46,427 nt of DNA from an uncultured bacterium (GCA_963978095.1 CAXBQP010000022.1:1-46427); one strand, 5' to 3'; positions 1 to 46,427 are shown, counted from the stretch's first letter. Translations and numbers: made by a program. Notes: generated from the sequence alone by a model not told the origin.

Positions 1-40
1 CCCCGCGTGTCGTTTGGCGGCGTGGTGTGGTCGTCTGGAC

Positions 41-960
41 TCAGATCGCGAGCGTTCCCTCGCACACCATGACGGCATGGCCCCCCACCCGCACCGCGGT
101 GATGGTGCCGGCCGTCTTGTCGGCTTCGAGCTCGAGTCGGCTGGGGCGTCCCATCTCCACCCCTTGATCGACCGTCCATCGCAACGTGCCGTCCCGCTGT
201 GAGCTGATCCCGGCGAGGTAGCCGGCGAGGGCGGCGTTGGCCGACCCCGTGGCCGGATCCTCGGGCACATTGAGTCCCGGCACGAAACACCGGGCGTGCA
301 GGTGGTGTTCGCCGCCGCCCGGATTCTTGGCGACGACGAAGACTTCCGAGGCCCAACTGCCCTTCAGGGCGCGCTCCCACGTATCGATCCGCAGCCGCGC
401 GCGGGACACCGCGTCCACGGAACGGAGGGGGACGATGAGGAAGGGGAGTCCGCAGGAGACGCCGGCCGGCGCCATCGGCGCGCCGAGCAGGTCTTCGGGG
501 TCGAGCATGAGCATCTCGGCCAGTGTGTCCCGCGAGGGAGCGGGCGGGCCGAACTCCGGAAGCTGCGCGACCGCGAACTGCGCGAAGAACGTCCCGTGCG
601 GGGTGGCGCGCACCGTCACCGGAATCGGACCGACCTTCTCGTCGAGCAGGAGCTGCGACTCGCCCTCGCGCGAGCCGGCGAGCCCGAGTTGCACGAGCGC
701 GATGGCCGTCCCGACCGTGGGATGGCCTGCGAATGGGACCTCGGCCCCCGGCGTGAAGATCCGGACGGTCGAGGAGAACCGGGGATCCGTCGGCGGATAG
801 CAGAAGGTCGTTTCGGAGTAGTTGAACTCGCGCGTGATCGTGAGCAACAACTCCTCCGGGATCCCGCGCGCATCGGGGAAGACCGCGAGCTGGTTTCCCC
901 CGAAGGCGCGATCGGTGAAGACGTCGAGCGTGACGTAGCGAACGCGGACGTCGCTCGGCG

Positions 961-964
<4 letters not shown>
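41..964 (-). CDS. PhzF family (diaminopimelate epimerase-like) isomerase/epimerase
   Basis: 3' part of ORF 41..3367. Motifs DVFT..FGGNQLAV, NYSETTF, EVPFAGHPT, EDPATGSA, QGVEMGRPS. GTG start at 964 overlaps the TGA of the upstream gene (GTGA). Confidence 0.9.
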
Positions 965-2598
<1,634 letters not shown>

Positions 2599-2794
2599 GG
2601 CGGGTTCCGTGCGAATGGGAGTGCGCATTGGCGGCCCGTGGTGGGCCACCGCGGAAAGATACCGAGGGCCGCGCGCCAACGGTGAGTGGGTGCGCTCGGG
2701 GACACGACGCCCGAGGGTCGCGCCGATGGCGTCGACCGGTCAGATTCCACGAGACGTGCTGCGCGCGGATCCTCCAACGACGAGAAACGACTAC

Positions 2795-3541
2795 GTGCCG
2801 CTGAATGTGCTGTTGGCCGACGACGATCCGACGATGCGGGTCTTGCTGTCGCACGTGATCGTCCAGGCCGGCCATACCGTCACGGCAGTGGCGGCGGATG
2901 GGGAGGCGGCGTGGCACGCCTTCGTCGCCGCCCCCGCGCCGGTGCTGATCCTCGATTGGGAGATGCCGCGACTCGACGGACTCGCGCTCTGCCGCCGGAT
3001 CCGCGCGTCGGAGCACGGCGATGTGCCGTTCATCCTGATCGTGACGGCGCGCGACAGCTCGGAGGACCTCACCGAGGTGCTCGATGCGGGCGCGGACGAC
3101 TACATGGAGAAGCCGGTGACGCCCAACCGGCTGCAGGCCCGCCTGCGCATCGCCGAGCGACGGATCGAGGTCTCGGCGGCGCGTCGGACGGCGGAGGCCG
3201 AGTTGCAGAAGGCCCGGTATCTGGCCGGCATCGGCGAGACGTCGCTCGCGTTGCAGCATGAGATCAACAATCCGCTCGCAGCACTGCTCTCCCACGCCAC
3301 GCTCATCGAGCAGCACATGCTCGACGAGCGGGAGGAGCGCGAGGCCTTGGCGACCATCGCCGCGCAAGCGCGGCGGATCGCCGAGGTGGTGAAGCGGCTG
3401 CGGGAGATCCAGAATCCCCGGAGCGTGGAGTACCTCGGCAGTGCGCGGATGATCGACATCAACCCGAAGACGCGGGCGCCTGGCGACGGTGTCGGGGGGA
3501 CGGCGCCCGCGGGGGAGCCGCCGACGGAGCCGCGGTCGTGA
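2795..3541 (+). CDS. Response regulator receiver domain fused to a HisKA/DHp-like helix pair, with no ATPase domain
   Basis: VLLADDD, ILDWEMPRLDG (phosphoacceptor Asp), IVTAR, GADDYMEKP, then H-box LQHEINNPL. Probable GTG start at 2795. Confidence 0.85.
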   Translation: MPLNVLLADDDPTMRVLLSHVIVQAGHTVTAVAADGEAAWHAFVAAPAPVLILDWEMPRLDGLALCRRIRASEHGDVPFILIVTARDSSEDLTEVLDAGADDYMEKPVTPNRLQARLRIAERRIEVSAARRTAEAELQKARYLAGIGETSLALQHEINNPLAALLSHATLIEQHMLDEREEREALATIAAQARRIAEVVKRLREIQNPRSVEYLGSARMIDINPKTRAPGDGVGGTAPAGEPPTEPRS

Positions 3542-4455
3542 TCGGCGCGGAGCGTCGACGGTACCTCGGCGTGCATCCGAGCGACGCCGGCGGGATGGTA
3601 CGAGCTGTGCAGCGGGCGGCGGCGGCCGGCGCCCGTGCCATGCAGCTCTTCACCGCCCCTCCGACCTACTACAACGAAAAGGTCACGATCAAGCCCGAGC
3701 GCGCGGCCGCGTTTGGCGCGGCGCTCGATGCCGCCGGCATCCAGCCGCGGCATGTGATCGTCCATGGCGCGTACGTGCTGAATACGGCGTCGCCCGAGGC
3801 GCTCAAGGCCACGCGTGCGGCGAGTGGGCTGGCCAAGGAGCTCGAGCGCAGTACCGCGTTGGGGGTCGGCGGCTTCTGTTTTCATCCCGGGTCCGCCGGT
3901 CCGGGGGATCCGGACGCGGCGTGCGATCAGGTCGGGGACGCGATCACCCGCGCGCTCGAGCTCGTTCCCGAGACGGCCAGCGGGACGCGGTTGCTCATTG
4001 AGAACACCGCCGGCGCGGGAAAGACGATGGGGCGGTCCGCCGCCGAGATCGCGCGGATGCTCGCGCGCGTGCCGTCGGCGCTGCGGCATCGCACCGGGTA
4101 TGGGCTCGATACGTGTCACTTGTTCGCGAGTGGACACGACATCGCGAGTTCCGCCGCGGCGCAGCGGGAGGTGCTGGAATCGTTCGCCGCGACGATCGGC
4201 GAGCGGCCCGCGTTCCTCCACCTGAACGACAGTCAGCATCCGTATGGCTCCAACAAGGATCGCCATGCGCTGATCGGTGAGGGTGCGATCGGGGTGGAGT
4301 GCTTCCGCTGGTTGCTGGCGGACCCGTTCTCCGAGGGGATTCCCCTGATTCTCGAGACGCCGTCGGAGCTCGCGGAGGTGGCGGATGACGACGTGTCCGC
4401 GGACCCGGCGGACGTGCGAATGCTCCGGCTCCTGGAGTCGCTCGAGGCGCTCTAG
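3538..4455 (+). CDS. nfo: Endonuclease IV (deoxyribonuclease IV)
   Basis: Zn-ligand motifs HGAY, FHPG, IENTAG, DTCHLFA, HLND, DRH, ILET. GTGA overlap with the upstream gene. Confidence 0.9.
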   Translation: MIGAERRRYLGVHPSDAGGMVRAVQRAAAAGARAMQLFTAPPTYYNEKVTIKPERAAAFGAALDAAGIQPRHVIVHGAYVLNTASPEALKATRAASGLAKELERSTALGVGGFCFHPGSAGPGDPDAACDQVGDAITRALELVPETASGTRLLIENTAGAGKTMGRSAAEIARMLARVPSALRHRTGYGLDTCHLFASGHDIASSAAAQREVLESFAATIGERPAFLHLNDSQHPYGSNKDRHALIGEGAIGVECFRWLLADPFSEGIPLILETPSELAEVADDDVSADPADVRMLRLLESLEAL

Positions 4456-4512
4456 CGCGGATTTTCGGCGACATCGCCTGTTCTCAGAGGGGCGGTCGAG
4501 GGAAACTGCCTA

Positions 4513-4540
4513 TTGCGCTCTCTGGTGGAGCAATTACTTT
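4513..4540 (+). promoter_or_regulatory. Candidate sigma70-type promoter for the SWIB gene
   Basis: TTGCGC-N16-TACTTT in an AT-richer intergenic stretch about 70 nt upstream of ATG 4611. RBS GAGGAG precedes the ATG. Confidence 0.35.
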
Positions 4541-4610
4541 CGAGGTGTTGGAGCGTGTTGTCACCGAGTCGCACGCGTTGCATCACTTCATCCTTTCGAG
4601 GAGATTCTCG

Positions 4611-4943
4611 ATGGCCGCCAAGAAGAAGGCTGCAAAGAAGGTCGCGAAGAAGGCCGTGAAGAAGGTCGCGAAGAAGCCGGCGAAGAAGACCAAGCGCACG
4701 CCGAACGCCGCGTTCATGAAGCCGGTCACGCCGGATGCCGCGCTCGCCGCGATCGTCGGCGACAAGCCGCTGCCGCGCACCGAGCTCACCAAGAAGCTCT
4801 GGGCGTACATCAAGAAGAACGGCTGCCAGGATACCAAGAACAAGCGCATGATCAACCCGGACGAGAAGCTCAAGGGCGTGCTCGGCGGGAAGCAGATCAA
4901 CATGTTCAAGATGACGGCTGAGGTTTCCAAGCACGTCAAGTAA
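4611..4943 (+). CDS. SWIB/MDM2 domain protein with Lys/Ala-rich N-terminal tail
   Basis: MAAKKKAAKKVAKKAVKKVAKKPAKK followed by AFMKPVTPDAALAAIVG..PLPRTELTKKLWAYIKKNGCQD..NKRMINPDEKL. Strong RBS. Confidence 0.92.
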   Translation: MAAKKKAAKKVAKKAVKKVAKKPAKKTKRTPNAAFMKPVTPDAALAAIVGDKPLPRTELTKKLWAYIKKNGCQDTKNKRMINPDEKLKGVLGGKQINMFKMTAEVSKHVK

Positions 4944-4967
4944 ACCGACCGGCTCTTCGGTCGTTCG

Positions 4968-5007
4968 AGCGGGGCGCATCCCACCGGGGTGCGCCCCGCT
5001 TGCTGTT
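4968..5007 (+). terminator. Intrinsic terminator-like hairpin after the SWIB gene
   Basis: agcggggcgcatccc-acc-ggggtgcgccccgct: 15-bp stem with one G:U pair, followed by a weak U tract (tgctgtt). Confidence 0.65.
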
Positions 5008-5135
5008 GCGCCGGCGGGCGCGCCACCCTTGCCCACAGCGTTTCGCAGGGCAGATTCCGTGGGCGTGACATCGTGCGCGGCATCGGTTGCGCCGCGGGTC
5101 GCGAGCATTCCATCACTCTGCCCTGCACATTCGTC

Positions 5136-5927
5136 GTGGCCAAAAAAGCACCTGCCAAGAGAGGGACCGTCGCCGCTGCGCGCAGCGGGACGAAGGGGAG
5201 TTCCGGCAACGCCCTTCGCGGCGCATGGGAGTTCGTCAAGTCGATCGCGGGGACGGTCGCGCTCTTTCTCGTCCTGCGCACGTTCTTCATCGAAGCGTAT
5301 CGGATTCCGTCGGGCTCCATGATCCCCACGATGCTCGTGGGTGACTGGCTGTTCGTGAACAAGTTGCGGTTCGGGCCGAACATCCCCTTCACGTCGATCA
5401 ACCTGCCGGGCTACGCCGAGCCGTCGCGGGGCGATGTGGTGGTGTTCGTGTCCCCGTATCAGGCCGACAACGGCGACGACCCGACCCCGATCCTCGTGAA
5501 GCGGCTGATCGGCATGCCGGGCGATACGATCTACGGGCGTGAGGGCGTGGTCTACATCAACGGGCAGGCACAGCGTCAGGGGTTCGCCTCGGCGGATCAG
5601 ACGCCCGGGGACGGCACCATGGTCGCGCCGAACTTCGATTGGCAGAAGCCGCTCGGGCTCAAGAACACGCGGTTCGGCTCGGCGCCGGCGCAGCCGTCCG
5701 TGGATACCTGGGGGCCGCTGGTGGTCCCGCCGCGGCATTTCTGGATGATGGGTGACAATCGGTACGACTCCAAGGACAGCCGTTTTTGGGGCTTCGTGCC
5801 GCGCGAGAATGTCCGGGGCCGTCCGCTGTTCGTGTACTACTCGTACGTGCCGCAGGAGGCGAGCGATCGGCCGGTGTCGTTCCTCACCGACATTCGTTGG
5901 AGCCGACTCGGTCACATGATCCGCTGA
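5136..5927 (+). CDS. lepB: Signal peptidase I
   Basis: TM segment then IPSGSMIPT (Ser), GDWLFVNK, RGDVVVF, LVKRLIGMPGD (Lys), MMGDNRYDSKDSRFWG. Probable GTG start at 5136. Confidence 0.93.
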   Translation: MAKKAPAKRGTVAAARSGTKGSSGNALRGAWEFVKSIAGTVALFLVLRTFFIEAYRIPSGSMIPTMLVGDWLFVNKLRFGPNIPFTSINLPGYAEPSRGDVVVFVSPYQADNGDDPTPILVKRLIGMPGDTIYGREGVVYINGQAQRQGFASADQTPGDGTMVAPNFDWQKPLGLKNTRFGSAPAQPSVDTWGPLVVPPRHFWMMGDNRYDSKDSRFWGFVPRENVRGRPLFVYYSYVPQEASDRPVSFLTDIRWSRLGHMIR

Positions 5928-5953
5928 TTCTTCCCTTTCGACGGAGCAGAGCC

Positions 5954-6415
5954 ATGATGCGTGCATGTGTCCTGTCGGCGCTCGTCCTGTGTGCGGCGCC
6001 GGTCTCCCTGTCCGCCCAGTCCACCGCCGCGCCCAAGCCGGAGTTCCTGCAACCCTACGGTCCCACGACGCGCCCCTTCTCGCCGGCGGTGAAAGTGGGG
6101 AACATGCTCTACCTCGCGGGACAGGTCGGGACCGGACCGAGCGCGGCGGGAAGCGTCGTGCCGGGCGGGATCGCCGCCGAGACCAAGCAGGTGATGCTGA
6201 ACATCAAGGACGTGCTCGAGAAGTCGGGGAGCGACATGGAGCACGTGGTCAAGTGCACCGTGTTCATGGCCGACATGAAGGAGTGGGACGCCATGAACGA
6301 GGTCTATCGGACCTTCTTCACCAACGGGAAGTATCCGGCGCGGAGCGCGTTCGGGACGAGCGGATTGGCGCTGAATGCGCGCGTCGAGATCGAGTGCGTG
6401 GCGACGGTGAAGTGA
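5954..6415 (+). CDS. RidA/YjgF family protein with N-terminal signal peptide
   Basis: PFSPAVKVGNMLYLAGQVG, VVKCTVFM, MNEVY, YPARSA, ARVEIEC. Hydrophobic N-terminus ending ..SLSA-Q. Confidence 0.88.
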   Translation: MMRACVLSALVLCAAPVSLSAQSTAAPKPEFLQPYGPTTRPFSPAVKVGNMLYLAGQVGTGPSAAGSVVPGGIAAETKQVMLNIKDVLEKSGSDMEHVVKCTVFMADMKEWDAMNEVYRTFFTNGKYPARSAFGTSGLALNARVEIECVATVK

Positions 6416-7425
6416 GGGGCTTCGGCGTGCGGTCGTTGGTGCGGCGCGTGCTGGTCACGGGCGCGGTTCTGCTCGCCGCGCCGATCGTGGGAGGGGGCGC
6501 CGGCGCGCAGGTGGCGCACGGTCGCGTCATCACCGACACGCTCTGGTCACCGTCCCTTGGCGCCAAGAAGGCCGTGGTGGTCTACCTCCCGCCCTCATAC
6601 GAGACGCAGCCGTCCCGCCGCTATCCCGTGGCCTATTATCTGCACGGCGTCTCCGGCGACGAGAGCAACTGGAGCAGGCTCGGCGGGATCGCGACCGTCG
6701 CCGATTCCCTCGCGGCGCGCGGTGTCCCCGAGATGATCCTCGTGATGCCCGACGGCGACGACTCGTGGTACACGACCTGGAACGTGCTGATCACGTTTGA
6801 CCAGTGCAAGGCGGGGAAGTACTCCAAGGAGGATCCCAGTACCTTCTGCGTACCGTGGGGCCACTACGACGAGTACGTCGCCCGCGATCTCGTCCAGTGG
6901 AGCGATCGGCGCTTTCGGACGGTGGCGGATCGTGCGCATCGCGGAATCGGCGGGCTCTCGATGGGGGGCTACGGTGCATTCACGCTGGCGCTGGGGTATC
7001 CCGACGTGTTCGCCGCGGCGGCTTCGCACTCCGGGGTATTGTCCCCGATGTATGCGGGGGCGCATCCGTTCCAGGCGCCGCCGCGGTACGCGGCCGGTGT
7101 GGAGCCACTGGGGGAACTGGCGTGGGCCAGGAACTTCGCGACCGTCCCCCAAGTGTTCGGCCGTGACAGCACGGGCTGGTGGGCGCGCGACCCGGCGCGT
7201 CGTTTGACGCGGCTCATCGCCGCCCGCACGCCGCTGCCGGCGCTGTTCGCCGATGTCGGGATCGACGATCCCTACGCCGATCAATCGCGCGCATTCCGGT
7301 GGGAAGCCGAGCGGGCGGGGGTTGCGGTCGCGTATCGCGAGTGGCCGGGTACCCACAATTGGGCGTACTGGCGGGGACACGTCGGGGAGAGTCTCCGCTT
7401 CCTCGCCGGCGAGATCGCGAAGTGA
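6412..7425 (+). CDS. Secreted alpha/beta-hydrolase (FrmB/antigen-85-like esterase family)
   Basis: VYLPPSY, YPVAYYLHG, nucleophile elbow GLSMGG, DVGIDD, GTHNWAYW. Signal peptide present. Start GTG 6412 or 6427. Confidence 0.85.
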   Translation: MRGFGVRSLVRRVLVTGAVLLAAPIVGGGAGAQVAHGRVITDTLWSPSLGAKKAVVVYLPPSYETQPSRRYPVAYYLHGVSGDESNWSRLGGIATVADSLAARGVPEMILVMPDGDDSWYTTWNVLITFDQCKAGKYSKEDPSTFCVPWGHYDEYVARDLVQWSDRRFRTVADRAHRGIGGLSMGGYGAFTLALGYPDVFAAAASHSGVLSPMYAGAHPFQAPPRYAAGVEPLGELAWARNFATVPQVFGRDSTGWWARDPARRLTRLIAARTPLPALFADVGIDDPYADQSRAFRWEAERAGVAVAYREWPGTHNWAYWRGHVGESLRFLAGEIAK

Positions 7426-7973
7426 CGGAGTTCTTTCCGCGGCGCAGCATCGCCTGGACGCTCGAGGATCCGGCGGCGTTCCGTCGACTCTCGCTGTCGT
7501 TGCCGCAGATGGCCCTCGTCACCGGAATCATCCTGCGCCTCTGGCGATCGTACACTTTCACGCACGGTTCGCCCGACAGCTACCTGTGGGTGGGGGGAAC
7601 CTTCCTCGTGGGCACGACCTTCCTGTTCCTGATGCTCACGTGGCACATCGGGAACTACACCCTGCGCAACTGGCTGTGGCGGGCACCGCTGTTCGCTGTC
7701 CTCGAGTCCGGCACCGAGATCGTGGTGAGTCTGGCGCTCACGACGCTCGGCCTCGAACCCCTTGGCGCGCAGATGGCCGAGCTCAGTGACTGGCTTCCGA
7801 CGGCGACACGCGTCCTGGTGGTGCGGGTCGTCGGCATCCTCCTGTTCACGATCGTGCTGGCCATCGTCGTGAGCATCGTTCGGCGTCTCCTCGTGGCGAA
7901 CGAGGGACGCACCTCCACCGCCGTGCGCATCAGTCGCGCGTCGGTCGAGCAGCCGGCGGCACACGAACCCTGA
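7422..7973 (+). CDS. Hypothetical membrane protein (about 4 TM helices)
   Basis: GTGA overlap with the esterase stop. Several hydrophobic stretches. No family recognised. Confidence 0.7.
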   Translation: MTEFFPRRSIAWTLEDPAAFRRLSLSLPQMALVTGIILRLWRSYTFTHGSPDSYLWVGGTFLVGTTFLFLMLTWHIGNYTLRNWLWRAPLFAVLESGTEIVVSLALTTLGLEPLGAQMAELSDWLPTATRVLVVRVVGILLFTIVLAIVVSIVRRLLVANEGRTSTAVRISRASVEQPAAHEP

Positions 7974-8020
7974 GCCGCCGCCTCCCCATCACGGTTCCGC
8001 CCTTTCGACCGAGGAGTTCC

Positions 8021-9418
8021 ATGCGTCTCTCTCCCCTCTGGCTCGGTGCGCTCGTGCTCGCGCCCTCACTCTCCGACGCGCAACAGGCGCCGGGTGGCAC
8101 CGCGACACGCCCGTTCGGCACGCTGCGTGACCAAGCGGTCATGCAACAGCACTGGTTGCAGGAACGGCTCGACACGTTCCTCCCCGCCCTGATGCGCACG
8201 CATGGTGTGGACCTCTGGGTGGTCCCCATGCGCGAGTACAACGAAGACCCGGTGTTCTCGGCGATCGTCGCGCCCGAGACGTTCTCGGCGCGGCGGCGCA
8301 CGATCTACGTCTTCTTCGACCGGTGTGCGGCCAGCGGCGCACCTCCAGCCGCGCGGTGCGTGGAGCGGATCGCCCTTGGCGGCACGACGCAAGGGGGCGT
8401 GTTCACCGCCCGCCGCTCGACCAAGGCGGTCGTGTCGGGGGCGGTGGGTGGCGGTCAGGCGGAGCTGTGGGGCGACGAGCAGTGGAGCGCGCTCAAGCAG
8501 GTCATCGAGGAGCGGCGTCCGCGCGTGATCGGCATCGACCGCTCGCGGACCTTCGCCTTCACCGACGGCCTCTCGAGCGGCGAGCTCGAGGGGATGACCG
8601 CCGCATTGGGCCCGGCGTGGGCCTCCAAGTTCAAGGACGCCGAAGCGTTGCCGCTGGAACTGCTCGCCAGTCGTCTCCCTGACGAGGAAGCCTTCTACGC
8701 CAAGATGCAGACGCTCGTCTGGTCCATGACGCAGGAGATGTTCTCCGCACGCGTCATCACCCCGGGCAAGACCCGCACGAGCGATCTGGTGTGGTGGTGG
8801 CGCCAGCGGGTGAACGATCAGGGGCTCGGCACCTGGTTCCAGCCCAGCATCGAGCTGCAGCGGAAAGGCGTCACGAGCGAGACGTTGGGGGAGGACCCGA
8901 TCATTCAGCGCGGCGACGTCCTGCACTGCGATGTGGGGATCACGGTGGCGCGCCTGAACACCGACACGCAACACATGGCCTACGTGTTGCTCCCAGGGGA
9001 AACGGACGCGCCGGCGGGACTCCGACAGGCCTTGGCCAACGCCAACCGCATGCAGGATTTCGCCATGCAGGAGATCAAGCCCGGCCGGACCGGGAACGAG
9101 ATTCTCCGCTCCGTGCTTGAGCGTGGGCGTGCACAGGGGATCGACGGCACCATGTATTCCCATCCGATCGGCCTGCATGGGCATGGAGCGGGACCGCTGA
9201 TCGGACTGTGGGACTATCAGGATGGTGTCCCCGGACGCGGTGACGCCGTGGTGATCCCGAACATGTGGTACTCGATCGAACTGCAGGCCACGACGCCTGT
9301 ACCGGAATGGGGCGGACAACCGGTGCGCATGGCGCAGGAGGAGGACATGGTGATGGGCGCCGACGGGAAGCCGCGTTGGGCGCTCCGCCGACAGGATCGG
9401 CTGTTCCTGATCAAGTGA
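8021..9418 (+). CDS. Secreted M24 family metallopeptidase (Xaa-Pro aminopeptidase-like)
   Basis: RBS GAGGAG and signal peptide. Metal-site motifs HCDVG, NTDTQ, SHPIGLHGH, SIE, QEED. Confidence 0.85.
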   Translation: MRLSPLWLGALVLAPSLSDAQQAPGGTATRPFGTLRDQAVMQQHWLQERLDTFLPALMRTHGVDLWVVPMREYNEDPVFSAIVAPETFSARRRTIYVFFDRCAASGAPPAARCVERIALGGTTQGGVFTARRSTKAVVSGAVGGGQAELWGDEQWSALKQVIEERRPRVIGIDRSRTFAFTDGLSSGELEGMTAALGPAWASKFKDAEALPLELLASRLPDEEAFYAKMQTLVWSMTQEMFSARVITPGKTRTSDLVWWWRQRVNDQGLGTWFQPSIELQRKGVTSETLGEDPIIQRGDVLHCDVGITVARLNTDTQHMAYVLLPGETDAPAGLRQALANANRMQDFAMQEIKPGRTGNEILRSVLERGRAQGIDGTMYSHPIGLHGHGAGPLIGLWDYQDGVPGRGDAVVIPNMWYSIELQATTPVPEWGGQPVRMAQEEDMVMGADGKPRWALRRQDRLFLIK

Positions 9419-9438
9419 ATCGCGACGGAGACCGGGGC

Positions 9439-9795
9439 ATGGGCAAGGGGGACAAAAAGTTGCTGGTCGTGGGTGACCGCGTGCTGGTGAAGATCGAAGA
9501 AGGGGACGAGCGCTCGAAGGTCGGGCTGTATCTGCCCGCGACCGCGGTGGACAATCAGGCGGTGCAGGGGGGCACGGTCGTGGCGACCGGTCCGGGGACT
9601 CCACTGCCTGCGGTGGAGGACCACTTCGACGAACCGTGGCGCATCTCGGGGAGCAAGGACACCCGTTATGTTCCGATGCAGGCGCGCGTGGGCGACTATG
9701 CGCTGTTTTTCCGCAAAGCCGCGGTCGAGATCACCTTCGAGAACGAACGGTTCCTGGTGGTGCCGCAAGCGGCGATTCTGACGTTGGCCCGTTGA
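9439..9795 (+). CDS. GroES/Cpn10-like co-chaperonin family protein (no adjacent groEL)
   Basis: VGDRVLVK, mobile loop ERSKVGLYLP, GTVVATGPG, VPMQARVGDYALF, EITFENERFLVVPQAAIL. Confidence 0.82.
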   Translation: MGKGDKKLLVVGDRVLVKIEEGDERSKVGLYLPATAVDNQAVQGGTVVATGPGTPLPAVEDHFDEPWRISGSKDTRYVPMQARVGDYALFFRKAAVEITFENERFLVVPQAAILTLAR

Positions 9796-9814
9796 GGCAC
9801 AGGAGCGAGAGACG

Positions 9815-10252
9815 ATGATGTACGACGAACGCATGGTCACGCCGATGCGACAGGAACTGACGCGCCTTGGCGTGGAAGAGCTGCGCACGGCGGCTGACGT
9901 GGATGCCAAGCTGAAGGACCAGAAAGGGACCGCGCTCGTGGTGGTGAACTCGGTGTGCGGATGTGCCGCGCGCAACGCCCGCCCGGCGATTGCGTTCGCC
10001 ATGCAGCACTCGGCCACGCCGGACCACGCCTACACGGTGTTCGCCGGCCAGGACCCGGACGCCACGCGACAGGCGCGCGGCTACTTCACGGGGTACGCGC
10101 CGAGCTCGCCGCAGATCGGGATGTTCAAGGACGGCAAGGTGGTGTTCATGTTGGAGCGCTGGCAGATCGAGGGACGCTCGGCCCAGGCGATCGCGGCCGA
10201 CTTGGTGGGGGCGTTCGACAAGTTCTGCGCTCCCGAGGGCACGGCGGCGTAG
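9815..10252 (+). CDS. BrxA/BrxB family bacilliredoxin (DUF1094)
   Basis: MVTPMRQELT, VVVNSVCGCAA (CGC motif), TVFAGQD..AT..AR, PSSPQIGMFKDG, ERWQIEGR. Confidence 0.92.
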   Translation: MMYDERMVTPMRQELTRLGVEELRTAADVDAKLKDQKGTALVVVNSVCGCAARNARPAIAFAMQHSATPDHAYTVFAGQDPDATRQARGYFTGYAPSSPQIGMFKDGKVVFMLERWQIEGRSAQAIAADLVGAFDKFCAPEGTAA

Positions 10253-10295
10253 GTCGCGGCTCCCGCCGAAGCCGTTGCGGGGGTGTGCACCACTT

Positions 10296-10967
10296 ATGAC
10301 GGATCAGGCACCGGAAGAAGCGCCGAAGCGCACCGTGATCGGGAAAGGGCCGCTGCGCACTCCCGATCCCCAGATTCTGATGCCCACTGGCAGTCTGCAA
10401 GACCGCTCCACGGACGAGCTGCGCTTCGTCCGTGGCGGCGCCGAGCGCCAGGGATCGTTCACCGGGGTCTCCGGCACCGGGCTGATGCTCGTCGGGGCGA
10501 TCGCGTGCGGAGCGTGGTGGTGGGGGCGCGGGATGCGCTTCGACCTCGACGCGCCGAGTCTGCTGGCCATCTGGCTGTCGTCGGCGTTCGCGGCGGTCGT
10601 CGTGACGGTCTGGGCGGTTCGCGAAAAAGCCGACCAGCGGCGGCAGTCGTTGCGTAAGGGTGCCGGTCGGCGCTTCCTGATCGCCTTTCTGCCGACGGTG
10701 CTGGCCGGCGTCGTCCTCACGGTCCTCTTCTTCGTCCGCGATCAGACCGGATGGCTGCCGGGCACGTGGCTGACGCTCTACGGGGCAGCGGTGGCCGCCG
10801 GCGGGGCGACGTCAGTGAAACCAGTGCCCATCATGGGGGCCCTCTTCATGCTGCTGGGTGTGGCCGCTTTCCTGCATCCGGGGCGGTCGCCACTGCTGTT
10901 GCTGGCCGGCTTCGGGGTATTACATCTGGCGTTCGGCTGGTTGCTGCGCACGCGATACGGCGGTTAG
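10296..10967 (+). CDS. Hypothetical integral membrane protein (about 6 TM helices)
   Basis: ATG 10296. LRFVR...SFTGVSG, WLTLYG, GFGVLHLAFG, with multiple hydrophobic helices. Confidence 0.7.
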   Translation: MTDQAPEEAPKRTVIGKGPLRTPDPQILMPTGSLQDRSTDELRFVRGGAERQGSFTGVSGTGLMLVGAIACGAWWWGRGMRFDLDAPSLLAIWLSSAFAAVVVTVWAVREKADQRRQSLRKGAGRRFLIAFLPTVLAGVVLTVLFFVRDQTGWLPGTWLTLYGAAVAAGGATSVKPVPIMGALFMLLGVAAFLHPGRSPLLLLAGFGVLHLAFGWLLRTRYGG

Positions 10968-10977
10968 CCGCACACCA

Positions 10978-12261
10978 TCAGGAGTACCGAATCCACCGCG
11001 CGAGCTCCTGTAGGCTGGGGCGCTTCCCGGTCATCAGCAGTCCGACGCGGTAGATGCGCGCCGACGCCCAGATCGCCGCCGCGCACGCCACCGCGACACC
11101 GGCGAGCGAGAGCGCGATCTCGAGGGCCGGCACCGCCGTGGCACTCATCCGGAGCGGCATGATCACCGGAGCGGTGACGGGAATCAGGCTGACGACCTTG
11201 GCCATGGTGCTGGTGGGCGCGAACATCACGGGCTGGGCGAACACCATCGCCGCGACCAGCATCATCGTCACCGGCGCTGCCGCTTGCCGGGCCTCCTGCT
11301 GGTCGCCGGACATCGCGCCGACGGCGGCGAACAGCGACGCATACAGCAGATAGCCCAAGACGAAATACGCGACCAGCAAGAGCAACATCCCCGCGCTGAT
11401 CGGGGGGAGCGTGAACGCGACCATCGGCACGCCGAGTTTGGCCATGACGGACGCACGGAATTTCCAGACCAGCGCGGTGCTGCCGATCCACGCCATCTGC
11501 TGGGTCAGTCCGACGGCACCGACGCCAATCACCTTCCCCGCGAGGAGGGTGTCGGGTCCCACGCTCGAGAGGACCACTTCGCTGACGCGCGACACCTTCT
11601 CGTCGAGCACGCCGCTCATGATGTTCTGACCATAGAAGATGATCGAGAAATAGAGCAGGAATGCGATCGCGAAGCCGAAGAGGGCACTGGCCATCCCCGA
11701 GCCGCCGCGTCCTTTCTCGTCGATCTTCTCGACCGACATGTTCACCTTGACCTTGGTGAGCGAGTCGACGCGCCGTGGGTCGATCCCGGCCTGTTCCAGA
11801 CGCGTTTGGAGCAACGATTGGCGCACCGCGTTCTCGATGACCTGGGTCTCGCCGAGCGCGGACGCATTGCTGCCGGCGTAGCGCGCCGTCAGTCGGGTGA
11901 GCGTCGTGGTGTCAAGCACGAGATACCCTTGGTCCCGATTCTGCATGACGGCGAGGGTGGCGGTGCTCTCGGCGTCGGCAAGCGCGGGGCTGCTGAGGGT
12001 GATGACCTGCGTGGTGCTGCCGACGGCTTGTTGCGAGATCGCCATCTTGGCGGCCACGCGCGCGCCGAGCCCTGCGCCCGTCGCGTCGAGAATCCGGAGA
12101 TTGCCGACTTTGGCGTCGCGCATCGTACGCGCCGAGAGGTAACTCGGCACGATCATCAGCGAGCCGAAGAACAGTGGCCCGAAGATGGTGGCGATGAGGA
12201 ACCACCGTGTGCGGACGCGTTCCAGATATTCGCGCTTGATGACCACCCAGAGCTTAGCCAT
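10978..12261 (-). CDS. ABC-2 type transporter permease (NatB/YhaP-like)
   Basis: VIKREYLERVRT, large periplasmic loop, GVLDEKVSRVSEVVLSSV, LLAGKVIG, ARIYRVGLLMTGK. Confidence 0.9.
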   Translation of the reverse strand: MAKLWVVIKREYLERVRTRWFLIATIFGPLFFGSLMIVPSYLSARTMRDAKVGNLRILDATGAGLGARVAAKMAISQQAVGSTTQVITLSSPALADAESTATLAVMQNRDQGYLVLDTTTLTRLTARYAGSNASALGETQVIENAVRQSLLQTRLEQAGIDPRRVDSLTKVKVNMSVEKIDEKGRGGSGMASALFGFAIAFLLYFSIIFYGQNIMSGVLDEKVSRVSEVVLSSVGPDTLLAGKVIGVGAVGLTQQMAWIGSTALVWKFRASVMAKLGVPMVAFTLPPISAGMLLLLVAYFVLGYLLYASLFAAVGAMSGDQQEARQAAAPVTMMLVAAMVFAQPVMFAPTSTMAKVVSLIPVTAPVIMPLRMSATAVPALEIALSLAGVAVACAAAIWASARIYRVGLLMTGKRPSLQELARWIRYS

Positions 12262-13219
12262 GCCCACTCATCCCCGGCTCCACGCCCGTGGCGCCGACTT
12301 TCTCGAGGAAGATCTGGTGCAGCGACGGCTGCACGAGTTCGAACCGCTGGACCGGGACCCCGGCGGCCACGATGGTGCGCAGGAGCGACTGCGGGTCGGC
12401 GCCATCCTGCATCCGGATCTCGAAGAACCGGTTGGAGTCGTCCACCTTCGCGATCAGGGCATGCTCGGCGAGCAGCCTGGTGAGCGTCTCGGTGCCCCCG
12501 GCGTCCACGGCGAGTGCGACGTTGTTGCCGCCATGCGCCGCCTTGACCCCCGATACCGTGCCGTCCAGCACTTTCTCGCCCCGGGCGATGATGCACACCG
12601 AGTCGCAGAGGCGCTCGGCGTTGTCCATCAAGTGCGTGGAGAAGATGACCGTCTTGCCGCGTTTCTTGAGCTCGACGACCGTGTCCTTGAGGGCCTGTGC
12701 GTTGATCGGGTCCAGCCCGCTGAACGGTTCGTCCAGGATCACGAGATCGGGGTCGTGGACGAGCGTGCCGATGAACTGTACCTTCTGCTGCATGCCGCGG
12801 GAGAGCTCTTCGAGCTTGGCGAGCCCCCAGTCCTTGCCGGCGGTGGTCAGCCCCAGACGTTCCATCCACTCGTGAATCCGGCGATCGGCCTCGGTCGCAG
12901 GCACCCCCTTCAGCTCCGCAAGGAACCGGAGGACGCGATACACCTGCATTTTCTTGTACAGACCCCGCTCTTCGGGGAGGTAGCCGATCCGGTCGAGGAT
13001 CCCGGGGTCCGTGTGGGGACGCCCGAGGATGCTCACCGTCCCGGTGTCCGGGGCGATGATATTGAGGATCATCCGGATGCTGGTGGTCTTGCCGGCCCCG
13101 TTCGGGCCGAGCAAGCCGTAGACGGCCCCCGTGGGGACGGCCAGCGAAAGGGAGCGGACCGCCGTGTGCTCCGCGTATCTTTTGGAGATCCCTCTGATGT
13201 CGAGGGCGAGCTCAGTCAT
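12254..13219 (-). CDS. ABC transporter ATP-binding protein (NatA/YhaQ-like)
   Basis: Walker A GPNGAGKTT, signature LSRGMQQK, Walker B VILDEPFSGLD, H-loop STH, C-terminal PSLHQIF. Confidence 0.93.
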   Translation of the reverse strand: MTELALDIRGISKRYAEHTAVRSLSLAVPTGAVYGLLGPNGAGKTTSIRMILNIIAPDTGTVSILGRPHTDPGILDRIGYLPEERGLYKKMQVYRVLRFLAELKGVPATEADRRIHEWMERLGLTTAGKDWGLAKLEELSRGMQQKVQFIGTLVHDPDLVILDEPFSGLDPINAQALKDTVVELKKRGKTVIFSTHLMDNAERLCDSVCIIARGEKVLDGTVSGVKAAHGGNNVALAVDAGGTETLTRLLAEHALIAKVDDSNRFFEIRMQDGADPQSLLRTIVAAGVPVQRFELVQPSLHQIFLEKVGATGVEPGMSGHG

Positions 13220-13262
13220 GGAATCCCTGGTTGGCGAGACTATCCTGTGAAATATACCGCTG

Positions 13263-14405
13263 ATGCCCGATCGCACGCCTGCTCTCCGGTTTGACCGAAA
13301 CGAAGTGTCGGGCGCCTTCGGCGACCTCGGCACGTCGTTGCCGTTGATGGTCGGGATGATCGCGGCCGCGGGGCTCGACGCCACGAGTGTGCTCGTGGCA
13401 TTCGGCACGTTGCAGGTATTGACGGGACTGGTGTATCGACTCCCGATGCCGGTGCAGCCGCTCAAGGCCGTGGCCGCGATCGTGATCGCGCAGAAGGTGG
13501 CCGGCGGCGTGGTGTACGGCGGAGGGCTCGCCATCGGGTTGTTGATGCTCGCGCTGACGCTGACGGGGGCGTTGGATTGGCTCGCGGAGGTCGTGCCGCG
13601 GGTGGTCGTGCGCGGACTGCAATGCGGCTTGGGTCTCCAGCTCGGACGGATTGCCGTCGCCGAGTACGTGCCCTCGGCCGGCATGGGTGGCTATGTGCTG
13701 GCTGGCGTCGCGTTCACGGCGGTGGTGCTGCTGATCGGCAATCGCCGATGGCCTCCCGCGCCGTTGGTGCTCGCGCTCGGCGCCCTGTTCGCGCTGACCG
13801 TGGGCGGGGCGAGTCCCCGGGTCTTCGGCGCCGTCGGTTTTCATCTGCCGGTCGTGCATGTCCCGACGATCTCAGAGCTGTCGACGGGGTTCGTCCTCCT
13901 CGCGCTCCCACAGATTCCGCTGTCACTCGGCAACTCCGTGCTCGCGACGCGACAAGTCGCGATGGACCTCTTTCCGGAGCGCGAGCCGTTGCCGATTCGT
14001 CGCATCGGGCTGACGTACTCGGCGATGAACGTGCTCAGCGCGCTCGTCAGCGGGATTCCCGTCTGTCATGGTTCCGGCGGGATGGCCGGCCATCACGCCT
14101 TCGGTGGACGTACCGGGGGCTCGGTCATCATCGCGGGACTGAGTTTGGCCGCGGTGGGACTGCTGTTCGGTGGGAGCATCGGGCAGATCGCGCTGCTCTT
14201 TCCGAAACCGATGTTGGGGGTGCTGCTCCTCTTCGAGGGTGTTGCAATTCTATCCCTGTTGCGGGACCTCGGCAGTGACGCGCGGGAGTTGTCGTTGGCG
14301 CTCTTCCTGGGGGTCGTTGCTGCCGGACTTCCATACGGATATCTGGTGGCCTTGGTGCTTGGGACGGTCTTGGCAAAGGCGAATGTCCGGTTGGCGCGCG
14401 CGTGA
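13263..14405 (+). CDS. MOT1-family molybdate/sulfate transporter
   Basis: EVSGAFGDLGT, PMPVQPLKAVAA, VVRGLQ.GLG, LPQIPLSLGNS, PVCHGSGGMAGHHAFGGRTG. Confidence 0.88.
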   Translation: MPDRTPALRFDRNEVSGAFGDLGTSLPLMVGMIAAAGLDATSVLVAFGTLQVLTGLVYRLPMPVQPLKAVAAIVIAQKVAGGVVYGGGLAIGLLMLALTLTGALDWLAEVVPRVVVRGLQCGLGLQLGRIAVAEYVPSAGMGGYVLAGVAFTAVVLLIGNRRWPPAPLVLALGALFALTVGGASPRVFGAVGFHLPVVHVPTISELSTGFVLLALPQIPLSLGNSVLATRQVAMDLFPEREPLPIRRIGLTYSAMNVLSALVSGIPVCHGSGGMAGHHAFGGRTGGSVIIAGLSLAAVGLLFGGSIGQIALLFPKPMLGVLLLFEGVAILSLLRDLGSDARELSLALFLGVVAAGLPYGYLVALVLGTVLAKANVRLARA

Positions 14406-15982
14406 GCGGACGGAATCTCCCCCCGATCCGAACGCCCGCGATCAGGGGACAGCCGGCGCAGCCCCATGATTGGTGGCCCCTCGCGGTCGGGATGATCGCC
14501 ATGACCATCCTCCTCTGGCCGTCTCGTGGGGTGGTACCACTCTTCGATGGCTGGTCGTTCGCACGCTGTGCCCTCGATGCGTCGTGGGTGGCGGTCCGGT
14601 GCGAGGGGCATCCGACCGTCGGCTGGGGCGTGGTGATGGCGGCGTCACGGCTGTGGAGCATTCCTGGCGCGACCGCGTTGTTCCTGCCCAGTCTGCTGTT
14701 CGGCGCGGTTGCGCTGATGGGGGTGGACCGACTCGCGCGCGCCACGCTCGGCCACGACGGCTGGATCGAGCGCGGACTGCTCGTCGTGGCCCTCGCCGTG
14801 CATCCCGCATTCCTGAGCACGGTCCTGCAGCCGAACCTTGATCTGGCCCTCAGCGCCTGGGCGTTCTGGACCTTCGCGGGCGTCGCGCGCGGATCGCTGC
14901 GTGAGGTGGTGGGGTTCGGGACGCTGATGGTATTCTCGAAGGAGACCGGGCTGATGCTCTACGCGGCCGCCGGCTTGGTGCTCTGGTGGCGCGCCGTCGG
15001 GCGTGGTGAGGCCGTACGCACGAGCGCGGCGCTGCTGGTGCCGCTCGTGCTTTTCGCCGGGTTCCTGCTCCTGCCTCAGCCTGAGCCGATGTATTTCGGC
15101 GGAGGAAAGGTTGCGACCTCCAGCAACTTCCATCCGTTCGATGTGTGGAACCGGCAGTTGCTCAACTACGCGGTGCTGATGGGGGTCCTGAACTATCAAT
15201 GGGTCGTGGTCGCCGGATCCATCGCCGCCGTGGTGGTGGCGTGGCGTAGAGGGACGGTGCGGTGGGCCGCGTGGCGGGATGTCTCGAGCGCGACGGTGCG
15301 GGTCGGGTGGGCCATCGTCGTGGCGCTCGTGCTGGTGACCGCGTATCGCACCTTCGGCAACGTGCGCTACTTCGTGTTCATGTTGCCATTCGTGCCGTTG
15401 GCCATGCTCGTGGCTGCACGCGCGGCGGCGATCCCGGTGTGGTATCCGCGCGTCGTGATCGCCGGATGGGCGTTGCTCCTGCTCTCGGCGTTGCATCGGT
15501 CGGCTGATCCGGTGATGACACGCGTGGCGGGGACCTTCTCGACCGGTCCCGGCGTGATGTACGACATGACGCATGTTGCGCGCGAATGCTGTGGTCGCGG
15601 GCGGGACCAGCTTGTGTACAACCTGCAGTACCCCGACTTCGCGCATGCGATGGATTCCGCAATGGTACGCATCGGCGCGGCGCGCGGCGTGGTGGTGACG
15701 ATGTCGCAGTACGCGCATTGGCATGCGGTGACGCCGGTGGATTCGGTCACATCGCGGCGGACGATGGGGGCGGGCGTCGATGTCCCGCTGCGATACGTCG
15801 AGTCGCTCGTGAGTGGCGAGGAGGCGGTGGATCACGCCTGGTTGATCGAATGGCCGATCGCGCCGCCGGTTCGCGAGACCCTGGCGGCGCGCTACGAGGT
15901 GCGTGATGCGGGGAGCGTGTCGTCGGGCGGCGTGACGCTGCGGCTCGCCGAGTTGACGCGGCGCGCGGAGGGGGCGAGGTGA
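14402..15982 (+). CDS. Polytopic GT-C-like membrane protein, putative glycosyltransferase (paralog of 19139..20764)
   Basis: About 10-11 TM helices. Acidic first loop PLFDG, GHP, FSKETG, NVRYF, and a soluble C-terminal domain, resembling ArnT/PMT topology. Confidence 0.6.
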
Positions 15983-17622
15983 CGCGGACCGCGCCGAAGA
16001 TCGCGGTCATCGCGGGCGCCGGTCCCGCGGGGCTCACGGCGGCGTGGGAGTTGCTCGCCCGTACCGACATTCGTCCCGTCATCTTCGAGCGGACGCACGC
16101 GATCGGTGGCATCGCGCAGACGTACGAGCACAACGGGAACCGGATCGACATCGGCGGGCATCGCTTCTTCTCCAAGAGCGATCGCGTGATGCAGTGGTGG
16201 TTCTCGCTGCTGCCACGGCAGGGCGCACCCGCCGCCGATGCGGCGTGGCGGACCCTGGATGTGGAATATGCGGCCGAGGCGCTCGTGCGACGCTTGGCGC
16301 CGGAAGCCGTCGATGGCACACGCGTCCGCGAGTCGCGGCGTCCCGCACCGGACCCGGAGCGCGACGAGCAGGTCATGCTGCAGCGCCCGCGGCTGTCACG
16401 CATCTACTTCGGGCGCGCGTTCTTCCCCTACCCACTGAGCATCACGCTGCTCGTGGCGTGGCGGCTCGGGCTGGTCAACACCGCGCTGATCACGCTGAGT
16501 TACCTCAAGGCGCAGCTGTTCCCGCGCCGCGATGAGACGTTCCTCGACGCCTTCTTCATCAATCGGTTCGGCAGGCGCCTGTACGAGACGTTCTTCAAGG
16601 ACTACACGGAGAAGGTCTGGGGCGTCCCCTGCAGCGAGATCCGAGCGGATTGGGGCGCACAGCGGGTGAAGGGATTGTCGCTCACGCGTGCCGTGTCACA
16701 CGCCGTGCGCGATCTGTTGTCCACCGATTTCCGCAAACAGCAGCAGGCGCGTGAGACCTCGCTCATCACCCGGTTCTTCTATCCCAAGCGAGGCCCCGGC
16801 CAGATGTGGGAGACGGTGGCGCAGCAGGTGCGTGATGCCGGAGGGCAGCTGCGATTGGGCGCGCGCGTGGTGGGTGTGCGCATGACGGATGGCCGCGTCT
16901 CGCATGTGACGGTGCTGGATGAGGCCAGTGGCCGACGCGAAGAGGTCCGATGCGACTATTTCCTCTCGACGATGCCCCTCCGCGAGCTGGTCACGATGAC
17001 GACGCCCGCGCCGCCGGCGAACGTCCGCGAGGTGGCACGCGGCTTGAGGTATCGCGACTTCCTGACCGTCGGACTCCTGCTCCGGCAACTGCATGTGATG
17101 GAGAAGGGACGACCGCCGCAGCCGCGCGTGGAGGATAACTGGATCTACGTGCAGGATCGGGATGTGAAGGTCGGGCGGATCCAGGTGTTCAACAACTGGA
17201 GCCCGTATCTCGTCGCGGACCCCGAACATACGGTGTGGATCGGACTCGAGTATTTCGTCGACGAGCAGGACGCGCTCTGGAACGCGGACGACGCGGACGT
17301 GATCGCCCGCGCGGTCCGGGAGTTGGAACACATCGGGTTCGCGCGTGGGGCCGATGTGCTGGACGGCTGCGTGCTGCGGATGCCGAAGGCCTATCCGGCG
17401 TACATCGGCACCCACGGCCGGTTGTCGGAGGTCCGGCAGTGGGTCACAGGCGTGCCGAACTTGTTCTGCGTCGGCCGCAACGGGATGCATCGCTACAACA
17501 ATCAGGATCATTCGATGCTGACGGCGATGATGGCGGTCGATCAGATCGTGACGGGTCAGGAGGACGACTCCCCGCTGTGGGAGGTGAATGTCGACATGGT
17601 GTATCACGAGGGGGACGGGTGA
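15979..17622 (+). CDS. FAD-dependent oxidoreductase resembling eukaryotic-type UDP-galactopyranose mutase
   Basis: [62 protein letters not shown]. Confidence 0.75.
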
Positions 17623-19142
17623 CCCCAGTCCGCACCCTGCGATGGGAGTGGAGCGGACATCCGCAGGCGCCCGTCATCGCTGGCGTGCTGACGGGGCTCG
17701 CGCTCTGGTGGGTTTGGGCGGCGACCGGCGGCGTCCCGGTCATGCATGACGAGTGGGCGTACTGGTTGCAGGCCGGGCAGTATGCGCATGGGGTGTGGTC
17801 GCAGCCGAGCCCGGTGATCCCGGAGTTCTTCGAGCAGATGTATGTGCTCGTGACTCCCGTATTCGCCGCCAAGTATCCTCCGGGTCACGCCCTGGCCCTC
17901 GCACCGGGATTTCTGCTGGGATGGCCCATGCTGATGCCCCTTGTCCTGAGCGCGGGAACCGGCGGTCTGGTCTTTGCACTGGCGCGTCGTGTGAGCGGAG
18001 GGGGCGTGGCAGTGGCCACGTGGCTGTTCTGGGTGGGGACCTTCAGCAACCTCCGCTTTCGCGCCAGCTATTTCTCCGAGGTCACGAGCTCCTTGTGCTG
18101 GCTCGTAGCGTGGTGGGCGCTGCTCGAGTGGCGCGAGACCGGACGCGGCCGATGGACGGTCATGCTCGCGGGTGCGATCGGCTGGTGCGCCGTCACGCGG
18201 CCGTACACGGCGGTGGCACTCGCGCTTCCGGTCGCTGTCGTCGTGCTGGTGACCGTCGTGCGACGCGGCGCCTGGCGGAGCGTGGCGGTCGGCCTTGGGG
18301 CCGGCACCCTCGTGGTCCTGCTGCTGCCGATCTGGACGTCGCGCACGACGGGACGTTGGACGGACTCGCCGCTCGCAGCCTACACGCGGCAATATCTCCC
18401 CTTCGACGTTCCCGGATTCCATGTCGATGCCACGCCGCCGGAACGTGCGGTTCCCGTCGAGATGGGACGGGTGCGGGAGTTCCTGCGCGGCATCAAGGAG
18501 GCACAGGTGCGCGAACCCGTGCTGCGGACGATTGGCGCCCGCGCGCGCTTTGTCGCGCTCGACACGTTCGCCACGTGGCGACTGCCGTTGCTGTTCTGTC
18601 TTGTGGTCGGTATTGCCGTCATGGGCGCTCCGGGATGGTTCGCGCTGGGGACGGGGCTCTTGTTGATCGTGTCGTATGGTGCGCAGGCGCATACGGAGGA
18701 CTGGACGCTGTATTACCTGGAGGCGCTCCCGGCGTTGGCCTACGCGACGGCCTGCGGTGCGCGGCGATTCATTCGGCTGACTCCAATGGGAGCTCGCGTC
18801 GCGCCGGTGGCCGCCGTGCTCGTGGCCGCACTCGTCGCGCGGGATATCGGACGTGCGCGCACGATCATGGGGCGGCTGTCCGCGGTGCCCCGCACCTTCG
18901 TCGCGTCGGTTGCCGCACTCCCGAAGCGGCCCAACATCGTCTTCGTCCGCTACGCGCCAGACCGAGGGGCCGGGGCCATGCACATCGCACTCGTCGCGAA
19001 CGACGGGATGCTCGAGGCGGCGCCCTCGTGGATCGTGCACGACCGGGGAGACGACAACCAGCGACTGATGCGCGTTGCCCCTGGGCGTTCGGCCTATGTG
19101 TACGAAGAATCCACGCGGACGTTTACGGAGATCGCGCGATGA
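17619..19142 (+). CDS. GT-C fold (ArnT/PMT-like) membrane glycosyltransferase
   Basis: GTG 17619 overlaps the upstream stop. First loop MHDEWAY (DE motif), AKYPPG, SYFSE, TRPYT, about 10 TM helices, soluble C-terminus. Confidence 0.68.
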
Positions 19143-20764
19143 CCGCCCAGCGGCGTGAAACGGTTCTGACCTTCGGCGTGATCGTCGTCCTGTTCGGCAT
19201 CCTGCTCTGGCCCGAGCGCGGCTATGTGCCGCTCTGGGATGGGCATGTGTATGCCAACTGCGTCGTGGACGCCGCCACGATGCACGGGTTCGCACTCAAC
19301 AGTCTGCGGTGCGCGGGACACCCGTCGTACGGTTGGGCCGCGATCCTCACGCTCTCGCAGCTGTCGTCGCCCGGTGATTCGGCGATGCTGCTGTTGATGA
19401 ACGCATTGTTGGGGATGCTCGCCTTGGTGTCGTTCCGGGCGATCGGCGCTGGGCTGTTTCCCGGTGAAGCGCATGCCCGTCCGTTGAATGTTCTCACCGT
19501 GGCCTGCGCGGTCCACCCCGTGCTGTTGTCGACGCTGGTGCAGGTGAATGTCGATTTCGGGGTGTATGTCTTCTTCCTGGCGACGTACGCGGCACTGTTG
19601 CACGATCGGTATGACTGGGCGGCGGTCGCCGGCACGTTCCTCGCGTTCAGCAAGGAGACAGGCGCGTTCGCGGCGGGTGCCCTGGTGACTGTTGAGGTCC
19701 TGCGACGGTGGCTGGATCCCGCACTGCGCGGCATGCCAGCACGTGCGCGGCTCGCGCGCGTGTCACCGATCTGGCCGGCGTTCCTCCCCCTGATGCTCTT
19801 CGGCGCCTATCTGATCTGGTGGACGAGCGGCGCGAATGTCCGTCCTGCGATCTGGAAACATGATTGGAATACGTCGACGTCCGATGCCTTCCGGTTCTTC
19901 GATCTGGCCGATCCGGTATTCGTCAGCTACGCCGCGGGGATCTTCGTCCTCGGCTTCTGCTGGATTGTCAGCGCCATCATCGTTGGTGACAGCGTGGTGG
20001 GAGGCTACCGATTCCTCCGCCGTCGTGCGCCTCGCCCGTTGGAGGGTGGGGACGAAACGACCGTGGTGTCCCTCGCCGTGCTCACGTTCGTGCTCACGTA
20101 TGTGCTCACCGCGTTCCGCACGTGGAGCAACGTGCGGTATTTCGCGGTCCTGTATCCGTTATACCTCCTGTTGGCGTATGCGGCGCTGGTCCGCTTGCAG
20201 GTTCGTCCGGCCGGGCGTGTGCTCGCCGGCGGGATCCTCGCGGGATTGTTCGGGCTCGGCGCGGTCCGGTCGGTGGATCCGGTGTCACAGGCGGTGTACG
20301 GCACCTTTTCCATCGGTGACCGCGTGATGTACACGATGACATCCATCACCGGTGAGTTCGGTGGCCCCGGGCGCGACGAGCTCGTGTACAACTTGGAGTT
20401 CACGGGGTTCCACCACCTGCAGAATGCCCTGTTCCGGGAGCTGCGGGTGGGGGATTCGACCTGGATCGCGACCTCACGCTCTGTGCGCTGGCAGCTGTGG
20501 AGCCAGCTCGATTCGCGCACCCGTCGACGCTCCCTGCGACGGGAGGACGTCATCGTCCCGCGCTATGCGGATGACATCGAGCTCCAGGCGAATCCCCAGC
20601 GGCCGACGGACGTGGTGTTCCTCGAGTTCAGCAATCACGAGTACGGGGACCATGCGTTGGCGTCGCTCACGCGCCGCTATTATCGGGACGCGGGCATCGC
20701 CCGGATCCATCTCAACGGTCACCTGCTGGTGGCGCATCATCTGGTGCTTCGAACCCTCCAATAG
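19139..20764 (+). CDS. Polytopic GT-C-like membrane protein (paralog of 14402..15982)
   Basis: ATGA overlap at 19139. PLWDG, RCAGHP, FSKETG, SNVRYF, GRDELVYNL. Confidence 0.62.
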   Translation: MTAQRRETVLTFGVIVVLFGILLWPERGYVPLWDGHVYANCVVDAATMHGFALNSLRCAGHPSYGWAAILTLSQLSSPGDSAMLLLMNALLGMLALVSFRAIGAGLFPGEAHARPLNVLTVACAVHPVLLSTLVQVNVDFGVYVFFLATYAALLHDRYDWAAVAGTFLAFSKETGAFAAGALVTVEVLRRWLDPALRGMPARARLARVSPIWPAFLPLMLFGAYLIWWTSGANVRPAIWKHDWNTSTSDAFRFFDLADPVFVSYAAGIFVLGFCWIVSAIIVGDSVVGGYRFLRRRAPRPLEGGDETTVVSLAVLTFVLTYVLTAFRTWSNVRYFAVLYPLYLLLAYAALVRLQVRPAGRVLAGGILAGLFGLGAVRSVDPVSQAVYGTFSIGDRVMYTMTSITGEFGGPGRDELVYNLEFTGFHHLQNALFRELRVGDSTWIATSRSVRWQLWSQLDSRTRRRSLRREDVIVPRYADDIELQANPQRPTDVVFLEFSNHEYGDHALASLTRRYYRDAGIARIHLNGHLLVAHHLVLRTLQ

Positions 20765-20808
20765 CTAGCTTCGGGGATGCCGAAATGCCTGCGCGCGGGA
20801 GCCATGTC

Positions 20809-21582
20809 GTGAAGGCGGTCATTCTGGCCGGTGGGTTGGGGACGCGGCTCTCTGAGGAAACCGAGCGGCGCCCCAAGCCGATGGTGGAGATCGGCGGACA
20901 TCCGATGCTCTGGCACATCATGCGACGCTATGCCGCGTTCGGCATCACCGAATTCGTCATCGCCTTGGGATACAAGGCCGAAGTCGCGCGCCGGTGGTTC
21001 CTCGACTATCGCGACGCCGGGGGCGATCTCACGGTCAACCTCGGCACGGGCGAGGTCACGCCGCATGCCACGAGCCGCGATGCCTGGACGGTGCATCTCG
21101 TCGATACCGGGCTGATGACCCAAACCGGAGGGCGGCTCGCGCGACTCCGTCCCTGGATCCGGGACGACACTTTCTGCATGACCTACGGCGACGGGATCGG
21201 CGACATCGATATCGAGGCGCTGGTGAACTTTCACCGGCGCCACGCGGCCAAGGCCACGGTCACGGCGGTTCGCCCGCCCGCCCGTTTCGGCAGCCTCACG
21301 CTCGATGGCACCCGGGTGCAAGCCTTCGCGGAGAAGCAGTACCAGACCGCCGAGGGGTGGATCAACGGCGGGTTCTTCGTGCTGGAGCCCTCGGTGCTGG
21401 ACTTGATCCCGGGTGACGATACTCTGTGGGAACGTGAACCGATGGAAGCGCTCGCCGCAGGCGGCGAGTTGCATGCGTATCGACACGAGGGCTTCTGGCA
21501 GCCCATGGATACGCTCCGTGAACTCCGACTGCTCGAGTCGCTCTGGCAGAGCGGCAACGCCCCTTGGATACCCAAACCATGA
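20809..21582 (+). CDS. rfbF: Glucose-1-phosphate cytidylyltransferase
   Basis: [64 protein letters not shown] start at 20809. Confidence 0.93.
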
Positions 21583-22562
21583 CGACGCATTCGCATTGGC
21601 GCGACCGCCCCGTACTCGTCACCGGTGCCACCGGCTTCCTCGGCGGATGGCTGGTCGACGCCCTGGTGCGCTCCGGCGCCACCGTCACGGCGATTGTCCG
21701 TGACGCTGTCCCCCAGAGCATGCTGTTCACCGGCGATGCCCTCCGCGCGGTGCACGTGGTGCGGGGCGATGTCCGCAATCAGGCGCTGCTCGAACGCGTC
21801 ATGGGCGAATACGAGATCGACACGGTGTTCCATCTGGCGGCGCAGACGACGGTCGTGGTGGCCAATCGGAACCCGGTGTCGACCTTCGATACGAATCTGC
21901 GGGGCACCTGGGCGGTCCTGGAGGCGGCACGCCGCAGCCCGTTGGTCAAGGCCGTCGTGACGGCGTCGAGCGACAAAGCATACGGCGATCACGACGTGCT
22001 GCCGTACGAAGAGGACGCGCCGCTGAAGGGCGTGCATCCGTACGATGCGAGCAAGTCGTGCGCCGACATCATCGCCACTTCGTTCGCCCGGACGTTTGAG
22101 GTACCGGTTGCGATCACCCGGTGCGGAAACTTTTTCGGGGGTGGGGACTTCAACTGGAATCGGCTCGTCCCGGGAACGATCCGTGCGGCGTTGCGCGGTT
22201 CGCGGCCCGTCATCCGCTCGGATGGGACGATGGTTCGCGACTATTTCTATGTCGAAGATGCCGTCGGTGCCTATCTGTGCTTGGCCGAACAGCTGCACGG
22301 ACGGCCGGAACTGCGCGGAGAGGCGTTCAACTTCTCGAACGAGTTGCAGGTGGATGTGCTGACGATCGCGCGGAAGATCCTGCAGCGGCTCGACAGCCCC
22401 CTCGAACCGGACGTTCGCGCCGACGCATCGCACGAGATCAAGCACCAGTGGCTGAGTGCCGCCAAGGCGCGACGGGTGCTGGGGTGGTCCTCGACTTTCA
22501 CGCTCGATGCGGGACTCGACCGCACCATCGCGTGGTATCGCGACCACTTCGCACGTGGCTGA
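21579..22562 (+). CDS. CDP-glucose 4,6-dehydratase-like SDR (RfbG/DdhB role)
   Basis: GATGFLG, FHLAAQ, SSDKAY (SDK motif), PYDASK (YxxxK), [15 protein letters not shown]. Lies between rfbF and rfbH. Confidence 0.82.
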
Positions 22563-23895
22563 ACACGACGCGGGCCGGGCGGCGGCACTCCGCGAACAGG
22601 TCCTCGCGTTGGTCGCCGACTATCACGCGGCCTCGCACCCCGCGAGCGCGGCGTTCGTTCCCGGCGAGACCCCGGTTCCGGTCTCCGGACGGGTGTACGA
22701 CGCCAGCGACATGCAGCTGCTGGTGGACGCCGGTCTGGATTTCTGGCTGACCACCGGACGGTTCGCCACCACGTTCGAACGCCGGTTCGCACAGATCATG
22801 GAGACGCGCCACGCGATCCTGGTGAACTCGGGATCGTCCGCCAACCTGCTGGCCGTCACCGCGCTCACCTCGCCACAACTCGGTGAACGCGCCTTGAAGC
22901 CGGGCGACGAAGTCATCACGGTGGCCGCCGGTTTTCCGACGACCGTCAACCCGATCTTCCAGAACGGCCTCGTGCCGGTGTTCGTGGACATCGCATTGCC
23001 ATCGTACGGCATCGATGTGTCGCAGCTCGAGGCCGCGAGGTCCGACCGGACGCGCGCGATCATCGTCGCGCATGCGCTGGGCAATCCGTACGATCTCGAG
23101 GCCGTCGCGACCTTCGCGCAGCAACACGGGCTCTGGCTCATCGAGGATTGCTGCGACGCCGTCGGCGCGCGCTTCGACGGGCGATCGGTCGGCACCTTCG
23201 GCGATCTCGCGACCGTCAGCTTCTATCCGGCGCATCACGTCACGATGGGCGAAGGGGGATGCGTCCTGACGGCATCCCCCAAACTCAAGCGGATCGTGGA
23301 ATCGTTCCGGGATTGGGGGCGCGACTGCTGGTGTGAGACCGGACAGAGCGACACCTGCGGCAAGCGCTTCGGATGGCAACTCGGCGAGCTTCCGCCGTGC
23401 TACGACCACAAATACATCTATTCGCACATCGGCTACAACCTCAAAATCACGGACATGCAGGCGGCCGTCGGCGTGGCGCAGCTGGCGCACCTCGACGGAT
23501 TCATCGCCGCGCGCCGCCGCAATTACGAGATGCTGCGCGCGGAGTTGGATGAACTCTCCGATGTGCTGGAGTTCGCGACGGTCCACCCGAAAGCCGAGCC
23601 GTCGTGGTTCGGATTCCCGATGCGCGTGCGAGAAAGCGCCGGATTCCAGCGGGCGGACCTGGTGCGATTCCTCGAGGGACGGAAGATCGCGACCCGGGTG
23701 CTGTTCGGCGGCAATCTCGTACGGCAGCCGGCCTATGCGGGACGTGCGTTCCGCGTGATTGGTGACCTGGGCAACAGCGATCAGGTCATGCGCGGGACCC
23801 TTTGGATCGGAACGTGGCCAGGGCTGACGGCGCCGATGTTGCGTTGGATGGTGGAAAGCCTTCGCGCGTTCTGTCGCGACGGCGTTCGCGCATAG
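22555..23895 (+). CDS. rfbH: CDP-4-keto-6-deoxy-D-glucose 3-dehydrase (E1, DdhC/AscC)
   Basis: [14 protein letters not shown] has His at the usual Schiff-base Lys position. Fe-S Cys motifs IEDCCDA and RDCWC...DTC. Also [14 protein letters not shown]. Confidence 0.93.
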
Positions 23896-23902
23896 CAAAG
23901 CC

Positions 23903-24853
23903 GTGCTCCGCTCGTTCGTCGGCGCGCTCCCGGTGTTGCGTCCGCTGGTTCGGAAGCTGGCGTTCCGTCGTGCGCGCGCGCTCGTGCACGACCTGGGCGC
24001 AACATTGGAACGACGCGATGACGTGCTCTGGTTGACGCGCAACGGACGGACGATCGTTCTTGCCGACGCCCATCTCCCCTTTGCGCCCGAGATCGCAGCG
24101 GCGTTCGACGACTTTTTCGGCGCCGTCGAGGCGACGACCGACAACCGCCGCCGCGATTTCTCCGTGCCCGCGGAGCACCATGTCGCCGCGCTCGGCGGAC
24201 CCTTCTGGCTCAGCAGTCCGATCGAAGGCATGCGAGTCCTGGAACAGTATGCAAGCGAGATGCGGCCGTCGGCGGGAGATTGCGTGTTCGACCTCGGGGC
24301 GAACTGCGGACTGTCCACGGTGATGCTCGCGCGGCTGGTCGGACCGACCGGGGCGGTGCATGCGTGGGAGCCAGATCCCGGAAATCGCGCCATGCTCGAG
24401 CGGAACGTTGCCCGATACGCACCGACCATCGCTGTCGTGCATCCCGAAGCCATCGGTGGACGGGCGGGCCGCCGATCGTTCACTGCCGAGGCCAGTTTGG
24501 GTGCCGGATTCGCGGCGCTGGTCCCGCGCGCAGGTCTTGCGCCGGTAATCGACGTCCCGGTCGTGACCCTCGAAGGTGCGGCCCAACGGGCGGGTCGCAT
24601 CCCGACGTCGATCAAGATGGATGTCGAAGGCGCGGAACTCGAGATCGTGGAGGCCGCACGTTCGTGGCTACAGGTCCACCGGCCCACCCTCGTGATCGAC
24701 ACGCAGCATCGCATCGCTGGGGCGTACACCGACCGACGGATCGAGGCCCTGCTGTCGGAGATCGGGTACGTGGTGCGGACGCAGGTGACACGTGGGAGCC
24801 GGCTGACCTCCGCGGTTCACCGGGACGCCGTGCGAGGCTCCGCGACCCGGTGA
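23903..24853 (+). CDS. FkbM family SAM-dependent methyltransferase
   Basis: VFDLGANCG, VHAWEPDP.N, IKMDVEGAE. Confidence 0.85.
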   Translation: MLRSFVGALPVLRPLVRKLAFRRARALVHDLGATLERRDDVLWLTRNGRTIVLADAHLPFAPEIAAAFDDFFGAVEATTDNRRRDFSVPAEHHVAALGGPFWLSSPIEGMRVLEQYASEMRPSAGDCVFDLGANCGLSTVMLARLVGPTGAVHAWEPDPGNRAMLERNVARYAPTIAVVHPEAIGGRAGRRSFTAEASLGAGFAALVPRAGLAPVIDVPVVTLEGAAQRAGRIPTSIKMDVEGAELEIVEAARSWLQVHRPTLVIDTQHRIAGAYTDRRIEALLSEIGYVVRTQVTRGSRLTSAVHRDAVRGSATR

Positions 24854-24883
24854 TAGCTTAGAGACAGACTGCGAGGCAACCCC

Positions 24884-25975
24884 GTGATCAACCAAGACCC
24901 GTTCGAGGATCTCTTTGTCCTCGAAATGACCAACAATCATCAGGGACGGCTCGATCGTGCCCTGGCGATCGTTCGTGCACATTCACGCGTGGTGCGGTTC
25001 AACGGAGTACGCGCGGCGATCAAGTTGCAGTTCCGGGACACCGAGCGGTTCGTGCATCCGGCGTTCCGGGACCGGACCGACATTCGCTACATCCGTCGCG
25101 TTATGGAGACGCGGCTCGCCCACGACGACTACCGCACGATCGTGGAGCATATCCGGAAGAACGGCTGCATCCCGATGGCCACGCCGTTCGACGAACGCTC
25201 GGTGGACTTCTGCGTCGAACTCGCGTTGCCGATCATCAAGATCGCGAGCGCGGACAGCAACGACTGGTTGCTCGTCGAGCGCATCGCGGCGACCCGGAAG
25301 CCGGTGATTGTCTCCTTCGGCGGAACTCCGCTCAAGGACATGGATGATCTCGTCACCTTCTTCGAGCGCCGGAACATCCCCCTGGCCATCAATCATTGCG
25401 TCGCAGCGTACCCGCACGAGGATTCGGAAGCGCAGTTGCATCAGATCGATTTCCTGCGACAGCGATATCAGGGCCACACGATCGGGTACTCCTGTCATGA
25501 GTATCACGACTGGACCACCTCCATGCATATCGCGTACGCCAAAGGCGCACGCACCTTCGAACGCCATATCGACATCACCGAAGGAAATGACACGGTCGCC
25601 CCGTATTCATCGCTGCCGGATCAAGTGGATCACTGGTTCAAGGCCTTCCGCAAGGCGCGCGAATTCTGCGGCAATGCGCAGACGACGCGACTGGTGCCGT
25701 TGGATCGCGAGCTCGCCTACCTGGATTCCTATGTCCGCGGCGTCTACGCCGCACGGGACCTGCAGGTCGGCGAGCTGCTGACCGACGCCGACATCTTCAT
25801 GGCGATCCCCCTGCAAAAGGGCCAGTTGTCCACCCGTGAGCTCATGCTCGGCACCTTTGGGCACCGGATGCGTCGCCCATGTCGGCGCGACGAGCCCATC
25901 ACGATCGATCACATCGATACGCCGTACCGCGACCATCCGCAGATGCGGCAGCAGATCCTCGAGCGCGGTATCTGA
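24884..25975 (+). CDS. NeuB/SpsE-family PEP-dependent ulosonate synthase with C-terminal SAF domain (divergent subtype)
   Basis: LEMTNNHQG, IKLQFRD, ATPFDE.SVD, KIASAD, HCVAAYP, GYSCHE, FERH, then RGVYAARDL (SAF). Confidence 0.85.
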   Translation: MINQDPFEDLFVLEMTNNHQGRLDRALAIVRAHSRVVRFNGVRAAIKLQFRDTERFVHPAFRDRTDIRYIRRVMETRLAHDDYRTIVEHIRKNGCIPMATPFDERSVDFCVELALPIIKIASADSNDWLLVERIAATRKPVIVSFGGTPLKDMDDLVTFFERRNIPLAINHCVAAYPHEDSEAQLHQIDFLRQRYQGHTIGYSCHEYHDWTTSMHIAYAKGARTFERHIDITEGNDTVAPYSSLPDQVDHWFKAFRKAREFCGNAQTTRLVPLDRELAYLDSYVRGVYAARDLQVGELLTDADIFMAIPLQKGQLSTRELMLGTFGHRMRRPCRRDEPITIDHIDTPYRDHPQMRQQILERGI

Positions 25976-27795
25976 TGCGCGTCGCCGAGTACCTCATGGA
26001 GCGCGCGGTCGCGCTGGGCGTTGATCAGGCGTTTCTGGTGACCGGCGGCGGCGCGATGTACCTCAATGACGCCATCGGACATACGCCCGGGCTGTCCTGG
26101 CTGTGTACCCATCACGAGCAGGCGGCGGCGATGGCAGCGGAGGGCTATGCGCGCGTCCGTGGCCGGCCTGCATTGTGCAACGTGACCACGGGGCCGGGTG
26201 GCATCAACGCCATCAACGGCGTGTTCGGCGCGTGGACCGACTCGATCCCGATGCTCGTGATCTCCGGTCAGGTCAAGCGCCAAACGGTCGCGGCCAATTT
26301 TCCGGGATCCGGGTTGCGGCAACTCGGCGACCAAGAAGTCGACATCCTCGGCATGGTCCGTGGCATCACCAAGTACGCCGTGTCGCTCGATGCGCCGGGC
26401 GATGCCCGCTACGTGATCGAGCGCGCCCTGCATCTCGCGACCACCGGGCGCCCGGGACCCGTCTGGATCGATGTCCCGATCGATGTGCAGGCCGCCGTGG
26501 CGGATCTCGCGCACATGCGCGCGTACGATCCGGACGACGACTCCGCCGCTGCCCCCCCACCGGTCCGTGAGACGGACGTGCAGGCAATCGTGGCGCGCAT
26601 GGCAACGGCGCAACGGCCGGTCGTCATGGTGGGTTCCGGCGTTCGGATCGCCGGCGCGACCGCCGTACTGCTCGAGGTCGTGCAGGCCCTTGGTGTGCCG
26701 GTCGTCACGGCGTGGACCGCTGTCGACACCGTGCCCACGGATTTCCCGCTCTTCGGTGGGCGCCCGGGAACCGTCGGTGATCGTGCCGGGAATTTCACGG
26801 TGCAGAACAGTGATCTCCTGCTCGTGATCGGGTGTCGCCTCAATATCCGGCAGGTCAGCTATAACTGGAGCGCGTTCGCGCCGCAGGCGTGGATTGCACA
26901 GGTCGACGCGGACGACGCGGAGCTGCGGAAGCCGACCGTGCGGCCGCACCTGCCCGTCCATGCGGACGCTCGGCGATTCCTCGAGTGTCTGCGCGCCCAT
27001 CTCGCGCAGGACGCGTGGGATGCGACGCGGTACGCGCCGTGGGTGCAGTGGGTGCGCGAGCGGGTGCGGCGCTACCCCGTCGTCCAGCCCGCGCAACGCC
27101 TCACGCCCGATGAGTGGGTGAATCCGTATCATGCCCTCGATCGGCTGTTCCAGCTGTTCGCGGACGACGAGGTGATCGTCTGCGGAGATGGTTCCGCGTG
27201 CGTCATCACGAACCAGGTCGCGACCATCCGCGGCACGCAACGCCTCTTCACGAACAGCGGAAGCGCCTCGATGGGCTACGATCTCCCCGCCGCGATAGGT
27301 GCCGCAGTCGCACGTGGTGGCGGTCGTGTCGTCTGCCTGGCGGGCGACGGCAGCGTGCAACTCAATCTCCAGGAACTGCAGACGGTCGCCCATCACCGGC
27401 TTCCCATCACGCTGTTCGTCCTGAACAACGGCGGCTATCTCTCCATGCGGGGATCCCAGCGCGGCGCGTTCGGCCGACTCGTCGGTGCGGACGCGACCAG
27501 CGGGATCTCCTTTCCCGACACGCAGCGCATCGCGGGTGCCTACGGACTCCCGTTTTTCCGCGCCGCTGGTCCCGACTTCGAATCCGCGATGCGTGAGGCG
27601 TTAGCCTGCGGCGGACCGGCTATCTGCGAGGTGGTGCTGGATCCGGCACAGTTGTTCGAGCCGAAGCTGGGCTCGCGCGCACTGGCCGATGGCACCATGG
27701 TCTCACCGCCGCTCGAAGACATGTCACCCCTGCTGAATCGAGCAGAGCTGGCGTCGAACATGGTGTCGTCGATGTCGCCGAAGGTCGACGCATGA
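25975..27795 (+). CDS. ThDP-dependent enzyme, YerE-like (acetolactate synthase superfamily), copy 1
   Basis: GGGAMYLND, HHEQAA (catalytic Glu), TTGPGG, SGQVKR, GRPGPVW, SMGY, GDGS..LNNGGY, PLEDM. TGATG overlap with the NeuB gene. Confidence 0.87.
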   Translation: MRVAEYLMERAVALGVDQAFLVTGGGAMYLNDAIGHTPGLSWLCTHHEQAAAMAAEGYARVRGRPALCNVTTGPGGINAINGVFGAWTDSIPMLVISGQVKRQTVAANFPGSGLRQLGDQEVDILGMVRGITKYAVSLDAPGDARYVIERALHLATTGRPGPVWIDVPIDVQAAVADLAHMRAYDPDDDSAAAPPPVRETDVQAIVARMATAQRPVVMVGSGVRIAGATAVLLEVVQALGVPVVTAWTAVDTVPTDFPLFGGRPGTVGDRAGNFTVQNSDLLLVIGCRLNIRQVSYNWSAFAPQAWIAQVDADDAELRKPTVRPHLPVHADARRFLECLRAHLAQDAWDATRYAPWVQWVRERVRRYPVVQPAQRLTPDEWVNPYHALDRLFQLFADDEVIVCGDGSACVITNQVATIRGTQRLFTNSGSASMGYDLPAAIGAAVARGGGRVVCLAGDGSVQLNLQELQTVAHHRLPITLFVLNNGGYLSMRGSQRGAFGRLVGADATSGISFPDTQRIAGAYGLPFFRAAGPDFESAMREALACGGPAICEVVLDPAQLFEPKLGSRALADGTMVSPPLEDMSPLLNRAELASNMVSSMSPKVDA

Positions 27796-28844
27796 ATCGT
27801 CCCGGTGCGGCGCTCCCCACCGCGGACCTGGTCCACGCCATCGACCACGCGCGCGACGCCATGGAGGCGTGCCGCGGCGCGCGACTGCTGGTGACCGGCG
27901 CCTCGGGATTTGTGGGAAGCTGGCTGCTGGAATCCGCGTTGCATGTGAGTCGGGCCCTGTCACTGGACCTGCAGGTCACCGCGCTCGTCCGCGACCGCGC
28001 TCGCTTCGCGGCGTCCTTGCCGCATTTGGCCACGGCCCCCACGCTGACCCTGGTCGAAGGAGACATCCGCACATGCGAATTGCCGATGCGCGATATCACG
28101 CACATCGTGCACTGTGCCTCGGCGTCGTCCCCGGCGATGGTGGCGGAGCGGCCGGACGAGGTGGTGGACATCATCGAGCGCGGGACCACCCATATGTTGG
28201 AGCTCGCCCGTCAGTCGGCGGGGGTGCGTTTTCTGCAGATGAGCTCGGGTTCCGTGTACGGGCCGCAACCGGGAGGGGTGGGGTCGCTCGCGGAGCGCTT
28301 CGACGGCACCGCCGACCACCGTGATCCGCGCCAACGGTTCGGCGCCGCCAAACGCCGCGCGGAGCAGGCAGGCGAGGCTGCCGTGGCGCAGGGCGTCGCG
28401 TTCGTCAGCGCGCGGGCGTTTGCCTTGGTCGGTCCCCGACTGCCGCTCGACGCGGCGTTTGCCCTCGGCAACTTCCTCGGCGATGCCCTTGCCGGTCGGT
28501 CGATCAGCATCAACAGTGACGGGACGGTCGAACGGTCCTGGCTGCATATGGCAGACCTCACGGCATGGTGCTGGACACTGTTGGCGCGCGGAGTGCCCGG
28601 ACGTGCCTACAACGTCGGCGCCGCGGAGTCGATGTCGCTATGGGAGGCCGCACACCGCGTCGCACGATTGCCCGCGCCGCCGGTCACGGTGCGACGCTTG
28701 CTCGAGCCATCGCCCGGCGTGGAGCCCTCGCGCTATATTCCCGACATAGCCCGTGCGCGCGTTGAGTTGGGACTCGACGCCTGGATTCCGTTCGACGATG
28801 CGATCCGCCGCACTTGGGGCTGGCTTCGGAACCTTCCGGCATGA
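27792..28844 (+). CDS. NAD-dependent epimerase/dehydratase family SDR with Phe at the catalytic Tyr position
   Basis: GASGFVG, SSGSVYG, FGAAK where YxxxK is expected, ARAFALVGP, AYNVG. Confidence 0.82.
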   Translation: MNRPGAALPTADLVHAIDHARDAMEACRGARLLVTGASGFVGSWLLESALHVSRALSLDLQVTALVRDRARFAASLPHLATAPTLTLVEGDIRTCELPMRDITHIVHCASASSPAMVAERPDEVVDIIERGTTHMLELARQSAGVRFLQMSSGSVYGPQPGGVGSLAERFDGTADHRDPRQRFGAAKRRAEQAGEAAVAQGVAFVSARAFALVGPRLPLDAAFALGNFLGDALAGRSISINSDGTVERSWLHMADLTAWCWTLLARGVPGRAYNVGAAESMSLWEAAHRVARLPAPPVTVRRLLEPSPGVEPSRYIPDIARARVELGLDAWIPFDDAIRRTWGWLRNLPA

Positions 28845-31162
28845 CCAGCAGGGAACGCCATCTCCAGATCGGCACGAGACGGATCGGCCCTGGCGAGCCG
28901 TGTTATGTCATCGCGGAAATCGGGTTGAATCACAACGGCAGTCTCGACATTGCCAAGCAGCTGGTCGATGCTGCCGTCGCGGCCGGTGCCGATGCCGTGA
29001 AATTCCAGAAGCGCACACTCGTCGAGACGTATCGCCGGGAGATCCTCGAGCAACCCCGACGTGGAGAGCAGGGGTTGCAATACATCGTGCCCCTGCTGGT
29101 CGAGTTCGAACTGTCGGACGACGATTTCCGGGAGCTCCATCAATATTGCCGGGCCCGCGGTACGACGTTCATGTGCACCCCGTGGGACCTGGGGAGCGTC
29201 GACTTCCTCGAGACGATGGCGCTCGACGGCTACAAGATCGGCTCGCCCGACATGACGAATTTCCCGCTCATCGAACACGTCGTGTCGACGCGGAAACCGC
29301 TGCTGCTCTCCACCGGTATGTCCACGGAAGAGGAGATCCGCCGGACGCTCGCCTATCTCGGTGACCTGAATGCCGATTACGCGCTCTTTCACTGCGTGAG
29401 CACGTATCCGGCCGCGGCGGAAGAGATCAACCTCCGCTTCATGGAGACGCTTCGGGAGTGGTCCGGTCGCCCGGTCGGGTACTCCGGCCATGACACGGGC
29501 ACCGCCATTTCGCTCGCGGCCGTCGCGATGGGCGCGCGAATGCTCGAGCGGCATCTGACGCTGGACCGCTCGATGCGGGGGCCGGACCACAAAGCGAGTC
29601 TCGAGCCCGCCCAGTTTGCCGAACAGGTGCGGGCGGTTCGTGACGTGGAAGCCTCGCTGGGTGCTCCGCATCGCTGGCTCACGCGCGGTGAAACGCTCAA
29701 CCGCCGTACGCTGAGCAAGAGTCTGGTGGCCGCGACATCCATCGGTGCGGGAACTCCGATCACCCGCGCGATGATCGTGAGCAAGAGCCCGGGGCTCGGC
29801 CTCTCGCCGCAGTTCGTGGATCGGCTCGTCGGTCGCACCCTGGACCGCGATCTCGCGCCCGACGATCCCTTTCTGCCGGCGGATCTGGAGGACCGCGAGG
29901 TCTCCGCCGGTTCGGCACGTCCGATCGACGTCGGTACGCCGTGGGGCATCGTCGCGCGCTTCCTCGACCTCCCGGCGCTCGAGGCACGCTTCGCCCCACA
30001 GGGGATGCATTTCGTCGAGTTCCATGTGAGTGACCGCGATCTCGACGCGGGTGCCGAGGCCTACACCGGAGGGACGAAGCCCTACGGACTCGTGATCCAC
30101 GCCCCGGAGTACGCCCATGACGTCCTCATCGATCTCTGCGCGGAGGATGTGGCACAACGCACGCTGAGCGCCGCACGGATCCAGAAGACCGTCGACCTCG
30201 CGCGCGCGCTCGCCCCGCACTTCACGCTGGATCCGGCGGCCTTTCCGCACGGCCCGAAGGTCGTGATGCATGTCGGCGGGATGTGGCCGCGTCCCGGCGG
30301 CTACGATGTTGAAGCAGCCACCATGCGCCTGCTCGACGCGCTCGCCACCATCGACAGCACCGGCGTCGATCTCCTGCTCGAGAACCTTCCTCCGTACCCG
30401 TGGTACTTCGGTGGACGATGGTTCGGGCACGTCGCCTGTGACGCCGAGAACACGGCACGCTTGTGTCGGGAATCGGGCCTCGGGCTCTGCTTCGACACCT
30501 CGCATGCAGCGCTCGAGTGCGCGCGCAGCGGCGCGAGTCTCAAGGCGTTCGCGGAGCAGGTCGCCCCCTACGTCCGTCACCTGCACGTGAGCGATGGCGC
30601 CGGAGTCTCCGGGGAGGGGCTGCAGGTCGGAGAGGGCACCGTGAACTTCGTCGAACTTCTCCCGATCCTCTCAGCCCGTCGCCCAACGATGATCCCCGAG
30701 ATCTGGATGGGGCATCACGAGGCGGGCGCAGGATTCCAGACCGCCCTCGAGCACCTCACCGATGTCCACTGGGCGGACAGCGCCCTGCAACGCGGGACGG
30801 ACGTCGCCTCACGCCCCGATCTCGAGGCCCTGACGGTCGGCCACAGCGCGACGCTCTTCACGGCCCTTCGCGCCATCGATGCCAACCGGATGGGGATCGT
30901 CTTCGTGCTGGACGACACTGGTCGTGTGGTCGGCGTGATGACGGACGGCGACGTCCGCCATTGTTTCGTGCGCGGCTTTGGTCTCCACTCCAGCGTGCGC
31001 GAAGTCATGACCCGCGAGTTCACCTACGGCACGGCGGGCGAATCCGCGGCGGCGCTGCTGGCCAGACTCCCCGGTCGCACCCGCCTCATGCCGATCCTCG
31101 ATGCGAATGGACGGCTGATCGACTACGCCAATCCGGTCCATCTCCCGGAGACCATCGCGTGA
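28841..31162 (+). CDS. NeuB-family synthase fused to SAF, a xylose-isomerase-like TIM barrel and a C-terminal CBS pair
   Basis: IAEIGLNHNG, VKFQKR, KIGS, HCVSTYP, GYSGHD, LERHLTLD, GPDH. SAF starts at SKSLVA. TIM barrel has LLENLPP, CFDTSHA, HLHVSD, PEIW. CBS has GVMTDGDVR. Confidence 0.87.
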   Translation: MTSRERHLQIGTRRIGPGEPCYVIAEIGLNHNGSLDIAKQLVDAAVAAGADAVKFQKRTLVETYRREILEQPRRGEQGLQYIVPLLVEFELSDDDFRELHQYCRARGTTFMCTPWDLGSVDFLETMALDGYKIGSPDMTNFPLIEHVVSTRKPLLLSTGMSTEEEIRRTLAYLGDLNADYALFHCVSTYPAAAEEINLRFMETLREWSGRPVGYSGHDTGTAISLAAVAMGARMLERHLTLDRSMRGPDHKASLEPAQFAEQVRAVRDVEASLGAPHRWLTRGETLNRRTLSKSLVAATSIGAGTPITRAMIVSKSPGLGLSPQFVDRLVGRTLDRDLAPDDPFLPADLEDREVSAGSARPIDVGTPWGIVARFLDLPALEARFAPQGMHFVEFHVSDRDLDAGAEAYTGGTKPYGLVIHAPEYAHDVLIDLCAEDVAQRTLSAARIQKTVDLARALAPHFTLDPAAFPHGPKVVMHVGGMWPRPGGYDVEAATMRLLDALATIDSTGVDLLLENLPPYPWYFGGRWFGHVACDAENTARLCRESGLGLCFDTSHAALECARSGASLKAFAEQVAPYVRHLHVSDGAGVSGEGLQVGEGTVNFVELLPILSARRPTMIPEIWMGHHEAGAGFQTALEHLTDVHWADSALQRGTDVASRPDLEALTVGHSATLFTALRAIDANRMGIVFVLDDTGRVVGVMTDGDVRHCFVRGFGLHSSVREVMTREFTYGTAGESAAALLARLPGRTRLMPILDANGRLIDYANPVHLPETIA

Positions 31163-32970
31163 CGGTGAAACTTTCCGATTGGGTGTTCGCGTCGCTCAAG
31201 CGCGAAGGGGTGCGACAGGTCTTCGAGCTCACGGGTGGCGGCGCCATGCATCTCAACGATTCCCTCGGGGCGAGCGGGATCGAGTACATCTGCATGGTGC
31301 ATGAGCAAGGGGCAGCGATGGCCGCCGAGTCCTATGCGAAGTTCACTGGGGACATCGGGGTCTGCCTCGTCACGACGGGACCCGGCGGCACGAACGCGAT
31401 GACCGGCGTTGCCGCCGCATGGGCCGATTCGACGCCGATGCTTGTGCTCTCGGGGCAGGTGAAACGCGCCGACTTGGTCGGCACGACCGGCGTCCGTCAG
31501 ATGGGTGTGCAGGAGATCGATGTCGTGGCGATGGCGCGTCCCATCACCAAGCTCGCGCTCACGGTCCTCGAGCCGTCGCAGATTCGCTATCACCTCGAGC
31601 ACGCGCTCTGGCTCGCCCGCACGGGACGGCCTGGCCCGGTCTGGCTCGACATCCCGATCGACGTGCAAGGGGCGATGATCGACGAAACGTCACTCCCCGG
31701 ATTCAGCCCTCCCGAGACCCCGGTCGAAGGGCTCACGCCGTCAGCGGAGCTCGTCGCGAGCGTCACGCGTACGCTCGACGCCCTGACGCGGAGCGAACGA
31801 CCCGTGGTGTTGATCGGGAATGGCGTCCGCCTCGGCCACGCGCGCTCCGCCATGCGGACCCTGATCGCGCGACTCGGTGTCCCAGTGCTCACGACCTGGC
31901 TCGCCCACGATCTGGTCGCCGATGACCATCCGTTGATGATGGGACGCCCAGGGCCCGTCGCGCCTCGCGGTGCGAACTTCACGCTGCAGAACGCCGATTG
32001 GCTCCTGACGCTCGGCGTGCGCCTTGGGACCGTTGTCACCGGCTACGCACCGCACCACTACGCGCGTGCAGCCTTCAAGACCATGGTCGACATCGATGCC
32101 GCGGAAGTACGGAAGCTCGGCGCCACCATCCAGGAGCCCGTGTGCGCCGACGTCGCGCAGTACATCGCCGAGATGCACCGGCAGCTCGAGGCGCGCGCCG
32201 CGATCGCTCCGCCCACGGCATGGCACGACCGCTGCGTCCTGTGGAAGACCACGTACCCCGTGATCCAGCCGGAGTACCGGCATCGCTCAGACGGTGTCAG
32301 CACGTATGTGTTGGCCGAGGCGATCGCGGCGGCCTCCGGGCCAGAGCAACTATTCGTATCCGGAAGCTCGGGCGCCGGGATCGAGATCTTTTGTCTCGCC
32401 CTGACGCTCACGGACGGTCAGCGGCTCTATCTCTCTCCCGCACTCGGATCGATGGGGAACGCGATCCCCGCCGTGATCGGGGGATGCATCGCCAACGACC
32501 GACGGCCGACGATCACCGTCGACGGCGACGGCGGATTCCAGTTGAACGTGCAGGAACTCGAAGTCGCCCGCCGGTTGCAGCTGCCGGTGAAGCTCTTCGT
32601 TCTCAACAACGATGGATACGCCTCGATCCGGACCTCCCAGAGCCGCTATTTCGGCCGACTGGCCGGCGCTGATGCCACGAGCGGTGTTACGCAGCCGCCG
32701 CTCGAGGGGATCGCTCGCGCCTTCGGCGTCGAGTATGCCCGCATCGAGACCGATGCGGACCTCACGGCACAGGTGCGCGCCCTGATCGACGCGCCGGGGC
32801 CGTGCGTGATCGAAGTCATCACCCCGCGTGATGAACCCCGAGCGCCGAGCTTGTCGTCGGTGCGCCGGCCCGACGGCTCCATGGTATCGCGTCCGCTCGA
32901 GGACCTCTGGCCCTTCCTGCCGCGCGACGAATTCCTGGCGAACATGATCATCCCGGCGCTGCCGGACTGA
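31159..32970 (+). CDS. ThDP-dependent enzyme, YerE-like, copy 2
   Basis: GGGAMHLND, VHEQGA, TTGPGG, SGQVKR, GRPGPVW, GSMG, DGDGG..LNNDGY, PLEDL. GTG 31159 overlaps the upstream stop. Confidence 0.87.
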   Translation: MTVKLSDWVFASLKREGVRQVFELTGGGAMHLNDSLGASGIEYICMVHEQGAAMAAESYAKFTGDIGVCLVTTGPGGTNAMTGVAAAWADSTPMLVLSGQVKRADLVGTTGVRQMGVQEIDVVAMARPITKLALTVLEPSQIRYHLEHALWLARTGRPGPVWLDIPIDVQGAMIDETSLPGFSPPETPVEGLTPSAELVASVTRTLDALTRSERPVVLIGNGVRLGHARSAMRTLIARLGVPVLTTWLAHDLVADDHPLMMGRPGPVAPRGANFTLQNADWLLTLGVRLGTVVTGYAPHHYARAAFKTMVDIDAAEVRKLGATIQEPVCADVAQYIAEMHRQLEARAAIAPPTAWHDRCVLWKTTYPVIQPEYRHRSDGVSTYVLAEAIAAASGPEQLFVSGSSGAGIEIFCLALTLTDGQRLYLSPALGSMGNAIPAVIGGCIANDRRPTITVDGDGGFQLNVQELEVARRLQLPVKLFVLNNDGYASIRTSQSRYFGRLAGADATSGVTQPPLEGIARAFGVEYARIETDADLTAQVRALIDAPGPCVIEVITPRDEPRAPSLSSVRRPDGSMVSRPLEDLWPFLPRDEFLANMIIPALPD

Positions 32971-32997
32971 CCGGCCAGGGGAGGAGCTGCGGCCAAC

Positions 32998-34236
32998 TCA
33001 GCGCGGCGACGCGAACCGCTCCACCAACCGCTCCACTGGGACAGCGTAGCACACCAGTTCCCAGCAGTCCTCGGCGTACCGCCGCACGAAGAGCCGGTAA
33101 TCCGGTTGGATGCGGTGGATCAACCTCGGGATCTCCCACAGGTGCTCGGAGCGGTGGTAGACGCAGATCGCCAGTACCGGACGACGGGTCCGCAGAGTTC
33201 CCGCGCCCCCGGTGATCGCCATCGGTTCCGCTCCCTCGATGTCCATCTTGATGAAGGTCGGTGACTCCTGCGCGAAGAGCGTGTCGAGTCGTCGGCAATC
33301 GATTGAGACATCACCGTCGGTCGAGAGCAGGGTCGAGCCGGCGTTGTGCGTGGCCCGGAAAGAGAACGTCGCGTCCTGATCGCTGACGCCGTACGGCAGC
33401 GCCGTGATCCTCGCTGCGGCTTCGGTGGGGAGCGTGGCCATCCATCCGCGCAACGCGGCGCGATTGTCGGCGTCGGGCTCGAGCAGGAACATCCGTCCGA
33501 AAGCGCCGCCGCGCCGCGCGAGGAAGGCCCGCGCGCTGTCACCGTCGAACGCTCCGCAATCGACGAACACTTCCTCCGCGAGCGGTACGACCACGTCGTC
33601 CGGGAAGTACGTGTCGGCCCCCGGTTGATGCGCCGAGAGGATGCTGCCCGCAGGATGGAAGCGCCACAGGAGCTGCTCGCAGAACTCGCGGCGTGAGGCA
33701 TCGTCGGCGAGCACTGCGAATCCGGCACGGATGGCTCCCTCCTGCTCCACGAGCCGGTGGGGCAGGTCGGTACACGACGACGGGATGAACTGCGTCGCGT
33801 ACTTCCAGAACAGGTGGATCACCGGTGCGATCCGTGGGAATCCAGCCGACCGGAGCTGCGCCGTGACGGTCGAGCCGTGATAGACGGTCACCACCACGCA
33901 GGACGTGGCACCATGACGCGCGAGCGCATCAACCGGCGAGAGCACCGGGAGCCCTTCAACCGTCGTGCCCCAGATCTCGGGATTGTTGTCGATGAACGCG
34001 ATCGGTTCCACGCCAGCCTTCCGCAATCCGTTCAACACGAACCGACCGAGCCATCCGGCTCCGAACAGCAACAGCGCATCACTGAACGGCGCCGCGACGG
34101 CGTCGAAGCTGTGCGCCTCCCGTTCCCGAACCGCAGCCGGCGACTCGGCGTGGAGCCGCTCGAACACCAGGTCGATCCAGCGATCCGATGGAAGTTGCGA
34201 AAACAGCGTGCGGGGATCGGTATCGGAACGTGCCAT
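32998..34236 (-). CDS. FkbM family methyltransferase with N-terminal Rossmann-like domain
   Basis: N-terminal LLFGAGWLG..IAFIDNN, then FVDCGAFDGDS, LEPD..N, FIKMDIEGAE, LAICVYH. Confidence 0.87.
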   Translation of the reverse strand: MARSDTDPRTLFSQLPSDRWIDLVFERLHAESPAAVREREAHSFDAVAAPFSDALLLFGAGWLGRFVLNGLRKAGVEPIAFIDNNPEIWGTTVEGLPVLSPVDALARHGATSCVVVTVYHGSTVTAQLRSAGFPRIAPVIHLFWKYATQFIPSSCTDLPHRLVEQEGAIRAGFAVLADDASRREFCEQLLWRFHPAGSILSAHQPGADTYFPDDVVVPLAEEVFVDCGAFDGDSARAFLARRGGAFGRMFLLEPDADNRAALRGWMATLPTEAAARITALPYGVSDQDATFSFRATHNAGSTLLSTDGDVSIDCRRLDTLFAQESPTFIKMDIEGAEPMAITGGAGTLRTRRPVLAICVYHRSEHLWEIPRLIHRIQPDYRLFVRRYAEDCWELVCYAVPVERLVERFASPR

Positions 34237-34317
34237 CGTCAGAGCTTCAAAGGGTGAACGGGGTGGCCGCGCGTCCGCGCGCCGATGGGACGAGCCGAGC
34301 CGGACCGTGCGCCGACA

Positions 34318-35619
34318 TCAGGCCTGCAACCGGACGGCCCGATGTGCGCGAAACAGCAGGAAGACCGGCACCAGAGCGATCAGCCCACTCCCTCCGTAGC
34401 CGATGGCAGCACCCGTGGCGCCGCCGAGAATCCCACCACTGATCCCCCCGAGTGCCATCGCCGCGCACGCGGCGACCACCGGTGTCCGCATGGCCTCATC
34501 GCGGAACGAGCGGGCCCACGCGGACATCGATTGCAGGAGGAGCACCGCCAGTGCGCCCGAGAGCATCGCACCGGTTGCCGCGAATGGCAGCACGCGCACC
34601 CCCAGCACCGGCACCCAGCGCAAGAGCGCGACGGGGAGCAGCAACACCGCAACCGCCGCCGCCCCGAAGACGAGGAGGGTCTGGCCCAGTGCCTGCGCGG
34701 CGGCACGGTCGAACTCGCGGAGCCGTTGCGTTGCCACGAGTGTTCCGAACGTCGGCAACCGCGCATGCAGCCACGCACCCGCGAGCCACGCCGGCGCCAT
34801 CGTCAGTGCGAGCGTGAGTCCGAACCGACCGGCGTGATCGCCGCCGTGCGCCACCAGCAATACCGGAGCGATCGCCTGCGACGCGAACTGCAACGCGAGC
34901 CAGAGTTGCGCGCTGCGGCGTTGCTCGAGGTCCAATTTTCCTGCCAGCGTGGTATCCTGCGTCCCCGCAAGATTCGAGGGAAGTGTCGTGGGGGCGCGCA
35001 GCAAGCCGCGACGCGTGAGCACGAGCCAGCCGCCGGCGATCCCGATCTGCACGAACGCCGCCAGCCAGCAGGCGAGCAGCGCGTGATGTTGCAGGAGCCC
35101 TGACCACAGGGCGAGCAGGACTCCCCCCGCTTGTACCGCGCGCATGTGCTGCAGCGGCACTTGCGCGCCGGTCCCTTCGCAGATCGCGAGGAACGGTACG
35201 ATCACGATGTAGGCCGCCACCAGCACAATGGTCGACAACCACAGTACGAGGAATCCCAGCGACTCCTGACGCGGGGCGTACACGAAGGCACCGCCGACAC
35301 CGGCCACGGCCAGCACCAGCAGTGCGAGGCGCACGTGCCATCGGAGCGCCGTGTGCAGCAGCACGCTGATGGCGGTGCGCGCATGTACACCGCCCGTGAG
35401 TTGCCCGCCGGCGGACCACTGGAGCCGGCCCGCCTCGTGACTCGCGAATTGCACCAGGATCGTCGCGGGCCCCATTTCCATGAACGGCGCCAACGTCACC
35501 ACGCCCAGGAGCACGAAATACAGCCCCTGATCGGCGGTGTGCAGGCGTGCGGCCACCAACCACAAGGTGATCGGCGCCCCGCCAAGGCTGATGGCTCGAC
35601 TGAGCACGGCCCCACGCAC
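34318..35619 (-). CDS. Wzx-like polysaccharide/lipid-linked sugar flippase
   Basis: About 12 hydrophobic helices. DQGLYF...EMG...LVQFASHE resembles the N-terminus of an O-antigen flippase family. Start uncertain (GTG 35619, or near 35664). Confidence 0.65.
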   Translation of the reverse strand: MRGAVLSRAISLGGAPITLWLVAARLHTADQGLYFVLLGVVTLAPFMEMGPATILVQFASHEAGRLQWSAGGQLTGGVHARTAISVLLHTALRWHVRLALLVLAVAGVGGAFVYAPRQESLGFLVLWLSTIVLVAAYIVIVPFLAICEGTGAQVPLQHMRAVQAGGVLLALWSGLLQHHALLACWLAAFVQIGIAGGWLVLTRRGLLRAPTTLPSNLAGTQDTTLAGKLDLEQRRSAQLWLALQFASQAIAPVLLVAHGGDHAGRFGLTLALTMAPAWLAGAWLHARLPTFGTLVATQRLREFDRAAAQALGQTLLVFGAAAVAVLLLPVALLRWVPVLGVRVLPFAATGAMLSGALAVLLLQSMSAWARSFRDEAMRTPVVAACAAMALGGISGGILGGATGAAIGYGGSGLIALVPVFLLFRAHRAVRLQA

Positions 35620-35660
35620 CCGCGGGTCCCGCAGACTGTGGAACAGCGTGGCGACGGCGC

Positions 35661-36596
35661 TCAGAAGTTGATCCGCTCCTTTTCGATCGCGAAGGGATGG
35701 TGACGCACCTGCGTCCAGATCGATCCGATGTACTCCCCCACGATGCCGATGAAGACCAGTTGCACCGAGGACAGCAGGAAGAATCCGATCAACACCGGCG
35801 CGACGCCGAGCGAGAACGAGTCCCAGTACAGCAACTTGTAGATCAGGTAGCCGAGCGCGACGCACAGGCTCACGCAGGCAAGCAGGAACCCCAGGATCGT
35901 CGCGATCCGCAGCGGGATCTTGGAGTGGTTGACGATGCCGAGGAAGGCGTAGTCGTACAGCGTATACCAGTTCTGGGTCGAGATGCCGCGGCGTCGCCGC
36001 GGTTGCGTGAAGGGGACGCGCGCCGGCTCAAATCCGATGTCCGCGATCAGGCCACGAAAGTACGGATACGGATCATCGATCGCCCGGATCGCCTCCACGA
36101 CCACGCGGTCGTACAACCCGAACCCCGTCGCCTGGTTCACCAACGTCACGTCGGACATCCGCGCGAGCAGACGGTAGTACCGCTCCCGCACCTGGTACAG
36201 GAGCCACGATTCCTCACTCCTCTCCTTCACCGCCATGACCACCTTGTGCCCCGACTCCCAGGCATCGAGGAACCGCGGGATCATCTCCGGCGGATCCTGG
36301 AAGTCGCTCGCCATCAGGATCACCGCATCGCCCCGCGCTTCCATCAGCGCATGCATCGGCGAACGGATATGCCCGAAGTTGCGCGCGTTGAGGATCACCT
36401 TGACGCTGGGATCCTCTGCCGCGATTGCGCGCAGAATCTCTGGCGTGCCGTCCTGACTCGCGTTGTCGATGTAGAGGATCTCGAAACGATACTGCGGACG
36501 CGTCGCGAAAACGGCCTGCAGCGCCTCGTACAACGGGCGCACGTTCTCCACCTCGTTGTAGCAGCCGGTGACGATCGTGACGAGCGTCTGGGTCAC
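35661..36596 (-). CDS. GT2 polyprenol-phosphate glycosyltransferase (GtrB/ArnC/DPM1-like)
   Basis: GCYNE, IDNASQDGT, NARNFGH, ASDFQDPP, TGFGLYDR, PYFRG, two C-terminal TM helices, GIVGEYIG, EKERINF. GTG 36596 overlaps the YciI stop. Confidence 0.9.
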   Translation of the reverse strand: MTQTLVTIVTGCYNEVENVRPLYEALQAVFATRPQYRFEILYIDNASQDGTPEILRAIAAEDPSVKVILNARNFGHIRSPMHALMEARGDAVILMASDFQDPPEMIPRFLDAWESGHKVVMAVKERSEESWLLYQVRERYYRLLARMSDVTLVNQATGFGLYDRVVVEAIRAIDDPYPYFRGLIADIGFEPARVPFTQPRRRRGISTQNWYTLYDYAFLGIVNHSKIPLRIATILGFLLACVSLCVALGYLIYKLLYWDSFSLGVAPVLIGFFLLSSVQLVFIGIVGEYIGSIWTQVRHHPFAIEKERINF

Positions 36597-36913
36597 AGCC
36601 GTTCGAGCGCCTCGAGGCCGATCACCGGCTTCCATTGGACAAGTTCATACTGGGCGAGGCCGTGCACGGTGAACGGGTCACCATCGCGCACCCTGTTGAG
36701 CGCCGCCGCGGCATCCGTATCGCTCACGCGGAGGAGCAGCATCCCGCCCGAGCGCGGATCCATCGGCCCGGCGGCGAGCAAGGTGCCGGCCTCGTGCAGC
36801 GTCCGCAGATATGCGCGGTGCTCATCCTGGCCGGCGAGAATCTCTTCGAGGGGGCGACGATATCTGATGATGGCGATCGCGTACACGGCGGCGTTGGTTC
36901 GGGGATCTCCCAT
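36593..36913 (-). CDS. YciI family protein
   Basis: EHRAYLRTL...LLAAGP...GGMLL...GDPF. Start ATG 36913 or GTG near 36886. Confidence 0.8.
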   Translation of the reverse strand: MGDPRTNAAVYAIAIIRYRRPLEEILAGQDEHRAYLRTLHEAGTLLAAGPMDPRSGGMLLLRVSDTDAAAALNRVRDGDPFTVHGLAQYELVQWKPVIGLEALERL

Positions 36914-37016
36914 CCGGCGGGGATGGTCCCGCACTCGGGGCGTGCCCAAGAACATAACGCCCGGAGCGGGCGGTCGCCGTGTTGCCCCTGCGCGGGGCAG
37001 CTGATAACATCTCCCT

Positions 37017-39026
37017 ATGCGACTCTGCCTCCGCGTCATTCTTCCGCTTCTCGCCCTCGTCGGCCTCCCCGCCCTCGCTCCCGCACAGTCGGCGGACGAC
37101 GCCCGAACCGCCGACGCCCTTTCCCGCTGGATCGCGCTGCCGGCGGCGCCCGGCGCCGAGGACCTCGCCGCGCCAGCCCTCGGCAAGCTGCTCAGTGGCT
37201 GGACCCGTGATCAGTCCGGGAACTGGATCAAGCGGGTGGGGCAGGGAAGCCCCCGCCGCGTGGTCGCCTGCGGGTTGGACGTGACCGCCTATGTCGTGAG
37301 CGAAATCACCGAGCAGGGCTATCTCCGCCTGCACCGGTCGGGCACGACGCTCCAGCACCCGCTGGCCGACCAGTTCCTCGAGGCCACCAGGGTCCAGATC
37401 CACACGGCGGTACGGGCCGTGCCGGGGGTCGTCGCCATCGCCAACGGCCACTTCTCCCGCCAGCATCGAGCCGACACCACCGTCGTGGGGGTCGACCAAC
37501 TCTGGGTGGACGTCGGGGCCTCATCGCGTGCCGAGGTCGAGAAGCTCGGGATCGCCCTGCTCGACCCGGTGATACCCGATCGCGCCCCCTGGACGTGGGG
37601 ATCCTTCGCGTCCGGGCCGGGTGCGGCGACACGTGCCGGATGCGCCGCGGTGGCCACGGCCTCGCAGGGAACGGTGACCTCCGGCGAGACCATCTTCATC
37701 ATCTCCGCGCAGCACGTCTTCGGCTGGAACGGTCTCACCGGCGCCTTGCGCCGTATCGGCCCGGTCAACGAACTCGCGATCGTCGACGTCACCGCCCGCA
37801 CCACCGTGCCTCAGGCAAAAGTCATCGTGCCAAAGTCCCGCTACACCGGCTCCCTCGTCGAGTCGATGAGCGGCACGGATGCGCGGACGCTGCTGCAGAG
37901 CGTGGCCCAAGCCGCGGGCGTGACCCTCGCCGCCGACGCCTCATGGCTCGCACCGGCTCCCACTCCACCCGCAGTCCGCGTGCCCCGTTCCGATGCCTAC
38001 GAAGCGACCGAGAAGCTCGTCACCACGCTCCTCGATCTCCCGGGCGTCCCCGGCCACGAGTGGCGCGTCCGGAACGCCATCCGCGCCTCGCTCCCCAAAT
38101 GGGCGGCGGATCGCGCGGTGGTCGACTCGGCCGGCAACCTGATCGTGGCCGTCGGGCCGGACAAGGACTCGGTCGCCTTCGTGGCGCACACCGACGAGGT
38201 CTCGTTCGAAGTCGACAGCATCCTGCCCGACGGCCATGTGACGCTTACCCGGAAGGGCGGAGTCATCCCCTCGGCGTGGGAAGGACAGCCCGCCATGCTG
38301 GTCTTCGATCCTGACGCCAGCGGCAACACGAACGAAGCGCTGCGCGGCGTCTTCGTGCCGCGGGAGACCGCACGGAGCAAAGCACCCCCTCGACTTCTCG
38401 CGTGGTTCGGACTCGATGCCGCCGGGCTCACTGCCCGTGGCGTGAAGACCGGCGCGGCGGTGCTCGGCCTCAAGCGCGCCGCACGCCTTGCCGGCACACG
38501 CGTCACGGGACGCTCCTCCGATGACCGCACGGGCTCTACGGCACTGGTATTGGCTGCGCGGAAAATCGACCCCGCCACGCTCAACCACAAAGTGATCCTC
38601 GTCTGGACCACTGGCGAAGAAGGGGGATTGCTCGGCGCCCGTGCCTTCGCAGCGCGCAGTGGTGCCGGACTCCGCCGCGTGTATGCGATTGATACCTTCG
38701 TGTCGAGCGATACCCCGTTGGAGCAGCCCACCTTCGCGTACGCGCCGCTCGGCAAAGGCGCGGTGCTTCGCGGATTGGATGATGGCTCCATCGCGCCGCG
38801 CGCCGAACGCGATCGCGTCATGCGAATCGCCAAGGCCAACAACATCCCGTTGCAGGTCGGCACAACGCACGGCAGCACGGACGGCTCCGCGGTTGGCGCC
38901 TACGGAGCACCGAACCTGGGGATCAGCTGGCCCGGGCGCTATTCCCATACCCCAGGCGAAGTGCTGGACCTCCGCGACGTGGATGCCCTCACACGCCTCA
39001 TCGCCGCCCTCGCTATCGCGCCGTGA
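37017..39026 (+). CDS. Secreted M42-family metallopeptidase with tandem (degenerate plus intact) domains
   Basis: Signal peptide. C-terminal half has AHTDE, SDDR, GEEGG, AIDT, STDG, YSHT. N-terminal half aligns to it but lacks these ligands. Confidence 0.82.
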   Translation: MRLCLRVILPLLALVGLPALAPAQSADDARTADALSRWIALPAAPGAEDLAAPALGKLLSGWTRDQSGNWIKRVGQGSPRRVVACGLDVTAYVVSEITEQGYLRLHRSGTTLQHPLADQFLEATRVQIHTAVRAVPGVVAIANGHFSRQHRADTTVVGVDQLWVDVGASSRAEVEKLGIALLDPVIPDRAPWTWGSFASGPGAATRAGCAAVATASQGTVTSGETIFIISAQHVFGWNGLTGALRRIGPVNELAIVDVTARTTVPQAKVIVPKSRYTGSLVESMSGTDARTLLQSVAQAAGVTLAADASWLAPAPTPPAVRVPRSDAYEATEKLVTTLLDLPGVPGHEWRVRNAIRASLPKWAADRAVVDSAGNLIVAVGPDKDSVAFVAHTDEVSFEVDSILPDGHVTLTRKGGVIPSAWEGQPAMLVFDPDASGNTNEALRGVFVPRETARSKAPPRLLAWFGLDAAGLTARGVKTGAAVLGLKRAARLAGTRVTGRSSDDRTGSTALVLAARKIDPATLNHKVILVWTTGEEGGLLGARAFAARSGAGLRRVYAIDTFVSSDTPLEQPTFAYAPLGKGAVLRGLDDGSIAPRAERDRVMRIAKANNIPLQVGTTHGSTDGSAVGAYGAPNLGISWPGRYSHTPGEVLDLRDVDALTRLIAALAIAP

Positions 39027-39045
39027 TCACCCCGTGATCACGGCG
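39019..39045. terminator. Perfect 12-bp hairpin between convergent genes
   Basis: cgccgtgatcac-ccc-gtgatcacggcg. It overlaps the M42 stop codon and has no U tract. Confidence 0.5.
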
Positions 39046-39069
39046 AAGACGCCCTGAGCCGCGCTCTGC

Positions 39070-41649
39070 TCAGGGCGTGAACCACCAGGACAGCTTCACG
39101 AGCAGCGTGTTGTCCGGATGCGCGGCGAACAAATCACGGACATCCCGAGGGGCATCGAAGGTGCCCGCATGCAGGTCGCTCTGCGCGCGCCCTTGTTGCC
39201 AAACCACGAACAGAGCACTCGCGGGCCGGTACTCCCAGCGCGCGACGATGTTCGAGTTGAACTGCTTGACGTTGAAGTCGTTCAGTACCGCGCTGGGTCC
39301 GCTGAAGGGTCGGAAGCGATCCGCGTAGGCCGGCGCGCGCGGGCGCGCGAGTTCGCGCCAATCCGCGAAATGTCCGGTCGTCACGAACGGTTGCGCATAC
39401 AGTTGGAACGACAGCGTCGGCGTCACGGTCACATTCGCACGCCCCGTGATCGTCAGGATGTTCTGTTCGAGGCGCGCGAAGGTGTAATGCGTGGTGTCCT
39501 GACCAATCGCCCCGAAATTCGCGACCCACTGCTGATCGTTCACCACATGGTCGAACGACGCCGTGACGGTAGCCGAGTAGCGGCTCGACACGCGCACGTC
39601 GGTGCTGACATCTCCACCGCGGTACCACGAACGTCCGACATCCGAACTCCCGAAACGCACCGCCGCACGCGGAACCCAGTCCGGCCGAGGGTCGCCGATC
39701 AGGTCCACACGCATGCCAGCCTTCGGTGACTGCGTCAGCGCCGGTCCACCGCGCGCACAGCTCACGCAGTTGACGCCGCTCAGATCGCTGCCCGTGAGCG
39801 TCAGGGCCGCGGACCAACTGTTCAGGAAGGTGACGTTGCCGTACAGCTGCGCGACGCGTGCGGCCGGAAGGCCGCCGATCGTCCAGTGCGCATCGACCGA
39901 CACATAGCCGGTAGCCGCCCGCAACCACCGACTCGGCGTTGTCTGCTGCAGGTCGAATCGTTGCGTGATCTGTTCGTCGTTCACCAGCGTCACGAATCCG
40001 AAATCATTCAACTCCATCCCGCCTTCCGCGCGGCGCACATACGTGTCCGAACGCCACCACCCTTTGCGCTTGGTCAACTGTGCCGAGTACGCCATGCCGC
40101 CGAGCGAGGTGCGGGTGGAGTCATACCGCGTGTCGCCGTCCGGGCGCTGGAAGTAGTGCACACTGCTCGTCTGTGTGAGCGCGATCGACGAGGCACTCCC
40201 GTTCACCCGTCCGTTGGCGGTATACGCCAGCAAGCGCCAGGCATCGGTCACGTCGATGTACCCTTGGACGAGTACGGTCGTCGCATCATGTCGGAGCAGC
40301 GGCGAGGTCGCCGCATCGAGCGAACGGCTCACATTCGTGATTTGGGTGCCGAGCTGCGCCCGGCCCCCGTCCCATTCGCGCAGCGCGCGGGCCACGAGAT
40401 AGTTCGTCTGCGGCTCGATGGTCGTGCCCGCGCCGCCGATCACCCGTTCGGTGACCGCGTCCACCAATCCCAATGACACGCCGTTGACGAACTGGCCGGT
40501 CAGCTTCGCGGCGCCGAGGATCGGGGTGAAGGCCACGTCGGTGGCACGTCGCAACTGCGGGGTCCGCCCGATGCGCCGCGAGTAGAACAGCCCCTCGCAC
40601 GGTCCGGAACAGCGGTACAGCCCAGCCCCTTCCTGGAAGAAGGGACGGCGTTCGTCGAAACGGATCTCGAATGCGGACAGATTCAGCACCGCCGGATCGG
40701 CCTCGACTTGGCCGAAGTCCGGATTCACCGTGGCGTCGACCGTGACGTTCGGCGTGAGGCCCGCCTTCACATCGATGCCGCCCGTGGCGCGCGCACGCAT
40801 CGCGGGGCCTGCACTCGCCGCATACGATTCGGTCTTGGCAACGGTATACGGCAACACTTCGAGACGGCGTGGCGACGCAATCCCCGAAATGCCCCGGAGT
40901 GTCCCCAGTTGCGAAATGAGGGCACTGATGGAACGCCGGTAGACCGGCCAGGAATCCCGCTCGTTCAGTCGCGCGATGTCGCGCCAGATCCCGAACCCGA
41001 ACTCGTGAACGTCCTGATCCTTGTACCGCAGTTGGCTGAACGGCACACGGAACTCCGCGATCCAGCCGAGTGAATCAATGCTCACCGCGGCATCCCAGAC
41101 GCCATCCCACGTCGGATCTTCGATCATGTCGCCGTAAATGGCAAAATCCCGCTTCACGCCGGCGGGATTCACCGCCATCTCCACGCCGGTCCGCCGGTCG
41201 TGGAAGGCGTCGATCACGATCTTGAGCTGATCGCTCGCGGTCTTCACATCGCGGCGGCTGAGCAGACTCACGATGCTGTCCGGATGCGGGTCGAACGCAC
41301 GGACGAGGACGTACAGGTTCCGGTCGTCGTACACCACACGCGCTTCCGTGCGGAAGGCCGGGTCGAGGTCCTCCCCCGGATCGAACTGGCGGAAATCACG
41401 CATCGCCGGCGCGAGCTCCCACGCCTCGTCGCGGTCTCGCCCGTCGATGACCGGAGGGCGTGCGGCGCGCACCGCACGCGCCGACATCTCGCGCACCGGG
41501 GGGGGCGCATCGACCGCGGCCGATCCGCCCCCTCCGGTGCGCGGCCGGCCAGACGCCGGTCCGAGGGTCTGCGCCGCGACACCAACGGCCAGGCTACACA
41601 GCAGGACGAGGAGCGCCGGAAGCCGTCGCAGGGAGCAAAGCGAAGTCAC
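39070..41649 (-). CDS. DUF5916-type protein: CBM9-like domain plus probable outer-membrane beta-barrel
   Basis: Signal peptide, PVIDG..EAW, WDGVWD, GWIAEFRVPFSQLRY, TVNPDFGQVEADPAVLNL, ERRPFFQEG, YSRRIGR, amphipathic beta strands, aromatic C-terminus. Confidence 0.78.
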   Translation of the reverse strand: MTSLCSLRRLPALLVLLCSLAVGVAAQTLGPASGRPRTGGGGSAAVDAPPPVREMSARAVRAARPPVIDGRDRDEAWELAPAMRDFRQFDPGEDLDPAFRTEARVVYDDRNLYVLVRAFDPHPDSIVSLLSRRDVKTASDQLKIVIDAFHDRRTGVEMAVNPAGVKRDFAIYGDMIEDPTWDGVWDAAVSIDSLGWIAEFRVPFSQLRYKDQDVHEFGFGIWRDIARLNERDSWPVYRRSISALISQLGTLRGISGIASPRRLEVLPYTVAKTESYAASAGPAMRARATGGIDVKAGLTPNVTVDATVNPDFGQVEADPAVLNLSAFEIRFDERRPFFQEGAGLYRCSGPCEGLFYSRRIGRTPQLRRATDVAFTPILGAAKLTGQFVNGVSLGLVDAVTERVIGGAGTTIEPQTNYLVARALREWDGGRAQLGTQITNVSRSLDAATSPLLRHDATTVLVQGYIDVTDAWRLLAYTANGRVNGSASSIALTQTSSVHYFQRPDGDTRYDSTRTSLGGMAYSAQLTKRKGWWRSDTYVRRAEGGMELNDFGFVTLVNDEQITQRFDLQQTTPSRWLRAATGYVSVDAHWTIGGLPAARVAQLYGNVTFLNSWSAALTLTGSDLSGVNCVSCARGGPALTQSPKAGMRVDLIGDPRPDWVPRAAVRFGSSDVGRSWYRGGDVSTDVRVSSRYSATVTASFDHVVNDQQWVANFGAIGQDTTHYTFARLEQNILTITGRANVTVTPTLSFQLYAQPFVTTGHFADWRELARPRAPAYADRFRPFSGPSAVLNDFNVKQFNSNIVARWEYRPASALFVVWQQGRAQSDLHAGTFDAPRDVRDLFAAHPDNTLLVKLSWWFTP

Positions 41650-41702
41650 GTGGGTGTCACCAGTACTTCACGCCGCTGCGGCGGTTTGACCGACGCGGCA
41701 CG

Positions 41703-43535
41703 CTACGGAACCGTCGGCTTGGGCGGCTTGGCCGGCTTGCTGCCGTTCATGCGCGGGCGAGGGCCGTTCCCGACCTCTTCCACCAGCTTCTCGATGTAGT
41801 TGGTGATCTTCGCATAATGCGGATAGTCGATGAACTCGGGCTCGTCCGTCTTCTGGTGGTAATCGCCATGCAATCCGGTGAAGAAGAAGGCGATCGGTAC
41901 CCCAACCTTGGCGTAGTTGTAGTGGTCGCTGCGGCCATAGATGTTGTTGTAGCCGCTCCACGACAACGAATCATCGAACTTGTAGTCCAGCTGCAGCGGC
42001 TTGGCCTGCTTGGCGTTCACGGCCTTCACGGCGTCGCCCAGATCCTTGGAATCGAAATACGAACCCACGACACCCAAGTAGTCCGGACCGCCGCCCGGAA
42101 GGTCTTCCGCGCGCCCACGACCGATCATGTCGATGTTGAGCTGCGCCACCACCGAATCCAGCGGGACGGTGGGGTTCGCCGTGTAGAACGCCGATCCGAT
42201 CAGCCCGCCTTCCTCGCCGGTATGCCAGACGAACAACGTGGATCGCTTGGGCTTCACCTTCAGACTCGCCATGTACTCGGCGATCTCCAGCACGCCCATC
42301 GAGCCCGAGCCGTCGTCGTCCGCCCCATTGTTCACGGAATCCATGCGCGCTTTCGGAATCACCTTGCGGATGCTATCCATGTTCACCTTAATCGTCGCGA
42401 GCTGCGCGGGCGTCAGGGCGATCATCTTGTTCTCGATGAGCATCTTGTTGCGGATGTCATTGAAGACCTTCAATGAATCCTTGTCGACCGGCACGGTCGT
42501 GAAGCCGACGTGATCGTTGTGCGCGCCGATCGCGACATACTGATGCTTCAGGACAGGATCACTGCCGGGGAGAATCGCGACCACGTTGCGCGCCCACTCG
42601 CTCGGGAGCTCCACGAAGTCGAGCGAGGCCGAGACGGTGCCGCCACGCGTGCCGGGCGTCATGCCGTCGATCCCCCGTCCGCCGAACAGCGTCGCGGCGG
42701 CCGCCTTGGTCACGCGGAGCTGCGCCTGCGGCATGAGCTGATCGAGCTGGCCGCGCATGATCGCGAGCGAATCCACGGGGGCGCCAGGTCCACCCGCACG
42801 TCCACCACGGCCCCCGCGACCACCAGCGCCGCCTTGGGCAGCGACCGTGGGCGTGTTGATCGCCACGCGCTGCGCATCCGTCAGCCCGTCCAGATCGATG
42901 GTCGCGACCGCCACGGCCCCCGCAAAGCGCGACGGAGCCGGCGCGGCAAAGCCGCCGCGGCCCCCTCCGCCACCCGGACCGCCGCGCCCGACCGCTGGCG
43001 CGGCCACCGGAGCGGCCGGGAGCACGACCACGAACTTGCCGTTGGCCGCCGCGGCGGGAATCTGCTTGGTCGTATCACCCTGCGTGCCGCCGAAAATCAC
43101 CTCGACATTGCTGATCGGCTTCGGCGCCGCACTGCCCGGCACCGCCACCCAATCCGCATTCCACGTGAGCGGATTGCCATTGGCGGTCAGCCGCGAATGG
43201 TTCGTGTACTGCTTCGTATGGAAGGGCAGGACCTGGAAATAAGTGCCGTTGTCCCCGGCCGGAATCAGCCCAAGCCGCTTGACCTCCGCGGCGATGTATG
43301 CCGTACCCTTCATGTTCCCGATGCGGCCAACCTGACGGCCGAGCATCGAATCGTCCGCGAACTGGTATAGACGGATTTGGAGGTCCTTTGGCGTGATGGC
43401 GGCCGACGTGGGCGTCGGCTTCAGGGTCGAAGGATTTCCGTAGCGGTTCAGGCCGGTACCCTGCGCGCCCAGCAGCGTGGGGGCAAGGGCGACACCGAGC
43501 AGGATGGCCCGGGAAGAAATGAACGGGGAACGCAT
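41703..43535 (-). CDS. Secreted M28 family metallopeptidase with PA-like insert
   Basis: FADDSMLGR, GAHNDHVG, NGADDDGSG, HTGEEGGL, NIDMIGR, RSDH, DYH. ATG 43535 begins a signal peptide. Confidence 0.88.
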   Translation of the reverse strand: MRSPFISSRAILLGVALAPTLLGAQGTGLNRYGNPSTLKPTPTSAAITPKDLQIRLYQFADDSMLGRQVGRIGNMKGTAYIAAEVKRLGLIPAGDNGTYFQVLPFHTKQYTNHSRLTANGNPLTWNADWVAVPGSAAPKPISNVEVIFGGTQGDTTKQIPAAAANGKFVVVLPAAPVAAPAVGRGGPGGGGGRGGFAAPAPSRFAGAVAVATIDLDGLTDAQRVAINTPTVAAQGGAGGRGGRGGRAGGPGAPVDSLAIMRGQLDQLMPQAQLRVTKAAAATLFGGRGIDGMTPGTRGGTVSASLDFVELPSEWARNVVAILPGSDPVLKHQYVAIGAHNDHVGFTTVPVDKDSLKVFNDIRNKMLIENKMIALTPAQLATIKVNMDSIRKVIPKARMDSVNNGADDDGSGSMGVLEIAEYMASLKVKPKRSTLFVWHTGEEGGLIGSAFYTANPTVPLDSVVAQLNIDMIGRGRAEDLPGGGPDYLGVVGSYFDSKDLGDAVKAVNAKQAKPLQLDYKFDDSLSWSGYNNIYGRSDHYNYAKVGVPIAFFFTGLHGDYHQKTDEPEFIDYPHYAKITNYIEKLVEEVGNGPRPRMNGSKPAKPPKPTVP

Positions 43536-43671
43536 GCAGGCTCCGTCGAAAAGTGTTCGTTCCAAGTCTGGGACGGCGGGTCAGGGACCGCAACGGTCCT
43601 CCCCAACAATAGCCTACGCGCCAGCCCCCGCGGACGCTTGGAGTCATGCCGGCAATCGCTAGTTTCAAGGG

Positions 43672-44703
43672 ATGCAACTGGGACTCTACACCTTCGTGGA
43701 ATCGGGATGGAACGAGGCGAGCGGCACGGTGCCGCCAGCCGCTCCCCGCATGCGGGACCTCCTCGAGGAAGCGGAACTGGCCGACCAGTTGGGCCTCGAC
43801 GTCTTCGGTGTCGGAGAACACCACCGCGCAGACTTCGTGGTATCCACCCCGGCCGTCGTCCTCGCCGCGATCGCAGCCCGCACCTCTCGCATCCGTCTGA
43901 CGAGCGCCGTCACCGTCCTCAGCTCGGATGACCCGGTCCGCGTGTTCCAGGAGTTCGCGACGGTGGATCTCATCTCCAACGGTCGCGCCGAGATCATGGC
44001 CGGCCGCGGATCCTTCATCGAGTCCTTCCCGCTCTTCGGTTATGACCTCGACCAGTACAACGCGCTCTTCAGCGAGAAGCTCGACCTGCTCCTGAAGCTG
44101 CGTGACACCGAAGTCATCACGTGGCAGGGGCGTACGCGCCCCTCCATCGACGGTCGTGGCGTCTATCCGCGACCGGTCCAGCGCCAACTGCCGGTCTGGA
44201 TCGCGGTTGGCGGAACCCCGCAGTCCGTGGCCCGCGCCGCACAACTCGGCATCCCGCTCTCCCTCGCCATCATCGGTGGCGCACCCGCGAACTTCGTCCC
44301 CCTGATCGATCTGTATCGAGACTCCGCCGATCGTGCGGGGCACGGGCGAACCCTCCCGCTCGCCATCGGCTCGCATTGCTTCATCGCCGACAGTGCCCAG
44401 AAGGCCGCCGATACGTTCTATCCGAGTTACGCCGAGGTCATGGGACGCATCGGCAAGGAGCGCGGATGGCCCCCCCTCTCACGCGCCCAGTTCGATGCCC
44501 TCTGCACGCCGCAGGGCGCCCTGCTCGTCGGAAGCCCCCAGCAAGTCATCGACAAGATCCTGTACGAGCACGAACTCTTCGGCAACACACGCTTCATGGC
44601 GCAGATGACGGTCGGCCCGCTGCCGCACGCCGCGGTGATGCGGTCCATCGAACTGTTCGGTACCGTCGTCGCGCCCGCCGTTCGAAAGGCGCTGGGCGCC
44701 TGA
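43672..44703 (+). CDS. LLM class flavin-dependent oxidoreductase (luciferase-like)
   Basis: [47 protein letters not shown]. Confidence 0.9.
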
Positions 44704-44707
44704 CATC

Positions 44708-45286
44708 ATGCATATCGTGAACGTCGGCTACCGGTCGGTGAACTACTTCGCCGTCGGCCGCACCGGGACGCCATTGCTGGTGGACTGTGGGTGGCCGGGG
44801 AGCATGCCGTTGCTGCTCGCAAACCTCAAACGCGCCGACATCGCACTCTCCGCCTTCCGATACCTGCTCGTGACGCATTTCCATCCCGACCACGCGGGGC
44901 TGGCACAGGAACTCAAACGCGCCGGACTCAAGCTGCTCGTCTTCGAGGGACAGGAGCCGTTCATCCCCCAGCTCGCGCAATGGATGAAACCGGCAATGCG
45001 CTACGACCCGATCACGCGGCACGACAATGTGCAGGTCCCGTTGGCCGACAGCCGCGCGCTCCTCCGTTCGATCGGTATCGATGGACAGGTGATCGCCACG
45101 CCGGGCCACTCCGACGACAGTGTGTCGCTCGTCCTCGACACCGGCGATGCCTTCATCGGTGATCTCACCGCCCCCTTCGCGGTGTCCGAGGAGAATGCGG
45201 CAACGGTCCACGCGAGCTGGGCCGCGATCCGCGCAGCAGGCGGGCGTACGATTCATCACGCACACGCCCCGGTCCGCCAGATCTGA
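44708..45286 (+). CDS. MBL-fold metallo-hydrolase
   Basis: LVDCG, THFHPDHAG (HxHxDH), TPGHS, FIGD, C-terminal His. Confidence 0.87.
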   Translation: MHIVNVGYRSVNYFAVGRTGTPLLVDCGWPGSMPLLLANLKRADIALSAFRYLLVTHFHPDHAGLAQELKRAGLKLLVFEGQEPFIPQLAQWMKPAMRYDPITRHDNVQVPLADSRALLRSIGIDGQVIATPGHSDDSVSLVLDTGDAFIGDLTAPFAVSEENAATVHASWAAIRAAGGRTIHHAHAPVRQI

Positions 45287-45305
45287 CCCGAAATGCTCCG
45301 GATAC

Positions 45306-45343
45306 ACGACGCCCCGATGCTCGCGCGAGCACCGGGGCGTCGT
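45306..45343. terminator. Long GC-rich hairpin between convergent genes, probable bidirectional terminator
   Basis: acgacgccccgatgctc-gcgc-gagcaccggggcgtcgt: 17-bp stem with one mismatch, which is a G:U pair on the minus-strand transcript. Confidence 0.6.
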
Positions 45344-45361
45344 CACATCACGCGCCGTCGC

Positions 45362-46427
45362 CTAACAGCTCTTGCACTTGTGGTTGTTCTTGGCGCCCAG
45401 CTTCTCGAGGTGCGCCAACGTCTCCACGAAGGGCGGGATCCGCTGGACCGGCCCATTGGCCATGTCGGCTGTCGTCTGTCCCTTGCGCGACACGGCCATC
45501 ACATCGACCCCCTTCGACACGAGATAGTCGATCAGTTGATCATCTCCGCGCGCCGCGGCATGGTGGATGGCGTTGTAGCCGTTGAAGTCGCGGGCATTCG
45601 GATCGAGGTGCAAGTCCTCGATCAGATACTTCACCGCCGCGAGCCACGAATCCGGCGCGTGCATGTGCGCATTGGCCGCATAGCCTTCACCGTAGCCCAC
45701 ACCACTGGCCGCGTGCAGCGGATACACCCCGGGGCCGCCGGGCGGAATCGGGGGCAACCCGGATTTGTCGCCGGCCGTACTGTCGGCATCGGCCGGAGCA
45801 TCGTCGCCGAGCGTGCGACCGACCGGCTTCTCGGTGGGAATGTTCGGGTCGGCACCGTACTTGATCAGCAGCTTCATGGCCGGGATGTCCAACCCGTACG
45901 CCGCGCGCCAGAACGGCGTCGACCCCTGCGTGTTCACGCCGAGCAGGTCGAAGTTGTAGGACATGTACCACAGATGCTTCTTGAGCCGCACATTCGGATC
46001 GGCGCCGGCCTTCAACAGCGCCTCCATCAGCTCCAGGTGGGTCGTCTGTTGTTGTTGCTGCGCGACCGGCTGCGGATAGAGCGCCTTCGGCGCCCACTGC
46101 ACATTGATCGTCGCATACAACGGCGTCGCGTTGGCGTCGCTCGCGAGCCTCGGGTTCGCTCCCTTCGCCAACAACATCTTCGCCAGATCGAACTGGCCGT
46201 TGATCGTGGCCAGGAGCAGCGGGCTCGTGTGGTCCCCGGCGCTCACCTGATTCACGTCGGCACCGGCCTTGAGCAGCACCTCGGCGGTCTTCATGTTGCC
46301 TTCTCGCACCGCGAACAGCAGCGGTGTCAGCCCGCCCTTGTTCCCCACGAGGTCGCCATAGCTCGCCCCACGGGTGCCGATCGCCATGCCACCACCCGAG
46401 TCAGCGGGCGAACCGCTCCGCCCGCCT
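45362..46427 (-). CDS. Ankyrin-repeat protein, 5'-truncated by the window edge
   Basis: Repeats GLTPLLFAVREG, TSPLLLATING, ATPLYAT, GSTPFWRAA, GYNAIHHAAARG. The frame is open from 46387 to the window end. Confidence 0.88.
   Translation of the reverse strand, partial: GGRSGSPADSGGGMAIGTRGASYGDLVGNKGGLTPLLFAVREGNMKTAEVLLKAGADVNQVSAGDHTSPLLLATINGQFDLAKMLLAKGANPRLASDANATPLYATINVQWAPKALYPQPVAQQQQQTTHLELMEALLKAGADPNVRLKKHLWYMSYNFDLLGVNTQGSTPFWRAAYGLDIPAMKLLIKYGADPNIPTEKPVGRTLGDDAPADADSTAGDKSGLPPIPPGGPGVYPLHAASGVGYGEGYAANAHMHAPDSWLAAVKYLIEDLHLDPNARDFNGYNAIHHAAARGDDQLIDYLVSKGVDVMAVSRKGQTTADMANGPVQRIPPFVETLAHLEKLGAKNNHKCKSC

Follow-up and report, generated by a model that had tools for sequence, protein, structure and literature searches.

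Two NeuB/ThDP gene pairs in a Gemmatimonadaceae operon: a proposed route to long-branched CDP-3,6-dideoxyhexoses

Closest described systems

In the yersiniose A pathway of Yersinia pseudotuberculosis, RfbF/G/H-type genes precede a ThDP carboligase (YerE), which works at C4 with pyruvate as donor to give a C2 branch, and a reductase (YerF) follows. The operon described here shares these gene types, but a longer chain is proposed for it, and the DdhD/AscD-type E3 reductase domain (PF00175) was not found in its assembly, which is 91% complete. Steitz et al. (2022) reported that hydroxylated α-keto acids made by aldolases are the donors of YerE-like ThDP enzymes. The available part of that paper (PMC9306805) gives a unifying scheme for erwiniose (ErwI/ErwJ/ErwE/ErwF), caryophyllose (MMAR_2331/MMAR_2332) and gastriose (MygI/MyGE/MygF), with YerE-like decarboxylation of a 2-keto-3-deoxy acid onto CDP-4-keto-3,6-dideoxyglucose; ErwE, MMAR_2332 and MyGE take γ-hydroxy α-keto acids, and ErwE refuses pyruvate.

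As far as the same text goes, these systems and the present operon have in common the genes for a CDP-3,6-dideoxy-4-ketohexose, a YerE-like ThDP enzyme, an NAD(P)H reductase, an adjacent enzyme for the γ-hydroxy α-keto acid and a product that enters a surface glycan (a proposal in our case). They differ in that the keto acid comes from pyruvate aldolases there and, it is proposed, from PEP-dependent NeuB-family synthases here. Compared with that text, the operon's own features are two donor/ligase modules, a NeuB protein that carries a fused isomerase/epimerase-like TIM barrel plus a CBS pair, a couple of FkbM methyltransferases, and export that apparently relies on a polyprenyl-phosphate GT2 together with GT-C-like proteins. 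The keto-acid donor logic of an earlier note on this DNA matches the published scheme (PMC9306805) and so is not new.

Among solved structures, JanthE from Janthinobacterium sp. HH01 (8rph, 8rpi, 8rpj) comes closest to both ThDP enzymes of the operon, though its ThDP motif reads CDG and theirs GDG. The parts of the reports at hand describe a YerE-like, ketone-accepting carboligase (8rph, PMC12188165) with a wide donor range (PMC12247030, PMC12188165), which takes pyruvate in vitro (PMC12247030) and whose physiological substrates were reported as unknown (PMC12188165).

NeuB, PseI and LegI synthases share the PF03102 fold with both NeuB-type proteins of the operon, and the SAF domain with the second. 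Unlike those that occur with NeuA, the operon's synthases have no NeuA, NeuC or aminosugar gene in the window, and their downstream partner is a ThDP enzyme. G204, a congeneric genome that is 100% complete, has on a separate contig a classical cluster in which NeuB and NeuA lie with an aminotransferase and a gene of a dehydratase family (Polysacc_synt_2, PF02719). Of the solved structures, the one nearest to NeuB-1 is PDB 3g8r, presumably from Chromobacterium violaceum, deposited as a "probable spore coat polysaccharide biosynthesis protein E" in an entry that gives no function.

Organization of the locus

The window is the whole stretch of 46,427 nucleotides that was analysed. It comes from a member of the Gemmatimonadaceae (soil-type Gemmatimonadota), and its part between roughly 14.4 and 36.6 kb is read as a locus for a surface glycan. 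Pfam and NCBIfam bore out the gene order of the earlier note, which is a tightly packed operon of RfbF, an RfbG-like gene, RfbH, FkbM, NeuB-1, ThDP-1, SDR, a NeuB-SAF-TIM-CBS fusion and ThDP-2, with a second FkbM gene convergent with it; the start given there, 20809, has to be moved to 20785, where the RfbF ORF begins. The NeuB/ThDP overlaps that had been seen at 25975 and 31159 were found at both junctions. The ATG of ThDP-1 at 25975 has one base in common with the TGA stop of NeuB-1 (25973-25975), and the in-frame GTG of ThDP-2 at 31159 is overlapped by the TGA stop of NeuB-2 (31160-31162). Locus L005 contains both modules in the same order; for 15 of 15 genes compared with it, dN/dS is 0.07-0.28, and the double-module arrangement there is under purifying selection.

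All genes up to ThDP-2 are on the plus strand. RfbF (20785..21582), a glucose-1-phosphate cytidylyltransferase, scores 364.7 bits with TIGR02623 (cut-off 300). The RfbG-like NDP-hexose 4,6-dehydratase, an extended SDR (21564..22562; PF01370, PF16363), has TIGR02622 (CDP-glucose 4,6-dehydratase) as its best model with 220.9 bits, under the cut-off of 278.45. RfbH (E1), a CDP-4-keto-6-deoxyglucose 3-dehydrase (22456..23895), reaches 702.6 bits with NF011936 (cut-off 423), which matches residues 42-474 of the ORF; the true start is probably downstream of the listed one. Module 1 is an inserted 3.9-kb block of FkbM1 (23903..24853; PF05050, TIGR01444), NeuB-1 (24884..25975) and ThDP-1 (25975..27795) between RfbH and the extended SDR (27792..28844; PF01370). 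The NeuB-2 fusion (28841..31162, alternative start 28814) and ThDP-2 (31159..32970) make up module 2. FkbM2 (32998..34236, minus strand; PF05050, TIGR01444) has an N-terminal extension that is weakly NeuD-like, and it is kept in G204 and at loci L005, L088 and L091.

Upstream of the operon, codon-position GC and hydropathy indicated P526 (14402..15982), a polytopic membrane protein with at least 8 hydrophobic segments, conserved in the same place in L005 and G204. It is 32% identical to its paralogue memB (19139..20764), also polytopic, and 37% identical to another on contig C6; Pfam searches gave no match for either P526 or memB, and both are candidate GT-C-type transferases. Between them lie a FAD/NAD-binding amine-oxidase-like oxidoreductase (15979..17622; PF01593, PF13450; NF005546, 737.8 bits), with 88% identity and unchanged position in L005 and G204, and memA (17619..19142), a polytopic protein with 7 hydrophobic segments that is weakly PMT_2/ArnT-like (GT-C; PF13231, E 2e-4, under the cut-off); within the long ORF the reading frame switches near 19100. 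On the minus strand beyond FkbM2, memX (34318..35556, start uncertain within 35481-35619; called from codon-position GC) has 10 hydrophobic segments and no match in a Pfam search, and is a candidate flippase for a lipid-linked sugar. It adjoins GT2 also in G204, L004, L088 and L091. GT2 itself (35661..36635, minus strand; PF00535), a polyprenyl-phosphate glycosyltransferase of ArnC/PgfS type with two C-terminal hydrophobic segments, scores 185 bits with NF047588 and 107 with NF007986, both under the cut-offs.

The two ThDP proteins are 41% identical, and the motif GDG...NN is found in ThDP-1, GDG also in ThDP-2. ThDP-1, with three TPP domains, aligns end to end with JanthE (8rph) at 460 bits, against 232 for plant AHAS and 214 for 5ahk, which we take to be PpYerE; the values for ThDP-2 are 372.6 (JanthE), 235 (AHAS) and 245 (5ahk), so that 5ahk scores at about AHAS level. 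With TIGR00118 the pair obtain 326-327 bits (cut-off 538), and single genes in three comparison genomes 689-865. The clustering with AHAS that the earlier note had named as a danger to its reading did not appear: a phylogeny of 73 proteins sets the four AHAS sequences apart (SH-aLRT 98), and by score both proteins are much nearer to JanthE than to AHAS. In the same tree, 56 genes adjoining NeuB-1 form one clade (SH-aLRT 99) and 7 genes adjoining NeuB-2 fusions a second one, that of ThDP-2 (SH-aLRT 100). A given NeuB type is accompanied by a ThDP clade of its own.

NeuB-1 obtains 127.7 bits with PF03102, and it is far under the NeuB and PseI equivalog cut-offs. Among PDB chains it matches 3g8r with 223.6 bits over residues 9-344 and other NeuB/PseI chains with at most 69, and 7994 relatives were found at E<=1e-20. 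It is classed as a divergent PEP-dependent ulosonate synthase of the NeuB family (3G8R-like subfamily) and is the proposed donor synthase of ThDP-1. A DHQS-like gene and a short SDR accompany NeuB-1 in 40 of 54 loci and a HAD phosphatase in 5; none of these partners was found in the window, a point against the proposed fate of the NeuB-1 product. NeuB-2 consists of NeuB, SAF, a xylose-isomerase-like TIM barrel (AP_endonuc_2) and a CBS pair, an architecture shared by all but a few of the 120 matches listed (335 relatives). With the NeuB equivalog model its N-terminal part reaches 321 bits (cut-off 399). NeuB-2 is also under the PseI cut-off and gives 158-159 bits with Neisseria NeuB; the fusion is proposed as an isomerase plus ulosonate synthase that serves ThDP-2.

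The earlier note's statement that the window lacks NeuA, NeuC and a sialyltransferase was confirmed, and its suggested genome-wide search for neuA/kdsB was carried out. PF02348 (NeuA/KdsB family) matches only two contig ends in the assembly, the halves of one kdsB, one of which adjoins pyrG; PF02350 (NeuC) has no match, and the third PF03102 match is a DAHP synthase. No route to a conventional nonulosonate was thus found, and the window ORFs scanned had no match to sialyltransferase or aldolase families. A NeuA, E3 reductase, phosphatase or aldolase could lie in the missing part of the genome.

Pairing across genomes

The co-occurrence of NeuB, YerE-like and RfbH genes, which the earlier note had wished to see checked, was followed in 80 loci with a NeuB-1 relative (60-90% identity) from Gemmatimonadota, Verrucomicrobiota, Planctomycetota, Chloroflexota, Acidobacteriota, Pseudomonadota and other phyla. 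A gene like ThDP-1 or ThDP-2 is present in 63 of them and in 42 of the 45 that are flanked by 6 kb or more on either side. RfbH lies in 25 of these 45. The genomes of four loci without a local ThDP gene (three of the 45 and one more) all carry a ThDP-1-clade gene elsewhere (52-58% identity), and four proteobacterial loci have a different ThDP type (31-34% identity). The SDR has a homologue alongside the ThDP gene in 48 of the 80 loci and directly upstream of 9 of 13 close NeuB-2 fusions; GT2 has one (at least 40% identity) in 34 of the 80 and in NeuB-free chassis.

Related NeuB-TIM fusions support a swap of NeuA for ThDP. At eight of 12 metagenome loci with distant CBS-NeuB-SAF-TIM fusions, the fusion adjoins a gene for a NeuA-like cytidylyltransferase, and a ThDP gene is absent from all 12; at the 13 loci with close fusions, no NeuA-like gene was found, and ThDP-2 is present in all five with enough downstream DNA. 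In one complete Verrucomicrobia genome that contains the NeuB-1 cassette, the single PF02348 gene is 2 Mb distant.

With ThDP genes as the starting point, the pairing does not hold generally. Among 251 Verrucomicrobiota genomes (ThDP match E<=1e-120, NeuB-1-like match E<=1e-60), 44 have a ThDP-1-like gene and 35 of these no NeuB-1-like gene; in the nine with both, the two are always on one contig, 0.6-2.8 kb apart. Eight neighbourhoods from genomes with a ThDP-1-like gene and no NeuB-1-like match were compared. Four have a constant chassis, RfbF-G-H-ThDP-GT2-SDR, with no extra donor gene; one adds an HMGL-like aldolase gene (PF00682), one an aminotransferase and two tandem ThDP genes, and two a NeuB-cupin fusion. 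The minimal chassis has its ThDP gene directly after RfbH. These observations support a donor slot that varies within an otherwise constant chassis, and the NeuB-free genomes and donor-free neighbourhoods indicate that YerE-like enzymes of the wider group can work without NeuB.

The two modules also occur singly. In G204, RfbH and SDR are 73 bp apart, FkbM1 is missing there, only module 2 is present and no NeuB-1 orthologue was found anywhere in the genome; L003 and L004, both from Gemmatimonadota, have only module 1. Among 401 Gemmatimonadota genomes, both modules are together only in the window's own.

Proposed pathway and alternatives

The explanation regarded as probable, with moderate confidence, is that the locus makes CDP-activated 3,6-dideoxyhexoses with a long hydroxylated 4-C side chain by means of two parallel donor/ligase modules; its chemical steps, substrates, chain lengths and the separateness of two sugars are what we infer. 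Because of the known roles of their families, RfbF, the RfbG-like protein and RfbH would give the CDP-4-keto-3,6-dideoxyhexose acceptor. In each of two self-contained modules working side by side, the NeuB-family enzyme would join PEP to an aldose or its phosphate, yielding a 3-deoxy-2-ulosonic acid. The translationally coupled ThDP enzyme would decarboxylate this acid and attach the acyl anion at C4 of the CDP-linked keto sugar. The TIM/CBS part of the fusion probably isomerises or epimerises a sugar to the aldose for NeuB-2. The extended SDR is proposed to reduce the side-chain keto group, the role of YerF, and the FkbM enzymes may O-methylate the sugar. GT2 would place the sugar on polyprenyl phosphate, memX would flip it, and the GT-C-like proteins would transfer it to an acceptor outside the cytoplasm.

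It is unlikely that the pairs yield independent products, with ThDP adding a short pyruvate-derived acetyl branch and NeuB ulosonic acids entering a glycan through KdsB or an unrecognised activating enzyme. JanthE takes pyruvate according to the part of PMC12247030 at hand, so a short branch is conceivable; the genome has kdsB, half of the eight neighbourhoods are NeuB-free chassis, and the 321 bits of NeuB-2 are not far under 399. Overlapping genes at both junctions, ThDP clades that track the NeuB type and the lack of a NeuC match in the assembly speak against it, as do the NeuA-like neighbours confined to fusions lacking ThDP and the remote PF02348 gene of the Verrucomicrobia genome.

Successive action of both modules on one sugar, through iterative extension or a second ligation to a very long or doubly branched product, seems less likely again. 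The single operon, SDR and GT2 serving both modules, the conserved double arrangement of L005 and the tandem ThDP genes of L161 would suit it, and the shared SDR counts against parallel modules; but module 2 occurs alone with a full chassis in G204 and 13 metagenome loci, module 1 does so in L003, in L004 and in the majority of the 80 loci, and the joint occurrence is restricted as described above. Lower still we place a reversed order, in which ThDP installs a short aldehyde or keto branch on the CDP-sugar and NeuB extends it with PEP. NeuB enzymes require an aldehyde acceptor, for which a glyoxylate-derived formyl branch might in principle serve, and step order cannot be read from gene order and co-occurrence. 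In the erwiniose system in vitro, however, ErwE takes a pre-formed keto acid and refuses pyruvate, according to the available text (PMC9306805). The reversed order would also leave an α-keto acid end that needs a further enzyme, and the partners seen with NeuB genes (TIM, cupin, HAD, DHQS-like) suggest that the substrates are small sugars or sugar phosphates. Aldehyde release is common among ThDP enzymes of the decarboxylase superfamily, and the operon's enzymes might likewise turn NeuB products into 2-deoxy-aldoses apart from the CDP-sugar. This is very improbable: the ThDP gene of the minimal chassis directly follows RfbH, RfbH is present in 25 of the 45 well-covered NeuB-1 loci, and JanthE, the nearest characterised relative, is in the accessible reports a ketone-accepting carboligase.

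As to parallel modules, the earlier note had read both pairs as one pathway to one sugar. This is unlikely to hold, since each occurs alone on the same chassis elsewhere; because G204 has the second module only, a pair of distinct side chains is more probable than a single joint pathway. Its claim that NeuB products are ThDP donors rather than sialic-acid-like end products stands in part: pairing, clades, NeuA swap and variable donor slot support it well as sequence evidence, with co-occurrence as the sole NeuB-ThDP link. The new part is only the proposed NeuB-type supply of the acid, unreported in the literature searched. The operon is most likely a variant of the pathway type first described in 2022, with NeuB-type synthases in the place of the aldolase.

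Gene content of the locus

The assembly that holds the window comprises 2.98 Mb in 101 contigs and is 91% complete. The GC content of the window is 64-70%, and its genes have their closest relatives in Gemmatimonas and Gemmatimonadaceae MAGs. Pfam and NCBIfam scans bore out the gene list of an earlier note on this DNA: RfbF, RfbG-like, RfbH, FkbM1, NeuB-1, ThDP-1, an extended SDR, the NeuB-2 fusion, ThDP-2 and FkbM2. RfbF (364.7 bits; equivalog cut-off 300) passes its model and RfbH (702.6 bits; cut-off 423) lies far above its own; the best model for the RfbG-like 4,6-dehydratase is TIGR02622 (CDP-glucose 4,6-dehydratase), with 220.9 bits, below the cut-off of 278.45. NeuB-1 is a divergent NeuB (PF03102, 127.7 bits), and NeuB-2 (PF03102, 265.5 bits) is fused to a SAF domain, a TIM barrel resembling xylose isomerase and a CBS pair. 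The gene overlaps reported in that note for the two NeuB/ThDP junctions are present (TGATG at 25973-25977 and GTGA at 31159-31162), and the stop codon of ThDP-1 is overlapped by the start of the SDR. The search for an E3 reductase, with ferredoxin and FNR-like domains, gave no PF00175 match in the 91%-complete assembly; the control was positive in 11 of 14 reference genomes.

The locus was widened in both directions by codon-position GC analysis and hydropathy. Upstream lie three polytopic membrane proteins (P526, the weakly PMT_2-like memA, and memB) with an FAD oxidoreductase among them, and downstream, on the minus strand, a polyprenyl-phosphate-type glycosyltransferase (GT2), the membrane protein memX with 10 hydrophobic segments, and FkbM2. 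The 1003-aa open reading frame at 17753-20764 was resolved into two genes in different frames. The locus is genuine and well conserved. Elsewhere in the window, a free-standing AP_endonuc_2 gene (xylose-isomerase-like TIM barrel; 3538-4455, plus strand) adjoins a response-regulator/HisKA gene 25 kb upstream of the fusion. At 37017-39026 (plus strand), a 669-aa ORF has an M42 peptidase domain only at residues 373-661; no Pfam family matches the 370 residues before it, at the N-terminus, and the ORF start may be overcalled.

Identity of the ThDP and NeuB enzymes

Both ThDP proteins have the three-domain architecture of acetohydroxyacid synthase (AHAS; PF02776, PF00205 and PF02775), with the ThDP-binding motif GDG-x-NN at residue 458 in ThDP-1 and 456 in ThDP-2, and the catalytic Glu in HEQ near both N-termini. 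Assignment as biosynthetic AHAS (IlvB) was rejected, as the two score 326-327 bits against the AHAS equivalog TIGR00118, below its cut-off of 538 (single genes of three comparison genomes reach 689-865), and are closer to JanthE. Clustering with true AHAS had been named as one outcome that would overturn the proposed pathway, and the AHAS rows stand apart in the tree (SH-aLRT 98). No gene for an AHAS small regulatory subunit is adjacent, the neighbours of the ThDP genes being NeuB and SDR genes. The best PDB match of both proteins is 8rph, with 460 bits for ThDP-1 and 373 for ThDP-2, against 232 and 235 for plant AHAS; the scores with 5ahk (214 and 245 bits) do not improve on those with AHAS. 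Entry 8rph is JanthE, a YerE-like, ketone-accepting carboligase, the physiological substrates of which are reported as unknown (PMC12188165); it accepts pyruvate in vitro (PMC12247030). JanthE has a CDG motif, in contrast to GDG...NN in the window's two enzymes. Judged by closeness to JanthE over AHAS, ThDP-1 and ThDP-2 are YerE-like carboligases at the sequence level. They share an operon with RfbF/G/H, as do the ThDP genes of related loci, and their predicted activity is the ligation of a decarboxylated α-keto acid to a CDP-4-keto sugar. As a side observation, no gene of the window's assembly reaches the AHAS equivalog cut-off, and the best match outside the operon is a partial one on contig C37; for G204, which belongs to the same genus, the candidate scores 497 bits and lies on contig C9. 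The assembled part of the window's genome may be without ilvB.

The two NeuB enzymes fall below the cut-offs of both nonulosonate synthase models, TIGR03569 (NeuB, 400 bits) and TIGR03586 (PseI, 340 bits), with 110 and 118 bits for NeuB-1 and 321 and 222 bits for NeuB-2. The NeuB-1 subfamily is very large, with at least 7994 proteins at E ≤ 1e-20 among 8000 candidates scored, and unusually conserved (60-76% identity across phyla); the closest structure to NeuB-1 is 3g8r. The absence of NeuA, observed in the window by the earlier note, was upheld for the 91%-complete assembly, in which PF02348 matches only at two contig ends. A hidden NeuA was rejected, the two matches being the N- and C-terminal halves of a single kdsB. 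These halves of the assembly's only kdsB lie on contigs C46 (25286-25828) and C47 (23746-24117), loci L001 and L002; the C-terminal half adjoins pyrG, and C46 and C47 are probably neighbours in the genome. NeuC (PF02350) has no match in the 91%-complete assembly. PF03102 gives three matches. Two are the operon genes; the other, a housekeeping DAHP synthase, was considered as a third NeuB and dismissed as a cross-match. This synthase (L155:3768-4913, on contig C23; PF00793 and FXD domain) clears the Pfam NeuB cut-off at 30 bits, and NeuB counts based on PF03102 alone would be too high. In the control genome G204 (100% complete), a classical cluster is found on another contig, in which NeuB and NeuA are accompanied by a gene of the Polysacc_synt_2 dehydratase family (PF02719) and by an aminotransferase.

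Pairing of NeuB and ThDP genes in two modules

Seen from NeuB-1, the co-occurrence of NeuB and YerE-like genes, for which the earlier note had suggested a test, is well supported. With one genome scanned per species and the best 80 of 105 NeuB-1 relatives kept, tblastn of the window proteins against these loci placed a ThDP-1/2-like gene in 63 of the 80, and in 42 of the 45 that are flanked by 6 kb or more on each side. In the three exceptions among the 45 and one further locus, a ThDP-1-clade gene is present elsewhere in all four genomes (52-58% identity). In a sample of 251 Verrucomicrobiota genomes, a ThDP-1-like gene (E ≤ 1e-120) is present in 44, a NeuB1-like gene (E ≤ 1e-60) in 13 and both in nine, in every case on one contig and 0.6-2.8 kb apart. 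The ThDP-1-like gene stands without a NeuB1-like gene in 35 of the 44; many genes of this type function in the absence of a NeuB.

After removal of five duplicate rows, 73 ThDP proteins were placed in a maximum-likelihood tree, which grouped 56 partners of NeuB-1 in one clade (SH-aLRT 99) and seven partners of NeuB-2 fusions in a second (SH-aLRT 100); the ThDP partner of a NeuB2-like gene that is not fused also falls with the second. The exceptions were four proteobacterial NeuB-1 loci with a different ThDP type and the row of locus L011, on a very long branch. The fusion architecture of NeuB-2 has 335 relatives at E ≤ 1e-10, the named ones mostly from Gemmatimonadota. Close fusions (about ≥70% identity) were found at 13 of the 57 loci of a metagenome scan; all five with enough downstream DNA run into ThDP-2, and none of the 13 has a NeuA-like gene. 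Twelve further loci carry distant CBS-NeuB-SAF-TIM fusions (33-52% identity), none with a ThDP gene, and in eight of these, from two lineages, a NeuA-like cytidylyltransferase lies directly beside the fusion. These eight (L114:9252-12211, L099, L100, L102, L118, L123, L124 and L133) share the domain order CBS-NeuB-SAF-TIM; in L114 the fusion and the NeuA-like gene overlap and are flanked by glycosyltransferases and a Wzy-like gene, with no ThDP gene. Such loci look like an uncharacterised CMP-ulosonate pathway sharing the TIM domain.

The two modules also occur separately. In G204, RfbH ends 73 bp before the SDR, which is followed by the NeuB-2 fusion and ThDP-2, with FkbM2, memX and GT2 on the other strand and P526, the FAD oxidoreductase, memA and memB upstream, as in the window. 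No NeuB-1 orthologue was found anywhere in this genome or in a second one, G349. Conversely, the Gemmatimonadota loci L003 and L004 carry module 1 only, and in the window and a Gemmatimonas MAG locus (L005) FkbM1-NeuB1-ThDP1 forms a block of 3.9 kb that separates RfbH from the SDR. Across 401 Gemmatimonadota genomes, the fusion was present in three and a NeuB-1-type gene in four, both together only in the window's genome. A comparison of all 15 locus genes between the window and L005 gave dN/dS of 0.07-0.28, with dS near saturation (0.75-1.27), and hence both modules are kept by selection. The earlier note had implied a single pathway to one sugar. Both modules do lie in one operon, with only one extended SDR for the two; since they are found separately and both are under selection, however, two parallel side chains, one per module, are favoured over one serial pathway. 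Within the inserted block (23903-27795), the portion holding FkbM1 and NeuB-1 has a GC content of 0.638-0.650, slightly below the 0.66-0.68 of the flanks, and NeuB-1 is 67-72% identical to Verrucomicrobiota sequences but 41-53% to other NeuB1-type genes in the 401 Gemmatimonadota genomes. Both observations are consistent with lateral acquisition.

Proposed donor supply and its implications

Synthesis of acyl-branched dideoxy sugars is a known function for this kind of locus. In 2022, a unifying scheme for these sugars was proposed and partly demonstrated (Steitz et al. 2022; PMC9306805). In this scheme, pyruvate aldolases make γ-hydroxy α-keto acids, which ErwE, MMAR_2332 and MyGE, all YerE-like, decarboxylate and ligate to CDP-4-keto-3,6-dideoxyglucose before a reductase acts; ErwE is described there as rejecting pyruvate. 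The chemical logic of the earlier note is thus already known. In the published clusters a pyruvate aldolase (BphI/ErwI or HpcH type) lies beside the ThDP gene, whereas in the window this place is taken by a NeuB-family, PEP-dependent synthase, and aldolase families have no match in any window ORF scanned. For the NAD(P)H reductase role that YerF/ErwF have in the published clusters, the extended SDR that travels with the ThDP gene is a candidate. What appears new, going by gene assignments, is the replacement of the aldolase by NeuB-type synthases, one of them fused to an isomerase-like TIM/CBS unit; two NeuB-ThDP modules stacked in one operon are likewise new. No paper linking NeuB-type synthases to YerE-like enzymes was found in the literature searched, and none there combined 'acetolactate synthase', 'neuraminate synthase' and 'CDP-glucose'. 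A phylogeny paper on NulO synthases makes no mention of thiamine, acetolactate, Gemmatimonadota or Verrucomicrobia, and the supplement of Steitz et al. (2022) is without the terms 'dehydroquinate', 'neuraminate', 'sialic', 'NeuB', 'phosphatase' and 'methyltransferase'.

Hints to the substrates come from neighbouring genes and domains. At the 54 NeuB-1 loci that are flanked by 3 kb or more on each side, the partner is a DHQS-like gene with a short-chain SDR in 40 (L015, L033, L056, L060, L072 and 35 more), a HAD phosphatase in five and neither in nine; no locus has both types. The pattern points to a phosphorylated ulosonate that is processed in alternative ways, and since both partners act on a phosphate ester, NeuB-1 may condense PEP with a sugar phosphate, in which case it would act like DAHP or Kdo8P synthase. 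From the DHQS mechanism, phosphate elimination followed by keto-reduction would give an ω-deoxy polyhydroxy keto acid, the donor type needed for caryophyllose. The window has none of the DHQS-like, short-SDR or HAD partners, NeuB-1 being accompanied by FkbM1 only; the only candidates elsewhere in the genome, a gene of the DHQS family with 30% identity and some generic short-chain dehydrogenases, were rejected. For NeuB-2, the TIM domain matches the PDB by sequence with only 27 bits (MJ1311), and its AlphaFold model (pLDDT 78.4) aligns at a similar TM of ~0.6 with ketose 3-epimerases, with endonuclease IV and with rhamnose isomerase; the model thus indicates fold class rather than substrate. 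The CBS pair resembles that of KpsF/GutQ, and the cupin of independent NeuB-cupin fusions has a weak D-lyxose-isomerase match. Together, these three features suggest an isomerase that supplies the aldose of NeuB-2.

Ten Verrucomicrobiota neighbourhoods were fetched to compare the gene beside ThDP. Four have a bare chassis, RfbF-RfbG-RfbH-ThDP-GT2-SDR. One (L162) has an HMGL-like gene (PF00682) between RfbH and ThDP; we take this to be the Pfam family of BphI-type aldolases, with which Steitz et al. compare ErwI. In another (L161:7603-12402, genome G561), the RfbFGH/GT2/SDR chassis carries a class I/II aminotransferase and, after it, a tandem pair of YerE-like ThDP genes with 39% and 46% identity to ThDP-1, which makes it another locus with a double ThDP arrangement. 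Two (L165:4292-8036 and L166:2714-8238) have a NeuB-cupin fusion and then a ThDP-2-like gene; both also carry radical-SAM/SPASM, NUDIX and C-methyltransferase-like genes, which suggest further tailoring of the branched sugar, and a B12-binding radical-SAM gene is seen in L166 only. L160 has only RfbH-ThDP and a weak RfbG-like match, and in L163 one gene of the melibiase family and one of UPF0047 precede ThDP-GT2-SDR. A constant chassis with a changing ThDP neighbour is expected if that neighbour supplies the donor. We put forward, as a tentative reading whose truth we consider rather doubtful, that NeuB-ThDP pairs are swappable plug-in modules on a widespread RfbFGH/SDR/GT2 chassis, which varies the 4-C side chain by the gene in the donor slot. 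This slot would be empty or hold an aldolase, an aminotransferase, NeuB-1 with DHQS-like gene and short SDR, NeuB-1 with HAD phosphatase, NeuB-cupin or NeuB-TIM-CBS. NeuB-1 would use a sugar phosphate, the DHQS-like partner leading to an ω-deoxy, caryophyllose-type chain and the HAD partner to an ω-hydroxyl, and from one CDP-keto intermediate the window's two modules would give two different O-methylated higher-carbon branched sugars. This logic would also name the physiological donor of JanthE.

Long-branched 3,6-dideoxy sugars, among them caryophyllose, erwiniose and gastriose, form rare surface epitopes, and the route to them was outlined only in 2022. The double module is a natural test of donor specificity inside one cell. 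If NeuB-type synthases feed YerE-like enzymes, such loci would provide natural chiral polyhydroxy α-keto acid donors with matched carboligases for biocatalysis, and the physiological substrate that is still missing for JanthE may be among them. In that case, many 'sialic acid synthase' and 'acetolactate synthase' annotations in uncultured bacteria would be misnamed, and sialic-acid potential judged from neuB alone would be overestimated.
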